From: Candidatus Woesearchaeota archaeon
GTDB lineage: Archaea > Nanobdellota > Nanobdellia > Pacearchaeales > GW2011-AR1
Direction of reading: 5' to 3'
Length of the DNA stretch: 64,000 nt
Assembly: GCA_964538235.1 (NCBI GenBank)
Contig: CAZIFJ010000001.1
Location: 31,348-95,347 of the forward strand
In this document: positions 1-64,000 of the stretch, piece by piece
How positions within the stretch are numbered: the stretch's first letter is position 1
Layout of the letters: each line of letters opens with the position of its first letter
Notes under the pieces: generated by a model
Database searches by the model: none
Told to the model about the DNA's origin: nothing
The model's input: the letters and a program-made list of their open reading frames with translations, nothing else
Made by a program: the position numbers and the translations under genes

Positions 1-230
1 CTTGAAATACCTTTTCCGTAATGTCCTTTCCAGTCATGTCTTTTATGGCTTATTGTTCCAGAAGCAGAATGTTTTCTTCCTGCTCTCGGGTCGTTAGAAT
101 AAGGTTGCATTTTTTTATCAACTTCATAATATTTTGCTACAATATCTTCTCTAATTTTACTTTCAAATATTTCTGGAAGCTCAATTATTCCTTTTTTATT
201 TCCGCTTAAATCATGAATTGTTGCTTTCAT
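1..230 (-). CDS. rpl4: 50S ribosomal protein L4 (uL4), N-terminal part; the gene continues beyond the window start
   Basis: The minus-strand translation from the ATG at 230 reads MKATIHDLSGNKKGIIELPEIF...PYSNDPRAGRKHSASGTISHKRH, which is the uL4 N-terminal pattern. Its start overlaps the L3 stop as ATGA. It is absent from the ORF track because it runs off the window. Confidence 0.7.
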   Translation of the reverse strand, partial: MKATIHDLSGNKKGIIELPEIFESKIREDIVAKYYEVDKKMQPYSNDPRAGRKHSASGTISHKRHDWKGHYGKGIS

Positions 231-1165
231 ACTAGTATCTCCTCAAAATCATATTTTTTCTTTTCTTGTTTTTTAGTTTTTCTTATAGCTGGCGTCAATA
301 AAACCTGTCTTTTATTAGGACCTTGAACACTTCCCTTCACAATTAAATAATTTGTTTTTATTTTTCCATAATGTTTAAATCCATTAACTTTATTTATATC
401 CTTTTCAGAAATTTTTCCAGTAAAAATAATTTTTTGATTATAATGTACTCTTGAAAATAATCCTAATTGTCCAGCAACCGGAGATCTAAACGTAACCCTC
501 GCAGGATGCCATGGTCCCAAAGAACCTCTATTTCTCCTTCCCTTTTCAGATTTATGCGCTTTCAAAGTCAAGCCAAATCTTTTTACAGGCCCAGTTAAAC
601 CCTTCCCCTTTGTCAATCCCCTAACATCCAAAAGCCCCGTTTTATTAAAATCAAAAATACTAATTTCTTTCCCAATTAAATTCTTTACAAAATCCAATTT
701 ATTTTTTTCTCCAATAGCAACTTCAATTAAATCAGGAGTTTTTTTAATACTAGTTTGTTTTGGAAGAGAATAAATTATAATTCTCAAATCATTAAATTCT
801 TTTGGAATTTCAGAATCAAAACTTTTCAATGTTTTTGGAACTTTCAAAGTTCTTTTTAGTTCTTTGTCATTAGAAACAATTACTTCTTTCAAAACTTTTC
901 CATATTTATAAAATCTAACAGAAAATATTTTTATATTTGGAGTTTCAAGAATAGTTACAGGAATAACAATTCTTTTTCCTTTAGTCATAGAATGTTCTGT
1001 GTTGTCTTTAACAACTGCGCTCGCCATACTAACTTTATATCCAATGAATCCAAGAATTCCCTCACCCTTTACCGGCTCCCAGTTTACACTAGGAATAATT
1101 TTTCCAGCTCTCTTACGAGGCCAAAACTGCAAACTTCCATGTCTTGGTGATGATGGTGCTCCCAT
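227..1165 (-). CDS. rpl3: 50S ribosomal protein L3 (uL3)
   Basis: 312 aa. It has the KGKGLTGPVKRFG...GSLGPWHPARV...AGQLG motifs typical of archaeal L3, and sits in the canonical L3-L4 order. Confidence 0.9.
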   Translation of the reverse strand: MGAPSSPRHGSLQFWPRKRAGKIIPSVNWEPVKGEGILGFIGYKVSMASAVVKDNTEHSMTKGKRIVIPVTILETPNIKIFSVRFYKYGKVLKEVIVSNDKELKRTLKVPKTLKSFDSEIPKEFNDLRIIIYSLPKQTSIKKTPDLIEVAIGEKNKLDFVKNLIGKEISIFDFNKTGLLDVRGLTKGKGLTGPVKRFGLTLKAHKSEKGRRNRGSLGPWHPARVTFRSPVAGQLGLFSRVHYNQKIIFTGKISEKDINKVNGFKHYGKIKTNYLIVKGSVQGPNKRQVLLTPAIRKTKKQEKKKYDFEEILV

Positions 1166-1417
1166 TTGTTTTTGTTATCATTTTTTTGGCAACAACTCTA
1201 CCATTTAATTGACATTTGTTATCAGCAAATATCTCAATTATAGTCAATGACATTGATACTTCCTCAGCTATGTCTTGACTATCAAGGGAAAGACATACAA
1301 TCTAATAAATTATTTATGTCTTTCACTATAGATTCTATTTTCAAATGAAGAATGCCTTTTTAAACGTTTCTTCTTGAAAAAAAGATGAATTTAGAGAAAA
1401 ATTCATTAAGATTTGTT

Positions 1418-1790
1418 CTATTCAAAGTAAGAAAAATTATTTTCATATTCACTTAATTTATCTAATTCTATCCTAAAAATTCTTATATTTGTATCTTTTA
1501 TTTGTTTTATATGTTCTGAATTTAACCAGTGTTTGTGCTCTTTTTCAACATATTCTGCAACTTCTTTTGAAGGAACAATAAATATTTTTGGCGAAGTAGC
1601 TTTTTCTTTAGAAATATAAACGAAACAATAAAATATCAATCGATTTTGTGTTACCTAATGTTAAGGTTGCTTCATATCCTTCAAGGAAAAAACAATACAT
1701 CGCATAAAATTCTCCAGCAAGATTTATTCTATTACTTTTCTCAGCCATGTTCTTGTTTAATAATCCTATATTTCTATACTCTATATTCAA
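1418..1790 (-). pseudogene. Possible frameshifted small gene (two adjacent ORFs overlapping in different frames), function unknown
   Basis: ORFs 1608..1790 and 1418..1639 overlap by 32 nt in different frames. Joined they would give a ~125-aa product. No family was recognised. Confidence 0.2.
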
Positions 1791-1808
1791 GATTAAATCC
1801 TTTTTAAT

Positions 1809-2534
1809 CTAATCCTGTTCAATTCTCGGAGCCAGAACAAAAGACAACATTATATTCCCAGTCATAAAATTAATTCTCATTGGATGATTATCAGAAAAAT
1901 TAATTGAAACTCTTGAAGAAATTTTAGCTCCCTTGACAAATTTTTGTAAATATTCTAGAGAGAATCTTGCAGTTGAATAATCAGAATGTATCTCTGCTTC
2001 ATCAGAAGAAAATTCTGCTCTTGCAGAATTTAATCCAGAAGCTTCAACAATAAATCTATTTGGCTCAGCAATAAAAGTGCAGGCATCAGAAACAATCGCA
2101 GAATCTTCTATAACTTCAACAAAAGCATCAGCATTTAATTTTATTACAGATTTAAATTCCCATTCAGGCATTTCTTTTTCATTCGCTTCAATATCAATCA
2201 AAGCTAGCATAAAATCTCTTTTAATTCTGTCCTGAATTCCAAGTTTAAGTTTATTTTCATTTTTTTCAATTATCAAAGCGCTTCCAGGTTTGCATCTTCT
2301 TAAAACAGATTTTAAATTATCAAGATTTATTCCCAATTCTTCATTTTTTTCAACATTAAACTCTGCAAATAAGTCATTTGGAATTTTGAAATAAACCATA
2401 GCAACATTTGCAGGGTCAATTGCGGTCAAGCTCACCCCCTCATTGTTTATTTTCAATCTAACTTCTGTTACAAGCTCAGAAATTATGGAAATAATATCTG
2501 CAAAAATTTTTGGGTTTTCTAATTTCAATAACAT
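1809..2534 (-). CDS. pcn: DNA polymerase sliding clamp PCNA
   Basis: About 242 aa from the internal Met MLLKLENPKIFADIISI. The C-terminus ...PMRINFMTGNIMLSFVLAPRIE matches the conserved archaeal PCNA tail. The ORF-track start at 2588 is probably upstream of the real start. Confidence 0.85.
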   Translation of the reverse strand: MLLKLENPKIFADIISIISELVTEVRLKINNEGVSLTAIDPANVAMVYFKIPNDLFAEFNVEKNEELGINLDNLKSVLRRCKPGSALIIEKNENKLKLGIQDRIKRDFMLALIDIEANEKEMPEWEFKSVIKLNADAFVEVIEDSAIVSDACTFIAEPNRFIVEASGLNSARAEFSSDEAEIHSDYSTARFSLEYLQKFVKGAKISSRVSINFSDNHPMRINFMTGNIMLSFVLAPRIEQD

Positions 2535-2623
2535 ATTTTTATTGAAAATGCAAAACTTATAAGCATTATTGTGATTGAAAAACAGCACAATAAACGATAT
2601 AAAACAAGATAATAATTAATTAT

Positions 2624-4201
2624 ATGGAAAAAGAAGAAAGAGTTAAGTCAATAACACATATTTATTATCTAAATCCAAAACTTCAAGAATATTTTTTGAA
2701 ATTTTCTTCAGGAAGAGAAGTTGTTCCAAGATACTTTGAATCTTTCGGCAAACGTCCAGATACATTACAATATCCTTCAGATATTTTAAGTTTAGTAAAA
2801 AAAGGAGCGACTTCCTTTCACGCTTCAGAAGAAATTTGGAGAGATGTTCTAAAGATAAATTCCGACATGTCTCAAGGAGAATTAAATGAATTAAGAAGTT
2901 CATGGGATTTATTAATTGATATAGATTCTCCCTATTTAGATTATTCAAAAATCGCCGCAAAATTAGTTTTAGAAGCTTTAGAAAATTTTAGAATAAAAAA
3001 TTACGGGATAAAATTCAGCGGCTCAAAGGGTTTTCATATAATTGTCTCGGGAAAGGCCTTTCCTGAAATTTTTCAAGGGCAAAAAATGTCTGAAATGTTT
3101 CCAGAATGGCCAAGAGCAATTTGCGAATTTTTAATAAATCTAATCCGCCAAAAGTATAACAAAGAAATAGCAAATTTAGGAATAAACTTTGAAGCAATAG
3201 AAAAAAGATTAAATGTAAAAAAAGAAGACTTTATAGAAAATCTCTGTCCAAATTGTGGAAGAAATTCAAAAAAAGCTCTATCAGTTACATTTGTCTGTCC
3301 AGAATGTAAAACAACAATCCAAAGAAAAAATGTGAAATTAACAAAAAGAAGACTACAATGTTTTAATGCAAATTGTCCAGGAGTTTTAGAAATCCAGGAT
3401 AAAAAAGAATATTTTTATTGTGAATATTGTAATATTTCTTCTTTTGAAAAAAATTTCTCTCAAACTTCAAATAAAGTAGTTTTTGAAAACCAATTAGATT
3501 CAAAAGACTCTGAAAACTTTGAGCAGGGACTTTCAGGAAACGCTTCAGGAAATCTTGATTTAGTTTTAGTTGCCCCAAGACACCTTTTCAGAATGCCTTA
3601 CGCTCTCCATGAAAAAACTTCTCTTGCAAGTGTCGTCATAAAAAAAGATCAAATAAGCTCCTTCTCTCCAAAAGACGCATCCCCCCTTAATATTAAATTG
3701 TTAGAATTTCTTCCAAATAATTTTCCAGGAGAAACAGAAAGACTTCTTTCAACAGCATTATCATGGAAAAAAAATAAAGTTTCTGAGGAACAAAAAATGC
3801 AGAATTATAATTCTACAAAATTTTCCGAAAAAAAAGAAATAGAAATCATAGGAGTTACAGAACAGATGTTTCCCAACCCAATAAAAAAATTATTAAAAGG
3901 CCTTTCTGACGGAAAAAAAAGAGGCCTGTTTGTTCTTATAACTTTTCTAAGAGCAGTTAATTTTTCTCGGGAATATGTAGAAAAAAAAATAAGAGATTGG
4001 AATTTATTAAACAAACCTCCATTAAAAGAAGGATATATTAGAAGTCAAATAGACTGGCACTTTAGGCAAAAGAAAAAAATTCTCCCACCAAATTATTCAA
4101 ATAATTCTTTTTATCAAGATTTAGGTTTAATAGACTCTCCTCAAAAATCTAAAAACCCCCTAGTTGATGTTATAAAAAAATTACACTCAAAATCTAATTG
4201 A
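2624..4201 (+). CDS. Single-polypeptide DNA primase: PriS catalytic core fused to a PriL C-terminal-like domain
   Basis: AEP motifs are present: LLIDIDSPY (motif I), IKFSGSKGFHIIVSG (motif II) and FRMPYALHEKTSL (motif III). There is an inserted Zn-ribbon region (CPNCG..CPECK..CFNANC..CEYC). The C-terminal MFPNPIKKLLKGLSDGKKRGLFVLITFLRAVNFSREYVEKKIRDWN resembles the PriL p58C FPPCM..R.QL.LFLK motif, with Cys replaced. Confidence 0.7.
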   Translation: MEKEERVKSITHIYYLNPKLQEYFLKFSSGREVVPRYFESFGKRPDTLQYPSDILSLVKKGATSFHASEEIWRDVLKINSDMSQGELNELRSSWDLLIDIDSPYLDYSKIAAKLVLEALENFRIKNYGIKFSGSKGFHIIVSGKAFPEIFQGQKMSEMFPEWPRAICEFLINLIRQKYNKEIANLGINFEAIEKRLNVKKEDFIENLCPNCGRNSKKALSVTFVCPECKTTIQRKNVKLTKRRLQCFNANCPGVLEIQDKKEYFYCEYCNISSFEKNFSQTSNKVVFENQLDSKDSENFEQGLSGNASGNLDLVLVAPRHLFRMPYALHEKTSLASVVIKKDQISSFSPKDASPLNIKLLEFLPNNFPGETERLLSTALSWKKNKVSEEQKMQNYNSTKFSEKKEIEIIGVTEQMFPNPIKKLLKGLSDGKKRGLFVLITFLRAVNFSREYVEKKIRDWNLLNKPPLKEGYIRSQIDWHFRQKKKILPPNYSNNSFYQDLGLIDSPQKSKNPLVDVIKKLHSKSN

Positions 4202-4234
4202 AACATTTTTAAATCTCTTCTACATCTAATTACA

Positions 4235-6061
4235 ATGATAAAAAAAGAGATTTATTTATTTTTTATATTAATTTTAATATTTTCTTTTATTGTAAATGCA
4301 GCAGAAGATGATGTTGATACAGATTCTTCTAATTTGTTAGATGATAATAAATTAATAGATAAAGCATATAAATGTCTTGAAAATAGAATTAAGGATAAAA
4401 CAATTTCATTAGAAGAGGCTATTTTTTCAACTTTGGCTATTGGCGAAAAAACAGAATCAAAAAAAATTATTGACGAACAAAAAAGCACTAAAGATTGTTG
4501 GCCAAAATCTTCTTGCTCAATAAAGACAACTTCTCAAGTTGCTCTTGCTTACGAAAGAATAGGAAAATCAACAGCAGACATAAAAAAATGGCTTTTATCA
4601 AATTCAGACATAACAAAAGATTTGCTTTGGTATTTGCAGATTGATATTGCAAATCATATTCCTGCAAAATGTGACATAGATTCTGGCTCAGGAAAATCCC
4701 AAATAACTATCTTAGATGATATGACTATAACTGGAAATCCAGGAAGCTGTTTAAGGATTGCAAATTTAGATTACTGGTTAAGAATAGAAAACACCTGCTT
4801 AGATAAAAGATTCAAAATATCTTGTGATCAAGATTTTGTTTCTTCTTTAATTTATCAAAAGCAACAAGATGGCACAACTTATGTTTCTTCGGAAACTCAT
4901 TCAGCAACATCTTTAGGCGCAACATATGAAAAAGTCAATGCAAAATGTTTCAAAACAGGAAATTCTTGCGATTATGAAGGAACTCTCTGGGCAACACTTG
5001 CTCTAGAAAAAATGCGCTACGAAAATGTTTCAGAGTTTATTCCGTATCTTTTAGCAATGTCAGATGAAAATTCAAAATATTTCCCAAACTCATTTATTCA
5101 CATTTTAACAGGCAGTGACGATAATTACGCTTCAGTAGTTGAAAAACAAAAACAAAATAAATATTGGGATATAATTGGCTCTTCTTACGGAAGATTTTAT
5201 GACACGAGTTTAGCGATGCTTTCTCTTCAAACAACTTCATCTTCAGAATCAGAAAGCGCAAAGCAATATCTTTTAGGAATTCAAACAGAAGACGGTTGTT
5301 GGGATAATAACAACATTAGAAGCACAGGATTTATTTTATATTCTGGTTTTGGAAAAGATGTTCCAAGAGGTCCTGGTGGTGCGCGATCAGACGCAGAATC
5401 TTGCGAGCGCGCAGGATATTCATGTGAAATAGAATCTGATTGTCGTGCAGCAGGAGGAAATATTTTAGCAAATTACGATTGCACCACTACTTTTGGTTTG
5501 TGTTGCTCAATAAAAGAAACAGAAAAAACTTGCACAGAATTAGGAGGCGATGAATGCACCTCTAATCAAGAATGTTCAGAAAGGGAAGTACCCTCAGCCG
5601 AAGGAACTTGTTGTTTAGGAACTTGCGAAAATAAGAGAGCGCAAAACACTTGTGAAGTAAATGGTGGAGATTGTGCTTCCTCTTGCGATTCTTCAGAAGA
5701 AAAATCATCTTTTAGTTGTACAGATTCAGAAGAAATTTGTTGCGTTGAAAAAGACGAGCCAATAAAACCAAAATCAAATATAATTTGGATTTTAATTTTA
5801 GGAATTTTAATTTTATTAGTTATCATCGCAATAATTTACAGAACAAAAATCCAAATTTGGTGGCACACATTTACCGGAAGAATGAGTAGTTCTCCAGTAA
5901 CAAGGGGTCCACCTCCAGGAGCATCCCCCTCTTTAATGTCTTCAAACTACAGAAGAATTTCTCCAAGACCACAAATAAGACCATCAACAAGAAGACCAGC
6001 CTCACAAGTTGATAAAGAAATGGAAGAGACTCTAAAGAAATTAAAAGAAATGAGCAAATAA
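4235..6061 (+). CDS. Large secreted protein with Cys-rich tandem repeats, a C-terminal TM anchor and a Pro-rich cytoplasmic tail
   Basis: There is a signal peptide. Three repeats fit C..GG.C....C...G.CC.G.C. A TM segment IIWILILGILILLVIIAII is followed by a PPPGASPS-rich tail. Confidence 0.55.
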   Translation: MIKKEIYLFFILILIFSFIVNAAEDDVDTDSSNLLDDNKLIDKAYKCLENRIKDKTISLEEAIFSTLAIGEKTESKKIIDEQKSTKDCWPKSSCSIKTTSQVALAYERIGKSTADIKKWLLSNSDITKDLLWYLQIDIANHIPAKCDIDSGSGKSQITILDDMTITGNPGSCLRIANLDYWLRIENTCLDKRFKISCDQDFVSSLIYQKQQDGTTYVSSETHSATSLGATYEKVNAKCFKTGNSCDYEGTLWATLALEKMRYENVSEFIPYLLAMSDENSKYFPNSFIHILTGSDDNYASVVEKQKQNKYWDIIGSSYGRFYDTSLAMLSLQTTSSSESESAKQYLLGIQTEDGCWDNNNIRSTGFILYSGFGKDVPRGPGGARSDAESCERAGYSCEIESDCRAAGGNILANYDCTTTFGLCCSIKETEKTCTELGGDECTSNQECSEREVPSAEGTCCLGTCENKRAQNTCEVNGGDCASSCDSSEEKSSFSCTDSEEICCVEKDEPIKPKSNIIWILILGILILLVIIAIIYRTKIQIWWHTFTGRMSSSPVTRGPPPGASPSLMSSNYRRISPRPQIRPSTRRPASQVDKEMEETLKKLKEMSK

Positions 6062-6097
6062 AGACAAATTTATATAACTAAACATTTATCTTATTAT

Positions 6098-7330
6098 ATG
6101 AAAAAGATTAATATTTTAATTTCTTTGATAATCTTTATTTATTTTATCTCAATAGCCTCCGCAATTTCAGCAACATTAAAAGAATCCTATTCTCCTAAAG
6201 AAACAATAATAGCAGAAATTTCAGGAAATATCTTGGGCTCTTTATCATCAGACAATATTGAATTTAAAAGAGGAAACGTTAGAGTTCCTTTAGAATACGA
6301 GCTAAAAAAATTAGACAATAAATATTTTCTTTGGTTTGTTGCCCCAGAATCTCAAAATAATTATACTTTAATTATAAATAATATTGAAACAACAATTTCA
6401 GGAAAAAATGAAGAAATAGATTTCTCACAAAATTTCTCAGTTTTAGGGAATCTCTCAAGTTACACAATTAAACCAGGCGCAATTTTAGCAAATGAAGATT
6501 TTGAAATATCTGTTTTTTTAAACGAAGATTTTGAAAAGATAGTTTCTATTAGCGCTCCAGAAACTCATGAAGTTTCTATCAAGCCAGGAGAAAATAAGAT
6601 AAAATTTAAATTTTCAGATTTTGAAAAAAACAAAATTTTAGGAATTGATTTAGGAATTTATAAAATTCCAATATTTCTTATTTCCGATGAAAAAAATTCA
6701 GATTTACAAATATTAAGGTTTTCTCCAAGAACAATTGAAAAAATATTTTTATCTTCAGATGAAGAATTAGATTACATTTTCTCTTTAGATAATTTACAAA
6801 ATAAAAAATTAGAAAATATAGAATTATTTTATGACAAAGAAAAATTTAAAATTTCTCCAGATAAATTTTCGTTAGCTCCAAAAGAATCAATTTCCCTAAC
6901 TCTAAAAATAAAAGGAGGCGATGGAGATAAAATAGAAGATTTTGTCTATGCCAAGTACAAAAATGACTCTATTCCTCTTTATTTAGATATTCGCTTCAGC
7001 GATAATCCTGAAGAAGAATTAGATTTTATAAATAATTCAGAAAATTCTTCTATAAAAGGATATTATTGTCACGAATTAGAAGGAAAATTATGCTCTGCAG
7101 GAGAAACTTGTGAAGGAAAAACAAAACAATCATTAGATGGAATCAAAGGAGTTTGCTGTATAGGAAAGTGTGTAATCCCAAAAAAGTCAAACTCTTGGAT
7201 AGGATATTTAATTGCATTAATATTAACAGGAGCAGTGATTTTTATTTGGTTTAAATATAGAAAAGTAAAGCCAGAAACTAATCCTGTAGCTAAAATTGCC
7301 TTAGAATCTAAAAAAGAAAATATTCCTTAA
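6098..7330 (+). CDS. Secreted protein with the same C-terminal Cys motif plus a TM anchor
   Basis: There is a signal peptide. The C-terminal CHELEGKLCSAGETCEGKT...GVCCIGKC is followed by a TM segment. It is paralogous in architecture to the preceding gene. Confidence 0.55.
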   Translation: MKKINILISLIIFIYFISIASAISATLKESYSPKETIIAEISGNILGSLSSDNIEFKRGNVRVPLEYELKKLDNKYFLWFVAPESQNNYTLIINNIETTISGKNEEIDFSQNFSVLGNLSSYTIKPGAILANEDFEISVFLNEDFEKIVSISAPETHEVSIKPGENKIKFKFSDFEKNKILGIDLGIYKIPIFLISDEKNSDLQILRFSPRTIEKIFLSSDEELDYIFSLDNLQNKKLENIELFYDKEKFKISPDKFSLAPKESISLTLKIKGGDGDKIEDFVYAKYKNDSIPLYLDIRFSDNPEEELDFINNSENSSIKGYYCHELEGKLCSAGETCEGKTKQSLDGIKGVCCIGKCVIPKKSNSWIGYLIALILTGAVIFIWFKYRKVKPETNPVAKIALESKKENIP

Positions 7331-7854
7331 GACTTTTTCTTTTTTAATTTTTTAATTTTTTTCTTTTCCTTTTTTTCTTTCGTTGCTATTTCTTCAAGCT
7401 TTTTTTCTTCGTTCAATCTTTGTTCTTGTTTTTTAAATAAATGCGGAGCAATTTCATATAACTTCTTTAAAAGAATATCTTTTTCAGCAATCATTTTCTT
7501 TGCAATTCCATCGTAATTATGCAGTCTTTGAACAAGCCTGTTCCCAATCTCATTTATTCTAGAATTTTCAAATGTAATTTTTTCAGGAGAAATAATTTCT
7601 ATATGTGCAGGCATATAGGCAAACATAATTCCAAAATAATTTTCAATAGAATCTAATTCTACAGTTACTTCTGCAAACGAAGTGAACAAATTATTTGCGT
7701 CTTTAACTTCAACAGGCTCATGTTGATTTTCTTCAATTATTTTAACTCCGGTTTCAGCTCCTAATTTATTAATAAGTAAACCAAGCGATTCTTTTACATT
7801 CTCTTTTGGTCTTCCAAGAATCTCTAATACAAGAACTGCCTGAATTTTTTCCAT
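7327..7854 (-). CDS. Hypothetical protein with a Lys-rich C-terminal tail
   Basis: 175-aa ORF with a coding-like composition and a KKEKKKIKKLKKKKS tail. No family was recognised. Confidence 0.45.
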   Translation of the reverse strand: MEKIQAVLVLEILGRPKENVKESLGLLINKLGAETGVKIIEENQHEPVEVKDANNLFTSFAEVTVELDSIENYFGIMFAYMPAHIEIISPEKITFENSRINEIGNRLVQRLHNYDGIAKKMIAEKDILLKKLYEIAPHLFKKQEQRLNEEKKLEEIATKEKKEKKKIKKLKKKKS

Positions 7855-7888
7855 ATCGGCAATATGAAATTGTGAGTTTTAAAGCTTT

Positions 7889-8896
7889 CTAAAAAATGAC
7901 AGAATAGCCCTTTACTCGCAATATTTTCTCAACACTTTCATTTATTCTTTTTCCTGAAATCAGACCATCTTCTACAGCTTCCAACACCTCATTTATCCTC
8001 GATTTTATCCGATGATATGGAAAGAAAATCGGTGATGCATCTATTATCATATCATTTCCAGCATTAATAAGGTCAATGTATATTTTTTCTGAATTAAACA
8101 AATAGGAAATTTTTAATCCCCACATGCTTATTTCATCGCTAATTACAAGCCCATCAAAATCTTTTTTAAGATAGGATATAACTTCCGGAGAAATCGTGCT
8201 TTGTTTTCCTTTTGATTCCAGCTCTCCAGAAACAATTGGATGCCCAACCATTATAGCAGAAACATTTTCTTTTATTGCATGATCAAATAATTCAAGGTCT
8301 GATTTTTCTAGATTATATTTATACTTAAATTTATGAGGGTCTTTTATCATGCTTCCTCCAGGATAGTGTTTTGCTGTCGCTAAAATTCCATTTTCCTGTA
8401 GACCTTTAATGTAACCAGATATTTTTTCTTTTATCTCATCGTCTGAACCAGTAAAAGATCTTCCAGGCCAAACATTATTTTTTCTTTCTACAACTGGCGA
8501 GAAATCTAAGTTAAATCCAAGCTCTTTTAAGATTTTGGAATGTGAGCTTCCTAATATGTACGCTTCTTGTTTAGAGTTAATCTCTCCAAAATTTTTTGAT
8601 TTAAAAAATGGAAACGGATTCCAATAACCTTCCATATCAGCAGAAACTAAGAGTTTTATCTCCGAGCTTTTTTGATATTTGTTTATAAGGTTAATATATT
8701 CTTCTCTTGTTTTTTTCTTTGATAGATAAATTGCTCCAATTCCTAATCTTGTATATCTCTCATCAAAATTATCACCCCTAACTATTATCATTTGAGCTAT
8801 TTTTTCTTCCATAGATAATTCTGATATGTTTATCTCTTTTGCCGGAATTTGAACCATTAATAGAATAAATAATGACAATATAAAAAACTTTTTCAT
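7889..8896 (-). CDS. Secreted glycoside hydrolase family 3 (NagZ-like) N-terminal-domain protein
   Basis: There is a signal peptide. The KHYPGGS and GLVISDE motifs resemble the GH3 KHFPGHG and the catalytic-Asp G(F/L)V(V/I)SD. Its start overlaps the upstream gene by 4 bp. Confidence 0.55.
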   Translation of the reverse strand: MKKFFILSLFILLMVQIPAKEINISELSMEEKIAQMIIVRGDNFDERYTRLGIGAIYLSKKKTREEYINLINKYQKSSEIKLLVSADMEGYWNPFPFFKSKNFGEINSKQEAYILGSSHSKILKELGFNLDFSPVVERKNNVWPGRSFTGSDDEIKEKISGYIKGLQENGILATAKHYPGGSMIKDPHKFKYKYNLEKSDLELFDHAIKENVSAIMVGHPIVSGELESKGKQSTISPEVISYLKKDFDGLVISDEISMWGLKISYLFNSEKIYIDLINAGNDMIIDASPIFFPYHRIKSRINEVLEAVEDGLISGKRINESVEKILRVKGYSVIF

Positions 8897-9555
8897 AGTT
8901 TCCTAAGAGCAAGTAAAATTATAATAATTACACAAAAAATAGTAAAAGAATAAACAACCCATGTTCTTGTTTTTTCTCTTTTCGAAATAAAAATTTCATT
9001 ATCTTTTTTTACTTCATTAAGTATTATCTTCCCATCAATAAAGTCGCTTTCAATTTTATTAGAAATATTTTCTACTTTTTCCTCCTCTTTTAATTTTTCT
9101 TCTATTTCAGAATTTTTATTTTCCGTTATAATTTTTTCTTTATCATCTTCAATTTTTTCTTCTTCTACATTTTCAGAGCCTTCAACTTTTTCATTATTAA
9201 TTTTAATATTGTTGCAAGACTCGCTAAAACTTGTTGAATTAACTTTTCTCAATCTTGCGCAAACTTTAGTTTCTCCTTCAAAATCATTTACTTTTATTCT
9301 AAATTCTTTCTTTTCTGGAAAAGCAGATTTTACATAATAATAAGAACTTTTCCATCCATCAGAGAAAATTTCAGAAATTGTTTTGGATGTAGAATTCCCA
9401 ACAAAGATTTTCACATCATATTTTTCATTTTCATCACTTATTATTTTAACATTAAATTCGTTTCCAGCTTCACTAGGAGATTCAATGCTAAAATTCAAGC
9501 CGGAAACATTCGAAATTAAAAATAAAAGAAGAAAGCTAATAACCATAACTTTCAT
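8893..9555 (-). CDS. Acidic secreted protein with a C-terminal TM anchor
   Basis: There is a signal peptide, an E/K-rich low-complexity region and a C-terminal hydrophobic segment. Confidence 0.45.
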   Translation of the reverse strand: MKVMVISFLLLFLISNVSGLNFSIESPSEAGNEFNVKIISDENEKYDVKIFVGNSTSKTISEIFSDGWKSSYYYVKSAFPEKKEFRIKVNDFEGETKVCARLRKVNSTSFSESCNNIKINNEKVEGSENVEEEKIEDDKEKIITENKNSEIEEKLKEEEKVENISNKIESDFIDGKIILNEVKKDNEIFISKREKTRTWVVYSFTIFCVIIIILLALRKL

Positions 9556-10276
9556 AATATGCTATTCCTCCTCCAGAATCAAAAATATATAAGGTATCTC
9601 TATCATTGTTCCAGATATTTGTTTTGCTATTCCAAAAAAGTTCTTTTTCATTGTTCTCCCCTGTCCCCGAATATAAGGTTATTTCTTCTATATGGAAATT
9701 AGGAAATAAATACTTTTTCCTGCTTTCATCTCTTAAAATCCAGTTTTTAAAATTGATTTCAGAACATTTATTATTTATTTTAACAAATTCCTTGTATTTA
9801 TCTATTTTAACATTCAAACATTCAGAGAAATTAGACTTTTTCCAAATGCCTTTTGAATTTTTAATAGCTTCCTTTTCAGCATTATCAAATTCCTTTAATT
9901 CATCTTCTTCGACAAGAAATTTAACAGCAAAGCCATTTTTAACCAATTCTAGATTTATATATTGGTCATAATAAATTCTTCCAAGATTTCTTTTGTATTT
10001 ATCTTCTCCTAAAATTTCAATTTTAATAGATTTATTTTCTAATTTTTTTAGAAATTCTTTACCCAATTCAGAACCCATTTCGTTTTTTTCAGGAGTATTT
10101 ATATTTAGCAGTCTGACTTTCCTTCCATCTTCAAGTTCAATAGTATCTCCATCTATAACTCTAAGTATTTTTCCATTTTCAGTATTTATTTTTTCTTCCT
10201 CTTGAAAAATATAAAACATATTTGCAATCAGCCCAGTTATCAAAAACGCTAAAATTAAAGAATATTTTTTATTCAA
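9536..10276 (-). CDS. Staphylococcal-nuclease-like (thermonuclease) secreted nuclease
   Basis: There is an N-terminal TM segment. VIDGDTIELEDGRKVRLLNINTPE matches the DGDT...R(L)xGIDAPE core of the SNase fold. Confidence 0.7.
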   Translation of the reverse strand: MNKKYSLILAFLITGLIANMFYIFQEEEKINTENGKILRVIDGDTIELEDGRKVRLLNINTPEKNEMGSELGKEFLKKLENKSIKIEILGEDKYKRNLGRIYYDQYINLELVKNGFAVKFLVEEDELKEFDNAEKEAIKNSKGIWKKSNFSECLNVKIDKYKEFVKINNKCSEINFKNWILRDESRKKYLFPNFHIEEITLYSGTGENNEKELFWNSKTNIWNNDRDTLYIFDSGGGIAYYESYGY

Positions 10277-10745
10277 TTTTAATTACACTCTTTTCACAAA
10301 TCAAAGAGTCATAAAATCTATTTAAGTTTTTATGTGATATTTCTAAACTTGCTGTATTATCATTAGGATGAAAAACACTTACTTCAGCTCCCCATACTTC
10401 AGAATCAACAATAAGTTTTGTATTTTTAGCATAAATCATACAAGATATAGAAACGCTCCCAGGAGTTATGTTTAGTTCTTTTTTTAATTCTTCAATATTT
10501 CCAAATTCTAACTTTCTAACATTTAATTCTTTTTTTAATTTGTTTATATTCAATCTTTTTTCAGCAATCAGACAAATAAGATAAAAATTTCCTTTCTCAT
10601 CTTTCAAAAAAAGACTTTTTGTATGCACACCAGGAATATCTTTTTTTAATTCTTTAGATTCTTTAACAGTAAAAAATGCTTTATGTCTATGAACTTTATA
10701 TTCAATATCGTTTTCTTTCAAATAATTTAATAAATTGTTATCCAT
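10269..10745 (-). CDS. YbaK/ProX-type aminoacyl-tRNA deacylase domain protein
   Basis: HTKSLFLKDEKGNFYLICLIAEKRLNINKL...ITPGSVS...FHPNDNTASLEIS fits the ProX/YbaK consensus. Confidence 0.65.
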   Translation of the reverse strand: MDNNLLNYLKENDIEYKVHRHKAFFTVKESKELKKDIPGVHTKSLFLKDEKGNFYLICLIAEKRLNINKLKKELNVRKLEFGNIEELKKELNITPGSVSISCMIYAKNTKLIVDSEVWGAEVSVFHPNDNTASLEISHKNLNRFYDSLICEKSVIKIE

Positions 10746-11145
10746 TTTTCAATTCTTTGATAATTTTTTTGCATTTCTCTATCGCCTGTTTTGCAGTTTC
10801 ATAATCCATCCTGTTTCCATAATAAGTAAGAGAATTTCTTTTATATCTCAAATCATCAAATAATATGTATAAATCCTCTCTTTTTAGAACATCTTTCAAA
10901 TAATAACCCAAGCAAATATGATTCAAGATGTTGAATCCTTTTTTGAAAGTCATTGCCTGCAATAATTCAAGCAATGAAGTATAATAATCCTCAAATATAA
11001 AATTGCAGTTTTTCTCATTTACTTCTTTAATTAAGTTTATTCTTTCGTTTGCAGTCTCTTTTAAGGATTCTGCTCTTTTTATATCTGGAGCGATAGTTTT
11101 AGATGATTTATTTATTAAGCAATCATTCCAATTTATTTCTTTCAT
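10738..11145 (-). CDS. HEPN-domain protein (putative toxin of a HEPN–MNT pair)
   Basis: 135-aa helical protein immediately downstream of, and overlapping, a minimal nucleotidyltransferase. It is weakly HEPN-like (RYKRNSLTYYG). Confidence 0.5.
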   Translation of the reverse strand: MKEINWNDCLINKSSKTIAPDIKRAESLKETANERINLIKEVNEKNCNFIFEDYYTSLLELLQAMTFKKGFNILNHICLGYYLKDVLKREDLYILFDDLRYKRNSLTYYGNRMDYETAKQAIEKCKKIIKELKNG

Positions 11146-11675
11146 CTGAAAACCTCCATAAACCCATTTAATAAAAATCCATTTATAATATTATTTGCTA
11201 AATGAACATTAGACATTTCATTAAGATTTTTATGTTGGAATATTTGTATTCTTCTTTTAAGAATTTTCTCAAATTTTTCAACGTTTACTTTTTTCTTTGA
11301 AGGAGTCTCTATGTACAAGTCAATATCTCCTTCCTCTGTGTCTTCTCCCCTTAAAAAAGAACCGAAAAGAACTATTGAAGGATTGCTTAATTCCTGTCTT
11401 AGATATTCTATAAGACCCGATTCGTATATATTTTTTATATTGTGGAGTTTTTTTTCTAAGAGATATTTCTCATTGCCCCTATTTACAGTATAGAAATTAA
11501 CATTGCCTGTTTTAATTGTTGTTAAAATGCTTTCCTTTTCAAGTTCTTTACAATATCTTATTACAGAAGGAAGAGGAAGTTTAAGGGTTCTTTCTATCTC
11601 TCTCACTCTAAGTTGGGCAGTAGGATTAACAAAGAAGTATTCCTTGATTGTTTGCCTGATATTTTTATTTTTCAT
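11142..11675 (-). CDS. Minimal nucleotidyltransferase (MNT) with an N-terminal wHTH
   Basis: VLFGSFLRGEDTEEGDIDLYI matches the GS..(D/E).D.D polymerase-beta-type NTase motif. There is an N-terminal HTH. Confidence 0.7.
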   Translation of the reverse strand: MKNKNIRQTIKEYFFVNPTAQLRVREIERTLKLPLPSVIRYCKELEKESILTTIKTGNVNFYTVNRGNEKYLLEKKLHNIKNIYESGLIEYLRQELSNPSIVLFGSFLRGEDTEEGDIDLYIETPSKKKVNVEKFEKILKRRIQIFQHKNLNEMSNVHLANNIINGFLLNGFMEVFR

Positions 11676-11776
11676 TTGATATTATATATTATCAACTGAT
11701 ATTTAAAGTTATCGTTCTTGTTGTTTATGTTTTATTATTATTAAGTATTAGGTTTGGCACTTTGGAAGATATTATA

Positions 11777-11814
11777 ATTGTTGAGAAACTGATAAAACAT
11801 TAAAAAATTATTTT
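11777..11814. repeat. ~38-bp direct repeat, copy 1 (ATTGTTGAGAAACTGATAAAACATTAAAAAATTATTTT)
   Basis: A near-identical copy lies at 13896..13933. Both sit 100–140 bp upstream of minus-strand TA-like operons. Confidence 0.6.
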
Positions 11815-11859
11815 ATATATGACCGAAAACTTTATATTATTAATTATACCATTTAGATT

Positions 11860-12030
11860 ATGGAAAGCTTAGAAAATTTAAGGGAAGAGAACATCCAGCT
11901 AAGAAGAGCTTTGGCTATTTGCATGAATGTTTCTTTTATTAAAAAACTTTCAGAAGCACTAAAAAGAATAAATAATGGAGAATATCTATCAGAAGAAGAA
12001 TTTTTTAACTATTCCTCTCAACAATTTTAA
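11860..12030 (+). CDS. Small ORF (56 aa), antitoxin-like helical peptide
   Basis: MESLENLREENIQLRRALAICMNVSFIKKLSEALKRINNGEYLSEEEFFNYSSQQF. It is below the ORF-track cut-off and lies about 45 bp downstream of a TATA-like box. Confidence 0.25.
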   Translation: MESLENLREENIQLRRALAICMNVSFIKKLSEALKRINNGEYLSEEEFFNYSSQQF

Positions 12031-12704
12031 TCCCTAAAAATTCTTTTATAAAAAAGATTTTCTTTTAGTCCACTGCTGATTTTCTTTAATTCGTAATCCG
12101 TAAGAAGAATAGTAATTCTACCTTCGCATTTTTTTACTATCTCTGCACCTGCTGAAATTCCAGAAATAACAAATATCGAGGGAGAGTTTGCAAAAACTTT
12201 AGTTCTTACATTTTGAATGACGTTTCGCTCATTATCTTCTTTTCTAACAAATAGAACATATTTTTCAATGTCAGTTAATAATTTTAGAATCTTATCCTTA
12301 AAATCTTGAATTGAAGTTAAATTTTCTATTAAAATTCCAATGTATGTATTGAGTAATCCATTTTCAACAAATTGAGCTATGTGTAAACCTCTGACTTCAT
12401 ATTTTTGATGTACCTTGTCTCGCAAATTTTTTCTTCTTTCTAAATTATTCTCTAATCTTCTCAAAGTTAATCCTATTTTTGTCAGAAATAAAATCTCCTC
12501 GTCTTGTATATAAATTTTATAGAAGTTTAGCTCTCCAGAGTTAAGTTGCTCCTTTACTATTTTGATAGTTTCTTCATCTTGTATAAAGGCAAGTTTTTTG
12601 TCTCTAAACTTCTGTGCAAGATTCTTTATAGAACTTAACGACCAATCAAGCAAGCCTTTAGCCACACCAGTTGTAGCTTTTTCAACAATATCATCATATC
12701 CCAT
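12027..12704 (-). CDS. Hypothetical protein (225 aa), downstream partner of an overlapping two-gene module
   Basis: Good ORF overlapping the 3' end of the upstream 80-aa ORF by 11 bp. No family was recognised. Confidence 0.5.
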   Translation of the reverse strand: MGYDDIVEKATTGVAKGLLDWSLSSIKNLAQKFRDKKLAFIQDEETIKIVKEQLNSGELNFYKIYIQDEEILFLTKIGLTLRRLENNLERRKNLRDKVHQKYEVRGLHIAQFVENGLLNTYIGILIENLTSIQDFKDKILKLLTDIEKYVLFVRKEDNERNVIQNVRTKVFANSPSIFVISGISAGAEIVKKCEGRITILLTDYELKKISSGLKENLFYKRIFRD

Positions 12705-12936
12705 CCGGAAATTCCTCTAAGTACTTAGAGAGGCTAATTTCATTATCATCTAAAATTATAGTGCTTCCTGGAAGTATAACCATATTTTCTATTCTTACAG
12801 GAATTTCTAAATATTTATCTATGACTCTGGTTTTATCATTATTCAATACAAATTCTCCATCCGAGTCATAACCGAGTTCTTTCAAAAGTAAAGTTTTAGA
12901 TTCCTTAGAAATGTTTTTCAATGATATAAGTTCCAT
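12694..12936 (-). CDS. Hypothetical small protein (80 aa), upstream partner
   Basis: 80-aa ORF overlapping the next gene. The small-then-large architecture is toxin-antitoxin-like. Confidence 0.4.
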   Translation of the reverse strand: MELISLKNISKESKTLLLKELGYDSDGEFVLNNDKTRVIDKYLEIPVRIENMVILPGSTIILDDNEISLSKYLEEFPDGI

Positions 12937-12997
12937 TTGATACGCCTCATAAACGATATAACAATCAAAGTTTATAAACTTAATTTTTGTCTAGTCC

Positions 12998-13205
12998 TTA
13001 TTTCAAACTCTCCTCAATAATCTTAATTTCTTCTTCATTCAATCCATATAACTTATACACTTCTTTATCAATTTCATAATCAATATTCTTTATCTGTTGC
13101 TCCAATCTTTCTTTTTCGTTCCCTGTTGGATTTGTTTCGTGAAGTTGTTTTTGAAGCGAGAGCATTTTATCAACGAGAGAAACTATTTTTTGTTCTTGTT
13201 TGGAA
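12998..13205 (-). pseudogene. Orphan C-terminal fragment (~68 codons) paralogous to the 3' end of the type IIG RM gene
   Basis: About 90% nucleotide identity to 14534..14741. It encodes ...KIVSLVDKMLSLQKQLHETNPTGNEKERLEQQIKNIDYEIDKEVYKLYGLNEEEIKIIEESLK*. There is no upstream body or start. Confidence 0.6.
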
Positions 13206-13305
13206 GTTGCGGAATAGAAATTACCTTCAAATAAATAATAAATGCCATAGTATAAACAAAGTGTATAAATTTAAATAGATATTTTATGAATTAATTTAAA
13301 TAAAA

Positions 13306-13536
13306 ATGGTGACTAAAATACAATATATGAAGCTAAAGAATATTAAATCAAAAGAGGTATTAAAAATCCTTCAAAGGCAAGGATTTGAAATCAAGAGGCA
13401 ATCAGGAACTCATGTGATTTTAAGAAAAGAGAACAAAACAGTTGTTGTTCCGATACATCGTGAAGTAATGCCAATTGGGACGCTAAAAAGTATAGAAAAA
13501 CAATCAGGAATTGATTTTAGAGAAATACTCTCGTAA
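13306..13536 (+). CDS. hicA: HicA-family mRNA interferase toxin
   Basis: KEVLKILQRQGFEIKRQSGTHVILRKENKTVVVPIHREVMPIGTLKSIEKQSGI fits the YcfA/HicA consensus. Confidence 0.8.
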   Translation: MVTKIQYMKLKNIKSKEVLKILQRQGFEIKRQSGTHVILRKENKTVVVPIHREVMPIGTLKSIEKQSGIDFREILS

Positions 13537-13759
13537 CAAGTACAGGTTCTTCTTTTTTTAATAACTCTCTCTTTTCAGGAACTTCTTCCAACAAAAGAGA
13601 AATACCCATCTTTAAATTATTCAAAGATTCATCAACAGTATCCCCAAAATCACTAATACCTAATTCTACACAATTGGCTACAAAAACATTTTTTCCCTCT
13701 AATTCTTCCTCATGCAAGGTAGCCGAAAAAGCTATTTTTTCTTCCATAAAAATAATCAC
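13517..13759 (-). CDS. hicB: HicB-like (UPF0150) antitoxin N-domain protein
   Basis: FSATLHEEELEGKNVFVANCVELGISDFGDTVDESLNNLKMGISLLLEE fits the HicB RNase-H-like fold pattern. It has no C-terminal DNA-binding domain and converges on hicA with a 20-bp 3' overlap. Confidence 0.55.
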   Translation of the reverse strand: MIIFMEEKIAFSATLHEEELEGKNVFVANCVELGISDFGDTVDESLNNLKMGISLLLEEVPEKRELLKKEEPVLVTRVFL

Positions 13760-13895
13760 TTTTTGAACTATTTAAAACTTATGGGATTTCAGTGGTTTTG
13801 GTTTTTAGGATTATTTAGTTTATTTTTTGGCACATTTTTATATTTTATAATCTCGTCAAAGATTTTTTAATTGGATATATTAATCAGAGGTTATG

Positions 13896-13933
13896 ATTGT
13901 TGAGAAACTGATAAAGCAATTAAATAAATTTTT
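13896..13933. repeat. ~38-bp direct repeat, copy 2 (ATTGTTGAGAAACTGATAAAGCAATTAAATAAATTTTT)
   Basis: Matches 11777..11814 with about 5 mismatches. Confidence 0.6.
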
Positions 13934-13946
13934 GTTTTAAATAAAA

Positions 13947-14537
13947 TTATTTTTTATTAATAATCTCATCATAGCTTCTCAACCAATTTCCAAATAAAAA
14001 CTTTCTAATTATTTCTAAGAAATTTCCTCCATCGCTCTTTGGTCTTGAGATCCAATTATATAAAACCATTAAAAATAAAATTAAAGAAATAATGAATACA
14101 ACTGGAGCTAAAAATATAATCTGCTCTCCATATGTTTCAAGAGAGTTTCTGTCCAAAATAAACCAAAAAAGATAAACATACATTAAAAATATAAGTATCA
14201 AAATTATTTCTGCAAGCCATTCAGTTCTGAAAAAAGGCAATCTTCCTATTTCATTTTTTAAATCAGGCCCCTTTATTCCATTATCAAATATTTTATACAT
14301 TAAACTTTTTTTCTGTCCCAAAGATTCTATCATAAGAATACAATAGAATAAAACAAAAAGTCCCAAAATCGACATAATAAAATACATTGGTCCCAGATTG
14401 GATTTAGAAGGCCATACCTTAAATAAAATCCATAAAGAAAAAGCAACTCCTACTGAAAAAACTGTCCAAATAAGAAAGTTACAATTTTCTGCCGAATCTC
14501 TGATTTTTTCATATTTCAACATTATTTCTTTATTCAT
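13947..14537 (-). CDS. Four-TM membrane protein, translationally coupled downstream of the RM gene
   Basis: Its start overlaps the RM stop by 4 bp. There are multiple hydrophobic helices. Confidence 0.5.
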   Translation of the reverse strand: MNKEIMLKYEKIRDSAENCNFLIWTVFSVGVAFSLWILFKVWPSKSNLGPMYFIMSILGLFVLFYCILMIESLGQKKSLMYKIFDNGIKGPDLKNEIGRLPFFRTEWLAEIILILIFLMYVYLFWFILDRNSLETYGEQIIFLAPVVFIISLILFLMVLYNWISRPKSDGGNFLEIIRKFLFGNWLRSYDEIINKK

Positions 14538-17503
14538 TTCAAACTCTCCTCAACAATTTTAATCTCTTCATCATTTAACCCATATAACTTATACACTTCT
14601 TCATCAATTTCATAATCAATATTTTTTATCTGTTGCTCTAATCTTTCTTTTTCGTTCCCAGTTGGATTTGTTTCGTGAAGTTGTTTTTGAAGCGAGAGCA
14701 TTTTATCAACTAAAGAAACTATTTTTTGTTCTTGTGATTTTTTCGGGAGACAGATTGGAAATTTCTCAATGAATCTTTTTGCATAAGAATAGTATCCTCC
14801 CCTAAATCTCGTGCTAATGTTTTTTAAATAAAATTCTAAAGTTTTGGAATTAAGTAATCCAAGAAGCAGTTTATATTTTTCTTTAAATTCTTCTTTCAAA
14901 ATTATTCCATAACCTCCAGCATTTCCACCCCCGACAAAATAATATTCTCCATTTTCATCCAACACAAATTTGTTTGAATTAGAAAGAACTTGCGTCATAA
15001 TCTTTTTCTTCTTAAATTTATCAATGTTTTGCGTTCTACCAAACTTATACCAATTTTTATCTTCGTTAAATCTGTTTTCTTCTCTCGATTTAAGTTCTTT
15101 CTCATAATCTTTCAAGTAATGATAAAAATTTGGATATTTTGATTTTATAATATCTAATTGAATTAAACTGGCTTTATCTTGGGATAGATCATAAGGATAA
15201 AGAACAGAATATCCTTCCCAATTTACAGACCATTTTCTTATTTCTTTTCCCTTAAGTAACTTTTTAATAATGCTTTTTTCAATTTTATATTCTTTATCCT
15301 TCAGATTATTTTTTACAATAAAATTATCTCTTTCTTCTTTAATTATTTTAACAAAATAATATCTATCTGCTCCAGTAATCATTCCCTGAAAAATTGCTTC
15401 AGCGATATTATTTAATCTCAAATCTATTTTGTCAAATTTTTGAAATATTTGAGAGCTATTTCCATCTGAAAAACTCCAAGTTAAATCTGAAACAGGTATT
15501 TTCTGCTCAAAACAAATTAAATTATCTTTGTTTAAAATTCCTTTATTTAACTTCATTAAATTTTTAGGAGTACAATAAAAAAATCGTGTATTATCTTCTT
15601 TATCCAAGAACAACAAGCAAGTATATGTTGTTGCATTTTCAAAAATTTGGTAATCTTTAAAATCTACTATTTCTTTAATTGCCTTATTTTTAGATATATA
15701 ATTTCTTAGATTTTTTCCATAATCTGCACTAAAGAATTTATTAGGCAATATATAACCCAATCTCCCATTTTCTTTCAATATTTTGTGACCCCTTTCTACA
15801 AATAAAATATAAATGTCATAATTCTTTTCTGGAGACTCATACATTTTATTAAAATAATCAACATCTTTTTTATTTAATGTTTGTATTCTAACATAAGGAG
15901 GATTCCCAATCACAACATCAAAACCTCCATTTCTAAAAACATCTGGAAATTGTGCGTGCCAATTAAACGCTTTGTCGCCTGCGATTTTGCTGTCGTCAAT
16001 TAAAGAATTTCCATTTTTTATATTATCTCGTAAGTTAGGTAGAAGGCGTTTATGAGTGTCTGGTGTTTCTTCTTCTAATATTTTCAATAATAAATTAAGC
16101 TGTGCTAACTCAACAGCTTTCTCATCTAAATCAACTCCATAAATACAATTTGACATAATAGATGCTTTTTGCCCCAAAGTAAGTCTATCTTTATAGAATT
16201 GGAATTGCGTGCTTTTTGCTTTCTCACCGCTTTTCAATTTTTGCTCAATTGTATTGCATAATTCTTGAAAAGCGCTCATAAGAAAACTCCCGCTTCCGCA
16301 AGCAGGGTCAACAATATTTACTTCTAAAATTTCATCAATTGTTTTATTTTTAATATATTCTCCTACTGTGTTCTTAACAATATAATCTACAATATAAGAA
16401 GGAGTATAATAAATTCCCATCTTTTTTCTCTTCCCAGTTTCAGATTCTAATTTAACTCTTTTCTCAGTGCTCTGAAGAATTGTTCCAAGATATTGTTCAT
16501 AGATGGTGCCCAATAAATCGCCAGGAATTTCATCAAACATATATCTTTCTTGAAAATCTTTTTTTCCAAAATACAAAATTCTAATAACTTCTTGAAGAGT
16601 ATTATCGTCAAAAAAGATATTTTTCTCATCTTCTAAAATACTTTTAGCGAATAATTTTGAATTATATTGTTTGTCAAAAATCAAAAATTGCTCTTCTAAA
16701 ATATCCCATATTCTCTTATGGATTCTCCCTTCTCTAAAATCTTTTACAATGCCTAAAAGAAAGTTTTTGTTTTCTAAACCTCTATCTTCAACAGAACGCA
16801 TAAAAATTAATCTATCTATTAAAATTTGAACAGCTTCGTCTATTTGTTCCTGCGATAAATATGCTCTTAATTTTTTTATGTCCTTTGAAAGCAATTCTCT
16901 AATATATAATAAATCTTCTAAAATACTTTCATCAATCGGCTTTGAAGCTTTCTCGTCTTTTTTAGAAAGTAATTCATAAATTTTTCCGTTTTCAAAACTT
17001 TCTTTTGATAACAACCAAAGCTTATCAAAATTATCTAAAAATTGCTCAAAAACCAATCTAAAATAACTTTCTCCAAGTTTTAATAAATTTTTGTCTATAT
17101 TTTTAATGTTAGTTAATGCATGGTATACTCTAATTTCTTTAAAATTAATTAAAACTGCAAATTTAATTTTTCTGTGATAAGCATAAGAAACCGCTTGTCT
17201 TCCTTCATCTTCGCTTAAACGAACAGAGGTTTTCTTAGCTTCAATAACTAATACTTCTTCGTTTCCAATTTTTAAAATATAATCTGCTCTTCCTTTCAAA
17301 ATACGAGTTTCTTTTTCAATGTCTTGCCTTTCCCACCCTAAAAGTTCAAACAATGGCTCAACATAATTCCACTTTACCCACTCTTCATTTTGGCTGTCAA
17401 TATAATCTTTATTTTTACTAGCTTGAGAAAACTGCTCAATTAATTCCTTCAACTTCTTCCTTGCTTGTTCTTTTGTCACCATATATTTCATAAAATAATT
17501 CAT
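14534..17503 (-). CDS. Type IIG restriction-modification enzyme (N-terminal PD-(D/E)xK nuclease, gamma-class N6-adenine MTase, C-terminal TRD)
   Basis: 989 aa. It has GRADYIL...VIEAKK (nuclease), VDPACGSGSFL (SAM motif I) and VIGNPPY (motif IV). Confidence 0.85.
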   Translation of the reverse strand: MNYFMKYMVTKEQARKKLKELIEQFSQASKNKDYIDSQNEEWVKWNYVEPLFELLGWERQDIEKETRILKGRADYILKIGNEEVLVIEAKKTSVRLSEDEGRQAVSYAYHRKIKFAVLINFKEIRVYHALTNIKNIDKNLLKLGESYFRLVFEQFLDNFDKLWLLSKESFENGKIYELLSKKDEKASKPIDESILEDLLYIRELLSKDIKKLRAYLSQEQIDEAVQILIDRLIFMRSVEDRGLENKNFLLGIVKDFREGRIHKRIWDILEEQFLIFDKQYNSKLFAKSILEDEKNIFFDDNTLQEVIRILYFGKKDFQERYMFDEIPGDLLGTIYEQYLGTILQSTEKRVKLESETGKRKKMGIYYTPSYIVDYIVKNTVGEYIKNKTIDEILEVNIVDPACGSGSFLMSAFQELCNTIEQKLKSGEKAKSTQFQFYKDRLTLGQKASIMSNCIYGVDLDEKAVELAQLNLLLKILEEETPDTHKRLLPNLRDNIKNGNSLIDDSKIAGDKAFNWHAQFPDVFRNGGFDVVIGNPPYVRIQTLNKKDVDYFNKMYESPEKNYDIYILFVERGHKILKENGRLGYILPNKFFSADYGKNLRNYISKNKAIKEIVDFKDYQIFENATTYTCLLFLDKEDNTRFFYCTPKNLMKLNKGILNKDNLICFEQKIPVSDLTWSFSDGNSSQIFQKFDKIDLRLNNIAEAIFQGMITGADRYYFVKIIKEERDNFIVKNNLKDKEYKIEKSIIKKLLKGKEIRKWSVNWEGYSVLYPYDLSQDKASLIQLDIIKSKYPNFYHYLKDYEKELKSREENRFNEDKNWYKFGRTQNIDKFKKKKIMTQVLSNSNKFVLDENGEYYFVGGGNAGGYGIILKEEFKEKYKLLLGLLNSKTLEFYLKNISTRFRGGYYSYAKRFIEKFPICLPKKSQEQKIVSLVDKMLSLQKQLHETNPTGNEKERLEQQIKNIDYEIDEEVYKLYGLNDEEIKIVEESLK

Positions 17504-17540
17504 ATTTATAGATTTGTCTTATTGATTAAACTTTCTTAAT

Positions 17541-17652
17541 GTCACGAACGTTAAAACCTCGCCTTTTAAGGCGAGGCGTTCGTGAGCATCCAAAAAACAA
17601 GCACCGAACAAACCACGGCTTTTAAGTCGTGGTGGTGCATTGTTTTTTTGAT
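17541..17652 (+). repeat. GC-rich composite hairpin element, copy 1 (hairpin A + spacer + hairpin B + T7)
   Basis: Hairpin A is GTCACGAACG-TTAAAA-CCTCGCC-TTTTAA-GGCGAGG-CGTTCGTGAGC, then ATCCAAAAAACAA, then hairpin B GCACC-GAACAAA-CCACGGC-TTTTAA-GTCGTGG-T-GGTGC, then ATTGTTTTTTTGAT. It is repeated at 24950 and 56796. Confidence 0.75.
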
Positions 17653-17689
17653 ACAAACAATTTATAAATTTATTAAATCAATAAATTAA

Positions 17690-18646
17690 ATGAAAAAAGA
17701 ATCAAATACAGAGACTTATGATTTTATTATAATTGGCGCAGGTGTAACTGGCTTAGCTTCAGCAATGTATTCGGCAAGGTTGGGAATGAAAACTTTATGC
17801 CTTGGAGCTAGCTTTGGCTCAGAATTGCCCTTAGGAGGAGTTATAACAACAACAAATATTGTTGAAAATTACCCAGGTTTTATAAAATTAACAGGAACAC
17901 AATTAGCAGAAGAAATAAAAAAACACACAGAATCTTATGATTTAGTTTCATTAAAAGAAGAAAAAGTTTTAGAGATAAAAAAAATAAAAAATAATTTTAT
18001 TGTTAAAACAGAAGAGAGTGAATACAAGGGTCTATCAATTTTATTTGCAACAGGAACAAAGTGGAAAAAATTAGAAGTTCCTGGAAGCCAGGAATTTGAA
18101 AATCTCGGTGTCGCATATTGTGCTTTGTGCGACGCTCCTTTATTTAAGGGAAAGGTGGTTACAGTTGTTGGAGGTTCAGATTCAGCCGCAAAAGACGCAT
18201 TAGTTTTAGCAGAGCATGCAAAAAAAGTTTTTATGATTTATCGAGGAGAAAACATCCGTCCTGAGCCAATAAACCTAAAGAGAATTCAGTCAAATAAAAA
18301 AATTGAAATTATAAATAAAACAAATATTTTAGAAATAAAAGGAAAAGATTTCGTCACTTCTGTTATTTTAGACAAACCTTATAACAATTCTAAAGAATTA
18401 AAACTAGATGGAGTTTTTGTCGCAATAGGACATATTCCTTTATCAGATTTAGCAAAATCTATTGGAGTTAAAACAGATTCAAAAGATGAAATAGTTATAG
18501 ACCATAAAACCTCAGAAACAAATGTTTCAGGAGTTTTTGCCGCAGGCGATGTAACAGACAAACTTTTCAAACAAGCGATTACAGGAGTCGCCGATGGTTG
18601 CACAGCCGCCTATTCAGCGTTTGAGTACATAAATAAATTTTCTTAA
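17690..18646 (+). CDS. trxB: Thioredoxin-disulfide reductase-like flavoprotein
   Basis: FAD motif GAGVTGLASA, redox CALC, and a second Rossmann VVGGSDSAA. 318 aa. Confidence 0.8.
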   Translation: MKKESNTETYDFIIIGAGVTGLASAMYSARLGMKTLCLGASFGSELPLGGVITTTNIVENYPGFIKLTGTQLAEEIKKHTESYDLVSLKEEKVLEIKKIKNNFIVKTEESEYKGLSILFATGTKWKKLEVPGSQEFENLGVAYCALCDAPLFKGKVVTVVGGSDSAAKDALVLAEHAKKVFMIYRGENIRPEPINLKRIQSNKKIEIINKTNILEIKGKDFVTSVILDKPYNNSKELKLDGVFVAIGHIPLSDLAKSIGVKTDSKDEIVIDHKTSETNVSGVFAAGDVTDKLFKQAITGVADGCTAAYSAFEYINKFS

Positions 18647-18680
18647 TTAAGTTTTTAAAATGCAAATTCTTATCTATAAA

Positions 18681-19118
18681 ATGAATGAAAGAGGAATATC
18701 TCCTGTTATAGCTACTGTGCTTTTAGTTTCAATGGCAGTTGTCTTAGCTTTAATAGTTTTGTTTTGGGCAAGAGGTTTTATCTCCGAAGAAATTCAAAAA
18801 AGAGGAGAGCCAATACAAAATTCTTGCGAAGAAATAGATTTTGTAGCAGAAATTTCAGATTTTAATTTAAAAGTTATAAATAAAGGAAATGTTGCAATTT
18901 ATGGAATAGAAGTAAAAAAGAAAGACTTTGGTTCTATTTCAAATTTAGATAATCAAGATAAACAAATTCCGCCAGGAGAAACATCTGAAGAAATTTCTAT
19001 CACAGGATTATCATCTGGAGACAATGTTATTGTTGTTCCTAAAATTCTTGGAGAAAAAGATGATAAAAAAATTTCATTCACTTGCGATATTGAATTTGGA
19101 TATCCAATAAAAGTATAA
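18681..19118 (+). CDS. Archaeal type IV pilin (class III signal peptide)
   Basis: MNERGISPVIATVLLVSMAVVLALIV matches the archaeal pilin N-terminal consensus. The ORF track starts 21 nt upstream. Confidence 0.7.
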   Translation: MNERGISPVIATVLLVSMAVVLALIVLFWARGFISEEIQKRGEPIQNSCEEIDFVAEISDFNLKVINKGNVAIYGIEVKKKDFGSISNLDNQDKQIPPGETSEEISITGLSSGDNVIVVPKILGEKDDKKISFTCDIEFGYPIKV

Positions 19119-19119
19119 A

Positions 19120-19668
19120 ATGAAAATTAAAAAAAAAGGAGTTTCAGAGATTATTGCAACAGTTGTAATTCTATTTGTAACAGTTGCCACAGTTTCAATT
19201 TTATCAGTATTTATAATTCCATTTGTAAAAAATAAATTAAACTCAAGCACAGAATGTATCTCTTATAAAAATTACTTCACATTTGACGAATCTTTTAATT
19301 ATAATTGTAATTCCAGAAATTTATACGCTTTTTCAATAAAGGCCCAGACAACAACACAAAATATTTCCTCAAATATTAAAGGTTTTGATTTAATATTAAA
19401 AGCCGAAGGTTCATCAAAAAAAATTTCTATAATTAATAATGCCGATTCATCTTGTTCAGAAAATGGAATTAAAATTCTCGGAAAATCTTGTCCATCCCTA
19501 CTAAAAGTTCCTGCTGAAGGCGAAACACAAACATTTGTTTACAACAAATCTTCAGCAGAAAAAGATTTTACTTTGGTTGAAGTTTATCCTTATTTAAATT
19601 CAGGGAAATCTTGCGAAAAATCAGATGAAATAAAAATAACTTTATGTAAGGATGTATCAATAAGTTAA
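19120..19668 (+). CDS. Archaeal type IV pilin (class III signal peptide)
   Basis: MKIKKKGVSEIIATVVILFVTVATV. Confidence 0.7.
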   Translation: MKIKKKGVSEIIATVVILFVTVATVSILSVFIIPFVKNKLNSSTECISYKNYFTFDESFNYNCNSRNLYAFSIKAQTTTQNISSNIKGFDLILKAEGSSKKISIINNADSSCSENGIKILGKSCPSLLKVPAEGETQTFVYNKSSAEKDFTLVEVYPYLNSGKSCEKSDEIKITLCKDVSIS

Positions 19669-20186
19669 TGGGGAAAAAAGCACAGATTTGGATTGAGACA
19701 GCATTATACACCTTAATTGGAATTGTGTTAATAGGTCTAGTTCTCGGGTTTGTAAGCCCAAAAATACAAGAGTCAAAAGATAGAATTTTATTAGATCAAA
19801 CAATGCTTTCTCTAAATAATTTAAATAAGAACATAGATATAACTTCAAACAACGTAAGAGTTTTTCCAGTTCAAATAAAAAAAGGAGAGTTATTCATAGA
19901 TTCTAAAGAAGATAAAATAACTTTCAAGCTCGACAATATTCTCAAAGCTCCAACAGAAGAAGGATATACAATAGAAAATGGAATAGTAAAAGTTCTTTCA
20001 ACAAAAGGCAAAAAATATTACTCAGTAAATCTTACTTTAGATTATAAAGCCATTTTTGATATAAAGGTAAATAACAGAGAAGAACTTTTGAGATTAAATT
20101 CTGCTCCAGCGCCATATAAATTATCTATCTCAAATTTAGGAAAAATAGACAAACTCAATGTCATAGACATAAAAGAAATTTCATAG
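19668..20186 (+). CDS. Pilin-like/minor pilin protein with an N-terminal TM helix
   Basis: MGKKAQIWIETALYTLIGIVLIGLVLGF. It is translationally coupled to the preceding pilin. Confidence 0.55.
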   Translation: MGKKAQIWIETALYTLIGIVLIGLVLGFVSPKIQESKDRILLDQTMLSLNNLNKNIDITSNNVRVFPVQIKKGELFIDSKEDKITFKLDNILKAPTEEGYTIENGIVKVLSTKGKKYYSVNLTLDYKAIFDIKVNNREELLRLNSAPAPYKLSISNLGKIDKLNVIDIKEIS

Positions 20187-20225
20187 TTTGATAAGTTTTA
20201 AATATAACTCTAAACTTTTTTATTA

Positions 20226-21761
20226 ATGGTATTTTCAATAAACCTTCACCCTGTAATTCCAGCTCTTCCAAAAATAAAAGATAAAAAATTAGTTAATGTT
20301 AGATATATGTTGATTCCACCTTATGCTTCCGCACATATTTATTGGAATAAAGAAATAAGCGAATTAATTTATGAAATTGAAGAACCTTTATTGCAAGAAA
20401 ACGAAAAACTTCTTTTAGATAAATTAGAAGAAGCAATGCTCGAAATTGTTAATATAAATGTAGTTATAGAAAACACAGTAGAAGCAACAATCAATTACAT
20501 TGACAAAACTGTGAAATTATTAATAGACGAATTAAATTTATCAATTTCATTTGAAACTTATCAAAAAATATTTTATTATTTATTTAGAGATTTTGTCGGC
20601 TTTAATGAGGTTGACCCCCTATTGAAAGATTATTTTATTGAAGATATTGAATGCAATGGAGTAAATACCCCAGTTTATATTGTACATAGAATTTATAGAA
20701 ATCTTAAAACGAATTTAATTTACAAAGATGGTGATAAGTTGGCGAGTTTTATTGAAAAATTAGCTCAGCGAGCAGGAAGATATGTTTCTTATGCCCAGCC
20801 ACTGCTAGACGGAACTCTTCCAGATGGCAGCAGAATAAATGCAACTTACACAAAAGACGTCACTTCAAGGGGCCCGACATTTACGATAAGAAAATTCACG
20901 CAAGTTCCTTGGACCCCGACACAGCTAATAGCATTTAATACTTTAAGTCCTGAAATGCTCGCTTATTGTTGGCTTTTAATTCAATATAAATCAAGTATTT
21001 TAGTTGCTGGCGGAACAGCTTCCGGAAAAACAACTTTATTAAATGCATTAGCATTTTTTATTCCTCCCGAAGCAAGAGTCGTAAGCATTGAAGATACAAG
21101 AGAATTAAACCTTCCAAGAGAGAACTGGCTTCCGGCCGTTGCAAGAACTTCTATCGGTATAGGAAAAGTTGGAGAAGTTGATTTATTCGCAATTTTAAAA
21201 AGTTCTTTTAGACAAAATCCAGATTATTTAATCGTTGGAGAAGTTAGAGGAAAAGAAGCTTTTGTTTTATTTCAGGGAATGGCCTCAGGGCACGCCTCAC
21301 TAAGCACAATGCACGCAGATTCAGTTGATACTTTAATTAGAAGATTACAAACTCCTCCAATAAATTTATCTCCAACATTAATCAATACTTTAGATTGTGT
21401 GGTGATAGCAACTCACGCGGTTATTAAATCTCAAGAAACAAGAAGGATAAGAGAAATAGTAGAAATAGTAAACATAAACAGAGACGGCTCTGCTTTAATT
21501 AATACTCCATTTAGATGGGACCCAAGAACAGACCAATTTTTTTCCAAGAAACAGAGCAAGTCGTTTGAGAAAATTTCGATAAGGACAGGGATATCTTTAG
21601 AGAAATTAAGACTCGAGTTTCTTGCACGCACAAGACTTTTATATGCTCTCTTCAAAAAGAAAATTTTTGATTTTGATGAAATTCAAAGAATAATAAACGA
21701 GTATTATAAAAATCCAACACAAGTTCTTAATAGATATGATATTATCGACGTAGTTCAATGA
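20226..21761 (+). CDS. Type II/IV secretion-family ATPase (archaeal FlaI/TadA-like pilus assembly ATPase)
   Basis: Walker A VAGGTASGKTT, with Asp box, Walker B and His box (ATHA). 511 aa. Confidence 0.85.
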   Translation: MVFSINLHPVIPALPKIKDKKLVNVRYMLIPPYASAHIYWNKEISELIYEIEEPLLQENEKLLLDKLEEAMLEIVNINVVIENTVEATINYIDKTVKLLIDELNLSISFETYQKIFYYLFRDFVGFNEVDPLLKDYFIEDIECNGVNTPVYIVHRIYRNLKTNLIYKDGDKLASFIEKLAQRAGRYVSYAQPLLDGTLPDGSRINATYTKDVTSRGPTFTIRKFTQVPWTPTQLIAFNTLSPEMLAYCWLLIQYKSSILVAGGTASGKTTLLNALAFFIPPEARVVSIEDTRELNLPRENWLPAVARTSIGIGKVGEVDLFAILKSSFRQNPDYLIVGEVRGKEAFVLFQGMASGHASLSTMHADSVDTLIRRLQTPPINLSPTLINTLDCVVIATHAVIKSQETRRIREIVEIVNINRDGSALINTPFRWDPRTDQFFSKKQSKSFEKISIRTGISLEKLRLEFLARTRLLYALFKKKIFDFDEIQRIINEYYKNPTQVLNRYDIIDVVQ

Positions 21762-21793
21762 AAGATATTTAAAGAATAAAAATTATTTTATTA

Positions 21794-21955
21794 ATGGACA
21801 AAGCTCAAATAACTGCTCTTGCGCAACTTCTCACAAGCATGAAAGATTCAATTTATAGATTAGAAAAAGCAATAGAAAAAAATAGTCTTGAGGAAGAATT
21901 AGCAGTTAAAAAAGAAATTTTAAGTTTTCAAAAAGAAGTGGAAAAAATGTTATGA
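21794..21955 (+). CDS. Small ORF (53 aa) between the ATPase and platform genes
   Basis: MDKAQITALAQLLTSMKDSIYRLEKAIEKNSLEELAVKKEILSFQKEVEKML. Its stop overlaps the start of the next gene. Confidence 0.3.
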   Translation: MDKAQITALAQLLTSMKDSIYRLEKAIEKNSLEEELAVKKEILSFQKEVEKML

Positions 21956-23253
21956 TAGAACAATTAAAAAACAACATACAGACAGAAATTAATATTTTAA
22001 GAGAAATATCAAATTTTAGCAGACTTTATGAAATATATAAAGAAAAAGAAAAGTATCTTATTTTATCTGCTATAGATGCATTAAAAAAAAGTATAAAAAT
22101 AATTAATAATTCAATTCCAGCATTATTAAGTAATACTTCTTCAACCAAAAAATTATCTACAAGTAAAAATATTAAAACTTTAGAAAAAGTAGGATTTCAT
22201 TCAGACAACACTAATTTACTAGTTACTTTAAACTCAAAAGATAAAGAAGTTTTCTTAAAGGAATTGAACATAGGAAGTTCATTAATAAAAAAATTAAAAA
22301 AAATTAAATCAGAAAATAAGCCTGATTCGGCAGAAACTTTCGAGGTCTCAAGAGGTTATCTTAAAGTTTCTAATTTAATGTTTAGAAAGTTAGCATATTC
22401 TTTAATAAAGAAAGGTTATTTTAGAGGGTTGTCAAATGAAATTCAAAAATCAAATCTAAATATTTTATTTGAAACTTATGTCTCAACAATTATTCTAACC
22501 ACTTTTATCGGCTTTATTTTTTCAATTTTTCTTTTAATATTTCTATTATTTTTTCAAATAAGTTTTAGCCCACCATATATAGAATCTTTCTCTGGAGAAA
22601 TTTTCAAAAGATTTTTTTCTCTGCTCTGGATTCCCATAGCTATTCCTTTCGTAGTTTTATTTTTAGTTTATTACTATCCTATTTCAGAAAAAGAAACTTT
22701 AGAAAGAAAAATTAATCAAGAACTTCCATTTGCAGTTATCCATATGAGCTCGATTTCTGGCTCAGGAATAGAGCCCACGGAAATTTTCAAAATTATAGGA
22801 TTAAGTAGAGAATATCCTGCTTTAAGAAAAGAAATAAGAAAAGTTCTTAATCAAGTAAATTTATATGGATACGACCTAGTCACTGCTTTAAACAATACTT
22901 CAAAAATAACTCCAAGCGTTTCTTTAAGCGAATTATTTTCAGGATTATCAACTACAATTAATTCAGGTGGAAATCTTTCAGATTTTTTTCAAAAAAGAGC
23001 AGAAACTCTTTTGCATAATTATCGTCTCGAAAGAGATAAATTCACAAAAATCGCAGAAACTTTTATGGATATTTACATCAGTGTTGTTTTAGCAACACCG
23101 ATGATTTTAATTCTTCTTTTAGTTATAATAAATGTTGCAGGAATTTCTATTGGTTTTTCTACAATTCAATTAACATTAATTACGATTTTGATAATTACTT
23201 TAATAAATATTATATTCTTAGGAGTGTTGCATGTAAAGCAGCCAGCATATTAA
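21952..23253 (+). CDS. Pilus platform membrane protein, part 1 (FlaJ/TadB-like, T2SS-F domain)
   Basis: A cytoplasmic N-domain followed by multiple TM helices, adjacent to the ATPase. Confidence 0.65.
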   Translation: MIEQLKNNIQTEINILREISNFSRLYEIYKEKEKYLILSAIDALKKSIKIINNSIPALLSNTSSTKKLSTSKNIKTLEKVGFHSDNTNLLVTLNSKDKEVFLKELNIGSSLIKKLKKIKSENKPDSAETFEVSRGYLKVSNLMFRKLAYSLIKKGYFRGLSNEIQKSNLNILFETYVSTIILTTFIGFIFSIFLLIFLLFFQISFSPPYIESFSGEIFKRFFSLLWIPIAIPFVVLFLVYYYPISEKETLERKINQELPFAVIHMSSISGSGIEPTEIFKIIGLSREYPALRKEIRKVLNQVNLYGYDLVTALNNTSKITPSVSLSELFSGLSTTINSGGNLSDFFQKRAETLLHNYRLERDKFTKIAETFMDIYISVVLATPMILILLLVIINVAGISIGFSTIQLTLITILIITLINIIFLGVLHVKQPAY

Positions 23254-23254
23254 A

Positions 23255-24112
23255 ATGAAATTCAAAAAAGTTCATGGGATAGGTTTGTTTGTTGGAGCTA
23301 TTCTGTTAGTATTAGATATAATTTATTTTACAGAAGAAAAAATATTTAATTTTATTCTAGGAATTTCTATTTTTATTTCTATTTTGCCTTTTATTATAGA
23401 AATAAATTTAGAAAATAAAAAAGAAAAGGAAATAAGTACAATGTTTTTAGAATTTTCTAGAAGCCTATCCGAAAGTGTTACAACAGGAACACCAATAAGT
23501 AAAAGTATAATAAACATGAAAAAGAAAAATTTTGGGGTTTTAACTCCACATATAGAAAAATTAGCAAATCAGATAGAAATAGGGATTCCTGTTCATCGCG
23601 CTTTACAAAATTTTGCATACGAAGTTGACAGCCCAACAATTAAGAGAGCAGTCGCCTTAATCAGAGAAGCAGAAAGGGCTGGGGGGGAAATAGATTATAT
23701 TCTTTCTTCTGTCGCAACTTCTATTTCAGATGTACAAAAACTTAAAGAAGAAAGAAAGGCTATGATTTATAATTTGGTTGTTCAGGGATATATAATATTT
23801 TTCATTTTTATTGGAATTATGTTAGTAATGGAATTTAAGATTCTTCCTTTAGTCTCTGACTTAAATGGTTTTGGAGGATTTGATTTATCTTCCATTCCAT
23901 CTACAACAGAAGAAAATTCCTCGAGCAATTCGAATTTAACACCCCAAGATTTAGCAACACCATTTTTATTATTATTATTATCTCAGGGTATTTTAGCAGG
24001 GTTGACCATAGGAAAATTAGCAGAGGGGAGCATAATTTCGGGTATCAAACACTCTTTTATATTATCAATGACTGCTTTTCTAGTATCAACCGGCGTTAGA
24101 GCGTTTTTCTAA
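23255..24112 (+). CDS. Pilus platform membrane protein, part 2 (TadC-like, T2SS-F domain)
   Basis: A TM, then a cytoplasmic helical domain, then TMs. It is 1 bp after part 1, so the platform is split as in bacterial Tad systems. Confidence 0.6.
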   Translation: MKFKKVHGIGLFVGAILLVLDIIYFTEEKIFNFILGISIFISILPFIIEINLENKKEKEISTMFLEFSRSLSESVTTGTPISKSIINMKKKNFGVLTPHIEKLANQIEIGIPVHRALQNFAYEVDSPTIKRAVALIREAERAGGEIDYILSSVATSISDVQKLKEERKAMIYNLVVQGYIIFFIFIGIMLVMEFKILPLVSDLNGFGGFDLSSIPSTTEENSSSNSNLTPQDLATPFLLLLLSQGILAGLTIGKLAEGSIISGIKHSFILSMTAFLVSTGVRAFF

Positions 24113-24885
24113 TTTTTAATTATATAAAAAACTTCATTTTCTCTTTTTTCAATTTTAAAATAATATCCCAATCTGTTTAAAATTTTTTCAAACCATATTC
24201 TTTCTGGTTTTTTCATAGGTTTTCCAGAAATTTTTTTTGTGGGAAAGCTGACTATAAAATATTTACATTTTATATTTTTAAGTAAATTTTCCGCAATTTT
24301 ATGTCCTTTTTCTTCTATAATGTCTAACAATTTTAAAAGTAAACACAAATCTACTTCAGGCAAATCTAAACCGCCCTTTCTTATATCATAAAAGAAAGTT
24401 TCTCCTTCTATTTTATTTTTCTCAAAAAATTTTTTCATAATTTTAAGTTCATCTTCTTTAATATCTGAAGCATAATATTTAATTCCTCTTTTTGCAACTG
24501 CAATCGGATTCAATCCGCATCCTAAATCAAGAATAGAGCTCGGATCAAGCCCATAAATTATTTTTTTAACATCATCATAAATTTCAATTCTTTCTCTTGT
24601 TGATTTGTGAGTTTTCAGCAAATCATTTATTTTGTCTTTTTCAAGAAACTCATCTCGTTGTTTATTATTTCCTTGAAATCTTCCAGTATACTTTCTTAAT
24701 TCAGCTCTTATTTCTTTAATTATTATTTTTCTTTCTCTTTTTTTTAAATTATCTAAATAAATATTATTTTTTCTCAAATATTCATTAATTAGCTCATTTA
24801 TTAAAATTTCAGAAACTCCAGATATTTCCCTTTTTCTTTTAATTTCCTCAATAAGATTTTTCATATAATTTTTTTCTTCACTCAT
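24109..24885 (-). CDS. ArmA/Rmt (FmrO)-family 16S rRNA (guanine1405-N7) methyltransferase homologue
   Basis: LLKTHKSTRER, ILDLGCGLNPIAV, FIVSFPTKKISGKPMKK and WFEK match ArmA LLKIHSSTNER, ILDFGCGFNPLAL, FVISFPIKSLSGKEKGM and WFES as I recall them. 258 aa. Confidence 0.6.
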   Translation of the reverse strand: MSEEKNYMKNLIEEIKRKREISGVSEILINELINEYLRKNNIYLDNLKKRERKIIIKEIRAELRKYTGRFQGNNKQRDEFLEKDKINDLLKTHKSTRERIEIYDDVKKIIYGLDPSSILDLGCGLNPIAVAKRGIKYYASDIKEDELKIMKKFFEKNKIEGETFFYDIRKGGLDLPEVDLCLLLKLLDIIEEKGHKIAENLLKNIKCKYFIVSFPTKKISGKPMKKPERIWFEKILNRLGYYFKIEKRENEVFYIIKN

Positions 24886-24949
24886 ATTCTAACAGAGTTT
24901 TTAATTATAAAAATTTGACGTATAGCAAAAGAATTAGATAATTCTTCAT

Positions 24950-25112
24950 GTCACGAACGTTCAAACCTCGCCTTTTAAGGCGAGGCGTTCGTGAGCACAG
25001 AAAATCTTTTAGATTTTCTGTTCAGAAAAGACTTACATCTTTTCTGCATCCAAAAAACAAGCGCCGAACAAACCACGGCTTTTAAGCCGTGGTGGCGCAT
25101 TGTTTTTTTGAT
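24950..25112 (+). repeat. GC-rich composite hairpin element, copy 2 (A + two extra AT hairpins + B + T7)
   Basis: It is the same as copy 1 but with a 50-nt insert, CAGAAAATCTTTTAGATTTTCTG/CAGAAAAGACTTACATCTTTTCTG, which is two more hairpins. The B stem is GCGCC/GGCGC, compensatory to copy 1's GCACC/GGTGC. Confidence 0.75.
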
Positions 25113-25176
25113 ATATAAAATATTTCTCTCTTTCGTATAGAGAAACTTATTTAAATTTCATTATACGATTTCCTAT

Positions 25177-25878
25177 ATGAAAAGAGGAGCAAGTCACGTT
25201 GAATTTATAATATCAAGCATTATGTTTATTAGTTTTGTAACTTTTATTTTATTTTTATTTAACATCCAAGAAAAATCCAACCCTGCAGAATTTTTATCAG
25301 AAAATATTTTCAATTCTTTAAAAGAAAATTCATCTGTCAATGTAGAGTATTATTATGTTTCTATAGATTTAACTGCAGTTAATAATAAACCATCAATTCA
25401 AGTTTCTTTAAACAGCATGCCAATAAATAATTTTGTCAGAGTAGAAAATTACTCTGGAGCAGTTTTACCATCAAAACTTGATGGTAATAATATAAAAATA
25501 GAACACTTAGATAATAATTTAATTATAATAATGCTTAGCGAAGATTTTCTTCCATTTAGTGGAAATGTAAATTCAGATTTTTCCAATTCCGGTTATTCAA
25601 TCATCTCTTCCAATTCAGAAAGAATTATTTCAGAAAAAAGAATTTTAAAAATAGAAGACTTATATTATTTAGATTACGTTTCTCTCAAAAAAAATTCATT
25701 CAAGCTCTTGGGTAATTTAGATTTCTTGTTCAAATTAGAATTTTTCCCTTCTAATTTTATAGAAGCAAAAATGAATATTCCTGAAGGGGTTGACATTTTT
25801 TCTCTTAATGAAAGAATTTTTGTTTTAAGATCCGATGGAACTAGAGCATCTGCTGATATGGAGGTAAAAGTATGGTAG
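25177..25878 (+). CDS. Class III signal peptide (pilin-like) protein
   Basis: MKRGASHVEFIISSIMFISFVTFILF. Confidence 0.6.
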   Translation: MKRGASHVEFIISSIMFISFVTFILFLFNIQEKSNPAEFLSENIFNSLKENSSVNVEYYYVSIDLTAVNNKPSIQVSLNSMPINNFVRVENYSGAVLPSKLDGNNIKIEHLDNNLIIIMLSEDFLPFSGNVNSDFSNSGYSIISSNSERIISEKRILKIEDLYYLDYVSLKKNSFKLLGNLDFLFKLEFFPSNFIEAKMNIPEGVDIFSLNERIFVLRSDGTRASADMEVKVW

Positions 25879-26306
25879 GAAAAAATGGCGTCTTGAGGGT
25901 ATTAGAAACCACAATAGCAATATTAATAATTTCCTCAGTAGTGATCTTTTTTTCAGTTAGAACACAAAATGAAAACGATTTACATTTAGATAAAATAGCA
26001 CCACCCTTACTAGAAGAAATATCAAAAAATACAAGTTTAAGAGATATTGTAATTTCTTCAAACCAAGAAAATAAAAAGAATAATGAAAAAATTATAATTG
26101 ATTTTATTTCTCCAAAGATAAAAATTGGAGGAATAAATTATACTGTTAAAATTTGCGAATTAAATGATATTTGTGTTATTGATACACCGATTGATTCTTT
26201 TGATGACATTTATGTTTCGGAAAGAGTAATTAGTGCAACACCTTTAGTTGGTTTTAATCCAAAGATAGTTAAAATTTTTCTCTGGCGCTCAAAGCCAAAA
26301 CCATAA
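25872..26306 (+). CDS. Pilin-like protein
   Basis: MVGKNGVLRVLETTIAILIISSVVIFF. It overlaps the previous gene. Confidence 0.5.
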   Translation: MVGKNGVLRVLETTIAILIISSVVIFFSVRTQNENDLHLDKIAPPLLEEISKNTSLRDIVISSNQENKKNNEKIIIDFISPKIKIGGINYTVKICELNDICVIDTPIDSFDDIYVSERVISATPLVGFNPKIVKIFLWRSKPKP

Positions 26307-26343
26307 ACACTAAATTTTTAAACAAAATTAGTTTAGCTTATTT

Positions 26344-28959
26344 ATGAAAAAAAGAGTTTTTTTGGTGTTTTTCTTATTTATTTTTTTATCAAATTTTTCT
26401 TCAGCAGATTTTATATATTTTAATAATTCTATTGAAAAAGTATATTCTTCTGGAGATAATGTTGCAGGTTTTTTTAATATAAGCTTTAAAGATGCAAAAG
26501 CAGATTCTTTATTGACTTCCAATTTTCCTGGAAATATTTCTCTTTTAGAATTTTTAGAAATTCAAGATCTAACTTTAAATGAAGATTATAATTGTAGTTT
26601 AAAAGATTGCTTAGATTCTTATTCTTCAACAAATACGATTTCTTCTTTAAGCGTAACTGGCGAGTCTATTTTAGGATTTAAATTGGAAGGTGAAGAAGTT
26701 CTTGTAAGGGATATTAAGCTGAAGATTGAAAGCGATTCTCCAAATTCTTGTTTAAATCCCCTCTCAATTAATATTCCTGAAAGTTTTCAAAAAATAACTA
26801 GTGATGTTTACACTCAAAATACTTGCTTTTCTAAAAACTATGGTTGTTTTTCTTCTTCAAATTCTTATCAAAATGTTACTATATCAAATACACAAATTTG
26901 CGAGAAATTAACTTTGCCTCCCGCTCCGGCATATAAATTAGGGGCGAAAATTACAAACAGCACAAAAGGTATTGCTACACTTTCAATGACTCTATATACA
27001 ACCCAAGGCTCGCTTTTAGAAAAATGCAATCTACCAAATCATATAGAGAAAACAGAAGAATTATCTTGTATAGTCAATCATCGCTCTTCAATTTCACAAG
27101 AGTATTTAGTTTGTGTTTTATCCAATATCCCATTTTCTTCAACAAGCCCAGATTATACAATTCGCTCTGAAACAAGCTCTCCTGTTTGTGGCTCAAACGA
27201 TTTAGGAGATACTTTCAAAAAAGATTATGAAATTTTTGCTCAATCAATGGAGTTCGGAAAAATCTCCATTCAAATTTTAGACTCTTCAAAATTTTTCTCT
27301 CCAGATAAATTATCTTCTATTTTTCAAGATTATCTTGAAGAAAAATATAATTCATTTTGTAAACCATTTTGCATAGTTCCTATTAAATTTTCTGGAAACC
27401 CTCAAAACTTGATTTTTTCTGATATTAACTTGGCATATTTATCTGATGGTGACGCAACATCAACAAACTCACTTTATACTACCTCAATACAAAAACCAAA
27501 AATAAATTCAAAACCTATCCAATTAGACTTATCTTTAATTAATTTTACAATTGACTCTCCAACAAAAAAAGAATTTATTTTATATTTAGACGATGAAATA
27601 ATATTCCAGCAAAAAATAAATATTTCAGATAGTTTTCAATTTGATATATCTCCTAAATTTGCTCTCCACGGCATAAACACGATATTTTCCATCAATTTAA
27701 ACAAAAATATTAGCAAAATTTCAGTGGATTTTGGAGATGGAGTTTCATCAGAATTTTTAACAAAAAATTTCTCTCATTCATATAAATCTCCAGGAAATTA
27801 TAAATTGATTGTTTCTGTAAAAGACTCACAAGGTTTAACTTCTATTAAAAAATTTAATATTTTTGTTGGAAATCCAAAAGAATCTGCATCAATAAAAATA
27901 GCAGACTTTGAATCAAAAATTTCAAATCTTACTCAAAAAATATTATCTTATCCTTCATGGATTCAAAATAATATAAAAAATACGATTGAATTAGAAGAAT
28001 TAAAATCTTCTATAAAAAAAATAAAAGATGATTTTAATTCTTCAGAATCAGATGAAGATTATATTTCTGTTGTTGAAGGTTTATTAAATCTATATATACC
28101 CTATTCCATATCAACAACTCAATCTGGAGAAATTCCTTTAATAGCAGGTTTAGATTCAATAAATTCAGATTACATAAAATCCATTTCTAATTTTGAAGGC
28201 GAAATTTCCGATGAATCTTTCAAGTCTTCAGTTTCTTCTTGGATTACAGAGAATTTTGATGCACAAATTTCTTTCCAAACAATTTCATCTTTTTCAGATT
28301 TAGAAATATCTCCATTATTAACTTCCTTTAAAATAGATTTAACAAAACTATCCTCTGATACAGAGATAGCATATTTAATTATTGATAGACCATTTGATTC
28401 CATAACTTTTTTAAAAGATTACGGCCAAAAATTAATTGAATCCGCAACTTATATTCCAATAAAATCTTCTTTATCCATAGAATTTTTAGCTGAAGATGGA
28501 GAAGACTTTTCAAGTCTTGGATTTTATCTCTCTCCCGACATTCAATTTTTAGAAATCTTTCCAGTAGAATCTGAAATAGAAGAGTTTGAAAAGAAATATC
28601 CAATCGGAAGAGTATCTATAATAATTTCTATAATTTTCTTTTCTTTTCTTGTAATTTATATAATTTTACAAGAATGGTACAAAAAGAGATACGAATCTTA
28701 TTTATTCAAAAGTGCTGAAGATATATATAATCTAATTAACTTCATTTCAAATGCAAGAAAATCTGGTTTAAATGATTCAGACATAAGGATAAAATTATCA
28801 AGAAACGGTTGGAATAATGAACAAATAACTTATGCTTTCAAAAGATTTGATGGAAAAAGAACAGGTATGTTTGAAATTCCTTTATTCAGATTTTTAGAAC
28901 AGAAAAAAATTAAATCAGAACTTGAGAAAAGAAATTTTGTTAGAGGAAAGATTTATTAA
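26344..28959 (+). CDS. Large surface protein (871 aa): signal peptide, ~750-aa ectodomain, single TM, ~110-aa cytoplasmic tail
   Basis: The N-terminal signal is MKKRVFLVFFLFIFLSNFSSA. There are many N-x-S/T sequons. The TM segment is VSIIISIIFFSFLVIYIIL and is followed by a basic tail. Confidence 0.6.
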   Translation: MKKRVFLVFFLFIFLSNFSSADFIYFNNSIEKVYSSGDNVAGFFNISFKDAKADSLLTSNFPGNISLLEFLEIQDLTLNEDYNCSLKDCLDSYSSTNTISSLSVTGESILGFKLEGEEVLVRDIKLKIESDSPNSCLNPLSINIPESFQKITSDVYTQNTCFSKNYGCFSSSNSYQNVTISNTQICEKLTLPPAPAYKLGAKITNSTKGIATLSMTLYTTQGSLLEKCNLPNHIEKTEELSCIVNHRSSISQEYLVCVLSNIPFSSTSPDYTIRSETSSPVCGSNDLGDTFKKDYEIFAQSMEFGKISIQILDSSKFFSPDKLSSIFQDYLEEKYNSFCKPFCIVPIKFSGNPQNLIFSDINLAYLSDGDATSTNSLYTTSIQKPKINSKPIQLDLSLINFTIDSPTKKEFILYLDDEIIFQQKINISDSFQFDISPKFALHGINTIFSINLNKNISKISVDFGDGVSSEFLTKNFSHSYKSPGNYKLIVSVKDSQGLTSIKKFNIFVGNPKESASIKIADFESKISNLTQKILSYPSWIQNNIKNTIELEELKSSIKKIKDDFNSSESDEDYISVVEGLLNLYIPYSISTTQSGEIPLIAGLDSINSDYIKSISNFEGEISDESFKSSVSSWITENFDAQISFQTISSFSDLEISPLLTSFKIDLTKLSSDTEIAYLIIDRPFDSITFLKDYGQKLIESATYIPIKSSLSIEFLAEDGEDFSSLGFYLSPDIQFLEIFPVESEIEEFEKKYPIGRVSIIISIIFFSFLVIYIILQEWYKKRYESYLFKSAEDIYNLINFISNARKSGLNDSDIRIKLSRNGWNNEQITYAFKRFDGKRTGMFEIPLFRFLEQKKIKSELEKRNFVRGKIY

Positions 28960-28980
28960 ACTTCTATCTTTCTAAAATAT

Positions 28981-29619
28981 ATGCTTAAAATATTAAGAGA
29001 TTTTTCAAAGAGGATATTATATTCCATATTTAAGAAAAAAGAGAATATAAAAATTGGTTTATATGGCCCACCAAATTCTGGAAAAACTAGCTTAGCAAAC
29101 TTGATTTGTAAAGATTGGACTGGTGAAGAATTAGGAGCAGTTAGTAAAATTCCTCATGAAACAAGGCATGTTCAATTCAAGGAAAAAATAGAAATTAAAT
29201 ACAAGGGAAAAAGTTTGATAATGAAAATGATTGATACACCTGGAATTGCAACAAAAATAGATTATGAAGATTTTTTGAAATATGGTGTAAATAAAAAAGA
29301 AGCGAAAAAAAGAGCGCGAGAAGCTACTCAAGGAATTATAGAATCTATTCAATGGCTAGATGATATGAATGCAGTTATTGTTGTTTTAGATTCAACAGGA
29401 AATCCTTATTCTCAAGTTAATATTACAATAATCGGAAATTTAGTAGCGAGAAAAATTCCGGTTTTGATTGTCGCAAATAAAATCGATTTGAGAAAGTCAA
29501 GTGTTAAAAGAGTTGAAGCGGCATTTCCAGAATATGAGGTTGTTGGAATTTCTGCAAAAGAGGGAAAAAATCTAGACGAGTTTTATGAAGCCTTGTTTAG
29601 ATTGTCAAAGAAAATATGA
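28981..29619 (+). CDS. Small Ras-superfamily GTPase (archaeal predicted GTPase)
   Basis: G1 GPPNSGKTSL, G3 DTPG, G4 NKID. 212 aa. Confidence 0.75.
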   Translation: MLKILRDFSKRILYSIFKKKENIKIGLYGPPNSGKTSLANLICKDWTGEELGAVSKIPHETRHVQFKEKIEIKYKGKSLIMKMIDTPGIATKIDYEDFLKYGVNKKEAKKRAREATQGIIESIQWLDDMNAVIVVLDSTGNPYSQVNITIIGNLVARKIPVLIVANKIDLRKSSVKRVEAAFPEYEVVGISAKEGKNLDEFYEALFRLSKKI

Positions 29620-30026
29620 GTTTCAAAAATAAAAATACAAAAGAGAAAAAAATTCATGGACTTAGTTTACAAGTAATTCCATTTTCAGAAGTACAACAAT
29701 TATCTATTTCTGAAAGAGTAAAAAAAGTATTAAGTTTAGTTTTAAGCAATAAAGTTGTTATCTTACATGGGAGATTAAGAGCAGAAGAAGAGGCGAGATT
29801 AATTGAAGATACTATGGCCCTTGTAGGTAACTTAAAAAATTTTAAAGGAATAGAATTAGCAGTCATAGAGCCCGATATAAAAAATGAAAGTTTCTTTATA
29901 AAACTCAGACATGGAATAGCAAAAAGACTTGTCGGAGACAATAGTGCCTTGACAGTTATTGGTCCAGCTTCTATAATAAAAGACATAAAAAGAGATCCTA
30001 AGAAAATAGAGCTTTTATTAGGCTAA
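29616..30026 (+). CDS. Conserved small partner protein of the GTPase (possibly DUF2073-like or roadblock-like)
   Basis: Translationally coupled to the GTPase by a 4-bp overlap. 136 aa. Confidence 0.4.
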   Translation: MSFKNKNTKEKKIHGLSLQVIPFSEVQQLSISERVKKVLSLVLSNKVVILHGRLRAEEEARLIEDTMALVGNLKNFKGIELAVIEPDIKNESFFIKLRHGIAKRLVGDNSALTVIGPASIIKDIKRDPKKIELLLG

Positions 30027-30064
30027 ACCAAAAGATTTAAATACAAATAAGATTAATCTTATTT

Positions 30065-30283
30065 ATGTTAATTGACACAACAAAAATGAGCTCAAGAGGA
30101 CAAGTAGTAATTCCTTTAGATATACGGAAGGGAATTAAAGAAGGAGACAAACTTATAGTCATTAGAAAAGATAATGAGATTATTATAAAAAAATCAATTC
30201 CAGAAACAGCGATATGGTCAGAAAGTTCATTATCAAAAACTTGGCTGAATAAAGAGGAAGACGAAATATGGAAAAATTTGTAG
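30065..30283 (+). CDS. mazE: MazE/AbrB-SpoVT family antitoxin
   Basis: MSSRGQVVIPLDIRKGIKEGDKLIVI fits the swapped-hairpin SpoVT/AbrB motif. It overlaps the next gene. Confidence 0.7.
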   Translation: MLIDTTKMSSRGQVVIPLDIRKGIKEGDKLIVIRKDNEIIIKKSIPETAIWSESSLSKTWLNKEEDEIWKNL

Positions 30284-30600
30284 GAGGAGATGTAGTTATT
30301 CTAAATTTTCCTTTTACAAATCTCTCAAATAAAAAAAGAAGACCTGCTTTAATTATTAAAGTTCCAAAGGGTGAAGATTTGATTGTCTGTCAAATAACAG
30401 GAAAATCATACGATTCTTCAGTTGAAGTGGTTTTAAAAAAAGAAGATTTTCAAGAAGGAAATTTAAAATTAGAAAGCTATCTCAGAATAGACAAAATGCT
30501 TTCAATTGAGAAATATTTAATAAACTACAAAGCAGGCTCATTAAAAAAAGAAAAATTTAATGAAATTCTAGATAAAATTTGTAATTTTCTAAAAGAATAA
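30268..30600 (+). CDS. mazF: MazF/PemK family toxin
   Basis: GDVVILNFPFTNLSNKKRRPALII...ITGK fits the PemK/MazF consensus. Confidence 0.75.
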   Translation: MEKFVGGDVVILNFPFTNLSNKKRRPALIIKVPKGEDLIVCQITGKSYDSSVEVVLKKEDFQEGNLKLESYLRIDKMLSIEKYLINYKAGSLKKEKFNEILDKICNFLKE

Positions 30601-30648
30601 AAAATAAAAATTCCCTCAGAAAATTAGAGGGAAAATAAAAAATTAATT

Positions 30649-31125
30649 TTATGGATCACAACAAATACAAGAACTTCCATCTTTAATAGCAATACTACAA
30701 GCAATGACATCTCCTGAAGAATTACTTCCAAGAAAACAAGTTCTAGGTTTACGATCAAAAGTATTACCTATAACTTTACATGCTCCAACACATGTATTTG
30801 AAGAACCATAGTTTAGTCTATCTGCTTCTTTTTTAATTGAACTAGCATTTGCTATAACGTGCTGTTTACATGATTGAATTTTATCAAAAATAGTACTAAT
30901 ATCTGTTTTACTATCAATTTTTTTCTCTAAATATTCAACAGCACTAGTCAGTACTTCATTTGTATAAAAAAGATTGTCAACTTCCTGCTTAGTATAAACT
31001 TCAGTTCCTTTTTTAGCAGATGAAACTTTTATAACATCTCCAGTCAACTTAACTGTCCCAAACACAACTATTCCAGAAACAATTAAACAAATAATCAATA
31101 CCATCCAAAAATCCTTTGTTTCCAT
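30649..31125 (-). CDS. Secreted/anchored Cys-rich small protein
   Basis: There is an N-terminal TM segment. Eight Cys are clustered at the C-terminus (CVGAC...CICC). Confidence 0.45.
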   Translation of the reverse strand: METKDFWMVLIICLIVSGIVVFGTVKLTGDVIKVSSAKKGTEVYTKQEVDNLFYTNEVLTSAVEYLEKKIDSKTDISTIFDKIQSCKQHVIANASSIKKEADRLNYGSSNTCVGACKVIGNTFDRKPRTCFLGSNSSGDVIACSIAIKDGSSCICCDP

Positions 31126-31217
31126 TTATTTCATTCCTCCTTTCATTTTCAAATAAGTTTTTCAAACTCAAATTTTTAATGGATATATATATATATCTTT
31201 CGTTCTTAACTAAGATT

Positions 31218-31616
31218 ATGCCCTACAAATGTGTTCATTGCGCAGAATTTTATGATGACGGCTCGCAAGAGCTTCTTATTGGCTGCAAAAATTGCGGTAG
31301 AAAATTCTTTTTTTATATTAAAAAGGAAAAATTTGAGTTAATGCAACAAATGCAAAAACAAGAAGAGATCGTTTTAACAGAAAAGGAAAAGAACCAGATG
31401 GAAGAAGACGTCAGGCAGATTGCAGGAATAGAAAACGAAGAAGTTCCAGTTTTTCTTGAATTTGAAAGTGTAAGTATAGTTAAACCAGGAAAATACTTAA
31501 TTGATTTGACAAAGCTGTTTGCCCAAAACAAACCAAGAATTTATAAGTTAGAAGATGGGAAATATATAGTTGATATGTCCTCTTCATCGAAAAATAAGAA
31601 TAATAGTATCATTTAA
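31218..31616 (+). CDS. Zn-ribbon protein (DUF2072-like) with a C-terminal NKPRIYKLEDGKYIVDM motif
   Basis: MPYKCVHCAEFYDDGSQELLIGCKNCGRKFFFY has the C4 ribbon. The ORF-track start at 31116 is probably too far upstream because it overlaps the convergent gene. Confidence 0.55.
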   Translation: MPYKCVHCAEFYDDGSQELLIGCKNCGRKFFFYIKKEKFELMQQMQKQEEIVLTEKEKNQMEEDVRQIAGIENEEVPVFLEFESVSIVKPGKYLIDLTKLFAQNKPRIYKLEDGKYIVDMSSSSKNKNNSII

Positions 31617-31640
31617 AAATATATTTCTCCCTATCTCTTT

Positions 31641-32915
31641 ATGAAACTAAAACAACTTTTAAAAACTTTAAACTTTTTTCCAGAAGAAGAAACTTTAAAG
31701 AGACTCAAAAAAGACTCAAGTAATTTTAAAAAATTGCTTGAAGTAGAAATGAAATCTAAAAAAATTAAAGGTGAGATTTTTATCGGTGGAAGCTTTGCAA
31801 AGTCAACATTGGTTAAAAAAGAAATTTATGATATAGATTTTTTTGTTAGATTTGAAAAAACAAAAGAAAATATTTCTGAACTCCTTGAGAAAATAATAAA
31901 AGATATTTCAAATAAGAATAATTTTCAATATAATAAAATTCATGGGAGCAGAGATTACTTTAGGATTTCATATTCTAAAAATTATTTTTTTGAAATTGTT
32001 CCGGTTTTAAAAATTAAAAGGCAAAAGGAAGCAGAAAATGTAACGGATTTAAGCTACTTTCATGTTAAATATCTGAAGAAAAAATTAAGCTCAAAAAATT
32101 TAATTAATGAAATACTAATTGCGAAGCAATTTTGTATGGCTCAGGGCATTTACGGAGCAGAGAGTTATATAAATGGATTTTCAGGATATGGGTTAGAATG
32201 CTTGATTATTTACTATAGAACATTTGAGAAAATGGCGAAAGAATTATCTAAATCGAAAGAGAAAATAGTAATAGATATAGAAAAAAAATACAAAAACAAA
32301 AATGAAATTTTAATTTGCCTAAATCAAAGCAAATTGCAGGGTCCAATTGTTTTAATAGATCCAACATATAAAGAAAGGAATGTTCTTGCTGCACTATCTA
32401 ATGAAAGTTTTCAAAAATTTCAAGAATCCTTAAAAAATTTAATTAAGATTCCAAATGAATCTTTTTTCAGAGATAAAAAAATAAAAGAAAGTGAAGTTTC
32501 TTCTTTGGCAAAGAAGTTGTCTGGAGAATTTCTAAATATAACTATTTACACTGATAAACAAAAAGGAGATATTGCTGGCACAAAATTGAGAAAGTTTTCT
32601 AAATTTTTAGCATCCGAGATTTCAAAACGTTTTACAATTTTAAAGGAATATTTTATCTATAATGAAGAGCAAAAAGCAGATGTTTACTTTATTATAAAGC
32701 CAAAAAAAGAAATAATAAGGCAAGGACCAAAAGTTTCAATGAAGAAACATGTTTCTGCTTTCAAAAAAAAGAACAAAAAAACTTTTATAAAAAATAATAT
32801 AATTTATGCAAAAATAGAAAATAATATTCCTGGAAAAGAATATTTATCAAATTTTCATAAAAGCAGGGAACAATTATTGAGAGAAATGGGAATATCAAAT
32901 ATGTTTTTATTTTAA
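31641..32915 (+). CDS. cca: Archaeal class I CCA-adding enzyme (tRNA nucleotidyltransferase)
   Basis: IGGSFAKSTLVKKEIYDIDFFV is the NTase motif. GIYGAESYINGFSGYGLECLII matches archaeal CCA GIYGAE..GFSGY. 424 aa. Confidence 0.75.
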   Translation: MKLKQLLKTLNFFPEEETLKRLKKDSSNFKKLLEVEMKSKKIKGEIFIGGSFAKSTLVKKEIYDIDFFVRFEKTKENISELLEKIIKDISNKNNFQYNKIHGSRDYFRISYSKNYFFEIVPVLKIKRQKEAENVTDLSYFHVKYLKKKLSSKNLINEILIAKQFCMAQGIYGAESYINGFSGYGLECLIIYYRTFEKMAKELSKSKEKIVIDIEKKYKNKNEILICLNQSKLQGPIVLIDPTYKERNVLAALSNESFQKFQESLKNLIKIPNESFFRDKKIKESEVSSLAKKLSGEFLNITIYTDKQKGDIAGTKLRKFSKFLASEISKRFTILKEYFIYNEEQKADVYFIIKPKKEIIRQGPKVSMKKHVSAFKKKNKKTFIKNNIIYAKIENNIPGKEYLSNFHKSREQLLREMGISNMFLF

Positions 32916-32918
32916 AGA

Positions 32919-33449
32919 TTAATTTTCTCTAGAAGGACGTATACCGAGAGACCAATACGCATCATTAGGATTCTGGTAGAAACCAAAGCCAGTCGTAACA
33001 TAGCCAGAACCGAACCCTCCTATTCTTTCATCTAAATTATCTGGTTTTGAATTTGGTCTATAAATATAAGTATCTCTTCCACTAATCCATTTAACAATAA
33101 AATCAATTTCAGAAATTGAATCTTTTGTTCCAAGAAGAGTTTGATAAACTTCTACATCAGAAAGATTTTTTATGTAATCATTCATTCCAACAAAATCAAC
33201 TTCTCCAAAATAAGAATCATCCATTCCATAATTATGTATGATTCTATCTCTTTTTTTTGTTTTATATGGAATTTTTGTCAATGTCATAATATTTTTTTCT
33301 CTTACTAATTTTCCTAAAACTGTGTTTATTTTATATTTCTCATTTCCATCTTCAGAATCCAGCATTGCCTTAATTATATTATAAAATAAAGGAAAATCAG
33401 GAGTATAAAACTCTCCATTTTTCTGAGCTTTTCTCGAAAATTCAGCCAA
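32919..33449 (-). CDS. Hypothetical protein, possibly nuclease-like
   Basis: 176-aa ORF. No confident family. The VDFVG...EIDFIVK segment is vaguely PD-(D/E)xK-like. Confidence 0.35.
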   Translation of the reverse strand: MAEFSRKAQKNGEFYTPDFPLFYNIIKAMLDSEDGNEKYKINTVLGKLVREKNIMTLTKIPYKTKKRDRIIHNYGMDDSYFGEVDFVGMNDYIKNLSDVEVYQTLLGTKDSISEIDFIVKWISGRDTYIYRPNSKPDNLDERIGGFGSGYVTTGFGFYQNPNDAYWSLGIRPSREN

Positions 33450-33584
33450 TTCATCTTGAGTTTTAGCACTTCCATTATCAAGATAATTTTTTAGTAAATC
33501 ATAATTTCCAACTTCTCCTCTATAAAGGACATTATTTATCGTCCAGAAATCTTTACTGTTTGCTAATTCACTTTTTATTTTAAA

Positions 33585-34370
33585 TTAATTTCCACTATTT
33601 TTTATACTTTGCTCAACTATATTTGAAATTGATTCTGTAAAGAATGGAGAGTTAAGCCAGATAGCCATATGTTCATCAGAATTATCTGGCGTTAACATAA
33701 ATAAAATTTCTCTTTTGTCAGCAATAAATAATCTTGCGTTTGAATCAACAGATCTAGCTTTTATATTAAATCTTGTATTAACTTTCTTTATTTTTTCTTT
33801 ATCTCCTGATAGAGCAACTTTAACTTTAACATTATTCTTAGTTAATTTTTCTATGTAAGGAACTAAAACTCTACTTTTTTCTTCAAAGTCTAAAACAGAC
33901 GTACAGATTATTAATTCTTTTTTTACATTTTCTACAATTTCTCTTATTTTTCCTAATAAGTTTGATTTTCCTTTTATTGATCCAGAAATTTCATTTACTT
34001 TTATAGGAGTTATTCCGTTTGTATGTAATTCTTCTAATTCAACATATTCTTGAGTTTCTTTTAAGTCAGTCAATGAAACAACTTTTTCTTGTGCTTCGTT
34101 CATAACTTTATTTTTCATTTTCTCAACTACTTCAGTTGGTTTAACAGAAATGTATTTTACTGGCTTGCCTATTTTTACAATTGCAAATCCTTGTTTTTCC
34201 AAAGACTCTAAAACATCATAAGTTCTACTTCTTGGAACTCCTGATATTTCTGCAATTTCTCCTGCAGATGCGATTCCCTTAGAAAGTAAAGCGAACCAAA
34301 CTTTCGTTTCATAAATATTTAAATTAAAATATTCCTTTATTCGCTTTACTAAGTCTTGCTTTATCATCAT
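33585..34370 (-). CDS. TrmB-family transcriptional regulator
   Basis: The N-terminal wHTH is ETKVWFALLSKGIASAGEIAEISGVPRSRTYDVLESLEKQGF, followed by a C-terminal TrmB-like domain. Confidence 0.7.
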   Translation of the reverse strand: MMIKQDLVKRIKEYFNLNIYETKVWFALLSKGIASAGEIAEISGVPRSRTYDVLESLEKQGFAIVKIGKPVKYISVKPTEVVEKMKNKVMNEAQEKVVSLTDLKETQEYVELEELHTNGITPIKVNEISGSIKGKSNLLGKIREIVENVKKELIICTSVLDFEEKSRVLVPYIEKLTKNNVKVKVALSGDKEKIKKVNTRFNIKARSVDSNARLFIADKREILFMLTPDNSDEHMAIWLNSPFFTESISNIVEQSIKNSGN

Positions 34371-34461
34371 AAAGGAACAACAAATAGATACTATTTAAAC
34401 CTTTCTCTTGTTATGACTTTTAGATAACAAACTTTATATATAGAAAAGTTCGTGAATAAAA

Positions 34462-34851
34462 ATGCAAGATAAAATGTTTAGCTTAAACGAAGCAAAATAT
34501 ACGGACGAAAGTTTAAATTTAGATTTTATCCTAAGAGATAAAGACCCATATAAATTTTATTTAGATAAGCTATTAGAGGTTCAAAGAAATGGTAACACAG
34601 TTTGTTTAGGTTATTATCTAGGAATTTCTAAAGATAATTCAAAACTTGTTTTAAGTCCAGTCGTAGTTAGAGAAACTATTTTTGCAAAAAATCTATTTAA
34701 TCAAGACAGATTTTTCTCTTATAGATTTGAAAATTTTCCTGCTTTTATAGAGAACTTCCAAATAGACCTCTTTCCTATTCGAGAAGAATATTTAAAAGAG
34801 TTGGTTAGAAACTCTCAAACACATATAAACGTTATAAGAGATAAACAATAA
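34462..34851 (+). CDS. Hypothetical protein
   Basis: 129-aa ORF. No family recognised. Confidence 0.4.
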   Translation: MQDKMFSLNEAKYTDESLNLDFILRDKDPYKFYLDKLLEVQRNGNTVCLGYYLGISKDNSKLVLSPVVVRETIFAKNLFNQDRFFSYRFENFPAFIENFQIDLFPIREEYLKELVRNSQTHINVIRDKQ

Positions 34852-35746
34852 GCAAAGAAATAAAACATCCTGCTGAAATAAAAGGCATTGCAGGATAAAA
34901 CTTTCCTTTTTCAGAGAAATATAAAAGTAAACTTAATGCTAATGTTGCCCCAATTGAAATAATCAAAGCTGAAAAAATTCCATAAGCAAATAAAACAACG
35001 CCTGCAACAATTATCGGAAATACAACATCTCCTCCTCCGAGAAGAGCAACATGAACTTTTACTTTTTTCTTTTTCAGTTCTTTTTCAGTTAATTCCTTTA
35101 TTAATCTTCGGTCTTTATCATTTATATAAGGAACAAAAAATCCAGAAAATAATCTTAATTTTTGAATTTGATATTTCGCCATTTTTTGCATAAATCCTGC
35201 GTGCCAGACAGCATAAATGTCATAAAGAGAAATAAATATCAAAAGAAAAATTGTTGAAAATACATTCAACAAAGGGACAAAAATTGCAGCTATTCCTGGA
35301 TAAATTACAAGTTCAGATAAATTATGGACTAAAATATTCCTTCTATAAATTTTTACAATTGCTATAGGGAGAGCAATAATTAATGAAATTAATGAACCAA
35401 ATTTTACGCCAAGAAATAAAGAGTTAATCGTTATAGCGATTGCTAATGTAACAACAAACAAAAACCACGCTCTTAAAAAAGTTTCAGCCTTTAATTGCAT
35501 CAATAGAAAGATAATAAATACTGCAAAGATTATAGAAAAAATTATAGAGAATAAAACATCAATAGGACTTATTTCTTCATCTTGGCTCAATCCATAAGGA
35601 AGTTTATAATCTTTAGGAAAATTTTCTTCTAAATTTTTTATTTCTTTTTCATATAAACTATAATTCTTAACAACATAAATTCCAATTAATTGTGCAAGAA
35701 AAAACATTGCAATTATTAAAAAAGTTATTTTATGAGAGTGTTTCAT
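34832..35746 (-). CDS. Presenilin/signal-peptide-peptidase family intramembrane aspartyl protease
   Basis: It has the YD motif (ISLYDIY), GxGD (LGGGDVV) and a PAL-like motif (YPAMP), plus multiple TM helices. Confidence 0.65.
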   Translation of the reverse strand: MKHSHKITFLIIAMFFLAQLIGIYVVKNYSLYEKEIKNLEENFPKDYKLPYGLSQDEEISPIDVLFSIIFSIIFAVFIIFLLMQLKAETFLRAWFLFVVTLAIAITINSLFLGVKFGSLISLIIALPIAIVKIYRRNILVHNLSELVIYPGIAAIFVPLLNVFSTIFLLIFISLYDIYAVWHAGFMQKMAKYQIQKLRLFSGFFVPYINDKDRRLIKELTEKELKKKKVKVHVALLGGGDVVFPIIVAGVVLFAYGIFSALIISIGATLALSLLLYFSEKGKFYPAMPFISAGCFISLLIVYLL

Positions 35747-35800
35747 AATTTTTTATGTTTGTAAAGTTTATATAGTTACTTTAGCTTAAAAAATAAACGT

Positions 35801-36331
35801 CTAATCTCCTCTAAAAACATATTTTTCGCCTCTTTTATATACAATTCCTGCGTAAAATGGCTCTTCTTTTCCATATAAGGAAGTATATATTCCATTCATA
35901 ACGTTTCCTAAAAATCCAGCCACTTTTCTATTTCCAGAATTTGGCATATTTGCTTTTAGAGCATGACTCATATGTTGATTTTTTGCCCTTTGTATAATAT
36001 CTTCCAAGTCAGAATCTCCAAACATATCTACAATATATTTTCCATCTTCCGACTTATGTATTCTTGGTTTGTTTTTCCAGGTAGTTAATTTATCAACTCC
36101 TTCTATTAATTCTAAACTAAGTTCTGTAGGCGTTTCAGTTCCACTTCTAATATCAGGCAATACATTTTCTATATCTTCACTTTTACCTTGATAATAAAAA
36201 AATCCATAAGCTTCTCCAATTTTTTCACTTACTTTTCTTCCAGCTCTTCCGTCAATACAAATTTCTCTACCATTTTTATCAATAAAATCGTAGGATTTAA
36301 TTTCTTTTATCATAATTATAATCAGATTCAT
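35801..36331 (-). CDS. Hypothetical protein sharing a ~40-aa domain with the Zn-ribbon protein at 31218
   Basis: LSLELIEGVDKLTTWKNKPRIHKSEDGKYIVDMFG matches LEFESVSIVKPGKYLIDLTKLFAQNKPRIYKLEDGKYIVDMSS. Confidence 0.45.
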   Translation of the reverse strand: MNLIIIMIKEIKSYDFIDKNGREICIDGRAGRKVSEKIGEAYGFFYYQGKSEDIENVLPDIRSGTETPTELSLELIEGVDKLTTWKNKPRIHKSEDGKYIVDMFGDSDLEDIIQRAKNQHMSHALKANMPNSGNRKVAGFLGNVMNGIYTSLYGKEEPFYAGIVYKRGEKYVFRGD

Positions 36332-36367
36332 AACTATTTAAATCTTTCTATAGTTATTACTTTATAG

Positions 36368-38260
36368 TTACTTCAATCTCAATGTTTCCAAATTTCTCGG
36401 CGCGCTCGTTTCAACATGATTTAATTTATACAATGAAGAAGCTAAATCTAAACATTTTGAAACTTCTCCGTGATTTACAACAATTCTTCTAGGGCGAGGA
36501 CTCATTCTACTAACGTACTGCATTAATTCATTTCTTCCAGAATGAGCAGATAATCCATTTAAAGTCTCAACCTGCATTTTCACAATTACTTTTTCTCCTC
36601 CAAAATTTTTGTCTAATGAAACTTCTTTATTTCCTTCTTGAACTTGCCTTCCCAATGAACCAATTGCTTGGTAACATCCAAAAATAATTAAATTTCTAGG
36701 ACTATCTGCTAAATTCTTGAAATATTCAACAGATGCCCCCCCAATTAACATTCCCGACGTTGCAATAATGATACAAGGTCCCCCCTCAATAACTTCTTTT
36801 CTTTCAGCCGGACTTCCAACCCTTTTAAAAATATCTGATAAAAACGGATTATCATCCTGAAAAATTTTATTTCTAACACCAGCACTTAAAAAATCTGGAT
36901 ATGCAGTGTGAATTGCATTTATGTCCCAAACCATTCCGTCAATATAAACTGGAATTTTTGGAAGCTCTCCAAGTCTTATTGATTCTTCAACTCTCAAAAC
37001 AGTTTCTTGCGAGTGTCCAAGCCCAAGTTCAGGAAGAAGAATTTTTCCTCCTCTCTCAATTGTTTGCTTTGCCAATTCTAAAAATTTATTTTCAGTATCT
37101 CTTCTTTGAGGAAGAACATCATTTTTTGAGCCGTATGTTGATTCAATTGTTAAAGTTTCAACTCGCGGAAATCTATTTACAGCAGGGTCTAACAATCTTG
37201 TTTTTCCATAATTTGTATCTGCGCCATAAACTAAATTATGCAAACCATTTCCAATATTAATATGAACTTGAGCCGAGCCTAAAACATGTCCTGCATTGTA
37301 AAAAGTAATTCTCATATCAGGAGTTACATCTGTAACTTCCCCATACTCCAAGCAAATTGAGTGCCTTACCATTTCTTTTATGTCTTCTGCTTTGTACAAA
37401 GGTGCTTCAGCTTGTTTGTAAGCAACACCAACAAAATCTAAAGCTAATAGTGAAGCAATATCTCTCGTCGGAGCAGTCATATAAATTGGACCCCTATAAC
37501 CCATTTTATACAAGTAAGGAATTAATCCACTATGGTCTATATGAGCATGGCTTAAAATAATCGCATCAATTGTGTTAATATCGCCAACTTCTCCAATGTC
37601 AAAATACGGAAACTTTTCCTGTCCTTCGTCAATCGCAGGATTTATTCCACAATCTAATAATATTTTTGAATTTGGAGTAAAAAGCAACAAGCAAGATCTC
37701 CCAACTTGTCTCCCACTTCCTAAATAAGTAAGTCTGACCCAAATATCTTTTTTTTCAGGATTCCATTCTTTGTAAATTTTTTTCCCAATGTCATTCAAAA
37801 ATTTTCTTCTATAAACATTATTTGCATATAATACCGACCTAATTTTTTCAGTGATTTTACTTGCTATTGCAGGACTTCTCTGAACAGTTGGAAGCCAAAA
37901 CGTGCTCTTTTTTATATCTCCTAAAATAGAACCTTGTTTTCCAATAACTAATCCGGGTTTTTTCGCTTCAATTACAACCACGCTTCTTTGAACATCAAAA
38001 ATAATATTATTTATCTCTGCTTCTTCAGGAACTAAGGCCCTAATTGTTTTTTCAGTTTCTTCTTCAGGAGCGAGAATATCTTTTTCAGCTCTAAGTTCAA
38101 TTCTCTTTTTTATTTTATCAACAACAGATTTTATTTTTTCATCTCCATTTCTAAAAAATTCTTTGTCTTTCGTGTATAAAACTATATTTGCTCCTTCAAA
38201 TGTCGCATCACTTATTATACTTGGTAATTCTTCTTTAATACTTTTTAAAATATCTCCCAT
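36368..38260 (-). CDS. Archaeal CPSF1-like beta-CASP ribonuclease (KH + metallo-beta-lactamase + beta-CASP)
   Basis: 630 aa. There are N-terminal KH domains, the HxHxDH motif LSHAHIDHSG, and a beta-CASP C-terminus. Confidence 0.85.
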   Translation of the reverse strand: MGDILKSIKEELPSIISDATFEGANIVLYTKDKEFFRNGDEKIKSVVDKIKKRIELRAEKDILAPEEETEKTIRALVPEEAEINNIIFDVQRSVVVIEAKKPGLVIGKQGSILGDIKKSTFWLPTVQRSPAIASKITEKIRSVLYANNVYRRKFLNDIGKKIYKEWNPEKKDIWVRLTYLGSGRQVGRSCLLLFTPNSKILLDCGINPAIDEGQEKFPYFDIGEVGDINTIDAIILSHAHIDHSGLIPYLYKMGYRGPIYMTAPTRDIASLLALDFVGVAYKQAEAPLYKAEDIKEMVRHSICLEYGEVTDVTPDMRITFYNAGHVLGSAQVHINIGNGLHNLVYGADTNYGKTRLLDPAVNRFPRVETLTIESTYGSKNDVLPQRRDTENKFLELAKQTIERGGKILLPELGLGHSQETVLRVEESIRLGELPKIPVYIDGMVWDINAIHTAYPDFLSAGVRNKIFQDDNPFLSDIFKRVGSPAERKEVIEGGPCIIIATSGMLIGGASVEYFKNLADSPRNLIIFGCYQAIGSLGRQVQEGNKEVSLDKNFGGEKVIVKMQVETLNGLSAHSGRNELMQYVSRMSPRPRRIVVNHGEVSKCLDLASSLYKLNHVETSAPRNLETLRLK

Positions 38261-38273
38261 GTTAAAAATAAAA

Positions 38274-38924
38274 TCATTTGTACTGAGGAATAATTTGCTC
38301 AGAAACTGCGTGTTGAATTCCGTCTTTAGTTACAGAAAAAACATCAATGCCATTTCCAGAGCCAATATCTCTTTGTGTTGAGGCTTTAAGGCATTCTTTT
38401 GCTAATTCAATTCCTTCTTTTACACTTAAATCTTTTTTATAAGTTCTTTCCAACAATCCCAAAATATAAGGCATTCCAGAGGAAAAATTAGCATCATAAT
38501 CATTTACTTTGTAAACTCCTCCAGCCGGCTCGATTGTATATAATTCAGTTGTTCCGTCTTCATTAAATCCAGCCACTAACATTCCAACAATACTTTGTAT
38601 CATCGATGGATTTCTAATATTTCTATAAATCATCATTCCAATAAGATTCGCAGCTTCTTTAACAGATGGTCTTGATTTTGTTTTTAATTCAATTAATCTC
38701 AATTCAGCAGCAATAACTTTCTGGCTTAAATCAATATCAGAAGCCAATCCTGTTCCAGCAGTTACAACATAATCATTTACTTTAACAACTTTCAGAGAAT
38801 CCTTACTCATTACAATATTTCCAGCAGTTGCTCTCCTATCTCCTCCAATTATAACTCCATCTCTACATACAATCGCTACTAAACTCGTATTTGACCTCAA
38901 AACACTTTCATTAATATCTTTCAT
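38274..38924 (-). CDS. psmB: Proteasome subunit beta
   Basis: A propeptide followed by the TSLVAIVCRDGVIIGGDRRATAG N-terminal nucleophile hydrolase core. Confidence 0.85.
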   Translation of the reverse strand: MKDINESVLRSNTSLVAIVCRDGVIIGGDRRATAGNIVMSKDSLKVVKVNDYVVTAGTGLASDIDLSQKVIAAELRLIELKTKSRPSVKEAANLIGMMIYRNIRNPSMIQSIVGMLVAGFNEDGTTELYTIEPAGGVYKVNDYDANFSSGMPYILGLLERTYKKDLSVKEGIELAKECLKASTQRDIGSGNGIDVFSVTKDGIQHAVSEQIIPQYK

Positions 38925-38991
38925 TTTAGAAAAATCCTCTAACTATTTTCTTAACTTTTGCTGGTATTTAAATTTTTCTTTTCTTAAATTA

Positions 38992-41040
38992 TCAACTCAC
39001 AATCTTAGAAGAATCGTTTTCTTTTTTTAATTTTATAACATGATCCACAAAATTTTCTATTTTTTGCTCATGGCTGACAATAATTAATTGCTTTAATTTA
39101 AGCTCTTTTATTATGTCTTTAATTTTATCTATCTGCACATCCGAAAATCCTTCTGTTGGCTCGTCTAAAATCAAAAGATCTTTTGTTTTTATACTGCTAA
39201 AAACAGAATTAATTGTCTGATTTAAAGCAAGCCTATATGCCAACGCCAAAGCAGTTCTCTCTCCTCCAGAAAGAAAAGAATAATCCATCTCAATTCCTTT
39301 ATGAATTATCACAGGTGTAAACGTCTCGTCAACATGCACTTCAAAAGACTCTTGAGGAACAAAAACATAAAACCATTTACTAAATAAAATAGAAAACTCT
39401 CTTCTGAGCTTAATCAAAACCTGTCTCTCAATAAACTCTACTAAATTTAAAAAATAATTCCCAAGCCAGTTTATTACATCGTTAATTTTATTTAATCTAT
39501 CTTTAGATTTTTCTTTTTCGTAAATTTCTTTTTCTTTTCTTTTCATTTCCAAGGAAAGCATCTCTTTTTCTTTTTTAAATTCAGCAATTTTAATTTCAAA
39601 TTCTCTTTCAGTTTTAAAGCATTTTTCTAATTCTTCTTTTTTTAATTTTACTAAATTATCAAACCTGCTAAATTCAAAAATCTGTTGTTTTAATCTATTA
39701 ATATGACCTTCTAACAATAAAATATCTTTTTCATGATTATCTTTTTGTTTTTTTAATTCGTTTACTTTTTCAATTGATTTTTTAATCTGTTCTTGCTTCG
39801 ATTTTTTTATTTCAAGCTCTAATTTTTTTTCCTCAATTTTTTTTATTTCAAGCTCATCTTTTTCAATTTCTTTTTTCAATCTTATTATTTCATCCTCAAT
39901 TAAAGACTTATCCTTTTCTATTTTTGACAGCTCATTTTCAACTTGATTTAAAATATTATATTTGTGTATTTCCGGAACATTTTGCAAACAAGTCGGACAA
40001 AATCTTATATTATATATTCTACCTTTTTTTTCAGATAACTCTTTTTTATTATCTTCAATGTAGTTTATTTTTGATATTAGTCCAATATATTTTTGATTTA
40101 ATTTATCAAAATTAATTTTCATTTGTTTTATTTTTTTATTAATTTCATCCAATTCTTCTTTTTTGAAATTTTGATTTAAAAGAATATCTTTTTCAACTTT
40201 TTCTATTTCATTATTTATATTAAAGAGATTATCCCTTTTTGTAGAAATAAGAAGTTTAGTTTTTTCTAATTCATTATGGAATTTTTCTTTTTCTTTTATC
40301 CTTTCATTTAAATTAGAATATTCTTCTTCGACAATTTTTCTTTCTGCTTTTGCTCTTCTAAATTCTTCTTCTTTCTCTTCTTCTTTCTCTTCAATATTTT
40401 TTACTTTTTCAATTATAGAAAGAATAAATTCTTTTTCCTGCTCAAGATTTTTTATTTCTCCTTGAAGAATTTTTGATTCTTCTTTCAAATTATTTATTAA
40501 AATTTCATTATTTTCTCTTATTTTTTTATATTTTTCAACACCAAATATATGCCTTAAAACTGTTAATCTTGTTTCAGAATCTTCTGTAACAATTTCTTTC
40601 ATTTGCTCTTGAGGAGTATAAACAGTATATCTATAAAGAAGGTTATTTTTTCTTATAAATTCCATAGGATAATTTAATAAATTCAAAACATTATTTTTTA
40701 CTTCTGTTATTGAAGATTCTATTTTATTTCCGTCTATCTCTATAGAAGTATATTCTCCAGTTATATTTTTATTTCCTTTTTTTAATCTTCTTTCGATTAT
40801 TATTTTCTTATCGTCTATTTCAAATTCTAAAACAACTTCTCCAGACAAGCTTCCATTTCTTAATAGAGCTGAGCCTTTAAACCCTGGCTGTAAACCAAAG
40901 AGGGCATACTCAATTGCTAATAATAAACTTGTTTTTCCGCTTCCAACACTTCCAGAAAGTAACAAATTTCCATCTGGAAATTCTATTTCTTCTTCTTCAT
41001 AACTTCTTATATTTTTAATTTTTAATTTTTTAATTTTCAT
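38992..41040 (-). CDS. rad50: Rad50 ATPase (compact, short coiled coil)
   Basis: Walker A GSVGSGKTS, zinc hook CPTC, signature LSGGE, Walker B LLILDEPT, H-loop VSHEQ. Only 682 aa. Confidence 0.85.
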   Translation of the reverse strand: MKIKKLKIKNIRSYEEEEIEFPDGNLLLSGSVGSGKTSLLLAIEYALFGLQPGFKGSALLRNGSLSGEVVLEFEIDDKKIIIERRLKKGNKNITGEYTSIEIDGNKIESSITEVKNNVLNLLNYPMEFIRKNNLLYRYTVYTPQEQMKEIVTEDSETRLTVLRHIFGVEKYKKIRENNEILINNLKEESKILQGEIKNLEQEKEFILSIIEKVKNIEEKEEEKEEEFRRAKAERKIVEEEYSNLNERIKEKEKFHNELEKTKLLISTKRDNLFNINNEIEKVEKDILLNQNFKKEELDEINKKIKQMKINFDKLNQKYIGLISKINYIEDNKKELSEKKGRIYNIRFCPTCLQNVPEIHKYNILNQVENELSKIEKDKSLIEDEIIRLKKEIEKDELEIKKIEEKKLELEIKKSKQEQIKKSIEKVNELKKQKDNHEKDILLLEGHINRLKQQIFEFSRFDNLVKLKKEELEKCFKTEREFEIKIAEFKKEKEMLSLEMKRKEKEIYEKEKSKDRLNKINDVINWLGNYFLNLVEFIERQVLIKLRREFSILFSKWFYVFVPQESFEVHVDETFTPVIIHKGIEMDYSFLSGGERTALALAYRLALNQTINSVFSSIKTKDLLILDEPTEGFSDVQIDKIKDIIKELKLKQLIIVSHEQKIENFVDHVIKLKKENDSSKIVS

Positions 41041-42185
41041 AAGCCTAAAACTTTCCTCGCTTCAGAAATTAATCTGTCTTGAAATATCATTCCAGCTTCA
41101 TCATCCATTTTTTCTATTTGTAAAACTTTAATTAACTCTTTAGACAAATTATTTAATTTGTCAGGATTATTTTCAAAAAAATTTTCTATTATTTTCTCTT
41201 CAATATCTTCATTGCTTGAAATTCCAAAATTAAATTCTTGCTCGGCAGAGTAAAGATTTGATGTGCTCTTAAGAAAAAGATAAGCACCGTTTTGCTTTAA
41301 AAAATCTTCAATTTTTTTAAAATCAATTTCACCTATTCCCCCATCTTCAATAAATCCAGATAGTTTTAGAATAATTATTTTGTCTTCTATTTTATTTTGC
41401 ATTAATAAAGAAATTATTTCATCTGTTGACTTTTTAGATTCTTTTATTTCAAAATTTATTGACAAAACTTCTTTTAATTTTATTATTTGCTTTGAAATTT
41501 TTCCATCATTAATGATATAAAACGAGCCATGTTTTAGCTCTTCTAATTCATTCAATTCATTTGGGAATATTGGTCCAGAATAAACTCTTCCTTCTTTATT
41601 ATAATTAATATGTAAATGTGATAGTGCCAAATAATCAACTTTTGGAAGAGATTTTTCATCTACTGATTTTATAGGAAGATTTCCAATAGCATCTTTTATT
41701 GCTGTATGTAACATTAATATTTTAAATAGCCCAGGAGAGTCTTGCAATTTTATTCTCTTTATATCTTCAACTTCTAAAGAAGATCTTTTTCCAGGGTATC
41801 CATATATAGCAAAATTTTTATAAATTGTTGGCTGAAGAAAAATGTTATTATTTCTCTCTTCAAATTTAGAGGCGTTTTCACAGAATCCAGCCTTTTCCAA
41901 AACATCTAAAAAAGTTTTTCCAGAAATAGAATAATCATGGCTCCCAGCAATTATAAAAACTGGGATGTTTGCTTCTTTTATTTTTCTAAATTCTTTAAAT
42001 GCTTCTTTTAGAATGTCAATAGATGGATAAGCTGAATCAAATAAATCTCCAGTTATTAAAATAAATTCAACTTTTTCTTTTATACATTTTTCAACTGCAA
42101 ATTGAAAACTTTTAAAATTTAAATCTCTTAACTCTGGCTCCCTCCAACCCCCAAGATGACAATCCCCCATATGTGCAAATTTCAT
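41037..42185 (-). CDS. mre11: Mre11 nuclease
   Basis: The phosphoesterase motifs are MKFAHMGDCHLG, GDLFD and GSHD. It overlaps rad50 by 4 bp. Confidence 0.85.
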   Translation of the reverse strand: MKFAHMGDCHLGGWREPELRDLNFKSFQFAVEKCIKEKVEFILITGDLFDSAYPSIDILKEAFKEFRKIKEANIPVFIIAGSHDYSISGKTFLDVLEKAGFCENASKFEERNNNIFLQPTIYKNFAIYGYPGKRSSLEVEDIKRIKLQDSPGLFKILMLHTAIKDAIGNLPIKSVDEKSLPKVDYLALSHLHINYNKEGRVYSGPIFPNELNELEELKHGSFYIINDGKISKQIIKLKEVLSINFEIKESKKSTDEIISLLMQNKIEDKIIILKLSGFIEDGGIGEIDFKKIEDFLKQNGAYLFLKSTSNLYSAEQEFNFGISSNEDIEEKIIENFFENNPDKLNNLSKELIKVLQIEKMDDEAGMIFQDRLISEARKVLGL

Positions 42186-42280
42186 AAAATTTGAATTATA
42201 GCCACTTATTTATAGATTATTATAGAGCAGTTTGAATATAGTAACCCAACTTGGTCTTTCAGTTTTTTCTGTTGGTTTAC

Positions 42281-42390
42281 TACTTCAAAAACCTTCTCGT
42301 CGTAGGTTTTTGAGGCACTCAAAAATCTCTGATTTTTGATGTTAGCGGAGCAACTAAAAGCCACAGAAAAATATAGTTGGTCTGCTATAA
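42281..42390 (+). ncRNA. Structured RNA candidate, family 2 copy 1 (three consecutive hairpins)
   Basis: Hairpin 1 is CTTCAAAAACC/GGTTTTTGAGG, with a G·U that is valid only on the + strand. Hairpin 2 is TCAAAAATC/GATTTTTGA. Hairpin 3 is CAACTA/TAGTTG. The paralogue at 55221 has compensatory changes in hairpins 2 and 3. Confidence 0.55.
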
Positions 42391-42458
42391 TTCAATTTTT
42401 AAGAAAGAATTTTCAAACTTCTTATTAAAGAACTTTACAAAAATCAAAGTTCTCTATA

Positions 42459-42956
42459 CTAATTGCAATCAATTTGCTGGTTTATAATTGCCTTGTTGCA
42501 TAAAGCAATTTCTTTTTTAGAAATAACTGCAGGCTCAATTTCTAACTCATATTTTCTAGGAGAACTTTTTAAAATTTCTTTTATTTTTGAATTTTTTTCA
42601 TTAAAAGAAAGAGAAATAGTTTTTCCAGGAGGAAATGCAGCATTTCCTGGTTCATATATAAAATAAATACTATTATTATTAACCAAATCTTTAACTTCTT
42701 TTCCTGAAGAAGAAATTCTAATATAGCTCGCATCAATTTTGAAAAATCCTTTATTTAGTAAAGTAATATTTAGTTGATTGCCTAACGCTGAACAAGAATA
42801 ATTTTTAACAATCAGCCCGACATCTTCTTGGCATTCTGGTTTTTCTTTTGGAACATAGACGCTCAAATAAGAATAAACTATAACACTCATAGTTACAGCA
42901 ACAATAACTAATAAAACATAGCTTACAATTTCGCTAACTCCTCTTTTAAATTTCAT
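42459..42956 (-). CDS. Archaeal type IV pilin (class III signal peptide)
   Basis: MKFKRGVSEIVSYVLLVIVAVTMSVIV. Confidence 0.7.
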   Translation of the reverse strand: MKFKRGVSEIVSYVLLVIVAVTMSVIVYSYLSVYVPKEKPECQEDVGLIVKNYSCSALGNQLNITLLNKGFFKIDASYIRISSSGKEVKDLVNNNSIYFIYEPGNAAFPPGKTISLSFNEKNSKIKEILKSSPRKYELEIEPAVISKKEIALCNKAIINQQIDCN

Positions 42957-42963
42957 TTTGTTT

Positions 42964-43923
42964 TTATTTTCCGAACTTTGTAAATTTACTTATTAAACTT
43001 GGCTCTTCTTTTTCAGTAATCACTCGTTCATTATTTTTTTCATCCCCGGTTCTTGCAACAAATATTTCTCCGTCTTTTTCTTTTTTAATTATTATAAAGA
43101 ATCTCTGTCCCTGCAGAATTTCAAAATCATATTTTTCACTATCAGATAATATAACTTCAATAATATCTTTTCCTCCATGATTCTTTCTTTTGTTTATTTT
43201 CTCTTTTAAAATTTCTTTTTTTATTCTTTTACAAAAATCGTTGTCTCCTTCAATTAAATGAATTCTTATTTGTTCTTTATCAAGTTTAATTTTCTCAAAG
43301 ATTACTCCAGGAATTTTTTCTGGATCAGTTTCCGTTGTATTAAAATTTAATTCTACTTCTATATTTTGATTATCGTCTTCTTTCAATAGCCTTATTTTTA
43401 TACTATCTCTTTCAAAATCATCAAAATCATCTTTTTCAATTGATTCTTTTATTTTTTCAAAACTTATTTTATACATTTGGTTTTGTACTTCTTCAACTAT
43501 CTCTTCTTTATCTTCTTTAATTATTTCAAATTGTTTTTTGAAGATTATTAGACTTTTATCTTCTAATATTTTATATTTTATTTTTAGACCTTCAAACTCC
43601 TCGCAAGTGAATTCTATTCCCCCACCTTCAAACTTTGTTGCTTCACTATCTCCATAAATCGCAACTATATCTTTTTCAGGGTTTGTTTGTGAATAATGGT
43701 TTATTAATGTTGTAAGATTTTCTTTTATTTGTTCTTCCGATAAATCTCTCAATATACCACTAATAATAACTTGCGATCCTTCAAGATTAAGTTCATTTGA
43801 CAAATCATAAACAGTTAAATCTTCTTCAGAAACTTTAATGGAATTTTGTACATTTACAATACTTAATAGTATAGCCACTATAATAACCGTCGCTACCAAA
43901 AAAAATTGTCCTCTTTTGTTCAT
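42964..43923 (-). CDS. Pilin-like protein (class III signal)
   Basis: MNKRGQFFLVATVIIVAILL from an internal Met. The ORF-track start is 36 nt upstream. Confidence 0.55.
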   Translation of the reverse strand: MNKRGQFFLVATVIIVAILLSIVNVQNSIKVSEEDLTVYDLSNELNLEGSQVIISGILRDLSEEQIKENLTTLINHYSQTNPEKDIVAIYGDSEATKFEGGGIEFTCEEFEGLKIKYKILEDKSLIIFKKQFEIIKEDKEEIVEEVQNQMYKISFEKIKESIEKDDFDDFERDSIKIRLLKEDDNQNIEVELNFNTTETDPEKIPGVIFEKIKLDKEQIRIHLIEGDNDFCKRIKKEILKEKINKRKNHGGKDIIEVILSDSEKYDFEILQGQRFFIIIKKEKDGEIFVARTGDEKNNERVITEKEEPSLISKFTKFGK

Positions 43924-43939
43924 TTTAATGTAGACAGGG

Positions 43940-44200
43940 AGCTTGCTTGATTTTAGCAATTTAGCTGCCTCCTTCCTTCCTCAGTTCTGAACTCCTATAA
44001 GCACCACGATTCCTGTTTAGGGTTGCTCCGATCAAGGTCTGACCCGTTTCGCAGGAGCGAGATCGAATAGGACAAAACCTCAACGTCCAGTAAGAGACTA
44101 AATCCATCCATCTTACTCACTCCTTAGCGCCCCACCTAAAGCCCATTTGTGGAAGGCATAGGGCTAGTATGCCGGCTTGTCTACAAAATAAAAGAAAATT
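43940..44200. ncRNA. GC-rich ~260-nt non-coding island, candidate structured RNA (strand and identity unresolved)
   Basis: It is markedly GC-richer than its surroundings and has no credible ORF. The ends are complementary (TGTAGACA/TGTCTACA) and there are several internal stems (AGTAAGA/TCTTACT, GGCATA/TATGCC, CGATC/GATCG). Confidence 0.45.
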
Positions 44201-44213
44201 AACCCTTATAAAT

Positions 44214-44387
44214 TTATTTATTTTTATGGATAATCTGCTCTTTGATTTTTTCCATGTCTTTGTGAATTTCAACGCCAATTTCTTCTTTCTTTTTTGAAAT
44301 AGACTCAGATACAATAATAAGTGAGAGCAGGGCAATACCTAATGAAAAAGTGTTTATCAAAAAAATTATAACTGCTTCAATTATCAT
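44214..44387 (-). CDS. Small hydrophobic ORF (57 aa)
   Basis: MIIEAVIIFLINTFSLGIALLSLIIVSESISKKKEEIG... It is below the track threshold and could be a membrane peptide. Confidence 0.2.
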   Translation of the reverse strand: MIIEAVIIFLINTFSLGIALLSLIIVSESISKKKEEIGVEIHKDMEKIKEQIIHKNK

Positions 44388-44425
44388 CTTTTCATTAGAA
44401 ATAATTGATATTTAAGATTTGTTAT

Positions 44426-46099
44426 CTACATATTTTCTATTGTTTTTATTCCTAAAAGATTTAAAGAATTTTTCAAAACCTGCGCGAAAGATTGAACAAG
44501 AGCTAAACGAAATTCTTCTTCTTTAGAGCCAACAACCTTTATTGAATGATAAAATTCATTAAATGTTTGTGCCAATTGAAAAGAATAATTTGCAATAGTG
44601 TTTGGAGAGAGATTTTTATATGCATGCTCAACAACAACTGGAAAATTAGCCAAATGAACAATTAAATTTTTTTCTTTTTCATCCAAATTAAAAAATGAAA
44701 ATTTATTTTTTGGATTATATTTTGCTTTTCTTAATATGCTTTTTGCTCTTGCATAAGAATAAAGTAAATATGGACCAGTATCTCCTTCAAAAGACAAAAA
44801 TCTTTCTACGTCAAAAATAATATCTTTTTGTCTGTCATTTTTTAAATCGCCGTAAAAGATTGCTGCTAAAGCTAATGCCTTTGCTCTTTTCTCCAACTCT
44901 GTTTTTGGTAATTTCTCTCTTTTTTCAATTTCTTTTTTTGCAAGAGAAATTGTTTCATCTAAAATATCTTCCATAAAAATAGTTTTTCCTTTCCTTGTCG
45001 CAAACTTTTTTCCATCTTTTTCAAGATATAAACCATGAGATATATGAAAACATTCTTTTGCCCAATTATATCCTAGCAGTTCTAAAATTTTAAAGATTTG
45101 TTTAAAATGTAGAGTTTGTTCAGAGCCAACTTCATAAAACATTCTGTCAAACTTGTATTTTTTATATCTGTCAATCGCCGCAGTTAGATCTCTCGTAGCA
45201 TAAAGCGTGGCACCGTCGCTTTTTTTTATTAAACAAACTCCTAGGCCATATTTATCCAAATTTACAATTTTTGCCCCTTCACTTTCTTCTAATAACCTTT
45301 TCCTTTCGAGATCTTTAATAGTAGACAGCATTTTATTATTATATAAAGACTCTCCAGAAATTTCATCAAATTTTATTCCTAAAATTTCATAAATTTTATT
45401 AAAATATTTTAGACTTAGTTCTCTAAATTTTTTCCACAACGACAAAGCTTTCTTATCTCCATCTTCCAATTTTTTGAACATCTCTCTTGCTTCTTGCTCT
45501 AAACTTTCATCCCCATTTACTTTAACATATAAATCCAAAAGATATTTTATTGGATTTTCCTTCAACTTTTTATTATCTCCAAACTTACTATATCCCAAAA
45601 TCAATTTTCCGAATTGTGTTCCCCAATCTCCAAGATAATTTATCTTTTTCGTTTTGAATCCATTAAATTCAGATATTTTTGCTATAGAATTTCCAATTAT
45701 TGTTGATCTTAAGTGTCCAATTCCGAAAGGTTTCGCAATATTTGGAGAAGACATATCTATAAAAATAATTTTATTTTTTCCATTATTGTTTGAGCCATAT
45801 TTATCTTTCTCTCTCAAAACTTTTTTTAAGGTTTCTTCAGCAATTATTTTCTTATCTATAAAAAAATTAACATACGCTCTGTTAGATTCAACTTTCTCAA
45901 AATTTTTATTTTTTATTTTCTCAGAAATTTCTTTAGAAATCTCTACAGGATTTCTTTTTTTTATTTTTGCTAATGTAAAGCAAGGAAAAGCATAATCTCC
46001 GAGTTTTGAATCTGGAGGAATTTCAATAAGGTTTTCAATTTCTTTTTTATTCAAGCCGACAATCTTGCTTATCTCACTAGAAATTATTTCTTTCATCAA
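44426..46099 (-). CDS. argS: Arginine--tRNA ligase
   Basis: 557 aa. It has the class I HIGH-like FGIGHLRS, an anticodon-binding C-terminus, and an overall ArgRS pattern. Confidence 0.85.
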   Translation of the reverse strand: MMKEIISSEISKIVGLNKKEIENLIEIPPDSKLGDYAFPCFTLAKIKKRNPVEISKEISEKIKNKNFEKVESNRAYVNFFIDKKIIAEETLKKVLREKDKYGSNNNGKNKIIFIDMSSPNIAKPFGIGHLRSTIIGNSIAKISEFNGFKTKKINYLGDWGTQFGKLILGYSKFGDNKKLKENPIKYLLDLYVKVNGDESLEQEAREMFKKLEDGDKKALSLWKKFRELSLKYFNKIYEILGIKFDEISGESLYNNKMLSTIKDLERKRLLEESEGAKIVNLDKYGLGVCLIKKSDGATLYATRDLTAAIDRYKKYKFDRMFYEVGSEQTLHFKQIFKILELLGYNWAKECFHISHGLYLEKDGKKFATRKGKTIFMEDILDETISLAKKEIEKREKLPKTELEKRAKALALAAIFYGDLKNDRQKDIIFDVERFLSFEGDTGPYLLYSYARAKSILRKAKYNPKNKFSFFNLDEKEKNLIVHLANFPVVVEHAYKNLSPNTIANYSFQLAQTFNEFYHSIKVVGSKEEEFRLALVQSFAQVLKNSLNLLGIKTIENM

Positions 46100-46210
46100 T
46101 TAAATTATTTTTAATAATTAATAAACTTTGTTAAAGCCCTCTTGTTAGATATGAATCTTTTGTCTTGCTAAATAATTTAAGATTTGCTTTATTTTTCTAG
46201 TTTACTATTT

Positions 46211-46429
46211 TTATTCGTAATAGCCAAGTCGGTCCACTTCTACAGGTCTGCCTGCTACTTTTTCACGATATCCTCTTAAAGCTTCTTGAGTTCGATTATA
46301 TTCATTTACAAGTCTATTAGCATCCATTCTATCTCTAAAAGCTATAATGTTATTGCTATTTCCGTGGCTTCTTGCTAACATTAATGCCTTTTCAGCATCA
46401 AGTCTATCCCAAAAATCTATAATACTCAT
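46211..46429 (-). CDS. Hypothetical small protein with an atypical composition (Arg/Ala-rich, GC-richer)
   Basis: MSIIDFWDRLDAEKALMLARSHGNSNNIIAFRDRMDANRLVNEYNRTQEALRGYREKVAGRPVEVDRLGYYE. Its codon and amino-acid usage is unlike its neighbours. Confidence 0.4.
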   Translation of the reverse strand: MSIIDFWDRLDAEKALMLARSHGNSNNIIAFRDRMDANRLVNEYNRTQEALRGYREKVAGRPVEVDRLGYYE

Positions 46430-46508
46430 AAATAATTAGAAAGATGTTCAGTTTTAAACTTTTCTATATCTCAATTTTCAACAAACACAGCAGTGTTTGT
46501 TGGTTATA

Positions 46509-46663
46509 AGCCTCTAAGGGGATTTGAACCCCCGACCCCGAGTTTTTTTGTCTGACAAAACCAAGGTTTTGTCAACGCCCGTAGAACTTCTTTCCACGGC
46601 GGCTTCAATTCTGAAGAAATTGAAGCTTACGAAACTCGTACTCTACCGCTGAGCTATAGAGGC
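46509..46663 (-). tRNA. tRNA-Thr (anticodon CGU) with a ~84-nt intron in the anticodon loop
   Basis: Reverse-complemented the sequence is GCCUCUA-UA-GCUC-AGCGGUA-GAGU-A-CGAGU-UUCGUA, then the intron, then A-ACUCG-GGGUC-GGGGG-UUCAAAU-CCCCU-UAGAGGC-U. The intron contains two hairpins. Confidence 0.75.
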
Positions 46664-47013
46664 ACAATCTTAATTTTTTTGCAGGTATATAAATTTTTTT
46701 AAGAAAGAATTTTCAAACTTCTCTCAAAAGAATTTATAAAAGAGTATTTTCTAATATTTGCTTATGCACAAAATTCCCTTATTGAATTTTTTTTATTTAG
46801 AAAGAGGTTTTGATAGAGTCAGTCCAACTTTTACAATTTTCATTTTTTCTTTAATTTTATTTTTTATCGGATTGTTTTTTTCAATATTAAGCTTCCTAAA
46901 AATTTTCGCAGGATTTGTTTTAATAGTCTATGTTTTCGGAGTTTTTGTTTGGTTTTTCAGCCGATAAAATTTTTAATCCTAAGATTTATATACTATTTTA
47001 TCTTAATAAAAAT

Positions 47014-47429
47014 ATGTTTTCAGAAATAAATCTTTTGGCAGTTTTAGGAGTTTCAGTTTTATCTTTTATTATTGGCTGGTTATGGTATTCCCCATTTTTA
47101 TTTGGAAACCAATGGATTAAATTGTCAGGAATAACTCCAAAAATGGCGGCTGAAATGAAAAAAAAGGAGCAGGCAAATCTTACTTTGTAGGATTTCTTTC
47201 AACAATAATTTTAACTTACATCCTTGCATATTTTGTAAAAAAATTTCAGATTGTTTCTTTTGCAGACGGACTCCAACTCGGATTTCTAATCTGGATTGGT
47301 TTTGTCGCAACACTTTCTCTTAGTTCAGTTATATGGGAAAGAAAACCATTTTCATTTTATCTAATTAATTCTGGTTATAATTTAGTTTCTATCGCTCTTT
47401 CAGCAGGAATTTTAGCTGTTTGGAATTAA
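47014..47429 (+). pseudogene. DUF1761-like membrane protein gene interrupted by a 1-nt frameshift in an A8 homopolymer
   Basis: MFSEINLLAVLGVSVLSFIIGWLWYSPFLFGNQW...AAEMKKK stops in frame 1. Frame +2 continues GAGKSYFVGFLSTIILTYILAYF...AGILAVWN. The shift is at GAAATGAAAAAAAAGG, at about 47157-47166. Confidence 0.55.
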
Positions 47430-47462
47430 CAAGATATAAAAATACTAAAGTTTTATTTTTCT

Positions 47463-48314
47463 ATGGAAAATCATAAGAATATTTTGTATTCTCTTGTAGT
47501 TGTTTTATTAATTTTACAAATTATTTCTTTCACAACTCTAAGCTCTCAAGTTTCAAAACTTCATACTCAATTAGATGAAAGTAATACAGCCCAAACTCAA
47601 GCAAGAAAAGAAGTTGTTGACCAGTTCACCTCTTTGTTGGATGTTTATACAAATGAAAATAAAAAAAGTATTTTAACTTTATCTCAAACAATTACAGAGC
47701 AAAAAGATACTTTTGACGAGCAGTTAAGTTCTATTAAATCTTCACAAAATGATTTTTCAGATATTATTAAAGAATCTTTGAAGGGGGTTGTTGGTGTTAG
47801 AACAGACCGCTCAATCGCCACAGGATTTATTATCACTTCTAATGGGTATATTGTAACAAACCATCATGTAATTTCTGGAGCGAGCCAAATAGGGGTTTTA
47901 ACAAACGAGCAGAAAATTCTTCCCGCAGTTTTAGTTGGCTCCGATGCTTTTAGAGATATTGCCTTATTAAAAGTAGAAGGAAATTTTGAGGAACTTGTTT
48001 TAGCAGATTCCGATGATTTGCAAGTCGGGAGAAAAGTAATTGCAATTGGAAACCCACTAGGTTTATCTTTTAGTGTATCTGAAGGAATAATTTCGGGATT
48101 AAACAGAGCAGGTCCAAATAATTTAGAAGAGTACATTCAAGTTGATGTTCCATTAAATCCTGGAAATTCTGGAGGCCCATTAATAGATATTTCAGGACAA
48201 GTCGTAGGTATAAATAATTTCAAAGTTGGGGATTCGGAAGGGCTTGGTTTCGCGTTAGAAAGCAACTCAATAAAATTAACAATAAATAGAATTTCTAATT
48301 CTACAATTTTATAA
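47463..48314 (+). CDS. HtrA/DegP-family trypsin-like serine protease, membrane-anchored, no obvious PDZ
   Basis: There is an N-terminal TM segment. His box TNHHVISGAS, Asp RDIALLKV and Ser box GNSGGPLID are present. Confidence 0.8.
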   Translation: MENHKNILYSLVVVLLILQIISFTTLSSQVSKLHTQLDESNTAQTQARKEVVDQFTSLLDVYTNENKKSILTLSQTITEQKDTFDEQLSSIKSSQNDFSDIIKESLKGVVGVRTDRSIATGFIITSNGYIVTNHHVISGASQIGVLTNEQKILPAVLVGSDAFRDIALLKVEGNFEELVLADSDDLQVGRKVIAIGNPLGLSFSVSEGIISGLNRAGPNNLEEYIQVDVPLNPGNSGGPLIDISGQVVGINNFKVGDSEGLGFALESNSIKLTINRISNSTIL

Positions 48315-48315
48315 A

Positions 48316-48600
48316 ATGAAAATTTTAAAAAATAAATCCTCTGCAAGAATAAAAAAAAGATATTTGCTGATTGAAGGAGAAAGGAAAGATATTGAAGAAA
48401 CAATTTTAGATTACATTGGAATTTTAGGTTGGGCAAAAGCTTCACCATTTTTTTTAAATATAAAAGAAAAAAACAAAATAATTTTGGCAATAGATAGAAA
48501 AGAACTTGTAAATATCCGCGCTTCATTTGCTATTTCTAATAAACCAATTAGAATTTTAAGAGTTTCAGGAACATTAAAAGGACTAGATAGAAACCTTTAA
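48316..48600 (+). CDS. RNase P protein component Pop5 (aRpp14)
   Basis: KKRYLLIEGE...LVNIRASFAIS...IRILRVSGTLKGLDRNL matches archaeal Pop5 RRYIAFEI...LGVSGTIKKAKRKFL. Confidence 0.65.
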   Translation: MKILKNKSSARIKKRYLLIEGERKDIEETILDYIGILGWAKASPFFLNIKEKNKIILAIDRKELVNIRASFAISNKPIRILRVSGTLKGLDRNL

Positions 48601-48624
48601 TTATTCGTTTAAACTTTTTCTAAA

Positions 48625-49119
48625 ATGAAAAAAAGAGGAGCAATTGAGATTTCTTTTGGAATGATTTTTTCAATCATCATAATCGCCTTTTTAATTTCTG
48701 TCGCAGTTTATATTATTTACACTTTTATGGGCCTGGGAAAATGCACTGAAATTGGTTTATTTTATCAAGAATTACAAAAATCAGTTGACAAAGCTTGGAG
48801 CTCTGATAAAACGCAGAAACCATTTGAAATAAAAGTTACAAAAGGAATAGAAAAAGTTTGCTTTGGAAATCTATCTTTATCTTCAAGTTCAGAATCAAAA
48901 AAAATTCAAGATGAATTAAAAAAAGAAGTTGTCAATGCAAAAAACTCAAATGTTTTTTTATATCCTACAAAAAAAGCCTGCGATTCTCAAGCAGTTCACT
49001 ACAAAATTTCTCGCTCAATAACAGACAATTTCTTTTGTGTTGACATTAATTCTGGAAAATCACAAGTTATTTTATCTAAAGAAATAACAGATTCATTGGT
49101 TAAAATAAAAAATGATTAA
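48625..49119 (+). CDS. Class III signal peptide (pilin-like) protein
   Basis: MKKRGAIEISFGMIFSIIIIAFLISV. Confidence 0.65.
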   Translation: MKKRGAIEISFGMIFSIIIIAFLISVAVYIIYTFMGLGKCTEIGLFYQELQKSVDKAWSSDKTQKPFEIKVTKGIEKVCFGNLSLSSSSESKKIQDELKKEVVNAKNSNVFLYPTKKACDSQAVHYKISRSITDNFFCVDINSGKSQVILSKEITDSLVKIKND

Positions 49120-50047
49120 AAATAAAAAAGCTCTTGAATTTAGTTTTGCCTGGATGTTTTCTTTAATTGTTGGTGCAGCGATTTTGTTTTTTGCTATATT
49201 TTTTTCTTCTTCCTTAATAAAAAACGAAAGAACTATTTATGATTCTCAATCAGCAAAGGAATTTGGAATTTTATTGAATCCAATTGAAACTGGAATTGAA
49301 TCTGGATATTCTACAAAGATATCTTTTCCACAAGAGTCAAGAATTTTTAATGACTGCGATTCTTTTGGAGCTTTCGGAAAACAAAAAATCTCAGTTTCAA
49401 CAAAATCTGGATTTGGTGAAAAATGGCAGGAGCAAGGAGTTCCAAGCTTTTTTTCTAATAAATATTTATTTTCTGAAAAATATTCAGAAGGAAAGGATTT
49501 TTTTGTTTTTTCAAAATCGTTTGAGTTTCCATTTAAGGTAGCAGACGCGATTTTTCTTTTAACTGACAAGGAAAAATATTGTTTTATAAATTCTCCGACA
49601 GAAATATCTGAAGAATTAAATTCTTTAAATATAAAAAATATTGAAGCAAAATCTTCAATTTCTGAGTGTTCAAAAAACTCAAAAAAAGTTTGTTTTGCTA
49701 GTTCAGGCTGCGAGGTTGATGTTTCTATAAATTCAAAAAGCGTTTCAAAAAAAGGAAAAATAGTTTATTATGAAGATTCTTTAATTTACGGAGCGATTTT
49801 TTCAAGCCCTGAAATTTACGAATGTCAAGTAAAAAGATTATTATCCAGAGCTTCTCAGCTTTCAGATTTGTATCTTGAAAAATCTAAATTGCTTGCTTCA
49901 AAAGGTTGCAATTCAAATCTTGAGCCAGAATTGATTGCTTTTTCAAATTCAACAAAAATAAAAAATTCTAATGAGCTTAGAAAATTAGTTCTTTTATCAG
50001 ATGCTCTTAAAAGGAGGAATGATGATGTTTCTTGTCAAATATTCTAA
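49112..50047 (+). CDS. Class III signal peptide (pilin-like) protein
   Basis: MIKNKKALEFSFAWMFSLIVGAAILFFAI. Confidence 0.6.
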   Translation: MIKNKKALEFSFAWMFSLIVGAAILFFAIFFSSSLIKNERTIYDSQSAKEFGILLNPIETGIESGYSTKISFPQESRIFNDCDSFGAFGKQKISVSTKSGFGEKWQEQGVPSFFSNKYLFSEKYSEGKDFFVFSKSFEFPFKVADAIFLLTDKEKYCFINSPTEISEELNSLNIKNIEAKSSISECSKNSKKVCFASSGCEVDVSINSKSVSKKGKIVYYEDSLIYGAIFSSPEIYECQVKRLLSRASQLSDLYLEKSKLLASKGCNSNLEPELIAFSNSTKIKNSNELRKLVLLSDALKRRNDDVSCQIF

Positions 50048-50534
50048 AGCCCAGATAAAAATTCAAGAGATGGCTTTCGTTTTAATTGCAATAATGGTTT
50101 TTTTCGCAATAGTATTTTTATTTTTTCTTTCTATAAGATTCAAGCAAGTTGAAGACTCTGTTTTATCTCAAAGACAGGACGAAGCTCAAGAAATAGTCAG
50201 AAAAATTGCCTCAACACCAGAGTTTAATTTAAAAAAATCTTCTTGCTCTGTTTGTTTGGATCTAGATAAAATTATAGCTTTGAAAGATAAAAAAACTTAT
50301 CAAGAATTCTGGAATCTTAATTATTTAGCAATAGAAAAAATATATCCAGTTTCAGAAGGAGAATGCACGAAAATTAGTTATCCTGACTGCAAAACAATCA
50401 CTTTAGTTAATTCAACTAAAAACATCGGTTCTTTGAAATCTTCCTTTGTTGCTTTATGTTATTTAGACACGTCTGAATTTTATCACAAATGCGAATTGGG
50501 AAAAATTTATGCTTCAGGGAGAGGTTTAGAATGA
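50025..50534 (+). CDS. Class III signal peptide (pilin-like) protein
   Basis: MFLVKYSKAQIKIQEMAFVLIAIMVFFAIVF. The ORF-track start is 24 nt upstream. Confidence 0.55.
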   Translation: MFLVKYSKAQIKIQEMAFVLIAIMVFFAIVFLFFLSIRFKQVEDSVLSQRQDEAQEIVRKIASTPEFNLKKSSCSVCLDLDKIIALKDKKTYQEFWNLNYLAIEKIYPVSEGECTKISYPDCKTITLVNSTKNIGSLKSSFVALCYLDTSEFYHKCELGKIYASGRGLE

Positions 50535-51016
50535 AAAAAAGAGGACAGGAGGAAATCGTAGGGTTTGTTTTGATTTTCGTAATTATTGCTGTTGTTTTTG
50601 TTATTTTTCTTAGTTTGTCTATTAGAAAACCCGAATCTGTTAATAAGCAGAATTCAAAAGACATTTTGCAATTTTTAGAGAGTTCTTTGGTTTATACAAC
50701 CAATTGTCAATTAAACGCTGAATATCTATCAATTCAAAATTTAATTGCTCAATGCGTTGAGAGTTCCCAAGAGTGCTCCTCAGGAAAAACCTCTTGTGAG
50801 GTTTTAAAAGAATCCTTAAATTCGTTAATAGAATCTTCTTTTAAAATGGGGGAAGATAGGCCAATTAAGGGCTATATTTATGAAGTCTATCAAAAAAATA
50901 ATCTTTCTTCACAATCAATTCTAAACATAACAAAAGGCGGCTGTTCAAAAGAACTTTACGGCTCAACTTATCCTATTCCAAATGGTCTAAAAACCTCTTT
51001 AACACTTTGCTATTAA
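50531..51016 (+). CDS. Class III signal peptide (pilin-like) protein
   Basis: MKKRGQEEIVGFVLIFVIIAVVFVIFL. It overlaps the previous stop as ATGA. Confidence 0.65.
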   Translation: MKKRGQEEIVGFVLIFVIIAVVFVIFLSLSIRKPESVNKQNSKDILQFLESSLVYTTNCQLNAEYLSIQNLIAQCVESSQECSSGKTSCEVLKESLNSLIESSFKMGEDRPIKGYIYEVYQKNNLSSQSILNITKGGCSKELYGSTYPIPNGLKTSLTLCY

Positions 51017-51146
51017 GCCACAAAACCTATTGTTTTGTGACCACCGAGAAAACTTCAAATCTTATAGAGTTGAATGTATCAGAGATTTTAATCTCTGAGT
51101 CCGCGACATATAAAGCACAGAGCAAAGTCCGCGGATTTAACGAGTG
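51017..51146. terminator. Convergent intergenic region with three stable hairpins (possible bidirectional terminator or small RNA)
   Basis: The stems are CACAAAAC/GTTTTGTG, AGAGAT/ATCTCT and GTCCGCG/CGCGGAC. The region lies between two convergent gene ends. Confidence 0.3.
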
Positions 51147-51506
51147 TTAAATTTTAAGAGAGATATTTAGTTTATCAACATTTAAAATCGGCTTTATTGA
51201 ATCTCTTTTGCCTTTTTTTTCAGAAATTAAATCTAATAATTCAAAATTTTCTAAAGTTTTTACATCAGTTATAACTGCTTTGAAATCTCTTTCCAAAATC
51301 TTGGCTAATTGATATATTGATTTAGGTTTTTGGTATTTTATTGCATGTAATATCCTAATTTTTTCATTGCTTAACATGTTCCTTGCCTTTTCTAATCCAG
51401 AAAAATCATAATCATTCTTTTTCATAGAGCTCTTTCTAAAGAAGGGAGTAAATTTGCTAATTTTTTCTTCAATATCTATCTCAAAAATTTTTACTTTTTT
51501 AGCCAT
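51147..51506 (-). CDS. Putative HTH-containing small regulator
   Basis: 119 aa. The LSNEKIRILHAIKYQKPKSIYQLAKILERDFKAVITDVKTLENFELLDLI segment is winged-helix-like. Confidence 0.4.
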   Translation of the reverse strand: MAKKVKIFEIDIEEKISKFTPFFRKSSMKKNDYDFSGLEKARNMLSNEKIRILHAIKYQKPKSIYQLAKILERDFKAVITDVKTLENFELLDLISEKKGKRDSIKPILNVDKLNISLKI

Positions 51507-51550
51507 ACGACGTTATTTTCTAATTTTTTATTATAATTTATAATAAAAAT

Positions 51551-51603
51551 AAGTATATATATGTTTCTATTTAACATATATGTTATTTTATAACATATAT
51601 TAC
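51551..51603. promoter_or_regulatory. Cluster of ATATATGTT / AACATATAT palindromic motifs
   Basis: AACATATATGTT is a perfect 12-bp palindrome at 51573-51584, with two flanking half-site copies. It lies 45–100 bp upstream of the minus-strand regulator start and about 270 bp upstream of the S-layer-like gene. Confidence 0.3.
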
Positions 51604-51875
51604 AAAAAATGTAGATAAATAGTTCTCTTATTTATTAAAAAATTTTTAAATAGTAACATAAGATTTATAAACAAACATAATAGTTTAAGGTTTATTACTA
51701 CAATTTAATTAATTTTAAGCGAAAGCTTTTTAAAGCGTTTTTCATATGTTTAATTATCTCTTTATGTAGAGTAAGCATGGTATGAGAATACCATCTTGGC
51801 GGGCTTCAATGCCTCCTCAAAGAGGGATCTTATGATTGCCAATCTTACAAAGCTGAAAGGGGGTTGAAAAAAAGA

Positions 51876-54515
51876 ATGAATTTTAATTTTAGAAAAATCG
51901 TATCTGCTTTAACAAGCACTGCATTAATCGGCTCGACAGTTGCATTGGCAGCTGCAGCAAACGTACCAGCACCCTTCGTTAAGGGTGGCGCTGCTGACGT
52001 TGCTGTTGTCTATGGCTCAACCGCAGCTTCATCCGACTTTGTGGCAGTAGCTGATATTCAAAGCTACCTACAAGCAGAACTTGCTAAACAGACAGCGACA
52101 GGAAGTACAAGTAGCTCGGGTGCTACTGCAACAGGAGGAGATTTTATTAATCTTGCAACAACAAGCCAAAAATTATTTATGAATAGTAGCTTGAATGCTG
52201 CTAGAACAGTTCTTACAAGTTCAGAATTACCTACGCTATTAGCCGACGGTACTGCAACTGATCTTACAGGAACTTCTTATAAGTACACTCAAAAAATAAC
52301 TACTCCTGCAACAGCAATCGCATTTAGTAAAAGTGGAGAAAGCATTGATCCTACTCCTATTTTAGATGTAGGAACAACAGGGCAAACAACACCCGTCCTT
52401 AACTATACATTTACTTTAGTAAAAAACATTAATGTATCAGATACAACAAATGTCATTGGAACATCAACATTTAAGATTCTTGGTCAAGACTTCATTGTAG
52501 GAGCTAGTTCTACAGCAACGAATCTTTATCTATATGGAAGTGGTCAAAAACTTAATATTGATGAAGGAGTTGAAACAGAGTTTACATATAATGATACAGA
52601 ACATAAAGTTCTATTTAGAGGTGCAACATCATCAACAGCAGGAACAATTGTAGTTGATGGGGTTTCAAAATCCGTTACAAAGGGATCAAGTTATAAATTT
52701 CCTGGGGAGTATGAAATATATATAAAAGATATTTATTATACCACAAAAACAGGAACATTATCAAACATTGATTTACTTGTTGGTGCGAAATCACTTCATA
52801 TAACAAATGCTTCAGCAGTTAGACAAGGAGCAGATGATACAAGTCTTACAGGAACGTATGGTCTTATCTATTCTGGATCAGACACTACTGCTTTAAGCTC
52901 ATTTACAATAACACAGTCATATAAAGACGCAACTGGAGACTATGTTAAAGTTGGAGATTCTTTTGTTGATAGAGTGTTTGGAGGAGCTCTTAAAGTTCAA
53001 TTTGGAGGTTTATCACCAGCTTTAGACGATGCATCAAGAGACATTGTTAAAGTTGATACTGATAATAACATAGGTGCGAGAGTTGCTTTCACACCAGATG
53101 TTAATTCCGCAAAGGGTCCTTACACATTTACTTTTGCGCAAGATGGTGATCGTTCATCAGATAGCGCACTAACAAGAGTAATTCTTGCTGACTCTAATAA
53201 CTACACTATTCACGTTCAAGAAGGTGAGGCTATTAATATCAGTGAGAAAGTAATTATTAATGCTGGAGACAAAGGAAGAATCTTACGTCTTGACTCTATT
53301 GGCGACCAAACTTCAACAACTTCAAAAACAACTTTCCAAGATGTTATTTCTGGAGAAAGTTTTGAGTTTTCAACAGGAATTGCTAACACAAGTTCAAGAA
53401 CAATTGATGGACAGACTTACTATGCTCAAACAAGTGGCTCAACAAGTGGTTCTGTTAATATCACTTGGGGAGCAGGAGCTGCAGCAGGTAATCCAGGAAC
53501 ACAAAAAACACTTTTCCCACGTATTAAGCTGAAAAATGGACAATGGCTATCAATTTTAACAAGTACATTAGTAGAGAACCTTACTACTTATTCGTTGCCA
53601 GGAGTTGATTCCTTAACAACATATGAATCAGGAAGTAGGTTGACTATTGGTAACCTTAATGCATCCATTATAACAAATTCTACAACTATTGGGAAATTGG
53701 TTTACAATTATACACAAGTAAATGGTACTTCACCTAATGGTAATAATATGAATGGTACTTTAAACGCATTATCATTCGGAGGTACAAATTGTAACTTCAA
53801 CGTTACACTTGGACCAGCTATTCTTCTTCAAGAAGAAAAGACTATAACAGGAAGCGCTTCAACAAATGGAGAGTATATTTGTATTCCTCTTTCAACAGAG
53901 GGAACAAGTACAGTACAACCAGCTATTGGAACTCCATTATGGTCTGATGGTACAAATCTGAATTCAAGAGCACTTACATCTTCAAATACTAAATCTCAAG
54001 CAGTTGACGTATTCGGAACATTACTTGAGAGAGATACAGCAAGTAATAATGAAGTTACTATAAAGTATCCTCAAGATCAGATGTATGCTGATGTATTATT
54101 TACCGCTACTGGAGCAGTAGTTGAGGGAGGAAGTTCCTCATCTGGAACAGTCGTAGAACTTGGAAGCGTTAGCGTTTCTGATTCTGAGGCATCCTCAGTT
54201 TCTACTAAGAACTTAATTATTGTTGGTGGAAGTTGTGTAAACACTGTTGCTGCTGAATTACTTGGCGGAGCAGGTTGCGGAGCAAGCTTTACTGAAGCAA
54301 GCGGAGTAGGAGACAACGAATTCCTTATCGAGACTTTCTCAAGAACCGGAGGAAAAGTTGCTACACTAGTCGCTGGCTTTAATGCTGCTGATACAACTAA
54401 TGCTGCTAAATACTTCATGAAACAGCCTGTTGATACAATGGTTGGAAAGAAATACAAGGGAACAAGCGCAACAAGCGCAGAACTTGTAACTACAACTACT
54501 AATTCGACAGCTTAA
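51876..54515 (+). CDS. S-layer-like major surface protein
   Basis: There is a signal peptide. The protein is Thr/Ser/Gly/Ala-rich and Cys-poor. Codon usage is GC-shifted relative to neighbours. A strong AAGGGGG RBS lies 12 nt before the ATG at 51876. It is followed by a hairpin plus T-tracts. Confidence 0.6.
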   Translation: MNFNFRKIVSALTSTALIGSTVALAAAANVPAPFVKGGAADVAVVYGSTAASSDFVAVADIQSYLQAELAKQTATGSTSSSGATATGGDFINLATTSQKLFMNSSLNAARTVLTSSELPTLLADGTATDLTGTSYKYTQKITTPATAIAFSKSGESIDPTPILDVGTTGQTTPVLNYTFTLVKNINVSDTTNVIGTSTFKILGQDFIVGASSTATNLYLYGSGQKLNIDEGVETEFTYNDTEHKVLFRGATSSTAGTIVVDGVSKSVTKGSSYKFPGEYEIYIKDIYYTTKTGTLSNIDLLVGAKSLHITNASAVRQGADDTSLTGTYGLIYSGSDTTALSSFTITQSYKDATGDYVKVGDSFVDRVFGGALKVQFGGLSPALDDASRDIVKVDTDNNIGARVAFTPDVNSAKGPYTFTFAQDGDRSSDSALTRVILADSNNYTIHVQEGEAINISEKVIINAGDKGRILRLDSIGDQTSTTSKTTFQDVISGESFEFSTGIANTSSRTIDGQTYYAQTSGSTSGSVNITWGAGAAAGNPGTQKTLFPRIKLKNGQWLSILTSTLVENLTTYSLPGVDSLTTYESGSRLTIGNLNASIITNSTTIGKLVYNYTQVNGTSPNGNNMNGTLNALSFGGTNCNFNVTLGPAILLQEEKTITGSASTNGEYICIPLSTEGTSTVQPAIGTPLWSDGTNLNSRALTSSNTKSQAVDVFGTLLERDTASNNEVTIKYPQDQMYADVLFTATGAVVEGGSSSSGTVVELGSVSVSDSEASSVSTKNLIIVGGSCVNTVAAELLGGAGCGASFTEASGVGDNEFLIETFSRTGGKVATLVAGFNAADTTNAAKYFMKQPVDTMVGKKYKGTSATSAELVTTTTNSTA

Positions 54516-54520
54516 AAAAA

Positions 54521-54575
54521 CAAGGGAATAATTTTATTTTTTCTTTTTCCCTTATTTTATTTTTTCTTTTTGTAA
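54521..54575 (+). terminator. Hairpin (AAGGGAA...TTCCCTT) plus T-tracts downstream of the S-layer-like gene
   Basis: CAAGGGAATAATTTTATTTTTTCTTTTTCCCTTATTTTATTTTTTCTTTTTG. Confidence 0.45.
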
Positions 54576-54651
54576 TAAAAAATTGTGTATGAAAACGCGC
54601 CCAAAAAACTCTAATTCTATAAATTTTTAAATCATCAATTTCTTTTATATT

Positions 54652-55197
54652 ATGAAAAAACTTATGTCTCAGGAAGAAATTGAAAAAAAACAAAAACGTT
54701 TGACTTCAATATCAAGTATAGTTTTACTTTTAATTTTAGTTATTAGCACAATAGGTTTTGCATTCATTTCAAATCCATTTATATCTAATGAAAAAGAAAT
54801 TCCAGAAAAAAAAGTTTATGAAAACAATGGCTTTTGGTCTTTCAAATTCGGAAATCAAGAAATTTCTTTAATCTCTTCTCCAGAATCACTTTCAGATATT
54901 CAATTAAATTTTTCCTTAACTTTAAATGATTATTACAATCAGCCATTATACATTGATTCGTCAGACGAATTAATAACAAGAGAAATTGGTTCATCTTTAG
55001 GTTTATACACAACAAGAGCTCAAGAAGCCTGTTTTGGAGAATGTGAAAGAAACCTCCCAGAAAAAAATTGCTCATCTAATTTAATCATCTTCAAAGATAA
55101 AAATCAAAGTTTAGTTTATCAACAAGATAAATGTATTTTTATTGAAGGAGACATAAAATCCACTGACGCATTTTTATACAGATTATTTGGAATATAG
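54652..55197 (+). CDS. Hypothetical membrane-anchored secreted protein
   Basis: 181 aa with an N-terminal TM segment. Confidence 0.45.
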   Translation: MKKLMSQEEIEKKQKRLTSISSIVLLLILVISTIGFAFISNPFISNEKEIPEKKVYENNGFWSFKFGNQEISLISSPESLSDIQLNFSLTLNDYYNQPLYIDSSDELITREIGSSLGLYTTRAQEACFGECERNLPEKNCSSNLIIFKDKNQSLVYQQDKCIFIEGDIKSTDAFLYRLFGI

Positions 55198-55220
55198 TCA
55201 ACCAATTAAATTCTTTGGCT

Positions 55221-55332
55221 AGTTGACTACTTCAAAAACCTTCTCGTAGTAGGTTTTTGAGGCTCTCAAGAACCGTGGTTCTTGACGTTAGCGGACCAAA
55301 AACAGCTGAAAGATTTATTTGGTCTGCTATAC
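55221..55332 (+). ncRNA. Structured RNA candidate, family 2 copy 2
   Basis: The 5' 45 nt and GTTAGCGGA...GGTCTGCTATA are conserved with copy 1. Hairpin 2 is TCAAGAACC/GGTTCTTGA and hairpin 3 is ACCAAA/TTTGGT, both compensatory versus copy 1. Confidence 0.55.
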
Positions 55333-55439
55333 AATAATTATCTTTACGTTCACGCGCTTTTCAAAAAACTAATAATGTCATCGAAGAAAAATATTTTCCT
55401 AAATAGAAATATTTAAAAGATAAAGCTCCATTTTTTAAT

Positions 55440-56132
55440 ATGATAAAAAAGAAAATCACTAAAAAAAACCCAGAAGAAAAAAAAGAAATTTCAATAAATT
55501 CAAAATCACAAGATAAAGAATTAAAAATAATTATAATTTCAATGATTGGATTAATTGCAATTTTCCTTTTAACAGCATGGTTTTTTGACAGCTTGAAAGA
55601 TTTTGAATATCAAGGATTAAAATTCACGAAAGAAAGATTCGGAGAAATTCCAGTTTTTCATTACACTTATTCTTATAAAAATTTAGAAGGAAGTTTAATA
55701 AAATACAATTTATATTTAAGAAAAGACCCAAGAAAAAACAATGTTCCAGTTGAAGGAGAAATTGTCTTTCCTATTGGAGGATATGTTTATATGACTATAA
55801 ATTCAACAGGATTATTGCAATGCGAAAACGCTTTAAGAGATTATGCGGGCTTAGCTTCTTTCTTATCAGATAATTCTCTTCCTATAAAAAGCGCAACAGT
55901 AGACAAAGCAGAAGCTGAAGCAAACAATCAAGATTTCGCAGACTGCTCAACATATCCTGAAAATGTAGTTATATTAACAAGCGCAGGCAGCGAAACAAAA
56001 ATACTAAAAGAAAATATGTGTTATAAAATCACAATAAACAATTGCGAATTTTTAGATGCAATGGAAAAATTCAAAGTCCAAGCAGCAATTGACGCAAGAG
56101 CCCGCGCGAGACAAAGCTCTTTTCCTAAATAA
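55440..56132 (+). CDS. Hypothetical membrane-anchored protein
   Basis: 230 aa with an N-terminal TM segment. Confidence 0.45.
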   Translation: MIKKKITKKNPEEKKEISINSKSQDKELKIIIISMIGLIAIFLLTAWFFDSLKDFEYQGLKFTKERFGEIPVFHYTYSYKNLEGSLIKYNLYLRKDPRKNNVPVEGEIVFPIGGYVYMTINSTGLLQCENALRDYAGLASFLSDNSLPIKSATVDKAEAEANNQDFADCSTYPENVVILTSAGSETKILKENMCYKITINNCEFLDAMEKFKVQAAIDARARARQSSFPK

Positions 56133-56167
56133 GCAAAATTTAAAAAATCAATTTCAGTTACTATTAA

Positions 56168-56791
56168 ATGAATTCTCTAAGTCAAATTTTTAGCGCAATA
56201 ATTCATTTGGATTCTTATTTAACTTCAATAGTTCAGCAATACGGAATTTGGACTTATCCTATTTTATTTGTAATTATTTTTCTAGAAACAGGTTTAGTAA
56301 TAACCCCTTTTCTTCCAGGCGATTCTTTGCTTTTTGCAGCCGGAGCCATTTCAGCGATAGGAAATCTAAATGTTTTTTTATTGTTAATTTTACTTATTTT
56401 TGCCGCGATAATAGGAGACACAATTAATTATTGGATTGGTTTTCATATAGGTAAAAAAGTTTTTATTGAAAGAAAATTAATTAATATAAAATATTTACAA
56501 AGAGCAGAAATTTTCTATGAAAGAAACGGCGCCAAAACAATTTTCCTCGCTCGTTTTATTCCATTTATAAGAACCTTTGCACCTTTTGTCGCAGGCATAG
56601 GAAAAATGCGCTATTCAATATTTTTATTTTATAATATATCTGGTGCAATTATTTGGGTTGCTCTTTTTGTTTTGTCAGGATACTTTTTAGGAAATGTTTC
56701 AATAGTTAAAGAAAATTTCTCAATTTTAATTATTATCATAATTTTCTTTTCTTTAATCCCTTTACTAATTGAATTCTTTAAGAAAAAATAA
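56168..56791 (+). CDS. DedA-family membrane protein
   Basis: PFLPGDSLLFAAGA and the re-entrant helices fit the DedA/SNARE-associated family. Confidence 0.75.
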   Translation: MNSLSQIFSAIIHLDSYLTSIVQQYGIWTYPILFVIIFLETGLVITPFLPGDSLLFAAGAISAIGNLNVFLLLILLIFAAIIGDTINYWIGFHIGKKVFIERKLINIKYLQRAEIFYERNGAKTIFLARFIPFIRTFAPFVAGIGKMRYSIFLFYNISGAIIWVALFVLSGYFLGNVSIVKENFSILIIIIIFFSLIPLLIEFFKKK

Positions 56792-56795
56792 TTAT

Positions 56796-56884
56796 GTCAA
56801 GGAACTTGACTCCTTGAGCATCCAAAAAACAAGCGCCGAACAAACCACGGCTTTTAAGCCGTGGTGGTGCATTGTTTTTTTGAT
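56796..56884 (+). repeat. GC-rich composite hairpin element, copy 3 (short A-variant hairpin + B + T7)
   Basis: GTCAAGGAACTTGACTCCTTGAGCA is an A-variant with the same GTCA..TGAGCA flanks. The B hairpin then has GCGCC/GGTGC, the G·U intermediate. It is in the same orientation as copies 1 and 2. Confidence 0.75.
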
Positions 56885-57402
56885 CTTTTTATTTCTCTCC
56901 AAATATTTTTAAAATCACTATAAACAGGAATTTCTTTTATTTTAAATAAATAAACATTTCCAAACCAAACACATATAACTAAAATCGTGCTTATAACATA
57001 CCAAAATACTTTATGTGTAATGTCAAAATATTCAAAGCCATTAATCAGCAAAATAGAAAAAATAATTATTCTAATTATATTAAGTAAGAAAAATCCCCCA
57101 ATAATAAATAATAAACTATTAATTCTTTTTCTAATTTTCATAGGTGTTGTCAAATTTAAAATTAACAATAAATAATATGCCGCCCCTGCAACACATGCCT
57201 CAACTATTTCAATTGAATAATCTTTGATAATTAATGTAACAGTTTCTTTTACAATTTCAACATTATAAAACAGCTCTAAAATAAAATAAGAAACATATAA
57301 AGTCAATGGCTCAAAAATTAAATAAATAAAATAAAGACTATTTATTCCTAAAATTAAAGCAAAAAGATATCTTAAAAAAATAAATAAAAATTTATTATTC
57401 AT
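56854..57402 (-). CDS. Polytopic membrane protein; last 9 codons read through the hairpin repeat
   Basis: 182 aa with about 5 TM helices. The C-terminal RSKKQCTTTA is encoded by the reverse complement of repeat copy 3. A weak exosortase/archaeosortase-like idea is not supported. Confidence 0.45.
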   Translation of the reverse strand: MNNKFLFIFLRYLFALILGINSLYFIYLIFEPLTLYVSYFILELFYNVEIVKETVTLIIKDYSIEIVEACVAGAAYYLLLILNLTTPMKIRKRINSLLFIIGGFFLLNIIRIIIFSILLINGFEYFDITHKVFWYVISTILVICVWFGNVYLFKIKEIPVYSDFKNIWREIKRSKKQCTTTA

Positions 57403-57546
57403 TAAGAAACTAATTAATTAGGTTTTAAAAACTTAAGCAGTTAAACACTAATAAATTTATATAGGCTTAGATTTTATTCTAATTATGAGCGATGCATTTT
57501 AGAATATTTGCAACCCTATCTTTTAAAGAAATATTTTTACTCATTT

Positions 57547-59502
57547 TTATCTTGAAGAAATTCTTACAGCAACAATAATTATGAATATAATTAATATCAA
57601 ATTAACTATTCCAATTATCCAGATTACTTTGTTGTCTCCGAATACTGATGTTGTTTTTGCTTTTCCTTCAATATTAACTGCAATTTCTTTTGTTTGAGTT
57701 TTTTCATTTGCTGTCAATTCAAGTGTAAATGATTCTTCACCTTCAGCAGATTCGCTTGGAGTGAAAACAATTTCAACATCTTTAGATTCTCCAGCAGTTA
57801 ATGTTACAACTCCGCTTGAAACAGATTTCAATTCTCCCCATGTGCTGAATCCTTTAACATCAACAGCATAATTCTTTGTTTCTGTTCCTGTGTTAACAAT
57901 AGTTGTTTTAATTTTCAAATCTTCTCCAACTTTTGCTTCAGATATCAATGAAGCTGTTATCAATGCAATATTTCCGCTTGTAGGTGTAGGAATTGTTGAA
58001 CAGCCAATTACTTGATAAAATATCTTTGTTACTTCATCAGAACTCATTCTATAAAGATCATTTCTATAATCGTATTCTGCATTTAATTCTAAATTATAAG
58101 TCTTATCAACCGCATCTCTTGGAATATCAAAAGTAAAGCTCACGTCAGCATCTTCTCCTTGATCTAAATCACTTTTTATTTCAGCAAAAGTATTTATTTT
58201 TAATTCTTTGTTAAATAAAGTAACTTTAACCTGGTCTTGATCTTCATCTCCAACATTATGAACTTCAGCATCTAATTTTACTGTGTCCCCGCAAACTGCG
58301 GTTTCAGGTGAAATTTTTATATTATTAAAAGCTATAAATTTACCTTCATCTGTTTCTTTATCAGCTGATATTCTATGGAATATTTTATCACTTAAATCAA
58401 CATCAGAACTATCAACACACTGATTAGTTTCTCCCAAATCATCACTGAATGCTTTTACAGCAAGTTTATAATCTCCTTCATCAAAATCCGCAGGAACAAT
58501 AAATTCAAATGTTGCTGTTTCTTTATCATCATGTTTTATACTTCCAAGGTCAACTTCTTCTTCATCAGAACTAACAAAATCTAGATCATTTATTCTGTTT
58601 ATTCCAGAGCCATCAAATAATCCTAATTCAACTTTAACTTCTTTCACACTATTTTCATTATCTAAATTTTCAACATCAATCTCAATTTTAACTTCATCAA
58701 GAGGTTTCCATTCATCATCTTCATCCCCTTCGCTGTTTATATCAAAGCTTCTTATTTTTAGCTTGTTTCCAGCGCTTCCAGATTGACAGAAAGTTTTTGA
58801 TAATGTTAATGCTAATGTTTGAGAGACCGCCCCGCTAACAGAAGCATTTACTGTAACACTATTTGTTCCGAATTTTAAATCATCAAACAAGGTTGGTTTT
58901 ACAATTAAGTCAGGGAAAACTGAAATTGTTCCAGATTCAACTCCAGCGTTTAATGTAACACTATCAGAAGAAAAAGCAACAGGAAAATCTCCAGAATCAG
59001 ATAAGCTAATTGTTAAAGGTTGATTACCAGTGTTTTTTAATTTAATAGAAGCATTTTGTTTTAATGTTAAATCAGAAACTTTTGTTAAAGATAATGTTTT
59101 AGACTGATTTATATTTATTTCAAATAGTTTTGTAGCCGCCACACCATCATCTTGAACTTTTATACTACCAGTTATTATTCCAGAAGAATGTGCAGGAATA
59201 GTTATTGTAGCAGTTATATTTTTTGGGACCCCAACATCAACGCTTACGTTCGTAGCAACATTTCCAGTTATTGTTGCTCCAGAAGGTGAAGTTATAGAAT
59301 TCGTAACAAGAACATTTCCATTTGTATCTCCGCTATTAGTTAATTGAATTGTAATAGGAAATGAACTATCATGATTTACACTTGATGGAGTAAATACTTG
59401 GAAGTCTCCAGAATTAACTGTAACAGTTGCACTCCCAACTCCAGTTAAAATTACTAAAGAAAATAATGCCAAACTTAATAATTTGAATAGTTTGTTTTTC
59501 AT
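57547..59502 (-). CDS. Large surface protein with repeated beta-rich (CARDB/Ig-like) segments and a C-terminal TM anchor
   Basis: There is a signal peptide. 651 aa, Thr/Ser/Val-rich. A TM segment lies at the extreme C-terminus. Confidence 0.55.
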   Translation of the reverse strand: MKNKLFKLLSLALFSLVILTGVGSATVTVNSGDFQVFTPSSVNHDSSFPITIQLTNSGDTNGNVLVTNSITSPSGATITGNVATNVSVDVGVPKNITATITIPAHSSGIITGSIKVQDDGVAATKLFEININQSKTLSLTKVSDLTLKQNASIKLKNTGNQPLTISLSDSGDFPVAFSSDSVTLNAGVESGTISVFPDLIVKPTLFDDLKFGTNSVTVNASVSGAVSQTLALTLSKTFCQSGSAGNKLKIRSFDINSEGDEDDEWKPLDEVKIEIDVENLDNENSVKEVKVELGLFDGSGINRINDLDFVSSDEEEVDLGSIKHDDKETATFEFIVPADFDEGDYKLAVKAFSDDLGETNQCVDSSDVDLSDKIFHRISADKETDEGKFIAFNNIKISPETAVCGDTVKLDAEVHNVGDEDQDQVKVTLFNKELKINTFAEIKSDLDQGEDADVSFTFDIPRDAVDKTYNLELNAEYDYRNDLYRMSSDEVTKIFYQVIGCSTIPTPTSGNIALITASLISEAKVGEDLKIKTTIVNTGTETKNYAVDVKGFSTWGELKSVSSGVVTLTAGESKDVEIVFTPSESAEGEESFTLELTANEKTQTKEIAVNIEGKAKTTSVFGDNKVIWIIGIVNLILIIFIIIVAVRISSR

Positions 59503-59662
59503 GTTGTTGTAATTACGTAATTACAATTACTATTTAAACTTTTCTATTTTACAAAATTAACTATCAATGAGTAGAGAATCAAGAAATTTTTTATTTTTTA
59601 TTGTTTTCCGATAATATAGAAAAGTATAAATAAAATAAAATGTTGAATAAATTATAAAAAAG

Positions 59663-60031
59663 ATGACAATCCGTTCACGTGAAAATTTATTGGGTGCAAG
59701 GGCTTTTCTGGTTGCAGTAATATTAGCAGTTATAGTTGGAATTTTCGCAGGAGATAAAATAAGTCCATTAATTTCTGGAATATTTACTTTATTAGGGTTA
59801 TTATTAGGATATTTAGTTTCCGAAAGAGACGCACAAACATTTCTTTTTGCTTCTGTCTCTTTAGTTTTAGTTAGCTTTGCGGGAATACAGGGATTAGTTA
59901 TCAACGCCGCAATTAGTGGAATAGAAATAGGAAAGTTAGTCTCTTCTGTTTTGAGCACACTCCTTCTTTTATTCGTCCCTTCAACAATCGTCGTAGCATT
60001 AAAATCAGTTTTTGCGATTTCTTATAATTGA
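59663..60031 (+). CDS. Small membrane protein (4 TM)
   Basis: 122 aa and hydrophobic. It was preferred over the overlapping antisense ORF at 59557..59958. Confidence 0.45.
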   Translation: MTIRSRENLLGARAFLVAVILAVIVGIFAGDKISPLISGIFTLLGLLLGYLVSERDAQTFLFASVSLVLVSFAGIQGLVINAAISGIEIGKLVSSVLSTLLLLFVPSTIVVALKSVFAISYN

Positions 60032-60194
60032 TTTTATTTATTAGATAGTTTCCAAAGCCGCTCAAAGTATTCTTTAAATGATTTTAATAATTCTTTATTC
60101 TCAATTAAAATAATGAAGGGTATATTTTCTTCGCTAACAGAATATAAAGTAATTCATTGTAAATATTCATTACATTTGGTATTATAAAACTTTT

Positions 60195-60575
60195 TTAAGC
60201 CAAGAAATCAACTTTATTCTCTTTTGGTTTAGGTGCAGGAGTTTTATGTATCACTGCAAATTGCGGTGTAGCAATTATAACGTTTTCCCCAAAGCCAGCA
60301 ATTGAGCCTTCAAGAGCATCAACTGTCTTTTTGATTTTTGCAACAGCTCTTTTTAATTCAATAATATCTTTTGTTTTCAAAGGTTTTATATCAATTACAG
60401 CAATTGTATATCCTTCTCTCAACGCGTTTAGAATATCATTTATATCTTCAAAAGTTCTCAAGATAAAAGGCCTTACTGCTACTTTATTTTCTTTAGTTTT
60501 ATTAGATTCTAAATCAATTTCTAAGTAGTCCTCTCCATTTTTCCCACCAAACATCTTTTTAAAATTAAAAACCAT
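60195..60575 (-). CDS. sepF: SepF-like cell-division protein
   Basis: FEDINDILNALREGYTIAVIDIKPLKTKDIIELKRAVAKIKKTVDALEGSIAGFGENVIIATP matches the SepF/DUF552 C-domain pattern. Confidence 0.65.
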   Translation of the reverse strand: MVFNFKKMFGGKNGEDYLEIDLESNKTKENKVAVRPFILRTFEDINDILNALREGYTIAVIDIKPLKTKDIIELKRAVAKIKKTVDALEGSIAGFGENVIIATPQFAVIHKTPAPKPKENKVDFLA

Positions 60576-60655
60576 AGCTTTTTTTATAACATTTACTATA
60601 TAAATATTGCTGTGTTTTAAATATTATTTTAAATTAAGATAATTCAAATAGAAAA

Positions 60656-60793
60656 TTAAATTGCTTTTACTTTTACTATCGCTGCTCTCGGTTTAAAAAA
60701 AATTTTTGAGCCGCAATGTGGGCAGACAAATCTTTTTTCAAGAATTTTATTGCTTATTGTTTTTCCACAACTAAAACATTTATATTGAGCCAT
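60656..60793 (-). CDS. rpoP: DNA-directed RNA polymerase subunit P (RpoP/Rpb12-like Zn-ribbon)
   Basis: MAQYKCFSCGKTISNKILEKRFVCPHCGSKIFFKPRAAIVKVKAI, 45 aa, with CxxC...CxxC. It is below the ORF-track threshold. Confidence 0.7.
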   Translation of the reverse strand: MAQYKCFSCGKTISNKILEKRFVCPHCGSKIFFKPRAAIVKVKAI

Positions 60794-60817
60794 ATTTGTT
60801 TGTATTTTTTGGGTTTT

Positions 60818-61507
60818 TTAAATCTGTTGTTTTTCCGATTTCAAACTCTTTGATTTTTTATTTTCAAATTTTCCAGCCGCTTCAAACATTAACATTATCT
60901 CAAAAATATAAGCAATAAGTAATATTAAATATCCTACTAAAATTATAAGTGTCGCGCCAGCAACAATATTCAAAATTCCAGTAGTATTAGCCAATTTTAA
61001 TTTATCCTTCATTTTTCTTATTGCAATTCCAAAAAATATATAATAAACCCCCAAAGCAATCGATATAATTATAAAAAATATAATCGTAACAAATCCAAGA
61101 GTAGTAAGTGCTTGTAAATTTTGCAATTCTTCTACAGAAAGATTGCCAAAATTTCCATGACTTTCAGCAGAAGCAAAGTTCATCCCACTAGATACAAGAT
61201 TTAATAGAATCCCAAAAACAGCAAAAGCAATACTAACCCATGTTAAACTAACAAGAAGTTTATTGTTAAATTTTTTTCCTAATAAAATAAACCCATAAAA
61301 AAAATAAATTGTCAAAACCCCATTTATGATTCCAGATAAACTAAATATTAAATCTAATGATTTTGGTATATCATCGTAATTGTTATACCATATGTAAAAT
61401 CCAGCTGAAACAAAAACTAAAGTAATTATTAAAGAAAAAATTCCACACCATGCTGCAGTTGTTAAAGGTTTTCTCATTTTATTTTGGAGTATATGCATTT
61501 CCCGCAA
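60818..61507 (-). CDS. Polytopic membrane protein
   Basis: 229 aa with about 6 TM helices. Confidence 0.5.
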   Translation of the reverse strand: MREMHILQNKMRKPLTTAAWCGIFSLIITLVFVSAGFYIWYNNYDDIPKSLDLIFSLSGIINGVLTIYFFYGFILLGKKFNNKLLVSLTWVSIAFAVFGILLNLVSSGMNFASAESHGNFGNLSVEELQNLQALTTLGFVTIIFFIIISIALGVYYIFFGIAIRKMKDKLKLANTTGILNIVAGATLIILVGYLILLIAYIFEIMLMFEAAGKFENKKSKSLKSEKQQI

Positions 61508-61697
61508 AAACTTTTCCAGTTTTCAAGCATTTCCAAATTCCAACAGCAAGTCTTTTTAATTTTCCTCTTGGATGAAATGGAGATTGGTGTATTTTTCTTT
61601 GCTCAGCTTCAACAGCATTAAAATTATTTCTAACTCTTCTGCCATATCCTGGTCCAAATTTTCCAGCCGCCTTGATTTTTTTTGTTTTTGCTCCCAT
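61479..61697 (-). CDS. rpl37ae: 50S ribosomal protein L37Ae
   Basis: MGAKTKKIKAAGKFGPGYGRRVR...WKCLKTGKVFAGNAYTPK. The start is probably the internal Met. Confidence 0.8.
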   Translation of the reverse strand: MGAKTKKIKAAGKFGPGYGRRVRNNFNAVEAEQRKIHQSPFHPRGKLKRLAVGIWKCLKTGKVFAGNAYTPK

Positions 61698-61825
61698 TTT
61701 TAATTTAAATCTCAAAGGTTTTTAAACGTTTGCGAAATTTCAAAATTTTAATCAATTAAAATCTTTTTCATTTCATAAATCTTCGAAAACAAAATATTTA
61801 AATACATAATTATTTATTTAAATAC

Positions 61826-64000
61826 ATGAAAAAAGAGAAAATCTTAGTATTTTTTATTTTTTTATTTTTTTTAATAGCATTTGTTTCTGCTAACACTTAT
61901 TTATCTGATGTTTATTTTACTGTTCCTGATACTCTTTATACTACAAATGAAAGTATAGAGTTTAAAGGATATATTTATCAGAATAACAGCGACGGAAATT
62001 CTTCTACTTATGGGGCGCTTGCAAATGCCTCAGTTAATTTTACAATTAAATATAGCAACGGAACTTATTTTTCTAATTATACTTTTACAACAGACTCTAC
62101 TGGAGCTTTTTATTCAGAAAGTAATTATTATTCTGGAGCGAAAAATATCAGTGCCCCCTTAACTAACGGAACATATATTTTAAGAGCCCAATATAATGAT
62201 TCAAACAATAATGTTTCTTTTTCTGAAATAGAAGTTTCTGTTGTTAATCAAACTTTGGACGTTTTAAAAATCAAACCAAATAAAGCAGTATATAATCCTT
62301 CTGAGTCTATGAGCGCTGAAGTAGAAGCAGTTCGTTTAGTTGGAGATAAAATTTTATATGTCGCAAATATTTCTGTAAATGGAAGCGTAGTCAATTCAAC
62401 TAAAGTAGCTATTCAAGGTTTTAATTGCACAACAGGAAATGATGGAAAGTGTTCTATTAGTTTAACTTCTCCTTCTTCATATGGAGACTATTTTTTAGAG
62501 ATAGGGGATTTCAAAACATTCAGTTCTTTTTCTGTTATTCCTTTTTCTTATGGGATTTATGTAAAAGATGATACAACAAGTAGTTTAAAAAATATTTTTT
62601 CTTTGGGAGAAAAAGCAAAAGTTGAAGTTAAAATTAATAATGCTTCAAGTTCGGATATTTACACATTTTCTGGATATATCGCTGATTCTGCTGGGAATTC
62701 CATTAAATCTATTACCTCTTCTGTTTTAAACAGCACAAATTCTTTTACAAATAGTTATTCATTCACAGTTGATGCTTTGACATTTGGCTATGGTCCTTAT
62801 CTTGTTTATATTACTGTATCTAAATCTGGAGATGGAAGTATTACTTCATTGTCTTCTTTTAGTGTTCAGGATTGGGTTTTATCTGTTGAGAAAAAAACTT
62901 CTAATTCAGGATTTGAGTACGAATATAGTGCGTTTTCAAATAAAACTTTAAGATTTCAAGCTTCTCCATCTTATAGATTAAATGGCTCTATTATTCCAGA
63001 AATTAATTTTTCTTTTTTTACAATTAGTTTGAAAGATAGTTTGAATAATGTTGTTGCATCAGCAAATACATCATGGAATGCAACTTGCGGTAAATCTGGA
63101 TGCTATGAATACTCTTTAGTCTCTCCACTTTATCTTGGAAAGTATTATATTTCTACAACTCTTTCTCATTCTGGAGATAGTCAAATCGATACAAAAGTTG
63201 TTAATATTATTTCTGGAGCTATGTCCGGACAATCAACTGACAAAGACGGAACTCTCAAAGAACTTTTTGGAACAAATGAATATGTTTATCTTTCTCTATC
63301 ATCTTATAACGCGACAAGCACAAGTTTTAATTTAAGTGACGCTGAAATTTTTCTCGTTAGTTATATGAATGGAACTGCTTTTTCCTATACAAAGTTAAAT
63401 AATTTTACCGCAATAAATTCTTCTAATAATATTAGTGAGTGGGCTTGGAATTCAACTTTGCAAAGATTTAAACTTGATGTTCCTAAGATTGGAGGAGTCT
63501 ACGATGTTTTCATTTTTGGAAATAATAGAACATTAGGAGCAGAAACTAAATTTATTGTAAATCCTTATGATGTTTGTTCTTCTGCGAAAAATACTCCTGG
63601 AAATGTTTCTTCTGGATATTATTATGTTTATCAATTCAAAACAAGTGATACTGTTTATTTTGAATTAAAATTAACACAAGCCAACAACCCTACAGGAAAA
63701 GCCACCGCATCTAACATAACAAATAGCTCTTATGGAAAAGGCGCCGCGTGTTCTATCGATACTACAACAAAACAGGTTGTTAGCAACGCAACTATCTCTG
63801 TTGTTGAAGTTAAAAATCTTGAAACTGGCTCTTTGCAAATATTAAACACAACTGAAACAATTTGTCAAGCAAGTGATAGTTCTGGAGCATATTCTTGTAC
63901 TGTTAAACCACTTTCAAAATGGGACGGCGGAATTAATATTATTAAATTTAATATTCAAGGGACAGATGGTTCTTCTTCAATTTATTATTCTAATTTTGAA
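61826..64000 (+). CDS. Very large secreted surface glycoprotein candidate (partial; open to the window end)
   Basis: The ATG is at 61826 and the frame stays open for 725 codons to position 64000, so it is missing from the ORF track. There is a signal peptide, MKKEKILVFFIFLFFLIAFVSA, and extremely many N-x-S/T sequons. Confidence 0.6.
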   Translation, partial: MKKEKILVFFIFLFFLIAFVSANTYLSDVYFTVPDTLYTTNESIEFKGYIYQNNSDGNSSTYGALANASVNFTIKYSNGTYFSNYTFTTDSTGAFYSESNYYSGAKNISAPLTNGTYILRAQYNDSNNNVSFSEIEVSVVNQTLDVLKIKPNKAVYNPSESMSAEVEAVRLVGDKILYVANISVNGSVVNSTKVAIQGFNCTTGNDGKCSISLTSPSSYGDYFLEIGDFKTFSSFSVIPFSYGIYVKDDTTSSLKNIFSLGEKAKVEVKINNASSSDIYTFSGYIADSAGNSIKSITSSVLNSTNSFTNSYSFTVDALTFGYGPYLVYITVSKSGDGSITSLSSFSVQDWVLSVEKKTSNSGFEYEYSAFSNKTLRFQASPSYRLNGSIIPEINFSFFTISLKDSLNNVVASANTSWNATCGKSGCYEYSLVSPLYLGKYYISTTLSHSGDSQIDTKVVNIISGAMSGQSTDKDGTLKELFGTNEYVYLSLSSYNATSTSFNLSDAEIFLVSYMNGTAFSYTKLNNFTAINSSNNISEWAWNSTLQRFKLDVPKIGGVYDVFIFGNNRTLGAETKFIVNPYDVCSSAKNTPGNVSSGYYYVYQFKTSDTVYFELKLTQANNPTGKATASNITNSSYGKGAACSIDTTTKQVVSNATISVVEVKNLETGSLQILNTTETICQASDSSGAYSCTVKPLSKWDGGINIIKFNIQGTDGSSSIYYSNFE

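Follow-up and report, generated by a model that had tools for sequence, protein, structure and literature searches.

A conserved homologue of the aminoglycoside-resistance 16S rRNA methyltransferases in a pilus-like gene cluster of DPANN archaea, probably a native small-subunit rRNA methyltransferase

We analyzed a 64,000-nt stretch of the genome of a Candidatus Woesearchaeota archaeon (hereafter, the window), focusing on a minus-strand gene for a 258-aa protein and its surroundings. The archaeal context, already recognized in a preceding reading of the letters alone (the sequence-only reading), is evident from archaeal-type pilins, OapB and an archaeal CCA-adding enzyme encoded in the window, and the homologues of the 258-aa protein are named Pacearchaeota or Nanoarchaeota. 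The features discussed below are the following.

17533-17655, plus strand: hairpin repeat, copy 2 (nhmmer E = 4.5e-24; covariance model 94.6 bits)
18660-24112, plus strand: type IV pilus-like cluster, part 1 (Pfam; order and orientation kept in 37-73 of 80 loci)
24109-24885, minus strand: gene for an FmrO/Arm-family SAM-dependent methyltransferase, predicted to be of the SSU rRNA m7G1405 type (258 aa, ATG start)
24112-24615, minus strand: class I Rossmann catalytic domain, aa 91-258 (residue mapping onto RmtC, RmtB and ArmA; conservation in 119 archaeal homologues)
24616-24885, minus strand: N-terminal helical domain, aa 1-90 (DSSP on an AlphaFold2 model; Foldseek; profile and MAFFT alignments)
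24904-24913, minus strand: TATA-like box, some 20-28 nt upstream of the ATG of the methyltransferase gene (from the sequence)
24941-25115, plus strand: dispersed hairpin repeat, copy 1, four consecutive near-perfect hairpins of 175 nt in all (covariance model 98.9 bits)
25177-28959, plus strand: type IV pilus-like cluster, part 2, divergent from the methyltransferase gene (42-59 of 80 loci, always on the same side and strand)
56811-56887, plus strand: hairpin repeat, copy 3 (nhmmer E = 4.9e-17; covariance model 95.1 bits)

Part 1 of the pilus-like cluster comprises three pilin-like genes, the T2SSE ATPase gene (20226-21761), a small ORF and two T2SSF platform genes (21952-23253 and 23255-24112). 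Part 2 encodes, as judged from the translations, two small proteins whose N-termini resemble those of pilins, and a protein of 871 aa for which weak PKD domains were recorded. The methyltransferase gene is convergent with the second platform gene, as the sequence-only reading had noticed, and the stop codons of the two genes overlap by 4 nt. At its 5' side lies a hairpin-rich spacer of 291 nt (24886-25176) with the TATA-like box, a probable promoter that would give rise to a leaderless mRNA. In related loci, aTTTaTATA is conserved at positions -29 to -21 from the methyltransferase ATG. A 16S rRNA gene was found neither in the 64-kb window nor in 87 related loci.

The protein had been proposed to belong to the FmrO/Rmt family on the basis of three signature blocks, all of which are indeed present in the minus-strand translation: LLKTHKSTRER (aa 89-99), ILDLGCGLNPIA (aa 118-129) and FIVSFPTKKISGK (aa 210-222). 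The Pfam FmrO profile (PF07091) matched with 66.9 bits (E = 2.5e-18; gathering score 27) over profile positions 77-250 of 255, and TehB, the runner-up family, remained under its own threshold. The only solved structures reached by sequence with E < 1e-8 were those of ArmA, RmtB, RmtF, RmtC and Sgm (E from 1e-16 to 6e-9; 1.3e-16 for ArmA, 3fzg), and a profile built from 28 archaeal homologues matched the same five enzymes exclusively among PDB entries (E from 3e-27 to 1e-18), carrying the RmtB alignment on into the N-terminal domain. By these matches, the 258-aa protein belongs, in evolutionary terms, to the Arm/FmrO family. It lies, however, outside the curated resistance-enzyme equivalog NF000466 (Rmt_gen, 'Rmt family 16S rRNA (guanine(1405)-N(7))-methyltransferase'), the NCBIfam model used to call resistance genes, with 123.6 bits against a cut-off of 250 bits; the specific models for RmtB to RmtH gave 39-56 bits against cut-offs of 500-550. 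Judged from these scores, the label 'aminoglycoside-resistance-type', under which the gene had first been described, is valid for homology only.

An AlphaFold2 model computed with the family alignment as input (mean pLDDT 92.4, pTM 0.88) has five N-terminal helices at residues 2-15, 26-39, 49-67, 77-82 and 86-90, with a pLDDT of about 90, and then a Rossmann domain. In this family, the helical domain, made up of the three-helix bundle N1 and of N2, is the part that docks on the 30S subunit. In a Foldseek search against the PDB, the top 16 chains were all m7G1405 methyltransferases, with full-length alignments to RmtB, Sgm and RmtF (TM 0.75-0.80 across about 258-274 columns; for RmtB, 258 columns and a TMt of 0.80). 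The first unrelated methyltransferase appeared with an E value of 2.5e-8, versus about 1e-15 for the m7G1405 family. The predicted fold thus matches, over the full length and including the N-terminal helical domain, solved m7G1405 methyltransferases only. With FmrO/Rmt as the best HMM match and the helical domain present, the family assignment of the sequence-only reading holds at both of the points where it might have failed.

Functional residues were taken from the 30S-RmtC cryo-EM study (PMC10288597) and mapped with an alignment of RmtB, ArmA and RmtC, whose full-length sequences came from plasmid records, and 119 archaeal homologues; for SAM binding, the reference residues were S107, R111 and D160 of RmtC and R108, D156 and D182 of Sgm. 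In the Rossmann domain, the archaeal protein contains H93-x-S95-T96-x-E98-R99, D120-x-G-C-G, D141 and D167, followed by K185, K217, S220-G221-K222 and M224. The conserved residues of the N-terminal domain in the alignments to RmtB and RmtC are the basic K18, K53, K57, R60 and R64 and the aromatic F70. The correspondences are as follows.

SAM binding: RmtC S107 is S95, the same in 119 of 119 archaeal homologues
SAM binding: RmtC R111 is R99, the same in 119 of 119
SAM binding: RmtC D160 is D141, the same in 118 of 119
N7 contact: RmtC K204 is K185, the same in 118 of 119
Stacking on base and SAM: RmtC Y60 is F70, F or Y in 119 of 119
G1405 contact: RmtC K236 is K217, K or R in 104 of 119
U1495 phosphate contact: RmtC R241 is K222, K or R in 114 of 119
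Insertion beside A1408: RmtC M245 is M224, the same in 119 of 119
N1 docking: RmtC K43, K47 and R50 are K53, K57 and R60, in 115, 115 and 119 of 119

The SAM-binding set (S95, R99, D141 and D167), conserved in 114-119 of the 119 homologues, is intact. The residues that contact G1405 and dock the enzyme are retained in part: K185, K217, K222, M224 and F70 are kept, but His54 and Tyr21 of RmtC are replaced and Arg211 has no conserved equivalent. In RmtC, M245 packs against C1407, A1408, C1409, A1492 and A1493, and His54 and Tyr21, which are near-universal in the bacterial enzymes and each essential in RmtC, both touch G1516 of h45 (PMC10288597). His54 corresponds to Arg64, and the position is Arg in 118 of the 119 archaeal homologues, in agreement between the profile and MAFFT alignments. 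Tyr21 corresponds to I21 in a column of L, F or I, and the Lys20 column is Glu in the archaeal proteins with an invariant K18 two residues upstream; these two assignments come from MAFFT only, in a loop where the alignment is less certain. The flipping (h44-distorting) loop is two residues shorter in the archaeal proteins than in the bacterial enzymes. Because His54 and Tyr21 touch the same nucleotide, the archaeal clade appears, from these alignments, to have adjusted a single docking contact and retained the machinery for catalysis and for reading helix 44.

Several of these observations count against an m7G1405 role, namely the 123.6 versus 250 bits, the exchange of His54 for Arg and of Tyr21 for L, F or I, the non-conserved Arg211 and the shorter loop. 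They would also fit a retargeted enzyme, with the same fold and chemistry but acting on N7 of another guanine in SSU or LSU rRNA or in tRNA, or on a pre-ribosomal particle, so that the changed docking residues would reflect the new target. The family-wide replacement of both G1516-contacting residues, the missing Arg211 equivalent, a shorter flipping loop and N2 subdomain and the score well under the Rmt equivalog cut-off all point in this direction, as does the fact that m7G1405 has not been reported in an archaeon, being absent from the 16S modification map of H. volcanii. It is also absent from that of C. acetobutylicum. However, the residues that read helix 44 are kept (M224 and the basic residue at the R241 position), as are the three N1 docking residues, and the whole predicted fold, including N1, superposes on RmtB and Sgm. 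Retargeting is the main rival reading, and one that we consider rather unlikely.

To explore the distribution of the protein, we searched 5.8 billion proteins and found 190 relatives, the best 120 of which are full-length and 43-57% identical; those among the best 120 that carry a name are labelled Pacearchaeota, Nanoarchaeota or uncultured archaeon and are annotated as 'hypothetical' or as generic methyltransferases. A profile search of 1.84 billion representatives clustered at 50% returned 402 matches at E <= 1e-30 and 1,690 at E <= 1e-3. In addition, species-representative genomes were scanned once with a single peptide pattern, and a relative was encoded in at least 297 of these species-level genomes; nearly all of the best 80 among the 297 carry the label Pacearchaeota, Woesearchaeota or Nanoarchaeota. 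Across the 80 loci examined, the slot of the methyltransferase gene is constant: it is flanked by the last platform gene and the pilin-like genes, which lie on the other strand, and no exception in order or orientation was seen wherever neighbours were detectable. The neighbours were recovered as follows; since many contigs stop within the flank, each count is a minimum.

23255-24112, platform gene: neighbour in 73 of 80 loci
21952-23253, platform gene: neighbour in 68 of 80 loci
20226-21761, ATPase gene: neighbour in 63 of 80 loci
25177-25878, divergent gene: neighbour in 59 of 80 loci

In the related loci, the 3' ends of the methyltransferase and platform genes overlap with a median of -7 nt, and the divergent spacer upstream of the methyltransferase gene has a median length of 50 nt, versus 291 nt in the window. 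The box in the 50-nt spacer looks like a single central, near-palindromic TATA element that would serve both leaderless divergent genes.

This arrangement raises the question of whether the enzyme is a partner of the pilus system, for instance a pilin methyltransferase, as the order and orientation kept within the cluster in all informative loci and the short divergent spacer with its one TATA-like box, common to the methyltransferase and pilin-like genes, might suggest. On the other hand, the gene lies on the strand opposite the pilus genes, and the residues conserved in its product are those for RNA docking and for methylation of guanine N7. Furthermore, two more distant archaeal members (277 and 301 aa) occur in clearly archaeal contexts outside pilus clusters, one of them adjoining another methyltransferase and a ribosomal-protein operon; the named relatives of these two, retrieved in a second homology search, bear only Nanoarchaeota or Pacearchaeota labels. 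The pilus linkage is thus lineage-specific synteny rather than a functional requirement, and a role in the pilus system is very improbable.

The sequence-only reading had offered horizontal acquisition as one origin of the gene, and comparison of its composition with host genes and a phylogeny with the bacterial enzymes as ways to recognize it. Neither gave any sign of a foreign origin. The gene has a GC content of 23% and a GC3 of 14%, at the low end of the range of its neighbours (24-33% and 15-22%), and is host-like in composition. In a fast neighbor-joining tree, which is rough and unrooted, RmtB, ArmA, RmtC and RmtF formed an exclusive bipartition against 140 archaeal representatives in 76 of 100 bootstraps; the mean identity between the two groups is about 27%, and identity to RmtB and ArmA within the catalytic domain is 31-34%.

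The remaining hint of acquisition was a hairpin element in the upstream spacer. It is a real dispersed repeat, with three copies in the 64-kb window. In copy 1, for which folding gave z = -11.5 on either strand, the conserved core is the 3' module of 77 nt. Copy 2 is located between a type IIG restriction-modification gene and a thioredoxin-reductase-like gene, and copy 3, which consists of the core module and a short 5' hairpin, between convergent genes. The lower stem of the core consists of an A-run and a T-run together with a GC clamp; further elements are an internal loop on the 5' side that ends in CAAAC, an upper stem of 7 bp and a TTTTAA loop. The pairing is backed by covariation: 96% of the cells are paired and 10 of 24 pairs show compensatory changes, values that none of 500 shuffles reached, and controls with slid partners collapsed. 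The covariance model prefers one strand (95-99 versus 30-40 bits on the other). A scan against Rfam returned only noise (best E 0.24, 22 bits versus a gathering score of 70 bits), and no transposase partner was found among the ten size-appropriate ORFs scanned in the window. The repeat may be a MITE, a REP element, an IS200-type end or a small-RNA gene.

As the related loci normally have a 50-nt spacer, the repeat is a later insertion into the shared promoter region and is uninformative on how the methyltransferase gene arrived. The element was considered as the vehicle of the gene and ruled out, since it is missing from the 50-nt spacer of most loci and has copies in other places, in either orientation; a handful of related loci hold the repeat at other positions, again in either orientation relative to the methyltransferase gene. 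A recently acquired bacterial resistance gene, carried in with the adjacent hairpin element, would fit the multi-copy repeat directly upstream and the mobility of the family in bacteria, where 1,322 plasmid records match. However, the same placement in up to 73 of the 80 related genomes, the distribution of the repeat just described and the low identity to RmtB and ArmA, together with the separate clade and the host-like composition, stand against it, and recent horizontal transfer is effectively excluded. Thus, the fixed place, the host-like GC content and the independent insertion of the repeat indicate that the gene is not an acquired mobile resistance determinant. The other origin proposed at the outset, a native enzyme modifying the decoding centre, is supported by synteny, distribution and residue conservation, which suggest that the gene is an old, vertically inherited part of this DPANN group.

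A native gene could still have been selected as an intrinsic resistance gene that makes m7G1405 and protects its bearer from the aminoglycosides of neighbours. All characterized family members confer aminoglycoside resistance, and one relative (P0310) combines the methyltransferase with a GNAT acetyltransferase domain in a fusion protein; the AAC aminoglycoside acetyltransferases likewise have the GNAT fold. Yet the gene is lineage-wide and has kept a fixed chromosomal position over 40-57% protein divergence, which is core-like rather than accessory. Moreover, these archaea are presumed fermentative anaerobes, and aminoglycoside uptake needs respiration. Poor uptake without respiration has been argued for Clostridium, and a 2026 preprint on similar 16S methyltransferase-like genes of CPR bacteria regards a role as resistance determinants as unlikely, given the poor uptake of aminoglycosides by fermenters; the extension to DPANN archaea is by inference. 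Selection for resistance is, in our judgement, improbable.

Comparison with the characterized systems places the archaeal protein closest in design to RmtB, ArmA, RmtC and RmtF, the acquired m7G1405 methyltransferases of Gram-negative pathogens. It shares with them the FmrO family, the two-domain plan of a helical N-terminal 30S-docking domain and a Rossmann catalytic domain, the SAM-binding residues, the catalytic Lys, the aromatic stacker and the Met and basic residue of the flipping loop, and in its predicted fold it is close to RmtB and RmtF in particular. It differs from them in overall identity, in the exchanges of His54 for Arg and Tyr21 for Leu or Phe, in the shorter loop and in an N2 region shorter than that of RmtC, and the gene is chromosomal, syntenic and lineage-wide, whereas those of the four bacterial enzymes are plasmid- or transposon-borne. 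Sgm (3lcv/3lcu) has the same family and fold (Foldseek TM 0.79, E = 2e-15). Like the archaeal gene, genes of the Sgm/Kgm/GrmA type are chromosomal and 'intrinsic' to the organism; they are found in or near the antibiotic biosynthesis clusters of aminoglycoside-producing actinomycetes and serve self-protection (PMC2896518), whereas the archaeal gene has no biosynthetic context and sits in a pilus cluster. NpmA and KamB, the m1A1408 enzymes, bind the mature 30S subunit at its h24/h27/h44/h45 surface and flip a base of helix 44 (PMC10288597). This docking surface and base flipping are as in the Arm-family enzymes, but NpmA and KamB belong to another family with another target nucleotide and atom, and they were not matched in any of the searches.

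An archaeal Arm homologue has been known since 2010, when NEQ545 of Nanoarchaeum equitans was described as 'the first archaeal ortholog' of the family; its catalytic domain is conserved, its helical N-terminal domain has diverged and its function was left open (Husain et al., 2010; PMC2896518). By the published description, NEQ545 is a DPANN protein of the same kind as the one studied here, but it reportedly lacks one N-terminal helix (PMC2896518), whereas the AlphaFold2 model of the 258-aa protein has the full set. The phylogeny of that time, with 32 sequences, derived NEQ545 from the pathogen group (PMC2896518); in contrast, with 140 archaeal representatives, the bacterial enzymes separate as a group of their own. 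No further reports on NEQ545, archaeal FmrO proteins or Arm-type enzymes of DPANN archaea or Pacearchaeota were found in the searchable full-text literature. As far as that literature shows, the breadth of the clade, the fixed position in the pilus cluster, the near-perfect conservation of the catalytic residues and the His54Arg and Tyr21Leu signature are new, and these observations make a native modification directly testable.

The family membership, the fold, the conserved residues, the lineage-wide distribution and the fixed synteny are the observations from which we infer substrate, modified position and physiological role. The protein is probably a native, vertically inherited Arm/FmrO methyltransferase of the SSU rRNA m7G1405 type in this DPANN lineage. 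It would place a constitutive m7G in the decoding centre of ribosomes of the Pacearchaeota/Woesearchaeota type, with resistance to 4,6-disubstituted deoxystreptamine aminoglycosides as a by-product rather than the purpose for which it was selected. More tentatively, with a likelihood that we place a little short of even, the whole Pacearchaeota/Woesearchaeota-type lineage may carry a constitutive housekeeping m7G at the G1405 equivalent, made by an ancient Arm/FmrO clade in which Arg in place of His54 forms a re-tuned h45 contact.

To our knowledge, the only known role of m7G1405 is that of an antibiotic-resistance mark, which pathogens have acquired and antibiotic producers use to protect themselves. 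In E. coli, it has a cost in fitness and perturbs native methylations. For annotation, the archaeal genes should be called neither 'hypothetical' nor 'aminoglycoside resistance'. Resistance research would gain from them a large, divergent collection of sequences (402 clusters at 50% identity) in which His54Arg and Tyr21Leu occur naturally, of use in studying how the 30S subunit is recognized and in designing inhibitors. If the proposed function is correct, the clinical Rmt and ArmA enzymes would have in the archaeal clade a deep environmental relative, and possibly their ancestral pool, and the sparse map of archaeal rRNA modifications would gain a new entry. It would be the first native, non-resistance use of m7G1405 and its first occurrence in archaea, and an m7G1405 enzyme that is core and ancient in its lineage would mean that this modification can belong to normal ribosome biology.

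Across the 80 related loci that encode a homologue of the methyltransferase (L001-L080), the spacer between this gene and the divergent pilin-like gene is about 50 nt long in most genomes. A near-palindromic TATA box (aTTTaTATA) is present once, in the centre of the spacer, some 21-29 nt from the ATG of the methyltransferase gene (for example, in L006, L013, L023, L026, L032, L040 and L048). This configuration suggests that a single bidirectional promoter would drive two leaderless mRNAs, one for the methyltransferase and one for the pilin-like gene. In the window, the spacer is split by insertion of a hairpin repeat, and each gene retains its own TATA-like box. The equivalent spacer and the repeat copies are:

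24886-24945, spacer equivalent in the window
17533-17655, + strand, hairpin repeat copy
24941-25115, + strand, hairpin repeat copy
56811-56887, + strand, hairpin repeat copy
L078:6806-6987 and L078:7479-7554, hairpin repeat copies in a related locus
L080:700-776, L028:7927-8001, L047:12199-12383 and L022:4606-4795, one copy in each of four further loci

The repeat is modular and dispersed, with a strong secondary structure. Its 77-nt core hairpin consists of a lower stem formed by an A-run and a T-run, a CAAAC internal loop and a TTTTAA loop; in full-length copies, a second, similar hairpin lies 5' of the core, with AT-rich hairpins in between. The stems show covariation, and the score of the repeat differs between the strands. 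No matching family was found in Rfam, and no transposase was detected near the repeat among ten candidate ORFs scanned in the window. The element could be a MITE/REP/IS200-like end or, alternatively, a small-RNA family of DPANN archaea. The 291-nt spacer of the window is also present in an ENA contig (L088). In a contig assembled independently from the same organism (L089, Logan SRR8863434), the sequence stops 92 nt upstream of the start codon of the methyltransferase; this break, within the repeat, fits a multi-copy repeat in the genome.

At the other end of the gene, the stop codons of the methyltransferase and the convergent T2SSF platform gene overlap by 4 nt (24109-24112). Most of the related loci also show an overlap (median -7 nt, 61 loci). 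With such overlapping stop codons, the transcripts must overlap in antisense orientation at their 3' ends.

Three further features of the window were noted:

14534-17503, - strand, single-chain type IIG restriction-modification enzyme, 989 aa
28981-30026, + strand, small MMR_HSR1-type GTPase and homologue of OapB (origin-associated protein)
46509-46663, - strand, tRNA match (Rfam)

The type IIG enzyme comprises an Eco57I/MmeI-like methylase, a TaqI_C specificity domain and HSDR_N; its gene is not conserved among the related loci. A hairpin repeat copy lies directly upstream of it. The GTPase, syntenic in 17 of the 80 loci, and the OapB homologue immediately follow the pilus cluster. A replication origin may therefore lie close by, but no clear switch is seen in the GC-skew profile. 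Because the tRNA match (50.5 bits) covers the full model across 155 nt, the putative tRNA must be interrupted by a long intron or insertion. Across the 64-kb window, ARAGORN found no tRNA.

Two relatives differ in architecture or neighbourhood. A single relative, P0310 (JGI metagenome, 403 aa), is a fusion of the FmrO domain with a GNAT acetyltransferase domain (PF00583/PF13508/PF13673). This fusion either represents an acetylase/methylase pairing for rRNA or ribosomal proteins or hints at a role related to aminoglycosides. In a more distantly related lineage of archaea (L084:6789-8834, GCA_053533175.1), a 400-aa MTS/PrmA-like methyltransferase gene is followed immediately, on the same strand, by the FmrO homologue, with a ribosomal-protein operon (L3-L4-L23-L2-S19...) about 2.4 kb away. 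Unlike the pilus context, this neighbourhood is translation-related.

Follow-up and report, generated by a model that had tools for sequence, protein, structure and literature searches.

Three hairpin repeats of a Woesearchaeota-like archaeon as probable non-autonomous elements of the IS200/IS605 family

The question raised by this locus is what kind of sequence is represented by three similar, GC-rich, hairpin-forming repeats that lie within 64 kb of a genome of 28% GC. The window (the whole 64-kb stretch of DNA analyzed here, numbered from its first letter) belongs to a DPANN archaeon of the Woesearchaeota/Nanoarchaeota type. It carries archaeal genes, including those for the termination factor FttA/aCPSF1, Rad50/Mre11, the primase small subunit and an archaeal CCA-adding enzyme, and also encodes an S-layer protein, a pacearchaeosortase and a tRNA gene with an 85-nt intron. 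A preliminary description, made from the letters of the window, had noticed the repeats and left their identity open between a small RNA gene, a terminator or insulator, and a mobile element of the MITE or REP type.

The three copies were placed by that description on the + strand at 17541–17652, 24950–25112 and 56796–56884, and these coordinates are exact. Each start (17541, 24950, 56796) is the G of a GTCA and each end is the T of a TGAT, and these limits coincide with the element boundaries derived independently from approximately 64 unique copies elsewhere. No fourth copy was found in the 64-kb window with a profile built from 47 relatives; the density in the window is 3 per 64 kb, or about 47 per Mb. 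On the + strand, the 20-mer of the right hairpin ("hairpin B" of the preliminary description) has three matches and the 20-mer of hairpin A two, each with 0.00 expected from shuffles, and the 17-mer spacer has three matches with 0.35 expected. Only one to three positions differ among the window copies in the 66-nt right module, which runs from CATCC to TGAT. All three copies share the same strand, and at other loci the strands are mixed.

Copy 2 (24950–25112, + strand, 163 nt) is the long form and displays all parts, i.e., left module, two-hairpin middle module and right module. Outside the element, at 24946–24949, the tetranucleotide TCAT occupies the position of the target and left cleavage site. 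The left module (24950–24997), defined by folding and by covariation in 47 copies, has the lower stem TCACGAACG/CGTTCGTGA and closes with GCA. Its 5' internal loop is TTCAAA, of which the last four nucleotides, CAAA (24962–24965), stand at the left guide position discussed below, and its upper hairpin is CCTCGCC-TTTTAA-GGCGAGG (24966–24985). The optional middle module (24998–25047), bounded by GCA...GCA microhomology, folds into two hairpins at about 24997–25021 and 25023–25046, as had been claimed for this 50-nt insert. The right module (25047–25112), defined by fold and covariation, opens with CATCC and has a lower stem of 14 bp with one bulged A (25052–25065 with 25094–25108), an internal loop GAACAAA with CAAA at the guide position (25069–25072), an upper hairpin CCACGGC-TTTTAA-GCCGTGG (25073–25092), and the terminal TGAT (25109–25112) at the position of the right cleavage site. 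All of these parts of copy 2 are on the + strand.

Copy 1 (17541–17652, +) is the canonical short form of 112 nt, with the left flank TAAT at 17537–17540 and the right module at 17587–17652. The left hairpin module is common to copies 1 and 2, in keeping with the modular build first proposed. Copy 3 (56796–56884, +) has 89 nt, with the left flank TTAT at 56792–56795 and the right module at 56819–56884. The upper left hairpin is deleted in this copy, and a short hairpin stands in its place between the conserved GTCA and TGAGCATCC; comparison with the family identifies this short hairpin as a deletion derivative of the left hairpin (GTCAAGGAAC-TTGAC...).

The gene contexts given in the preliminary description also hold. 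Copy 1 lies between a divergent type IIG (Eco57I/MmeI-like) restriction-modification gene on its left (14534–17503, − strand) and a thioredoxin-reductase-like gene. Copy 2 lies between a divergent FmrO-family rRNA methyltransferase-like gene on its left (24109–24885, − strand) and an orphan ORF. Copy 3 is convergent with a pacearchaeosortase-family gene (56854–57402, − strand), to which it supplies the last nine codons (SKKQCTTTA) and the stop.

The repeat is not confined to this genome. A search of related genomes, proposed earlier as a check, found further copies in metagenome-assembled genomes (MAGs) and in metagenomes: the 20-nt core of the right hairpin is present in seven contigs from five other species-level Woesearchaeota/Nanoarchaeota MAGs (CAZOFF01, JAUSKH01, CAYZSY01, CAZXWV01 and CAZOCP01), and a slightly degenerate core in 96 metagenome stretches. 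Groundwater and sediment are the main sources of these stretches, and the matches frequently fall at the ends of contigs. Loci were fetched by the exact right-hairpin core, so the invariance of this core is there by construction, which does not apply to the conservation of GTCA, TGAGCATCC and TGAT. After removal of duplicates, 64 full elements with flanks were analyzed. Element length ranges from 85 to 240 nt, and the canonical form has 118–123 nt. It begins, after T(T/G)AT, with GTCAAGGAAC - TTGACAGAAAA - CCACACC TTTTAA GGTGTGG - TA - GTTCCTTGA, continues with G CATCC - AAAGCACGAGTGCC - TGTCACAAA - CCACGGC TTTTAA GCCGTGG - T, and ends with GGCAC A TCGTGCTTT - TGAT, so that a subterminal hairpin with a TTTTAA loop is found at each end. 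The optional two-hairpin module sits between GAGCA and (G)CATCC, as it does in copy 2; it is present in 11 of 70 full elements elsewhere (those of at least 140 nt), and homologous modules occupy the same position in L013, L015, L023, L029, L030, L088, L100 and other loci. Other variants include deletions of the upper left hairpin, hairpins nested in hairpin loops, flipped right modules and orphan left modules.

The neighbors of the copies are unrelated housekeeping genes, including those for SMC, deoxyhypusine synthase, TFB and DisA. No protein family recurs beside the element in an all-against-all BLASTP comparison of 569 ORFs from the loci, and viral contigs gave 0 matches to the right-end and left-end patterns. 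At one locus (L009) a full and a partial copy adjoin a gene for a 267-aa Phage_integrase. That recombinase gene suggested an integron attC or Xer site as a candidate, which was rejected on the unrelated neighbors of the other loci. In its general form, the idea that the repeat is a recombination site for a tyrosine recombinase, attC-like or Xer/dif-like, draws on this adjacency and on the upper hairpins, which, with inverted arms of 7 bp on either side of a conserved spacer of 6 nt (TTTTAA), look like a core site. The adjacency, however, concerns one of approximately 100 loci, and neither a cassette array nor attC core sites (GTTRRRY) were seen; this reading is extremely improbable.

Homology among the approximately 64 unique copies breaks off sharply at GTCA on the left and at TGAT on the right. 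The tetranucleotide that precedes GTCA is TTAT in 76% and TGAT in 17% of the 64 copies, and TAAT and TCAT are rare; a T stands two positions before ATGTCA in every copy (100%). The right terminus is TGAT in 64/64 copies, a count for which the extraction pattern itself required T[TC]TGAT, and this end is backed independently by the empty-site comparison described below and by the profile search. There are no terminal inverted repeats, as the first 12 nt and the reverse-complemented last 12 nt of the 64 copies match at 4–8 positions, mostly 4–7. Target-site duplications had been put forward as a further check; the identity between the flanks is at chance level for k = 2–8. Because AT both precedes GTCA and ends the element, in 64/64 copies, the boundary is ambiguous by 2 nt, and the ends can also be written as AT[GTCA...TG]AT, which would correspond to a duplication of the 2 bp AT. 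Such ends would be left by a classical cut-and-paste MITE whose DDE transposase duplicates this dinucleotide, but a MITE would be expected to have the terminal inverted repeats that are missing here, and neither the covariation of guide and flank nor the identity of the right hairpin with that of IS200 elements (both described below) would be expected of it. Such an origin is highly unlikely.

An exact empty site shows how the element sits in its target. Presence/absence polymorphism, another check that had been advised, was found for copy 3 in a related genome, on a contig (L118) that carries a pacearchaeosortase homologue of 76% identity. The empty site reads ...AAATAATTATTTTTTCTTAAAGAATTC... 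and is colinear with the window after removal of 56796–56884: ...AAAGAAATAATTATTTTTTCTTAAAGAATTC... on the L118 contig stands against ...AAAAAGATAATTATTTTTTCTTAAAGAATTC... in the window without the element, and the stretch contains both TTAT and the ancestral TAA stop. The tetranucleotide TTAT is present in the empty site and so pre-exists the insertion, in which no bases were gained or lost. The repeat is a mobile element that inserts directly 3' of a fixed tetranucleotide. For copy 2, the neighboring protein (233 aa) has no homologue among 5.8 billion proteins, so that no empty site could be obtained from there.

Insertion has consequences for the genes involved. Homologues of the pacearchaeosortase end with ...IKK/IKR, exactly where the element-encoded tail SKKQCTTTA begins, and excision of copy 3 in silico yields ...EIKR-TAA, which restores the ancestral stop. 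In the TTAT that flanks copy 3, TTA represents the ancestral TAA stop of 56854–57402, read on the other strand. The same arrangement, with the TTA of TTAT as the reverse complement of the TAA of a convergent ORF (ORFs of at least 80 codons were counted), occurs in 11 of 64 copies, against 1 and 2 in the other two frames, and these stop-codon insertions account for the recurrent 31-nt and 16-nt overlaps between genes and elements. Codon 2 of the gene for the CCA-adding enzyme is followed by the element in two further loci (L044 and L056), and the ORF stays open through it; the orthologue in the window (31641) has no element, and deletion of the 114 nt leaves the frame intact. Rickettsia palindromic elements (RPE) and enterobacterial repeats of the RU/ERIC type are likewise small palindromic mobile repeats that are found in frame inside genes and add peptides to proteins, by a mobilization mechanism that may differ from that of the present element. 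In the present family, such peptides form the N-terminal part of the CCA-adding enzyme (L044) and, at stops, C-terminal tails.

The preliminary description had drawn attention to compensatory changes in the stem of hairpin B, with GCACC/GGTGC, GCGCC/GGCGC and GCGCC/GGTGC in the three copies. These stems are as stated and are part of a covariation that extends throughout the family. In 31 aligned right modules, with the structure specified by hand, 98.3% of the cells are paired and 10 of 21 pairs show double changes; this degree of pairing was reached in 0 of 500 shuffles, and no slid register comes close to it. For the left module and the upper right hairpin, 13 of 28 predicted pairs show double changes in 47 canonical copies. 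To judge from these substitutions, the pairing of the stems is evidently under selection. The same description had taken G·U pairs as a mark of the + strand being the folded one, which is not borne out: over both modules G·T pairs number 15 and A·C pairs 10 (p = 0.42), and folding is as good for one strand as for the other (z = −13.3 and −11.9). Since G·T is not significantly more frequent than A·C and the strands fold alike, the wobble pairs do not identify the folded strand. Of the proposed selection on RNA or single-stranded DNA structure, the selection on pairing stands, and the RNA part is unneeded, because single-stranded DNA hairpins of the kind that Y1 transposases recognize explain the pairing.

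These results bear on the reading of the repeat as a multicopy gene for a small structured RNA, running from (A)TGTCA to a final hairpin with a U run. GC-rich hairpins in a genome of 28% GC, covariation in the stems, and an oligo-T at the 3' end that could terminate archaeal transcription would all suit such a gene. The flanks upstream of the copies are, however, unconserved, and no shared promoter travels with them. There is no match in Rfam 15 at the gathering score, the best being 30 bits against 80 and the others weak and at chance level. Copies occur in every gene orientation and inside coding sequence, where they are translated through on the opposite strand, and their modules are freely deleted, nested and flipped. 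With the excess of G·U over A·C also lacking, a small RNA gene is very unlikely. An H/ACA, C/D-box or K-turn RNA was considered as a specific candidate and rejected, as the internal loops of the window copies are one-sided and have no ACA or box motifs, and Rfam gave no match. A sigma-70-like match lies upstream of copy 2, which is irrelevant in an archaeon.

A role in transcription of the host has more to say for itself. Under this reading the repeat would be a bidirectional terminator or insulator, a strong hairpin between A6 and T7 runs that would halt the archaeal RNA polymerase arriving from either side and that is retained for that function. Beside a very stable stem, the window copies do carry runs of T7 (+ strand) and T6 (− strand), copy 3 lies between convergent genes, and compensatory changes preserve the long lower stem, which a transposition model does not require. 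Archaeal intrinsic terminators are runs of at least 5 T that close a transcription unit. The T7 is found in the three window copies, but most members of the family have T4–T5 at this 3' position and lack a T run on the opposite strand, and copy 3 alone is at gene 3' ends. Elsewhere copies stand between divergent genes (10 of 41 with both neighbors scored), between tandem genes and inside ORFs. With mostly T4–T5, all gene orientations and insertions inside ORFs, a terminator role is not the reason for the existence of the family. Nor would it account for the abrupt limits of the element, its constant flanking tetranucleotide, the empty site or the agreement with IS200 ends, with which it is compatible only as a secondary exaptation. 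As a primary explanation this host function is unlikely. The hairpin and U7 of the preliminary description followed bacterial logic for promoters and terminators, which is inapplicable because the genome is archaeal, and the long T run is unconserved in the family; what survives of that proposal is a possible secondary effect of the three copies in the window.

The enzymatic affinity of the element is indicated by transposase-bearing relatives. A scan of all ORFs of the fetched loci with a TnpA-like query gave one strong match, in L037 (metagenome contig Ga0172370_10209186). This contig and L121 (SRR22387926_1730512) encode a 130-aa Y1 transposase (Y1_Tnp, PF01797, 1e-38). Approximately 30 nt past the stop of the transposase gene, both carry AAACCACGGCTTTTAAGCCGTGG, which is identical to the right hairpin of the element, its 5' A-tract included. 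Upstream of the gene in L037 is the left hairpin ATGACCA-GAAAA-CCCCGGGGC TTTTAA GCCCGGGG-ATGAA-TGGTCAT, which has the same build as that of the element: lower stem, GAAAA loop, GC hairpin with TTTTAA loop, and 3' loop. The left target of the two relatives is TTAT or CTAT. They differ from the element by the transposase gene itself, by the right terminus TCAT (guide GAAA), which in L037 lies 10 nt after the hairpin according to the guide rule and the comparison with L121, and by contigs of 38–46% GC; their host is probably not the same archaeon.

The element itself was met without its enzyme. No Y1 transposase is encoded in the 64-kb window or in approximately 620 kb of element-bearing loci, except for L037, and no transposase gene with the exact family ends was found in any archaeal contig searched. 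What the fetched loci contained instead of an autonomous copy (left end, gene, right end) were modular variants, right modules in flipped orientation and left ends standing alone. Homologues of the L037-type transposase number 2597 at E ≤ 1e-10, and nine distinct transposase-bearing elements were fetched; an archaeal host for this clade was not found among them, as those relatives that could be judged (L106, L107, L122) are bacterial, L108 and L123 are ambiguous, and the names of the clusters pointed to Dependentiae only.

How such elements choose their target has been worked out for IS608. There, the left site TTAC goes with the guide AAAG and the right site TCAA with the guide GAAT, the guides being the 4 nt located 5' of the foot of each hairpin; the left site lies beyond the element at a distance of 19 nt from the foot, and the right one within it at 10 nt (PMC3201880, PMC5934647). 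The published pairing of T-4 with A+17 (PMC5934647) joins the first base of the site to the second base of the guide. At the corresponding positions of the present family the usual left guide is AAAA, and the right guide is CAAA in 30 of 31 aligned right modules (TAAA in L050). In the remaining part of the IS608 pattern, site base 2 pairs with guide base 1 and site base 4 with guide base 4, and A stands opposite A at position 3, an arrangement that fits both published pairs of site and guide. By this rule the right guide CAAA predicts TGAT, which is the terminus observed, and the left guide AAAA predicts TTAT, which is the usual flank.

The rule also follows the variation within the family. 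Of the eight copies with the left guide CAAA, six follow TGAT, whereas this flank is found in 5 of 47 copies with other guides (Fisher p = 3.7e-4); in the reverse count, the association is 6/11 against 1/40 (p = 1.6e-4). A base of the element thus changes in concert with one of its flank, over sites of independent insertion, which is the mark of a target chosen through the guide. For all nine transposase-bearing elements, too, the rule predicts the ends. In L037 the left guide AAAA gives TTAT and the right guide GAAA gives TCAT; in L121 AGAA gives CTAT and GAAA gives TCAT; in L106 and L107 AAAC gives TTAG and GAAG gives TCAC; and L108, L110–L117, L120, L122 and L123 have the left site TTAT and the right site TCAC. 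The ends of the L110–L117 element are fixed by five independent insertions and those of the L106/L107 element by two. Copies 1 and 2 of the window deviate at position 2, with TAAT opposite the guide AAAA and TCAT opposite CAAA, such that base 2 of the flank is identical to base 1 of the guide and not complementary to it; these two copies may be immobilized.

Taken together, the three repeats are very probably non-autonomous elements of the IS200/IS605 family, i.e., palindrome-associated elements of the PATE type in which IS200-like ends are fused without a transposase gene. PATEs are defined by the lack of inverted termini, palindromes of the IS605 type near the termini, lack of target duplication and a length too short for a transposase (PMC3119063). 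The present element has no terminal inverted repeats, has hairpins at both ends, generates no duplication (apart from the 2-bp AT ambiguity) and is too short to encode the enzyme. Of the identities first proposed, that of a mobile element is retained and narrowed to an IS200/IS605-type PATE; the terminal inverted repeats and target duplication of a classical MITE are absent, and the hallmarks of REP/BIME repeats, a palindrome of 20–40 nt with a conserved tetranucleotide tag on its 5' side and a single-copy Y1 gene between such repeats, were not seen in the fetched loci. Several observations go against the PATE reading, among them the lack of a transposase gene with the family ends in the archaeal contigs searched, the deviation of copies 1 and 2 from the guide code and the AT ambiguity. 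In addition, the right site is 20–22 nt from the hairpin foot, against 8–10 nt in the IS200 relatives, and the covarying 14-bp right lower stem corresponds to no known requirement of TnpA and would compete with the pairing of guide and site.

The proposed mechanism starts from these ends, which have neither inverted termini nor target duplication and bear a subterminal TTTTAA-loop hairpin each. The element lies directly 3' of T(T/G)AT, which is retained as the left flank, and has TGAT as its other terminus, and the 4 nt located 5' of each foot show complementarity of the IS608 type to the left-flank tetranucleotide and to the right terminus. Up to this point the sequences themselves are the evidence. 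By analogy with IS608, a Y1 (HUH) transposase supplied in trans would bind both hairpins on the single-stranded top strand, the guide bases would position the cleavages, and the top strand would be excised as a circle and, in a "peel and paste" manner, joined to single-stranded DNA on the 3' side of a new TTAT or TGAT. Copies would then persist at tolerated sites, such as the space separating two promoters (copies 1 and 2) or the inner edge of a TAA stop (copy 3), where the element would provide a short C-terminal tail and a new stop.

Compared with IS608 and other IS200 elements (PMC3201880, PMC5934647), the present element is alike in its subterminal imperfect hairpins, the left-flank tetranucleotide, the internal right site and the 4-nt guide pairing pattern, with a left site about 16–21 nt 5' of the foot. 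It differs in having neither tnpA nor tnpB, in the distance of the right site (20–22 nt from the foot instead of approximately 10), in lower stems that enclose the guide loops, and in the target, TTAT/TGAT instead of TTAC. PATEs and MITEs of the IS200/IS605 family are already known in bacteria and haloarchaea. The PATEs of Haloquadratum walsbyi and other haloarchaea (Dyall-Smith et al., 2011, PMC3119063) share with the present family the lack of terminal inverted repeats and of duplications, IS605-type palindromes near both termini with no room for a transposase, many copies per genome, core deletions, and small repeats nested in the palindromes. The host here is, however, a member of the DPANN/Woesearchaeota with 28% GC and not of the Halobacteria, and there is no sequence relation; haloarchaeal PATEs are related mostly to the IS1341 (TnpB) type, whereas the ends described here match the IS200 (TnpA-only) type. 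The present family adds the long covarying lower stems and the optional two-hairpin middle module. A woesearchaeal genome is among the archaeal genomes most densely populated by MITEs, with 105 per Mb (PMC11602168). A literature search found no published description of the present Woesearchaeota element family.

Two conserved genes flank an inverted doublet of the identical hairpin in four loci that do not look archaeal (L032, L086, L090, L092). Such doublets resemble REPINs, and a REP/BIME-like repeat handled by a domesticated RAYT, which belongs to the same enzyme superfamily and uses the same hairpin logic, would be an alternative to a remnant of an insertion sequence. The distinct left and right ends, the fixed external tetranucleotide and the internal right cleavage site are nevertheless those of an insertion sequence, and the element is composite, with 89–240 nt as opposed to 20–40 nt. 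No repeat-flanked RAYT or Y1 gene was seen in the fetched loci, and the nearest enzyme-bearing relatives are ordinary IS200 units of approximately 0.7 kb with several independent insertions. A RAYT-handled repeat is very improbable, and the IS200/IS605-type PATE is preferred.

A more far-reaching idea is that the PATE family has been exapted in the compact genomes of DPANN archaea, as insulator, terminator, RNA structure or source of new protein termini, and that it takes part in exchange between the domains, even in trans-mobilization, with bacteria. It is suggested by lower stems that are kept by compensatory change beyond the needs of TnpA and by the oligo-A and oligo-T flanks of the window copies; the hairpins and guide code match those of IS200 elements met so far on bacterial-looking contigs only, which would imply recent exchange between DPANN archaea and co-occurring bacteria, or even trans-mobilization. 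This extension is speculative and in all doubtful.

The element family reveals no new kind of system. Its value lies first in a well-delimited repeat that can be annotated in the genomes of Woesearchaeota and related DPANN archaea, where it can be mistaken for small RNA genes or terminators and where, given the many matches at contig ends, it breaks assemblies. It reshapes proteins in reduced genomes, by short tails at TAA stops (the 11 of 64 copies) and, in one case, by read-through at the N-terminus of an essential enzyme. Finally, the family constitutes a natural experiment on the guide code of IS200/IS605 elements, in which, over independent insertions in wild populations, the change of one guide base from A to C goes with the change of the target from TTAT to TGAT.

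In some copies of the PATE (palindrome-associated transposable element)-like repeat, the right module, one of the two hairpin halves, is inverted relative to the left one, as in the comparison loci L098 (approximately 850-965, - strand) and L077 (4629-4780, + strand), and in several hairpin loops TTAAAA takes the place of TTTTAA. Taken together, the inverted modules and the altered loops suggest flip inversions at the DNA level, which the hairpins would mediate. Other copies are enlarged by nesting: at L072 (264-437) and L029 (9594-9810), the upper hairpin on the left side has further hairpins of the CATCAAGAA...TTCTTGATGG type inserted within its loop, resembling the small mobile repeats that target the PATE palindromes of Haloquadratum (PMC3119063). 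At four orthologous loci (L032, L086, L090, and L092), which belong to a different organism of non-archaeal appearance, a C_GCAxxG_C_C gene and an esterase gene flank a REPIN-like doublet, formed by a hairpin identical to the element's, AAACCACGGCTTTTAAGCCGTGG, and its loop-flipped partner CCACGGCTTAAAAGCCGTGG.

In copies 1 and 2 of the window (17541-17652 and 24950-25112, + strand), the second base of the tetranucleotide preceding GTCA (A at 17537-17540 and C at 24946-24949, respectively) is the same as, not complementary to, the first base of the guide, i.e., the 4 nt located 5' of the hairpin foot (A and C, respectively), and the same identity is found in L102. It may be due to chance, or these copies may have been immobilized. 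Downstream of copy 2 there is an ORF of 233 aa (25177-25878, +), which at E <= 1e-10 matched only itself among 5.8 billion proteins.

Three further features were noted in the window. A second repeat family has two intergenic copies (42213-42395 and 55160-55340, + strand) of about 170-180 nt with 82% identity, which contain the hairpin CTTCAAAAACCT...AGGTTTTTGAGG and gave no match in the Rfam search; its hairpin part is also carried by L006 and L034, and the family may represent either a further kind of mobile repeat or a gene for an RNA. The type IIG restriction-modification gene (14534-17503, -) has its 3' end duplicated downstream of it, as a direct repeat of 200 nt with 94% identity (13000-13199 and 14536-14735); the repeat at 13000-13199 may be what is left of a gene, or a silent cassette encoding an alternative specificity domain. 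A tRNA gene (46509-46663, -; Rfam 50.5 bits), missed by ARAGORN in bacterial mode, is interrupted at the position of the anticodon loop by an archaeal-type intron of 85 nt.

In L009 (5650-5853, -), only 3 nt separate a full element from a second one that has the left module only; both elements are directly upstream of a divergent tyrosine recombinase of 267 aa (Phage_integrase), and small ORFs, an intron-containing tRNA and a nucleotidyltransferase/HEPN pair lie downstream. In L044 (2977-3090) and, with the same sequence, in L056, the element follows codon 2 of the CCA-adding-enzyme gene, whose ORF stays open across the reverse strand of the element and gains 38 codons. Apparently, this essential enzyme either carries an N-terminal insertion encoded by the element or is translated from a putative alternative start.

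Follow-up and report, generated by a model that had tools for sequence, protein, structure and literature searches.

An ArvABC-type GTPase module and its clade-specific PKD surface protein in a Pacearchaeota-type DPANN archaeon

Three genes of the window (the whole stretch of 64 kb of DNA that was analysed) are probably the published ArvABC (OapABC) module of a Pacearchaeota-type DPANN archaeon, for which homology suggests a function in vesiculation. ArvA-ArvB-ArvC correspond to OapA-OapB-OapC and to HVO_3014/3013/3012 of Haloferax volcanii (Mills et al., PNAS 2024, PMC10927574). Since the trio has been described before and was already catalogued in DPANN archaea, the core finding adds a member to the system and not a new system. 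What is new here is the linkage of a PKD surface protein with a conserved tail to ArvA, specific to one clade. Every ORF described at first was found at its given coordinates, and the features of the region are the following:

18660-24112, plus strand: type IV pilus core with three pilin-type ORFs, a T2SSE ATPase and two T2SSF platform proteins
25177-25878 and 25872-26306, plus strand: two overlapping pilin-like genes (233 and 144 aa) with prepilin-type N-termini
26344-28959, plus strand: PKD surface protein, type I membrane protein of 871 aa (PKD_4, 1.2e-7)
28981-29619, plus strand: ArvA (OapA), small single-domain GTPase of 212 aa
29616-30026, plus strand: ArvB (OapB, formerly DUF2073), 136 aa, PF09846
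30065-30283, plus strand: MazE/AbrB-type antitoxin, 72 aa (PF04014, 7.8e-9; TIGR01439, 9e-10)
30268-30600, plus strand: MazF/PemK-type toxin, 110 aa (PF02452, 2.2e-11)
about 30612-30630: hairpin CCCTC-N9-GAGGG, read from the sequence, between mazF and the Cys-rich gene
30649-31125, minus strand: Cys-rich protein with an N-terminal TM, 158 aa, convergent with MazF
31218-31616, plus strand: ArvC (OapC, formerly DUF2072), C4 Zn-ribbon protein of 132 aa, PF09845

ArvA, whose 212 aa agree with the range of about 200-215 aa of its family, contains the motifs G1 GPPNSGKT, switch-I PHETR, G3 DTPG, G4 NKID and G5 SAK and is matched by Pfam MMR_HSR1 (PF01926) with E=4.7e-14 and 52.9 bits. The original prediction had taken it for a Ras-like GTPase on the basis of three of these motifs, all of them present; the term is loose, as the Ras family (PF00071, 20.8 bits, gathering threshold 21.6) and the Arf family (PF00025, 17.8 bits, gathering threshold 22.3) both fall under their cutoffs and the nearest G-domains, by sequence and by structure, are those of Era, Der and MnmE. 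The AF2 model comprises one G-domain (pLDDT 89.7) preceded by a helix at residues 4-15, where pLDDT is about 50. No other 11-residue stretch of ArvA has a hydrophobic moment as high as residues 2-12, whose net charge is +5; the moment of the N-terminal 18 residues was equalled in 568 of 5000 shuffles, an amphipathicity that is statistically uncompelling.

The ArvA family is compact, with 381 clusters among 1.84e9 proteins. Thousands of Pacearchaeota/Nanoarchaeota proteins share about 80% identity with the protein of the window, acidic haloarchaeal-type members 40-50% overall (40% with E 9e-58 in one of them), and the signature GxPNxGK[TS] / PHET[RK] / DTPG / ANKxD is common to it and the haloarchaeal-type sequences. 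Its relatedness to HVO_3014 is indirect, through these haloarchaeal-type members and through two genomes, PEVX01 (locus L054) and JAGVWR01 (locus L022), both included in Datasets S10/S11 of PMC10927574. Both loci have the order PKD-ArvA-ArvB-ArvC, with 74-76% identity between the ArvB-paired GTPase and ArvA of the window. Some family members carry inteins in the P-loop. Such inteins, together with an identity of about 80% over an order of genome-reduced archaea, are more typical of an essential housekeeping protein, in contrast with the ArvA knockout of H. volcanii, which grows slightly faster (PMC10927574).

ArvB was identified by PF09846 with E=8.7e-17 (61.4 bits against a gathering threshold of 27), a DUF2073-like partner as had been anticipated, and its start overlaps the ArvA stop by 4 bp (ATGA), which confirms the overlap first read from the sequence. 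The gene lies immediately 3' of ArvA in all 75 eligible relatives and adjoins it in 74 of 80 diverse loci, compared with 93% of ArvA family members in the published survey (PMC10927574). The AF2 model has an alpha/beta fold (pLDDT 77.8) whose sole recurring fold likeness is SepF, the archaeal and bacterial membrane anchor of FtsZ (e.g. PDB 3ZIG; prob 0.75, TM 0.52, target-normalised), in non-significant matches with E-values of 0.14 or worse. This resemblance was already noted (PMC10927574); ArvB differs from SepF in having no sequence similarity to it and no membrane-targeting helix.

ArvC was identified by PF09845 with E=1.5e-22 (80.8 bits against a gathering threshold of 23) and contains four cysteines, C5, C8, C23 and C26, numbered from MPYKC. 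Its true start is the ATG at 31218 (MPYKCVHC), because the N-terminus MP[HY]xC[VI]xC is kept in relatives. The C4 Zn-ribbon protein predicted 1.2 kb downstream is therefore real, with a different start: with the TTG at 31116 chosen at first, the protein gains 34 residues that do not belong to it and seems to overlap the minus-strand gene, and the PF09845 match begins at residue 36 of the TTG-started ORF. ArvC is present in 58 of 59 eligible relatives and adjacent in 56 of the 80 diverse loci; in the published family it was found within two genes downstream in 78% and somewhere in 91% (PMC10927574). The neighbourhood of a GTPase with DUF2073 and DUF2072, named in the original prediction, exists, the latter two being OapB and OapC in Pfam and the trio being ArvABC (PMC10927574). 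In the diverse loci ArvB and ArvC stay with ArvA while the flanks vary, as expected of an autonomous module.

The trio is split in this strain by a block of 1.19 kb inserted at the ArvB-ArvC junction and formed by MazE, MazF and the convergent Cys-rich membrane gene. MazE (PF04014, 35.8 bits, cutoff 24.7) and MazF (PF02452, 44.4 bits, cutoff 23.1) overlap by 16 bp, and the Cys-rich protein gave no match in Pfam or NCBIfam searches. In relatives ArvC follows ArvB, often at 31-106 bp, and the three inserted genes were identified in 0 of 80 related loci, which bears out the split that had been proposed. Among the loci compared MazEF was seen in this strain alone; MazE was also found in a near-identical contig (L081). 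As MazE, MazF and the Cys-rich gene separate ArvB from ArvC, the latter is here the fifth gene downstream of ArvA, beyond the published "within 2 genes" feature of the family, which is kept in relatives lacking the insertion. The gaps at this junction are bimodal (31-106 bp versus 0.3-3 kb), and other cargo identified there in relatives comprises PIN toxins, an RCC1 protein and TatD. Insertions thus recur at the junction and make it a hot spot for accessory genes; this helps in annotating these genomes, and it accounts for ArvC being described as "less conserved in position" by the published survey. The MazEF pair itself is not unusual: like other type II toxin-antitoxin systems it has an AbrB-fold MazE, a PemK/MazF toxin and overlapping genes, and it is accessory cargo at a variable junction.

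The PKD surface protein has a signal-like N-terminus, a PKD domain at about residues 433-500, a single C-terminal TM at about 753-777 and a cytoplasmic tail formed by residues 778-871. A single-pass surface protein of 871 aa directly before the GTPase had been described correctly; its tail is of about 94-95 aa, shorter than the roughly 110 aa estimated at first. The stop of the gene lies 21 bp before the ArvA start. In 73 of 75 eligible Pacearchaeales-type loci a PKD gene is directly upstream of ArvA, with a median gap of 9 bp and some overlaps, and the linkage holds down to 67-70% ArvA identity. The tail, with the motif YKxxYE..LF..DLYN..FI.N...GW...GKRTGMxEIPxF, is 55% identical and the ectodomain 30%. 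A tail HMM matched the PKD surface protein alone, once per locus, and each of the 14 tail-positive metagenome loci has the PKD surface protein directly upstream of ArvA; searches of the tail against Pfam and PDB were without match. The evolutionary rate of this tail is nearly as low as that of the Arv proteins.

The PKD-ArvA linkage is limited to one clade, whose members keep their gene order over more than 20 kb, obviously unrelated genes (CCA enzyme, FttA, proteasome) included; on its own, adjacency therefore says little about functional coupling. In this Pacearchaeales-type clade the tight and specific link of ArvA is with the surface protein, not with the pilus. The suggestion that neighbourhood conservation be checked for both had a divided outcome, the surface-protein gene being conserved in the clade and the pilus genes being variable there and rare outside it.

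In H. volcanii, the only organism where vesiculation was shown, ArvA and ArvB promote the formation of extracellular vesicles (EVs) and ArvC restrains it. EVs decreased 2.9-fold in the ArvA knockout and 3.1-fold in the ArvB knockout, and increased 3.5-fold with ArvA overexpression and 1.65-fold in the ArvC knockout; other members of the ArvA family may differ in role according to the authors (PMC10927574). The locus of the window shares with H. volcanii the three families in the same order (small GTPase, PF09846, PF09845), the translational abutment of GTPase and ArvB and the (here predicted) N-terminal helix before the G-domain. Pacearchaeales were already in the published census of 1,666 ArvA members, with 163 genomes of this order containing ArvA (PMC10927574). 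Differences are the operon-linked 871-aa PKD protein upstream, the absence of an adjoining origin or orc1 and the displacement of ArvC by the MazEF and Cys-rich insertion.

On the strength of homology with the H. volcanii system, GTP-bound ArvA would use its basic N-terminal helix to engage the membrane and would promote membrane budding and the release of extracellular vesicles, with ArvB as a positive co-factor, proposed to be GEF-like, and the Zn-ribbon protein ArvC as a negative regulator, proposed to be GAP-like. Following the insertion ArvC would now have to be expressed from a promoter of its own. A comparable arrangement is found in eukaryotic Arf1/Sar1 with their GEFs and Zn-finger ArfGAPs, which also have a small G-domain after an N-terminal membrane-binding helix (predicted in ArvA), and to which the proposed logic of an activator (ArvB) and a Zn-dependent inactivator (ArvC) and the vesicle phenotype of H. 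volcanii can be likened. Unlike them, ArvA is under the Pfam Arf threshold and finds Arf/Arl structures ranked lower than MnmE, Era and Der by Foldseek, and no homology links ArvB and ArvC with Sec7 or ArfGAP domains.

The alternative that survives best is that ArvA of DPANN archaea is an essential housekeeping GTPase, related to the ribosome or translation in the manner of Era and Der, and that it stands next to the surface protein only through synteny frozen in a compact genome. The top sequence and structure matches of ArvA are indeed the G-domains of Der, Era and MnmE (Foldseek E about 2e-10, 20-24% identity), source annotations name it "Era-like" and "50S ribosome-binding GTPase", it is extremely conserved and kept in tiny genomes, and the P-loop inteins and the synteny reaching unrelated genes agree with this reading. 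Elsewhere its neighbours are often translation genes, including a ribosomal operon, aIF2, tRNA synthetases, RtcB and the CCA enzyme. However, ArvA scores under every NCBIfam equivalog cutoff for the translation GTPases (Der, Era, MnmE, YihA, HflX and Obg) and the best scores miss widely (57.8 bits against 306.7 for Der and 47.4 against 237 for Era), an outcome that leaves the original prediction unrefuted on this point. Its single-domain model is without KH, second-G or other RNA-binding domains such as Era and Der have, and without the N-terminal/helical domains of MnmE. Dedicated partners, ArvB and ArvC, always travel with it and have EV phenotypes in H. volcanii. The far stronger constraint on the tail of the upstream protein than on its ectodomain, with a stop abutting the ArvA start, also argues against mere frozen synteny, and we consider this alternative unlikely.

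A second alternative, improbable in our judgement, is that the GTPase and its partner act on the neighbouring type IV pilus and adhesin as a switch of polarity or assembly, as do MglA and MglB of Myxococcus, a Ras-like GTPase and a roadblock GAP controlling type IV pilus polarity. The window does contain a complete type IV pilus core and pilin-like genes 3-10 kb upstream of ArvA on the same strand: the T2SSE ATPase lies at 20226-21761 (PF00437, 2.5e-30), the T2SSF platform proteins match PF00482 with 7.6e-17 and 2.1e-15, and canonical archaeal pilin N-termini were identified at 18660-20186, with a weak Pilin_N match. The two "pilin genes" announced before the surface protein show at the N-terminus a motif of prepilin type that is kept in relatives ([KR]G|xSHIE and K[KR]G|xxRIVE, followed by a hydrophobic stretch), as in a putative class III signal peptide with basic residues, G/A at -1 and a hydrophobic helix, and have no match in Pfam, Pilin_N included. 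A type IV pilus core is found at most 10 kb upstream of ArvA in about 63-70% of the eligible clade members, and further cases were seen: L089, from another Nanoarchaeota lineage, has it 4-8 kb upstream of ArvABC, L083, an Aenigmatarchaeota genome, has a prepilin peptidase 18 bp upstream of ArvA, and L091 has an A24 peptidase 5 kb away.

Against this, the pilin-like genes lie 0.1-6.8 kb from the PKD gene in the clade, with unrelated genes between them (FmrO, RtcB or Archease). Outside the Pacearchaeales-type clade pilus genes are scarce, with T2SSE identified near ArvA in four, T2SSF in two and A24 in none of the 80 diverse loci, and the neighbour census of 42-47 diverse loci gave mixed housekeeping genes with no pilus family among the commonest; a general coupling of GTPase and pilus is not supported. 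The phenotypes of H. volcanii concern vesicles (PMC10927574). The roadblock analogy is not supported either, as roadblock, longin and MglB similarity were absent from the top 50 Foldseek matches (PDB) of the ArvB model, where the weak likeness to SepF was found instead. ArvA and ArvB share with MglA and MglB a small GTPase with a small co-transcribed partner and, in this window, pilus genes nearby; they are not members of that system, lacking the roadblock fold and a pilus linkage conserved across the ArvA family, and the resemblance is superficial. The pilin-like genes at 25177-26306 are a neighbouring module and not a demonstrated part of the Arv unit.

A role of the trio in chromosome replication by oriC and orc1/cdc6, as the Pfam names "Origin-associated protein OapB/OapC" and the position of the H. 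volcanii arv operon next to the main origin would have it, is highly improbable and largely refuted for this locus, since the large ORFs of the window yielded no Orc1/Cdc6-type protein, Orc1/Cdc6 is not among the commonest neighbour families in the 42-47 diverse loci and no replication function could be assigned to the trio (PMC10927574).

Under the preferred reading, an ArvABC module, the PKD surface protein would be an operon-linked 5' extension of this module in the Pacearchaeales-type clade, and among candidates for a receptor in the membrane or a cargo partner that the Arv proteins may use, its conserved tail ranks first. That the Arv machinery of this clade acquired in it a dedicated membrane partner, with a tail that recruits or is sorted by ArvA, ArvB or ArvC, is a tentative and still doubtful proposal. 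If true, an extracellular adhesin or receptor would be coupled to GTPase-driven membrane budding or remodelling, a prokaryotic analogue of the cargo-tail-driven recruitment of Arf/Sar coats and possibly a device of episymbionts for contact structures or vesicles towards the host. Throughout an order, a fast-evolving surface protein keeps translational contact with ArvA; should its tail bind the GTPase module, an archaeal vesiculating GTPase would have its first candidate for a membrane receptor or cargo, and a handle would be gained on envelope remodelling in genome-reduced episymbiotic archaea.

The GTPase gene, its overlapping partner and the Zn-ribbon gene downstream almost certainly correspond to ArvA, ArvB and ArvC (OapA, OapB and OapC), on evidence that is strong but indirect. 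The three genes are as follows.

Genes of the trio
28981-29619: ArvA, GTPase of 212 aa with the motifs GPPNSGKT, PHETR (switch I), DTPG, NKID and SAK; Pfam MMR_HSR1, E 4.7e-14
29616-30026: ArvB, 136 aa, PF09846, E 8.7e-17, 61 bits (cutoff 27); its start overlaps the ArvA stop (ATGA)
31218-31616: ArvC, Zn-ribbon protein of 132 aa read from an ATG; PF09845, E 1.5e-22

PF09846, formerly DUF2073, is now named 'Origin-associated protein OapB' and PF09845, formerly DUF2072, OapC, and the neighbourhood of a GTPase with these two families, named in the original prediction, was thus correct. All reading frames described there were confirmed except for the ArvC start and the length of the surface protein tail. 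A TTG start had been proposed for ArvC; because the Pfam match covers the TTG-initiated frame only from residue 36 onwards and all relatives compared share the N-terminus MP[HY]xC[VI]xC, the start is placed at ATG 31218, from which the gene does not overlap the minus-strand gene.

The H. volcanii proteins (HVO_3014, HVO_3013 and HVO_3012) were renamed ArvA, ArvB and ArvC by Mills et al. 2024 (PMC10927574). In that organism the yield of extracellular vesicles fell 2.9-fold on deletion of arvA and 3.1-fold on deletion of arvB, and rose 3.5-fold on overexpression of arvA and 1.65-fold on deletion of arvC. The same study identified 1,666 ArvA homologues across 14 archaeal phyla, 7 of them DPANN, with ArvB directly downstream in 93% and ArvC at most two genes away in 78%; its Dataset S10 comprises 163 Pacearchaeales and 256 Woesearchaeales genomes. 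The trio and its DPANN members are already known and catalogued, and nothing on ArvA newer than the 2024 paper was found in the literature searched. Membership of the window protein rests on the genome tables of that paper and on haloarchaeal-type representatives. Thousands of proteins of 212-213 aa in Pacearchaeota/Nanoarchaeota MAGs share about 77-83% identity with the GTPase, and two of the 80 related loci, L054 (PEVX01000022) and L022 (JAGVWR010000052), come from genomes in Datasets S10/S11; both present the gene order PKD protein-ArvA-ArvB-ArvC and an ArvA 74-76% identical to that of the window. The family is compact, with 381 clusters among 1.84 billion cluster representatives searched exhaustively, and it includes acidic haloarchaeal-type members that share 40-50% identity with the window protein. 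The signature GxPNxGK[TS]...PHET[RK]...DTPG...ANKxD...S was invariant in a 13-sequence alignment spanning the family.

The original description of ArvA as 'Ras-like' was imprecise: the GTPase motifs are present, but the protein scores under the thresholds of both Pfam Ras and Arf. In NCBIfam it matched Der, HydF, Era and MnmE, each with a score well under the equivalog cutoff (e.g. 57.8 vs 306.7 bits), and a sequence search of the PDB returned Der/EngA G-domains only. The best structural matches of the confident AF2 model (pLDDT 89.7) were the G-domains of MnmE, Der and Era (E ~2e-10, 20-24% identity), Rab, Arl and Arf structures matching only about ten-fold more weakly. ArvA consists of a G-domain standing on its own, related most closely to the Era/Der/MnmE group, yet it lies outside those translation-associated families, and the grouping with them that the original prediction had named as evidence against itself is therefore not what was found. 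In the model an N-terminal helix (residues 4-15) stands apart from the core. Of all 11-mers in the protein, residues 2-12 reach the highest hydrophobic moment, with a net charge of +5; a shuffle test of the N-terminal helix 18-mer was not significant (568 of 5000 shuffles reach the observed value). Four homologues (P0122, P0136, P0140 and P0146) carry an intein in the P-loop (GPPNAGK|C...HN|[TS]TLANR), two being of the acidic haloarchaeal type and one of a low-GC DPANN type at 67% identity. Inteins are usually hosted by essential, highly conserved proteins. Three others of 277-283 aa (P0149, P0153 and P0161) are extended at the N-terminus by about 80 aa resembling a helix-hairpin-helix motif (L.EL.YVGEKTA.KL...GF.TK), which would be a nucleic-acid-binding type of domain and unexpected on a 'vesiculating' GTPase.

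Neighbourhood conservation in the Pacearchaeales-type clade was determined by searching the 80 related loci with 24 window proteins (tblastn), corrected for contig ends; each denominator counts the loci whose flanks are long enough for the gene concerned to be tested.

Genes conserved around ArvA in eligible clade loci
ArvB: 75/75
ArvC: 58/59
CCA enzyme: 51/52
PKD surface protein, directly upstream on the same strand: 73/75

The PKD protein has 871 aa in the window (26344-28959, + strand). Across the loci its gene stops a median of 9 bp before ArvA, many gaps being 5-6 bp and some genes overlapping. In the window protein the transmembrane segment lies at about 753-777, leaving a cytoplasmic tail of about 94 aa and not the 110 aa first estimated. 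Homologues are about 890 aa long, and in 72 of 75 a C-terminal transmembrane segment precedes a tail of about 100 aa with the consensus YKRxYExxLFKNxxDLYNLINFIYNxRxxGLxDxxIxxKLxxxGWxxEQIxYAFKKIDGKRTGMxEIPIFK. Searches of Pfam (E up to 10) and of the PDB with phmmer gave only sub-threshold HTH/EF-hand-like noise for the tail. A tail HMM gave a single match in each locus, in every case to the product of the gene upstream of ArvA, including the more distant L085 and L090 (ArvA 70% and 67% identical) and 14/14 tail-positive metagenome loci; the idea that other surface proteins carry the tail as a modular tag was accordingly rejected. The window has two further large surface proteins, one S-layer-like of 883 aa (PF05124, 51864-54515, + strand) and one CARDB/NEW3 of 651 aa (57547-59502, - strand), both lacking the tail according to the HMM. 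Linkage of the PKD protein to ArvA is lost at 60-63% ArvA identity (L084, L089 and L091). As far as the searched literature shows, the clade-wide operonic fusion of ArvABC with a tail-bearing surface protein is new.

Mean identity to the window is 55% in the tail vs 30% in the ectodomain (n=66), and this stronger constraint implies a conserved intracellular partner, for which the abutting Arv proteins would be the obvious candidates. Synteny in the clade also extends to genes that are plainly unrelated (CCA enzyme, TrmB, SPP, FttA and proteasome), and a functional partnership of the tail is considered rather unlikely.

The pilus/adhesin system regulated by the GTPase, as originally proposed, is held to be very improbable. 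Only some 63-70% of the eligible clade loci have pilin-like genes and a type IV pilus platform within 10 kb upstream, and the pilin-like genes are separated from the PKD gene by 0.1 to 6.8 kb, with FmrO, RtcB, Archease or unknown ORFs between them in annotated examples. Given this, against the tight linkage of the surface protein, the conserved unit is the PKD protein with ArvABC and not the pilus with ArvABC. A metagenome scan with a diverse profile gave 80 further ArvA loci, with ArvB adjacent in 74/80 and ArvC in 56/80. Pilus genes were rare there (T2SSE 4/80; T2SSF 2/80, both tail-positive; A24 0/80), so that neither a general pilus linkage nor a family-wide coupling of the GTPase to pili was sustained. 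The analogy with MglA/MglB lost its structural basis, as roadblock, longin and MglB structures were absent from the top 50 Foldseek matches of the ArvB AF2 model (pLDDT 77.8) against the PDB, and such a fold was rejected. None of these matches was significant; those of highest probability were SepF proteins (3ZIG, 0.75; 6SAT, 0.57), reproducing the resemblance reported in PMC10927574. When the PDB was searched with sequence profiles, ArvB had no meaningful match and ArvC matched just a generic Rpo12-type Zn ribbon (E 0.011). An association with replication origins was rejected, Orc1/Cdc6 being absent from the large ORFs of the window and from the listed neighbours of the diverse loci.

Eight annotated contexts outside the clade, from Micrarchaeota, Aenigmatarchaeota and other lineages, keep ArvA-ArvB, and usually ArvC, with different flanks.

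Flanking genes outside the clade
L086:7886-8908 and L087:7973-8968: radical SAM gene upstream of ArvA
L086:10277-10954: Yip1-domain (PF04893) membrane protein, 4-bp overlap with the ArvC end
L083:8119-8982 (Aenigmatarchaeota): prepilin peptidase (Peptidase_A24), 18 bp upstream of ArvA
L091:6573-7451 (a further lineage, beyond those eight contexts): Peptidase_A24, 5 kb downstream of ArvA
L082:10310-13324 (Micrarchaeota): 1004-aa PKD protein without the tail motif, convergent to and abutting ArvA-(109 aa)-OapB; no OapC called nearby
L089: type IV pilus core 4-8 kb upstream

Neither the A24 peptidase nor the Yip1 protein recurred near the Arv genes in the 80 diverse loci. In eukaryotes, Yip1 proteins interact with Rab and act in vesicle trafficking, and the co-occurrence with ArvC, seen in one lineage, is suggestive. 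The immediate neighbours in tail-negative loci were mixed housekeeping families (radical SAM 4/42, PhoU 3/42, methyltransferases 4/47), with no pilus, PKD or Orc1/Cdc6 family among those listed. Radical SAM genes, some with SPASM, were the commonest immediate upstream neighbour outside the clade.

In the window ArvB and ArvC are separated by three genes, as originally predicted.

Genes between ArvB and ArvC
30065-30283: MazE, PF04014
30268-30600: MazF, PF02452, overlapping MazE
Convergent with MazF: 158-aa Cys-rich protein with an N-terminal transmembrane segment, without family match

None of the 80 relatives has these genes, which do occur in L081, an almost identical contig of a different data set. 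Gap lengths between ArvB and ArvC have a bimodal distribution in the relatives, with 31-106 bp in about 30 loci and 0.3-3 kb in 32. The larger gaps hold PIN toxins (L012, L020), TatD (L080), a weak DDE-transposase match (L002), secreted RCC1-repeat proteins (L033 and, by sequence inspection, L009) and HNH-like and Cys-rich secreted ORFs without Pfam match. As this cargo is unrelated, the junction is a recurrent landing site and the MazEF block one instance of it, which explains the less conserved position of ArvC reported in PMC10927574. As far as the searched literature shows, this hot spot for accessory genes (L002-L080) is new. The RCC1-repeat proteins have the N-terminus MK[IFV]EV[ND] in common, and an HNH-like family of about 200 aa recurs at the junction (L014, L026 and L079), also without Pfam match. 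As to a target-site duplication of the window insert, only an 8-bp AT-rich repeat, TAAGATTA, compatible with chance, was found at both edges, and the GC of the insert (0.27) equals the background. A hairpin (CCCTC-N9-GAGGG) lies between the convergent MazF and Cys-rich genes, and upstream of ArvC is an AT-rich spacer of 92 bp that includes an (AT)n tract, suggesting that in this strain ArvC probably has a transcript of its own.

Three other features of the window were recorded.

Other features
35801-36331, - strand: 176-aa ORF, absent from all relatives
46509-46663, - strand: tRNA of 155 nt, presumably intron-containing, Rfam 50.5 bits, missed by ARAGORN; the sole RNA gene found in the 64 kb
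14534-17503, - strand: 989-aa single-polypeptide Eco57I/MmeI-type (type IIG/IIL) restriction-modification enzyme

Residues 86-107 of the 176-aa ORF resemble the C-terminal ArvC motif KPRIxKxEDGKYIVDM (window 31524-31589), this 22-aa segment being 73% identical and about 56 nt about 88% identical in DNA, as if part of arvC had been duplicated recently.

The vesicle function is known from a single organism distant from DPANN, H. volcanii (PMC10927574). By analogy, it is reasonably probable that the module remodels the membrane or forms vesicles here too, with ArvB acting positively and ArvC negatively. Extreme conservation in reduced genomes, together with the P-loop inteins of the family, hints that its role in DPANN may be a more essential one.

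Follow-up and report, generated by a model that had tools for sequence, protein, structure and literature searches.

Combining repeat structure, folding and synteny data, we suggest that the two structured repeats in the window, i.e. the whole 64-kb stretch of DNA analysed, are probably two copies, A and B, of a small, non-autonomous mobile element of the MITE/REPIN type, with terminal inverted repeats (TIRs) and a TA on either flank. The traits of a MITE that we observe are small size (149 nt in A and 135 nt in B), the lack of a conserved ORF, long imperfect TIRs, TA flanks, a stable fold, and sites that are filled here and empty in related genomes; MITE criteria and TA-flanked elements of the ERIC type have been described (PMC3184786). 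That A and B belong to a mobile palindromic element in the wider sense, with a variant moved by an HUH-type enzyme included, we regard as very probable. The element is not a conserved, orthologous RNA gene.

The window has a G+C content of ~28%, and its Mre11 protein has hundreds of homologues at 60-66% identity that, where named, come from a Pacearchaeota or Nanoarchaeota archaeon, in line with a DPANN origin. The two full copies lie 13 kb apart and are the two full copies visible in ~80 kb; nhmmer, motif searches and a covariance model built from A and B revealed no further full copy in the window, and no CRISPR-like array was found in it. The 36-nt block TACTTCAAAAACCTTCTCGTMGTAGGTTTTTGAGGC is present on the + strand at 42281 and 55228 and nowhere else in the window, and none of 100 shuffles has a match to it at all; similarly, motif search confines GTTAGCGGA and GGTCTGCTATA to the same two places in the window. 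An earlier note on this DNA had proposed a two-copy structure with a conserved 5' block and two further shared sequences, and all of this is borne out, given that the shared blocks are never reproduced by shuffles and that the folds are far better than those of shuffles. The start it gave for A, 42281, is where the block begins in A; its start for B, 55221, has to be moved to 55228.

The whole unit is larger than first noted. Four hairpins, HP0-HP1-HP2-HP3, separated by linkers of 0-3 nt, occupy each element from an initial TAG to a final CTA, a segmentation that was checked against the sequence (Table 1). The TTGG(T)CT-like sequence previously seen ahead of each copy, and likened to its 3' end, is part of the additional hairpin HP0, which is a variant of HP3. 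Element A is located in the spacer ahead of mre11, i.e. upstream of mre11-rad50 as had been observed, and is antisense to both neighbouring genes; element B is sense relative to both of its neighbours. Placement is thus independent of gene orientation. The description of both copies as intergenic fits A and applies to B only loosely, because the first three bases of B (TAG) are the present stop codon of a 181-aa ORF. The sole ORF in A starts at an ATG at 42339, where B has ACG and the frame differs.

Table 1. Features of elements A and B and of their flanks, in window positions.
Feature	Position	Strand	Description	Basis
mre11 promoter, ancestral	42206..42220	-	ATAATCTATAAATAA, outside element	same box in relatives
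TA left of A	42237..42238		putative target-site duplication	TATAGYMRMCCAA match at 42237-42249 (+)
Element A	42239..42387	+	HP0-HP1-HP2-HP3, TAG to CTA	segmentation, RNA and DNA minimum-energy folds
HP0 of A	42239..42282	+	in left TIR; UAGUAACCCAAC / GUUGGUUUACUA, 20-nt loop	fold, pair table
HP1 of A	42283..42315	+	CUUCAAAAACCU / AGGUUUUUGAGG, loop UCUCGUCGU	fold, pair table
HP2 of A	42319..42339	+	UCAAAAAUC / GAUUUUUGA	fold, pair table
HP3 of A	42343..42387	+	in right TIR; UAGCGGAGCAACUA / UAGUUGGUCUGCUA, 17-nt loop	fold, alignment, pair table
TA right of A	42388..42389			TATAGYMRMCCAA match at 42377-42389 (-)
TA left of B	55193..55194		inside ATA (Ile) codon of 181-aa ORF	TATAGYMRMCCAA match, reconstruction
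Element B	55195..55329	+	same four-hairpin plan	segmentation and folds
HP0 of B	55195..55229	+	UAGUCAA-CCAA / UUGG-(CUAG)-UUGACUA	fold, pair table
HP1 of B	55230..55262	+		fold, pair table
HP2 of B	55266..55285	+	UCAAGAAC / GUUCUUGA	fold, pair table
HP3 of B	55289..55329	+	UAGCGGACCAAA / UUUGGUCUGCUA	fold, alignment, pair table
TA right of B	55330..55331		followed by CAA TAA, inferred ancestral last codon and stop	reconstruction

The sequence TATAGYMRMCCAA matches at four places in the 64 kb, namely at both ends of A and both ends of B and always pointing inward, against a chance expectation of 0.9 matches; four matches were reached by one of 100 shuffles. The four termini align over ~45 nt with a mean column identity of 74%, loop sequences included, and because the alignment extends through the loops the termini are true inverted repeats, beyond a mere likeness between hairpins. 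Aligned to its own reverse complement, the element scores 72 (A) and 56 (B) compared to -3 +/- 13 for shuffles (z ~4-6), and with the covariance model, which was built on the forward strand, the reverse strand of B still reaches 37 bits. HP0 resembles HP3 and HP1 resembles HP2. In total, the element is a quasi-palindrome with imperfect ~45-nt TIRs that begin TAG(Y)... and finish ...CTA.

Both copies have TA on both sides. A 2-bp TA duplication is the signature of enzymes of the IS630/Tc1-mariner type and is also seen with the ERIC, Correia and RUP miniature elements; a duplication of this kind would point to a transposase of the IS630/Tc1-mariner type acting in trans. In a genome of 72% A+T, these TA flanks could equally reflect a TIR that begins with TA, or an element that owns one TA without duplication. 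The reconstructed empty site of A reads TTTGAA-TA-ATTCAA, and TTGRAA(T)-TA is found at three of the four half-sites.

The three hairpins HP1-HP3 fold at -37.0 (A) and -39.8 (B) kcal/mol, compared to shuffle means of -18.8 and -23.1 (z = -5.9 and -4.7, respectively). With HP0 included, the four-hairpin fold reaches -46.4 (A) and -46.7 (B) kcal/mol and the single long hairpin formed end to end -43.1 and -42.6, so that both are accessible. In the minimum-energy RNA and DNA folds of A, the first base pairs with position 44 and four hairpins fill the element, the boundaries of which coincide with the feet of HP0 and HP3. The + strand folds 3-7 kcal/mol better than the - strand and, in agreement with the strand-specific G.U reported earlier, G.U pairs are present on the + strand only, in HP1 and HP3. 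HP1 and HP2 are variants of one hairpin with the core UCAARAAYC / GRUUYUUGA, and HP0 is a variant of HP3 (UAGUAACCCAAC...GUUGGUUUACUA vs UAGCGGAGCAAC...GUUGGUCUGCUA). In A, 11 of the 12 positions of HP0 are paired, with a C.U mismatch at position 7, and this hairpin aligns with the other three element termini.

Paired changes are found within the individual hairpins. Between A and B, two base pairs of HP2 are replaced with full compensation (A-U to G-C and U-A to C-G), as the earlier note had recognized, and it is at two pairs that HP2 departs both from HP1 and from copy to copy. Position 5 of HP0 is A-U in A and C-G in B, a change that is compensated within HP0 only, and HP0 and HP3 differ in both arms at positions 4-6. 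The extensive covariation previously read in HP3 (CAACTA/TAGTTG vs ACCAAA/TTTGGT) was overstated and came from a misalignment: aligned by structure, the two copies have the stem UAGCGGA-x-CAA / UUG-x-UCUGCUA in common and differ by one compensated pair (C-G vs A-U). Moreover, HP3 of A contains, besides one G.U pair, a G.G mismatch that corresponds to a C-G pair in B, and the statement that every stem substitution is compensated does not hold. That the paired changes are local to each hairpin argues that the individual hairpins are constrained and not the pairing between the left and right ends. Divergence between the copies is very uneven, with loops in general ~50% diverged: HP1 is identical at 35 of 36 positions, a single loop base being different, and the loop of HP3 at 8 of 17.

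Judged by sequence comparison, A and B were each inserted into a spacer that is short in related genomes and lacks the element there. The five genomes compared are Pacearchaeota-like, are distant (~50-66% amino-acid identity) and are not conspecific strains. The mre11-side spacer that holds A is 273 nt long compared to 55-80 nt in three relatives (L009, L011 and L013) that keep the order ArgRS / small genes / Mre11 / Rad50 / proteasome subunit / aCPSF1-like nuclease; similarly, the spacer that holds B is 242 nt long compared to 37-39 nt in two relatives (L021 and L022) with the order S-layer protein / 182-183-aa gene / 219-225-aa gene / VTT-domain gene. In the syntenic loci of the five relatives, no trace of the element was detected using nhmmer, the TIR pattern or the covariance model, which was run both with and without filters. 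Removal of B together with one TA yields TTT GGA ATA CAA TAA, i.e. a 182-aa ORF ending LFGIQ*, and the proteins encoded at this locus in the relatives have 182 and 183 aa, one of them ending FGIN*. If both TAs are deleted, or neither, read-throughs of 193 and 209 aa result, respectively. This base-precise restoration of the ORF end at B provides directional evidence for insertion here and not for loss in the relatives. On the A side, a AATCTATAAATAA box is located ~25-30 nt upstream of the mre11 ATG in L009, L011 and L013, and element A starts 17 nt beyond the mre11 promoter. A common promoter in the block shared upstream of the two copies was considered and rejected: upstream of B the block is the conserved 3' coding end of the 181-aa ORF (...DAFLYRLFGI*), and on the A side the similarity is partly the mre11 TATA box.

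We suggest that a transposase supplied in trans would move the element into a TA. After insertion, the loops would diverge freely and each of the four local hairpins would be retained by way of paired changes. The constraint on the hairpins could act on single-stranded DNA during mobilisation or, about equally likely, on RNA once the element is transcribed. B would be transcribed in sense with its operon and A in antisense and, given that the element is palindromic, a transcript of either strand would form the four hairpins. In REPINs, compensated changes across the two sides of a hairpin are common (PMC3116915) and, for this reason, covariation cannot distinguish RNA-level from DNA-level constraint. 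The earlier note had taken the two copies as strong evidence for an RNA under structural selection; the hairpins and the compensated changes stand, and an RNA under structural selection does not follow from them, given the TIRs, the TA flanks, the insertions and the REPIN precedent.

Several observations qualify the MITE reading. Only two full copies are visible in ~80 kb, the window has neither a transposase gene nor a longer element that shares the ends, TA flanks weigh little in a genome of this A+T content, and the relatives with empty sites are distant. The divergence between the copies, with HP1 nearly invariant and the HP3 loop about half replaced, is uneven for the neutral decay of a dead transposon, and suggests selection on HP1 or gene conversion and not simple neutral decay. 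In addition, we know of no need of DDE transposases for local hairpins inside TIRs. A role at the RNA level is possible; the hairpins might, for instance, serve at transcript ends or in processing, comparable to the structure that Correia elements offer to RNase III as a substrate. On balance it is unlikely, and a tentative idea, that A and B are the first archaeal (DPANN) hairpin-constrained REPIN-like mobile repeats, or a miniature transposon recruited as a structured RNA or transcript-end module. If the former were true, the UAG...CUA and UCAARAAYC/GRUUYUUGA hairpins would be read single-stranded by a mobilising or host protein; if the latter, the near-invariance of HP1 would mark a protein-binding site.

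Several families of small repeats in bacteria and archaea resemble the element in part. ERIC/IRU sequences are imperfect palindromes of ~127 bp that are intergenic, transcribed and non-coding, and that have TIRs, 5'-TA-3' termini and a stable fold (PMC3184786); ERIC appears as MITEEc1_IS630 (PMC11602168) and is listed under IS630 in ISfinder. A and B share with ERIC a palindrome of similar size, TIRs, TA termini, the lack of coding capacity and the stable fold. However, there is no sequence similarity, ERIC is bacterial (enterobacteria), and in the element described here each half contains two local hairpins that are separate from each other, each with its own covariation. Correia elements (CREE/nemis) of Neisseria are gene-adjacent, measure 104-157 bp and have inverted-repeat ends that begin TATAG[CT] and a target duplication; RNase III binds or cuts the hairpin of their transcript, and a Correia element can create promoters (PMC2649163). 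The termini here read TATAG[CT] too, which may be chance, and in a post-hoc comparison the HP3 arm TAGCGGAGCAAC agrees with TAGCGGATTAAC at 10 of 12 positions. CREE differ in being bacterial and present in >100 copies, and in having a 26-bp TIR, a core with an IHF site and no internal twin hairpins.

REPINs, which are REP doublets mobilised by RAYT transposases, consist of inverted palindromic units that fold either into a single long hairpin or into a 'clover' of local ones and are extragenic (PMC3116915). The likeness lies in the two inverted palindromic units, the two alternative folds and the compensated changes; in contrast, REPINs and BIMEs are bacterial, a REP-flanked RAYT gene accompanies the REPINs, of which there are tens to hundreds, and the window is without RAYT. 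The archaeal PATEs of the IS200/IS605 kind are likewise small and non-coding, with hairpins at both ends and insertion 3' of a short motif without duplication. Here, however, the ends are mutual inverted repeats, loops included, and not asymmetric as in PATEs, and no TnpA/TnpB is found nearby. The archaeal small RNAs (C/D, H/ACA, tRNA, 5S, SRP, RNase P) resemble the copies in size range, stable stems and raised G+C; they differ in that no covariance-model match to the copies was obtained.

The covariation raises the question of a small RNA gene, i.e. a trans-acting, structured RNA gene family of ~110-150 nt with its own promoter, duplicated in this lineage and with its stems under selection, an alternative that we consider quite unlikely. 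It would account for the compensated pairs in HP0, HP2 and HP3 in stems that are kept as the loops diverge, for the + strand G.U pairs and the better folding of that strand, for the near identity of HP1 amid heavy divergence, for an AATATAG that lies ~25 nt before a plausible start in both copies with T-runs after, and for the presence of both copies on one strand whatever the orientation of the neighbours. However, it leaves the TIRs, the TA flanks and the base-precise insertion unexplained, the strand call comes down to two G.U pairs, and the would-be promoter of B consists mostly of ancestral Phe-Gly-Ile codons and that of A adjoins the mre11 TATA box. The database searches argue in the same direction. 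The only Rfam match in the whole window at the gathering threshold was an unrelated tRNA; no family was assigned to the copies in this search or in a search of both copies at E <= 10, the best matches reaching 13-20 bits (E 0.4-10) against thresholds of 47-167, and ARAGORN returned no tRNA matching the copies. This outcome of the Rfam check is in line with the earlier impression of an unassigned family unlike tRNA, 5S or C/D RNA. Exact-pattern scans of 185,579 species-representative genomes, JGI metagenome contigs and IMG/VR with patterns taken from HP1, HP3, the HP1/HP2 junction and the twin hairpin yielded no homologue; every match was inspected and was due to chance, mostly in coding sequence. 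The HP3 pattern was applied to the viral and genome collections, the HP1 patterns to the viral and metagenome collections and the twin-hairpin patterns to viral contigs. BLAST against plasmids and phages gave no match. No full orthologue was detected with the covariance model or nhmmer in ~200 kb of related DNA, the syntenic sites of the five relatives included. A lack of further homologues with the three helices, which had been named beforehand as speaking against the RNA, was thus what the pattern, nhmmer and covariance-model searches returned.

The two remaining alternatives retain the mobility of the element or dispense with it. In the first of these, A and B would be a single-strand element of the IS200/IS605-PATE or REP/REPIN kind in which a tyrosine HUH transposase reads the HP0 and HP3 hairpins, insertion having occurred 3' of ..GAATA without target duplication and with the right-hand TA owned by the element. 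We find this reading doubtful, even though a good deal is compatible with it: covariation is found in the local hairpins and not between left and right (HP0 position 5; both arms of HP0/HP3 at positions 4-6), imperfect subterminal hairpins with a conserved mismatch are present at both ends, TTTG(G)AATA precedes both insertions and the right flanks are unlike, both copies use a single strand, and the reconstruction of the empty sites fits equally. REPINs, moreover, likewise have both alternative folds and often carry compensated changes (PMC3116915), and no IS family is more widespread in archaea than IS200/IS605 (PMC13343696). Against it, the ends are true inverted repeats, loops included, unlike the asymmetric ends of IS200/IS605, and the right flank of A reads TTGAAT-TA on the other strand, in keeping with a symmetric TA target. 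Among the window proteins scanned there was no Y1 transposase, RAYT or TnpB. The hairpins of the element abut its boundary, whereas those of IS608 lie 10-20 nt inside, and to our knowledge RAYT/REP systems have been described from bacteria only. In the other alternative, no transposon would be involved: illegitimate or microhomology-mediated recombination would have copied a hairpin cassette once, from one locus to the other, and the stem changes would stem not from selection but from template switching, which in palindromes yields complementary double changes in one step. The presence of two full copies only, and of TTTG(G)AATA and a TTTATA(C)AGATTAT-like stretch in both left flanks as possible microhomology, would agree with such an event. 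Nevertheless, it is most improbable: homology stops at the same bases at both ends (TA|TAG...CTA|TA), the ends are mutually inverted repeats, and the junction of B is precise, with the reading frame restored. Also, both loci are filled compared to the relatives, and segmental copying would therefore still need at least one independent insertion.

Other candidates were considered and set aside. A C/D box sRNA was rejected because UGAUG and CUGA are present in A only, B having UGACG and no matching CUGA; H/ACA RNA, split or permuted tRNA, 5S and RNase P were rejected because the motifs differ between the copies. As read from the sequence, HP3 has neither a pseudouridylation pocket nor a K-turn. 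The absence of a corresponding gene nearby and the symmetric ends do not fit a TnpB/IscB guide RNA or an IS110 bridge RNA, and a small ORF or type I toxin is incompatible with a reading frame that differs between the copies. ORB boxes of a replication origin or a double-stranded operator are incompatible with the loops of 3-13 nt. Finally, A points away from any gene, which argues against a riboswitch or leader.

Returning to the miniature mobile element, the two copies have implications for annotation. Clean covariation between two copies in a metagenome-assembled genome can stem from a palindromic mobile element, and covariation alone is insufficient for calling an RNA gene. The data also document how a miniature element entered, with base precision, the very short spacers of a DPANN genome of reduced size, where B supplies the stop codon of a conserved gene and A lies 17 nt from the mre11-rad50 promoter. 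Some DPANN genomes carry MITEs at high density (PMC11602168). If the local hairpins are read as single strands, REPIN-like biology would be extended to archaea, and the hairpins would offer a handle on the mobilising enzyme in Pacearchaeota.

Breaks of Logan contigs close to the hairpins are probably due to palindromes in the assembly graph and not to copy number. Four lesser matches came from the covariance-model searches. Of these, the match at 60632-60745 is a small zinc-ribbon ORF and the one in L022 an unrelated hairpin pair inside genes, and neither was retained as a copy. The other two comprise the twin-hairpin module alone and are possible relatives of the element. At L021 18701-18774, at a contig end of a related genome from the same sample, a borderline match of 23.4 bits (E = 0.013 in 203 kb) has the twin hairpins without HP3 and reads CTTGGCTA..UCAAGAAC GAUA GUUCUUGA..UCAAGGAUU GAA AAUCCUUGA. 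At L033 625-690, which corresponds to ~68.8 kb on the same contig, ~13.6 kb downstream of B, twin hairpins with an HP1-like loop have UCGNNGUA in common with A and B; this match, which overlaps a split phosphoesterase ORF at the 3' end of the ORF, scores 15.5 bits (E = 0.05). Aligned locally to B it outscores 1000 out of 1000 shuffles, and it is not significant when the size of the search is taken into account.

The termini of the two copies of the palindromic element (elements A and B) read TATAG[CT], as does the Neisseria Correia repeat, for which the pattern TATAG[CT]GGATTAAC has been described (PMC2649163), and the arm TAGCGGAGCAAC of HP3, the hairpin in the right terminal inverted repeat, agrees with the Correia repeat at 10/12 positions. 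The sites compared were window positions 42237-42249 and 42343-42354 in element A and the equivalent positions in element B. This resemblance was noted post hoc and may be due to chance.

The possible partial relative, copy C, consists of the twin hairpins (HP1 and HP2) only and lies in a stretch of the same contig to the right of the window (L033). There the twin hairpins include a perfect 14-bp palindrome and encode a 27-residue 3' extension of a split Metallophos_2 phosphoesterase gene, which is present as two 85-aa ORFs matching profile positions 1-44 and 106-150 and is adjoined by a tRNA-Pro (L033 29-102). The two full copies (at 42281 and 55228) and this possible third, partial copy (at ~68.8 kb) are separated by intervals of 12.9 and 13.6 kb, and all are on one strand; with n=3 points, this arrangement may be a coincidence.

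Several other hairpins were found (see table). The long G+C-rich hairpin beside the twin-hairpin candidate of a related genome from the same sample (contig L021) has no match in Rfam. Of the two hairpins after the 182-aa gene, the first (CCACGGCTTAAAAGCCGTGG) spans the stop codon of this gene and the second (UCAAGGAGU-CAA-GUUCCUUGA) precedes a T-run and shares the core UCAAGGA..UCCUUGA with one L021 hairpin. The same region is the end point of two Logan contigs. In the unrelated metagenome contigs L016 (200-330) and L020 (2870-3000), matches to the HP1 pattern are chance matches; they sit within another palindrome, which is nested (..AATCACAYTCCGTGTGAT..hairpin..ATCACACGGAGTGTGA..) and common to these two contigs from one sample.

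Positions of additional features in the window, L021 and L033
Feature	Position	Strand	Remarks
Long G+C-rich hairpin, GCGUAAUUGCUG...GGGGGACGGCGCACGC	L021 18640-18700	-	Immediately 3' of twin hairpins, related genome
Two hairpins 3' of 182-aa gene	window 56797-56865	-	
Eco57I/MmeI-like fused restriction-modification enzyme, 989 aa	window 14534-17503	-	Domains HSDR_N, N6_Mtase, Eco57I, TaqI_C
Zinc-ribbon ORF, ~47 aa, RpoP-like	window 60690-60795	-	MAQYKCFSCGK...CPHCGSK...
Split Metallophos_2 phosphoesterase gene	L033 33-290 and 472-729		Same contig, ~5 kb past right end of window

ARAGORN reported no tRNA in the whole window. Rfam gave a tRNA match at 46509-46663 (-) with 50.5 bits, and its length of 155 nt indicates an archaeal tRNA carrying a long intron. 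The zinc-ribbon ORF, which is below the length of the ORF list, occupies the seemingly empty 242-nt spacer from sepF to the next gene.
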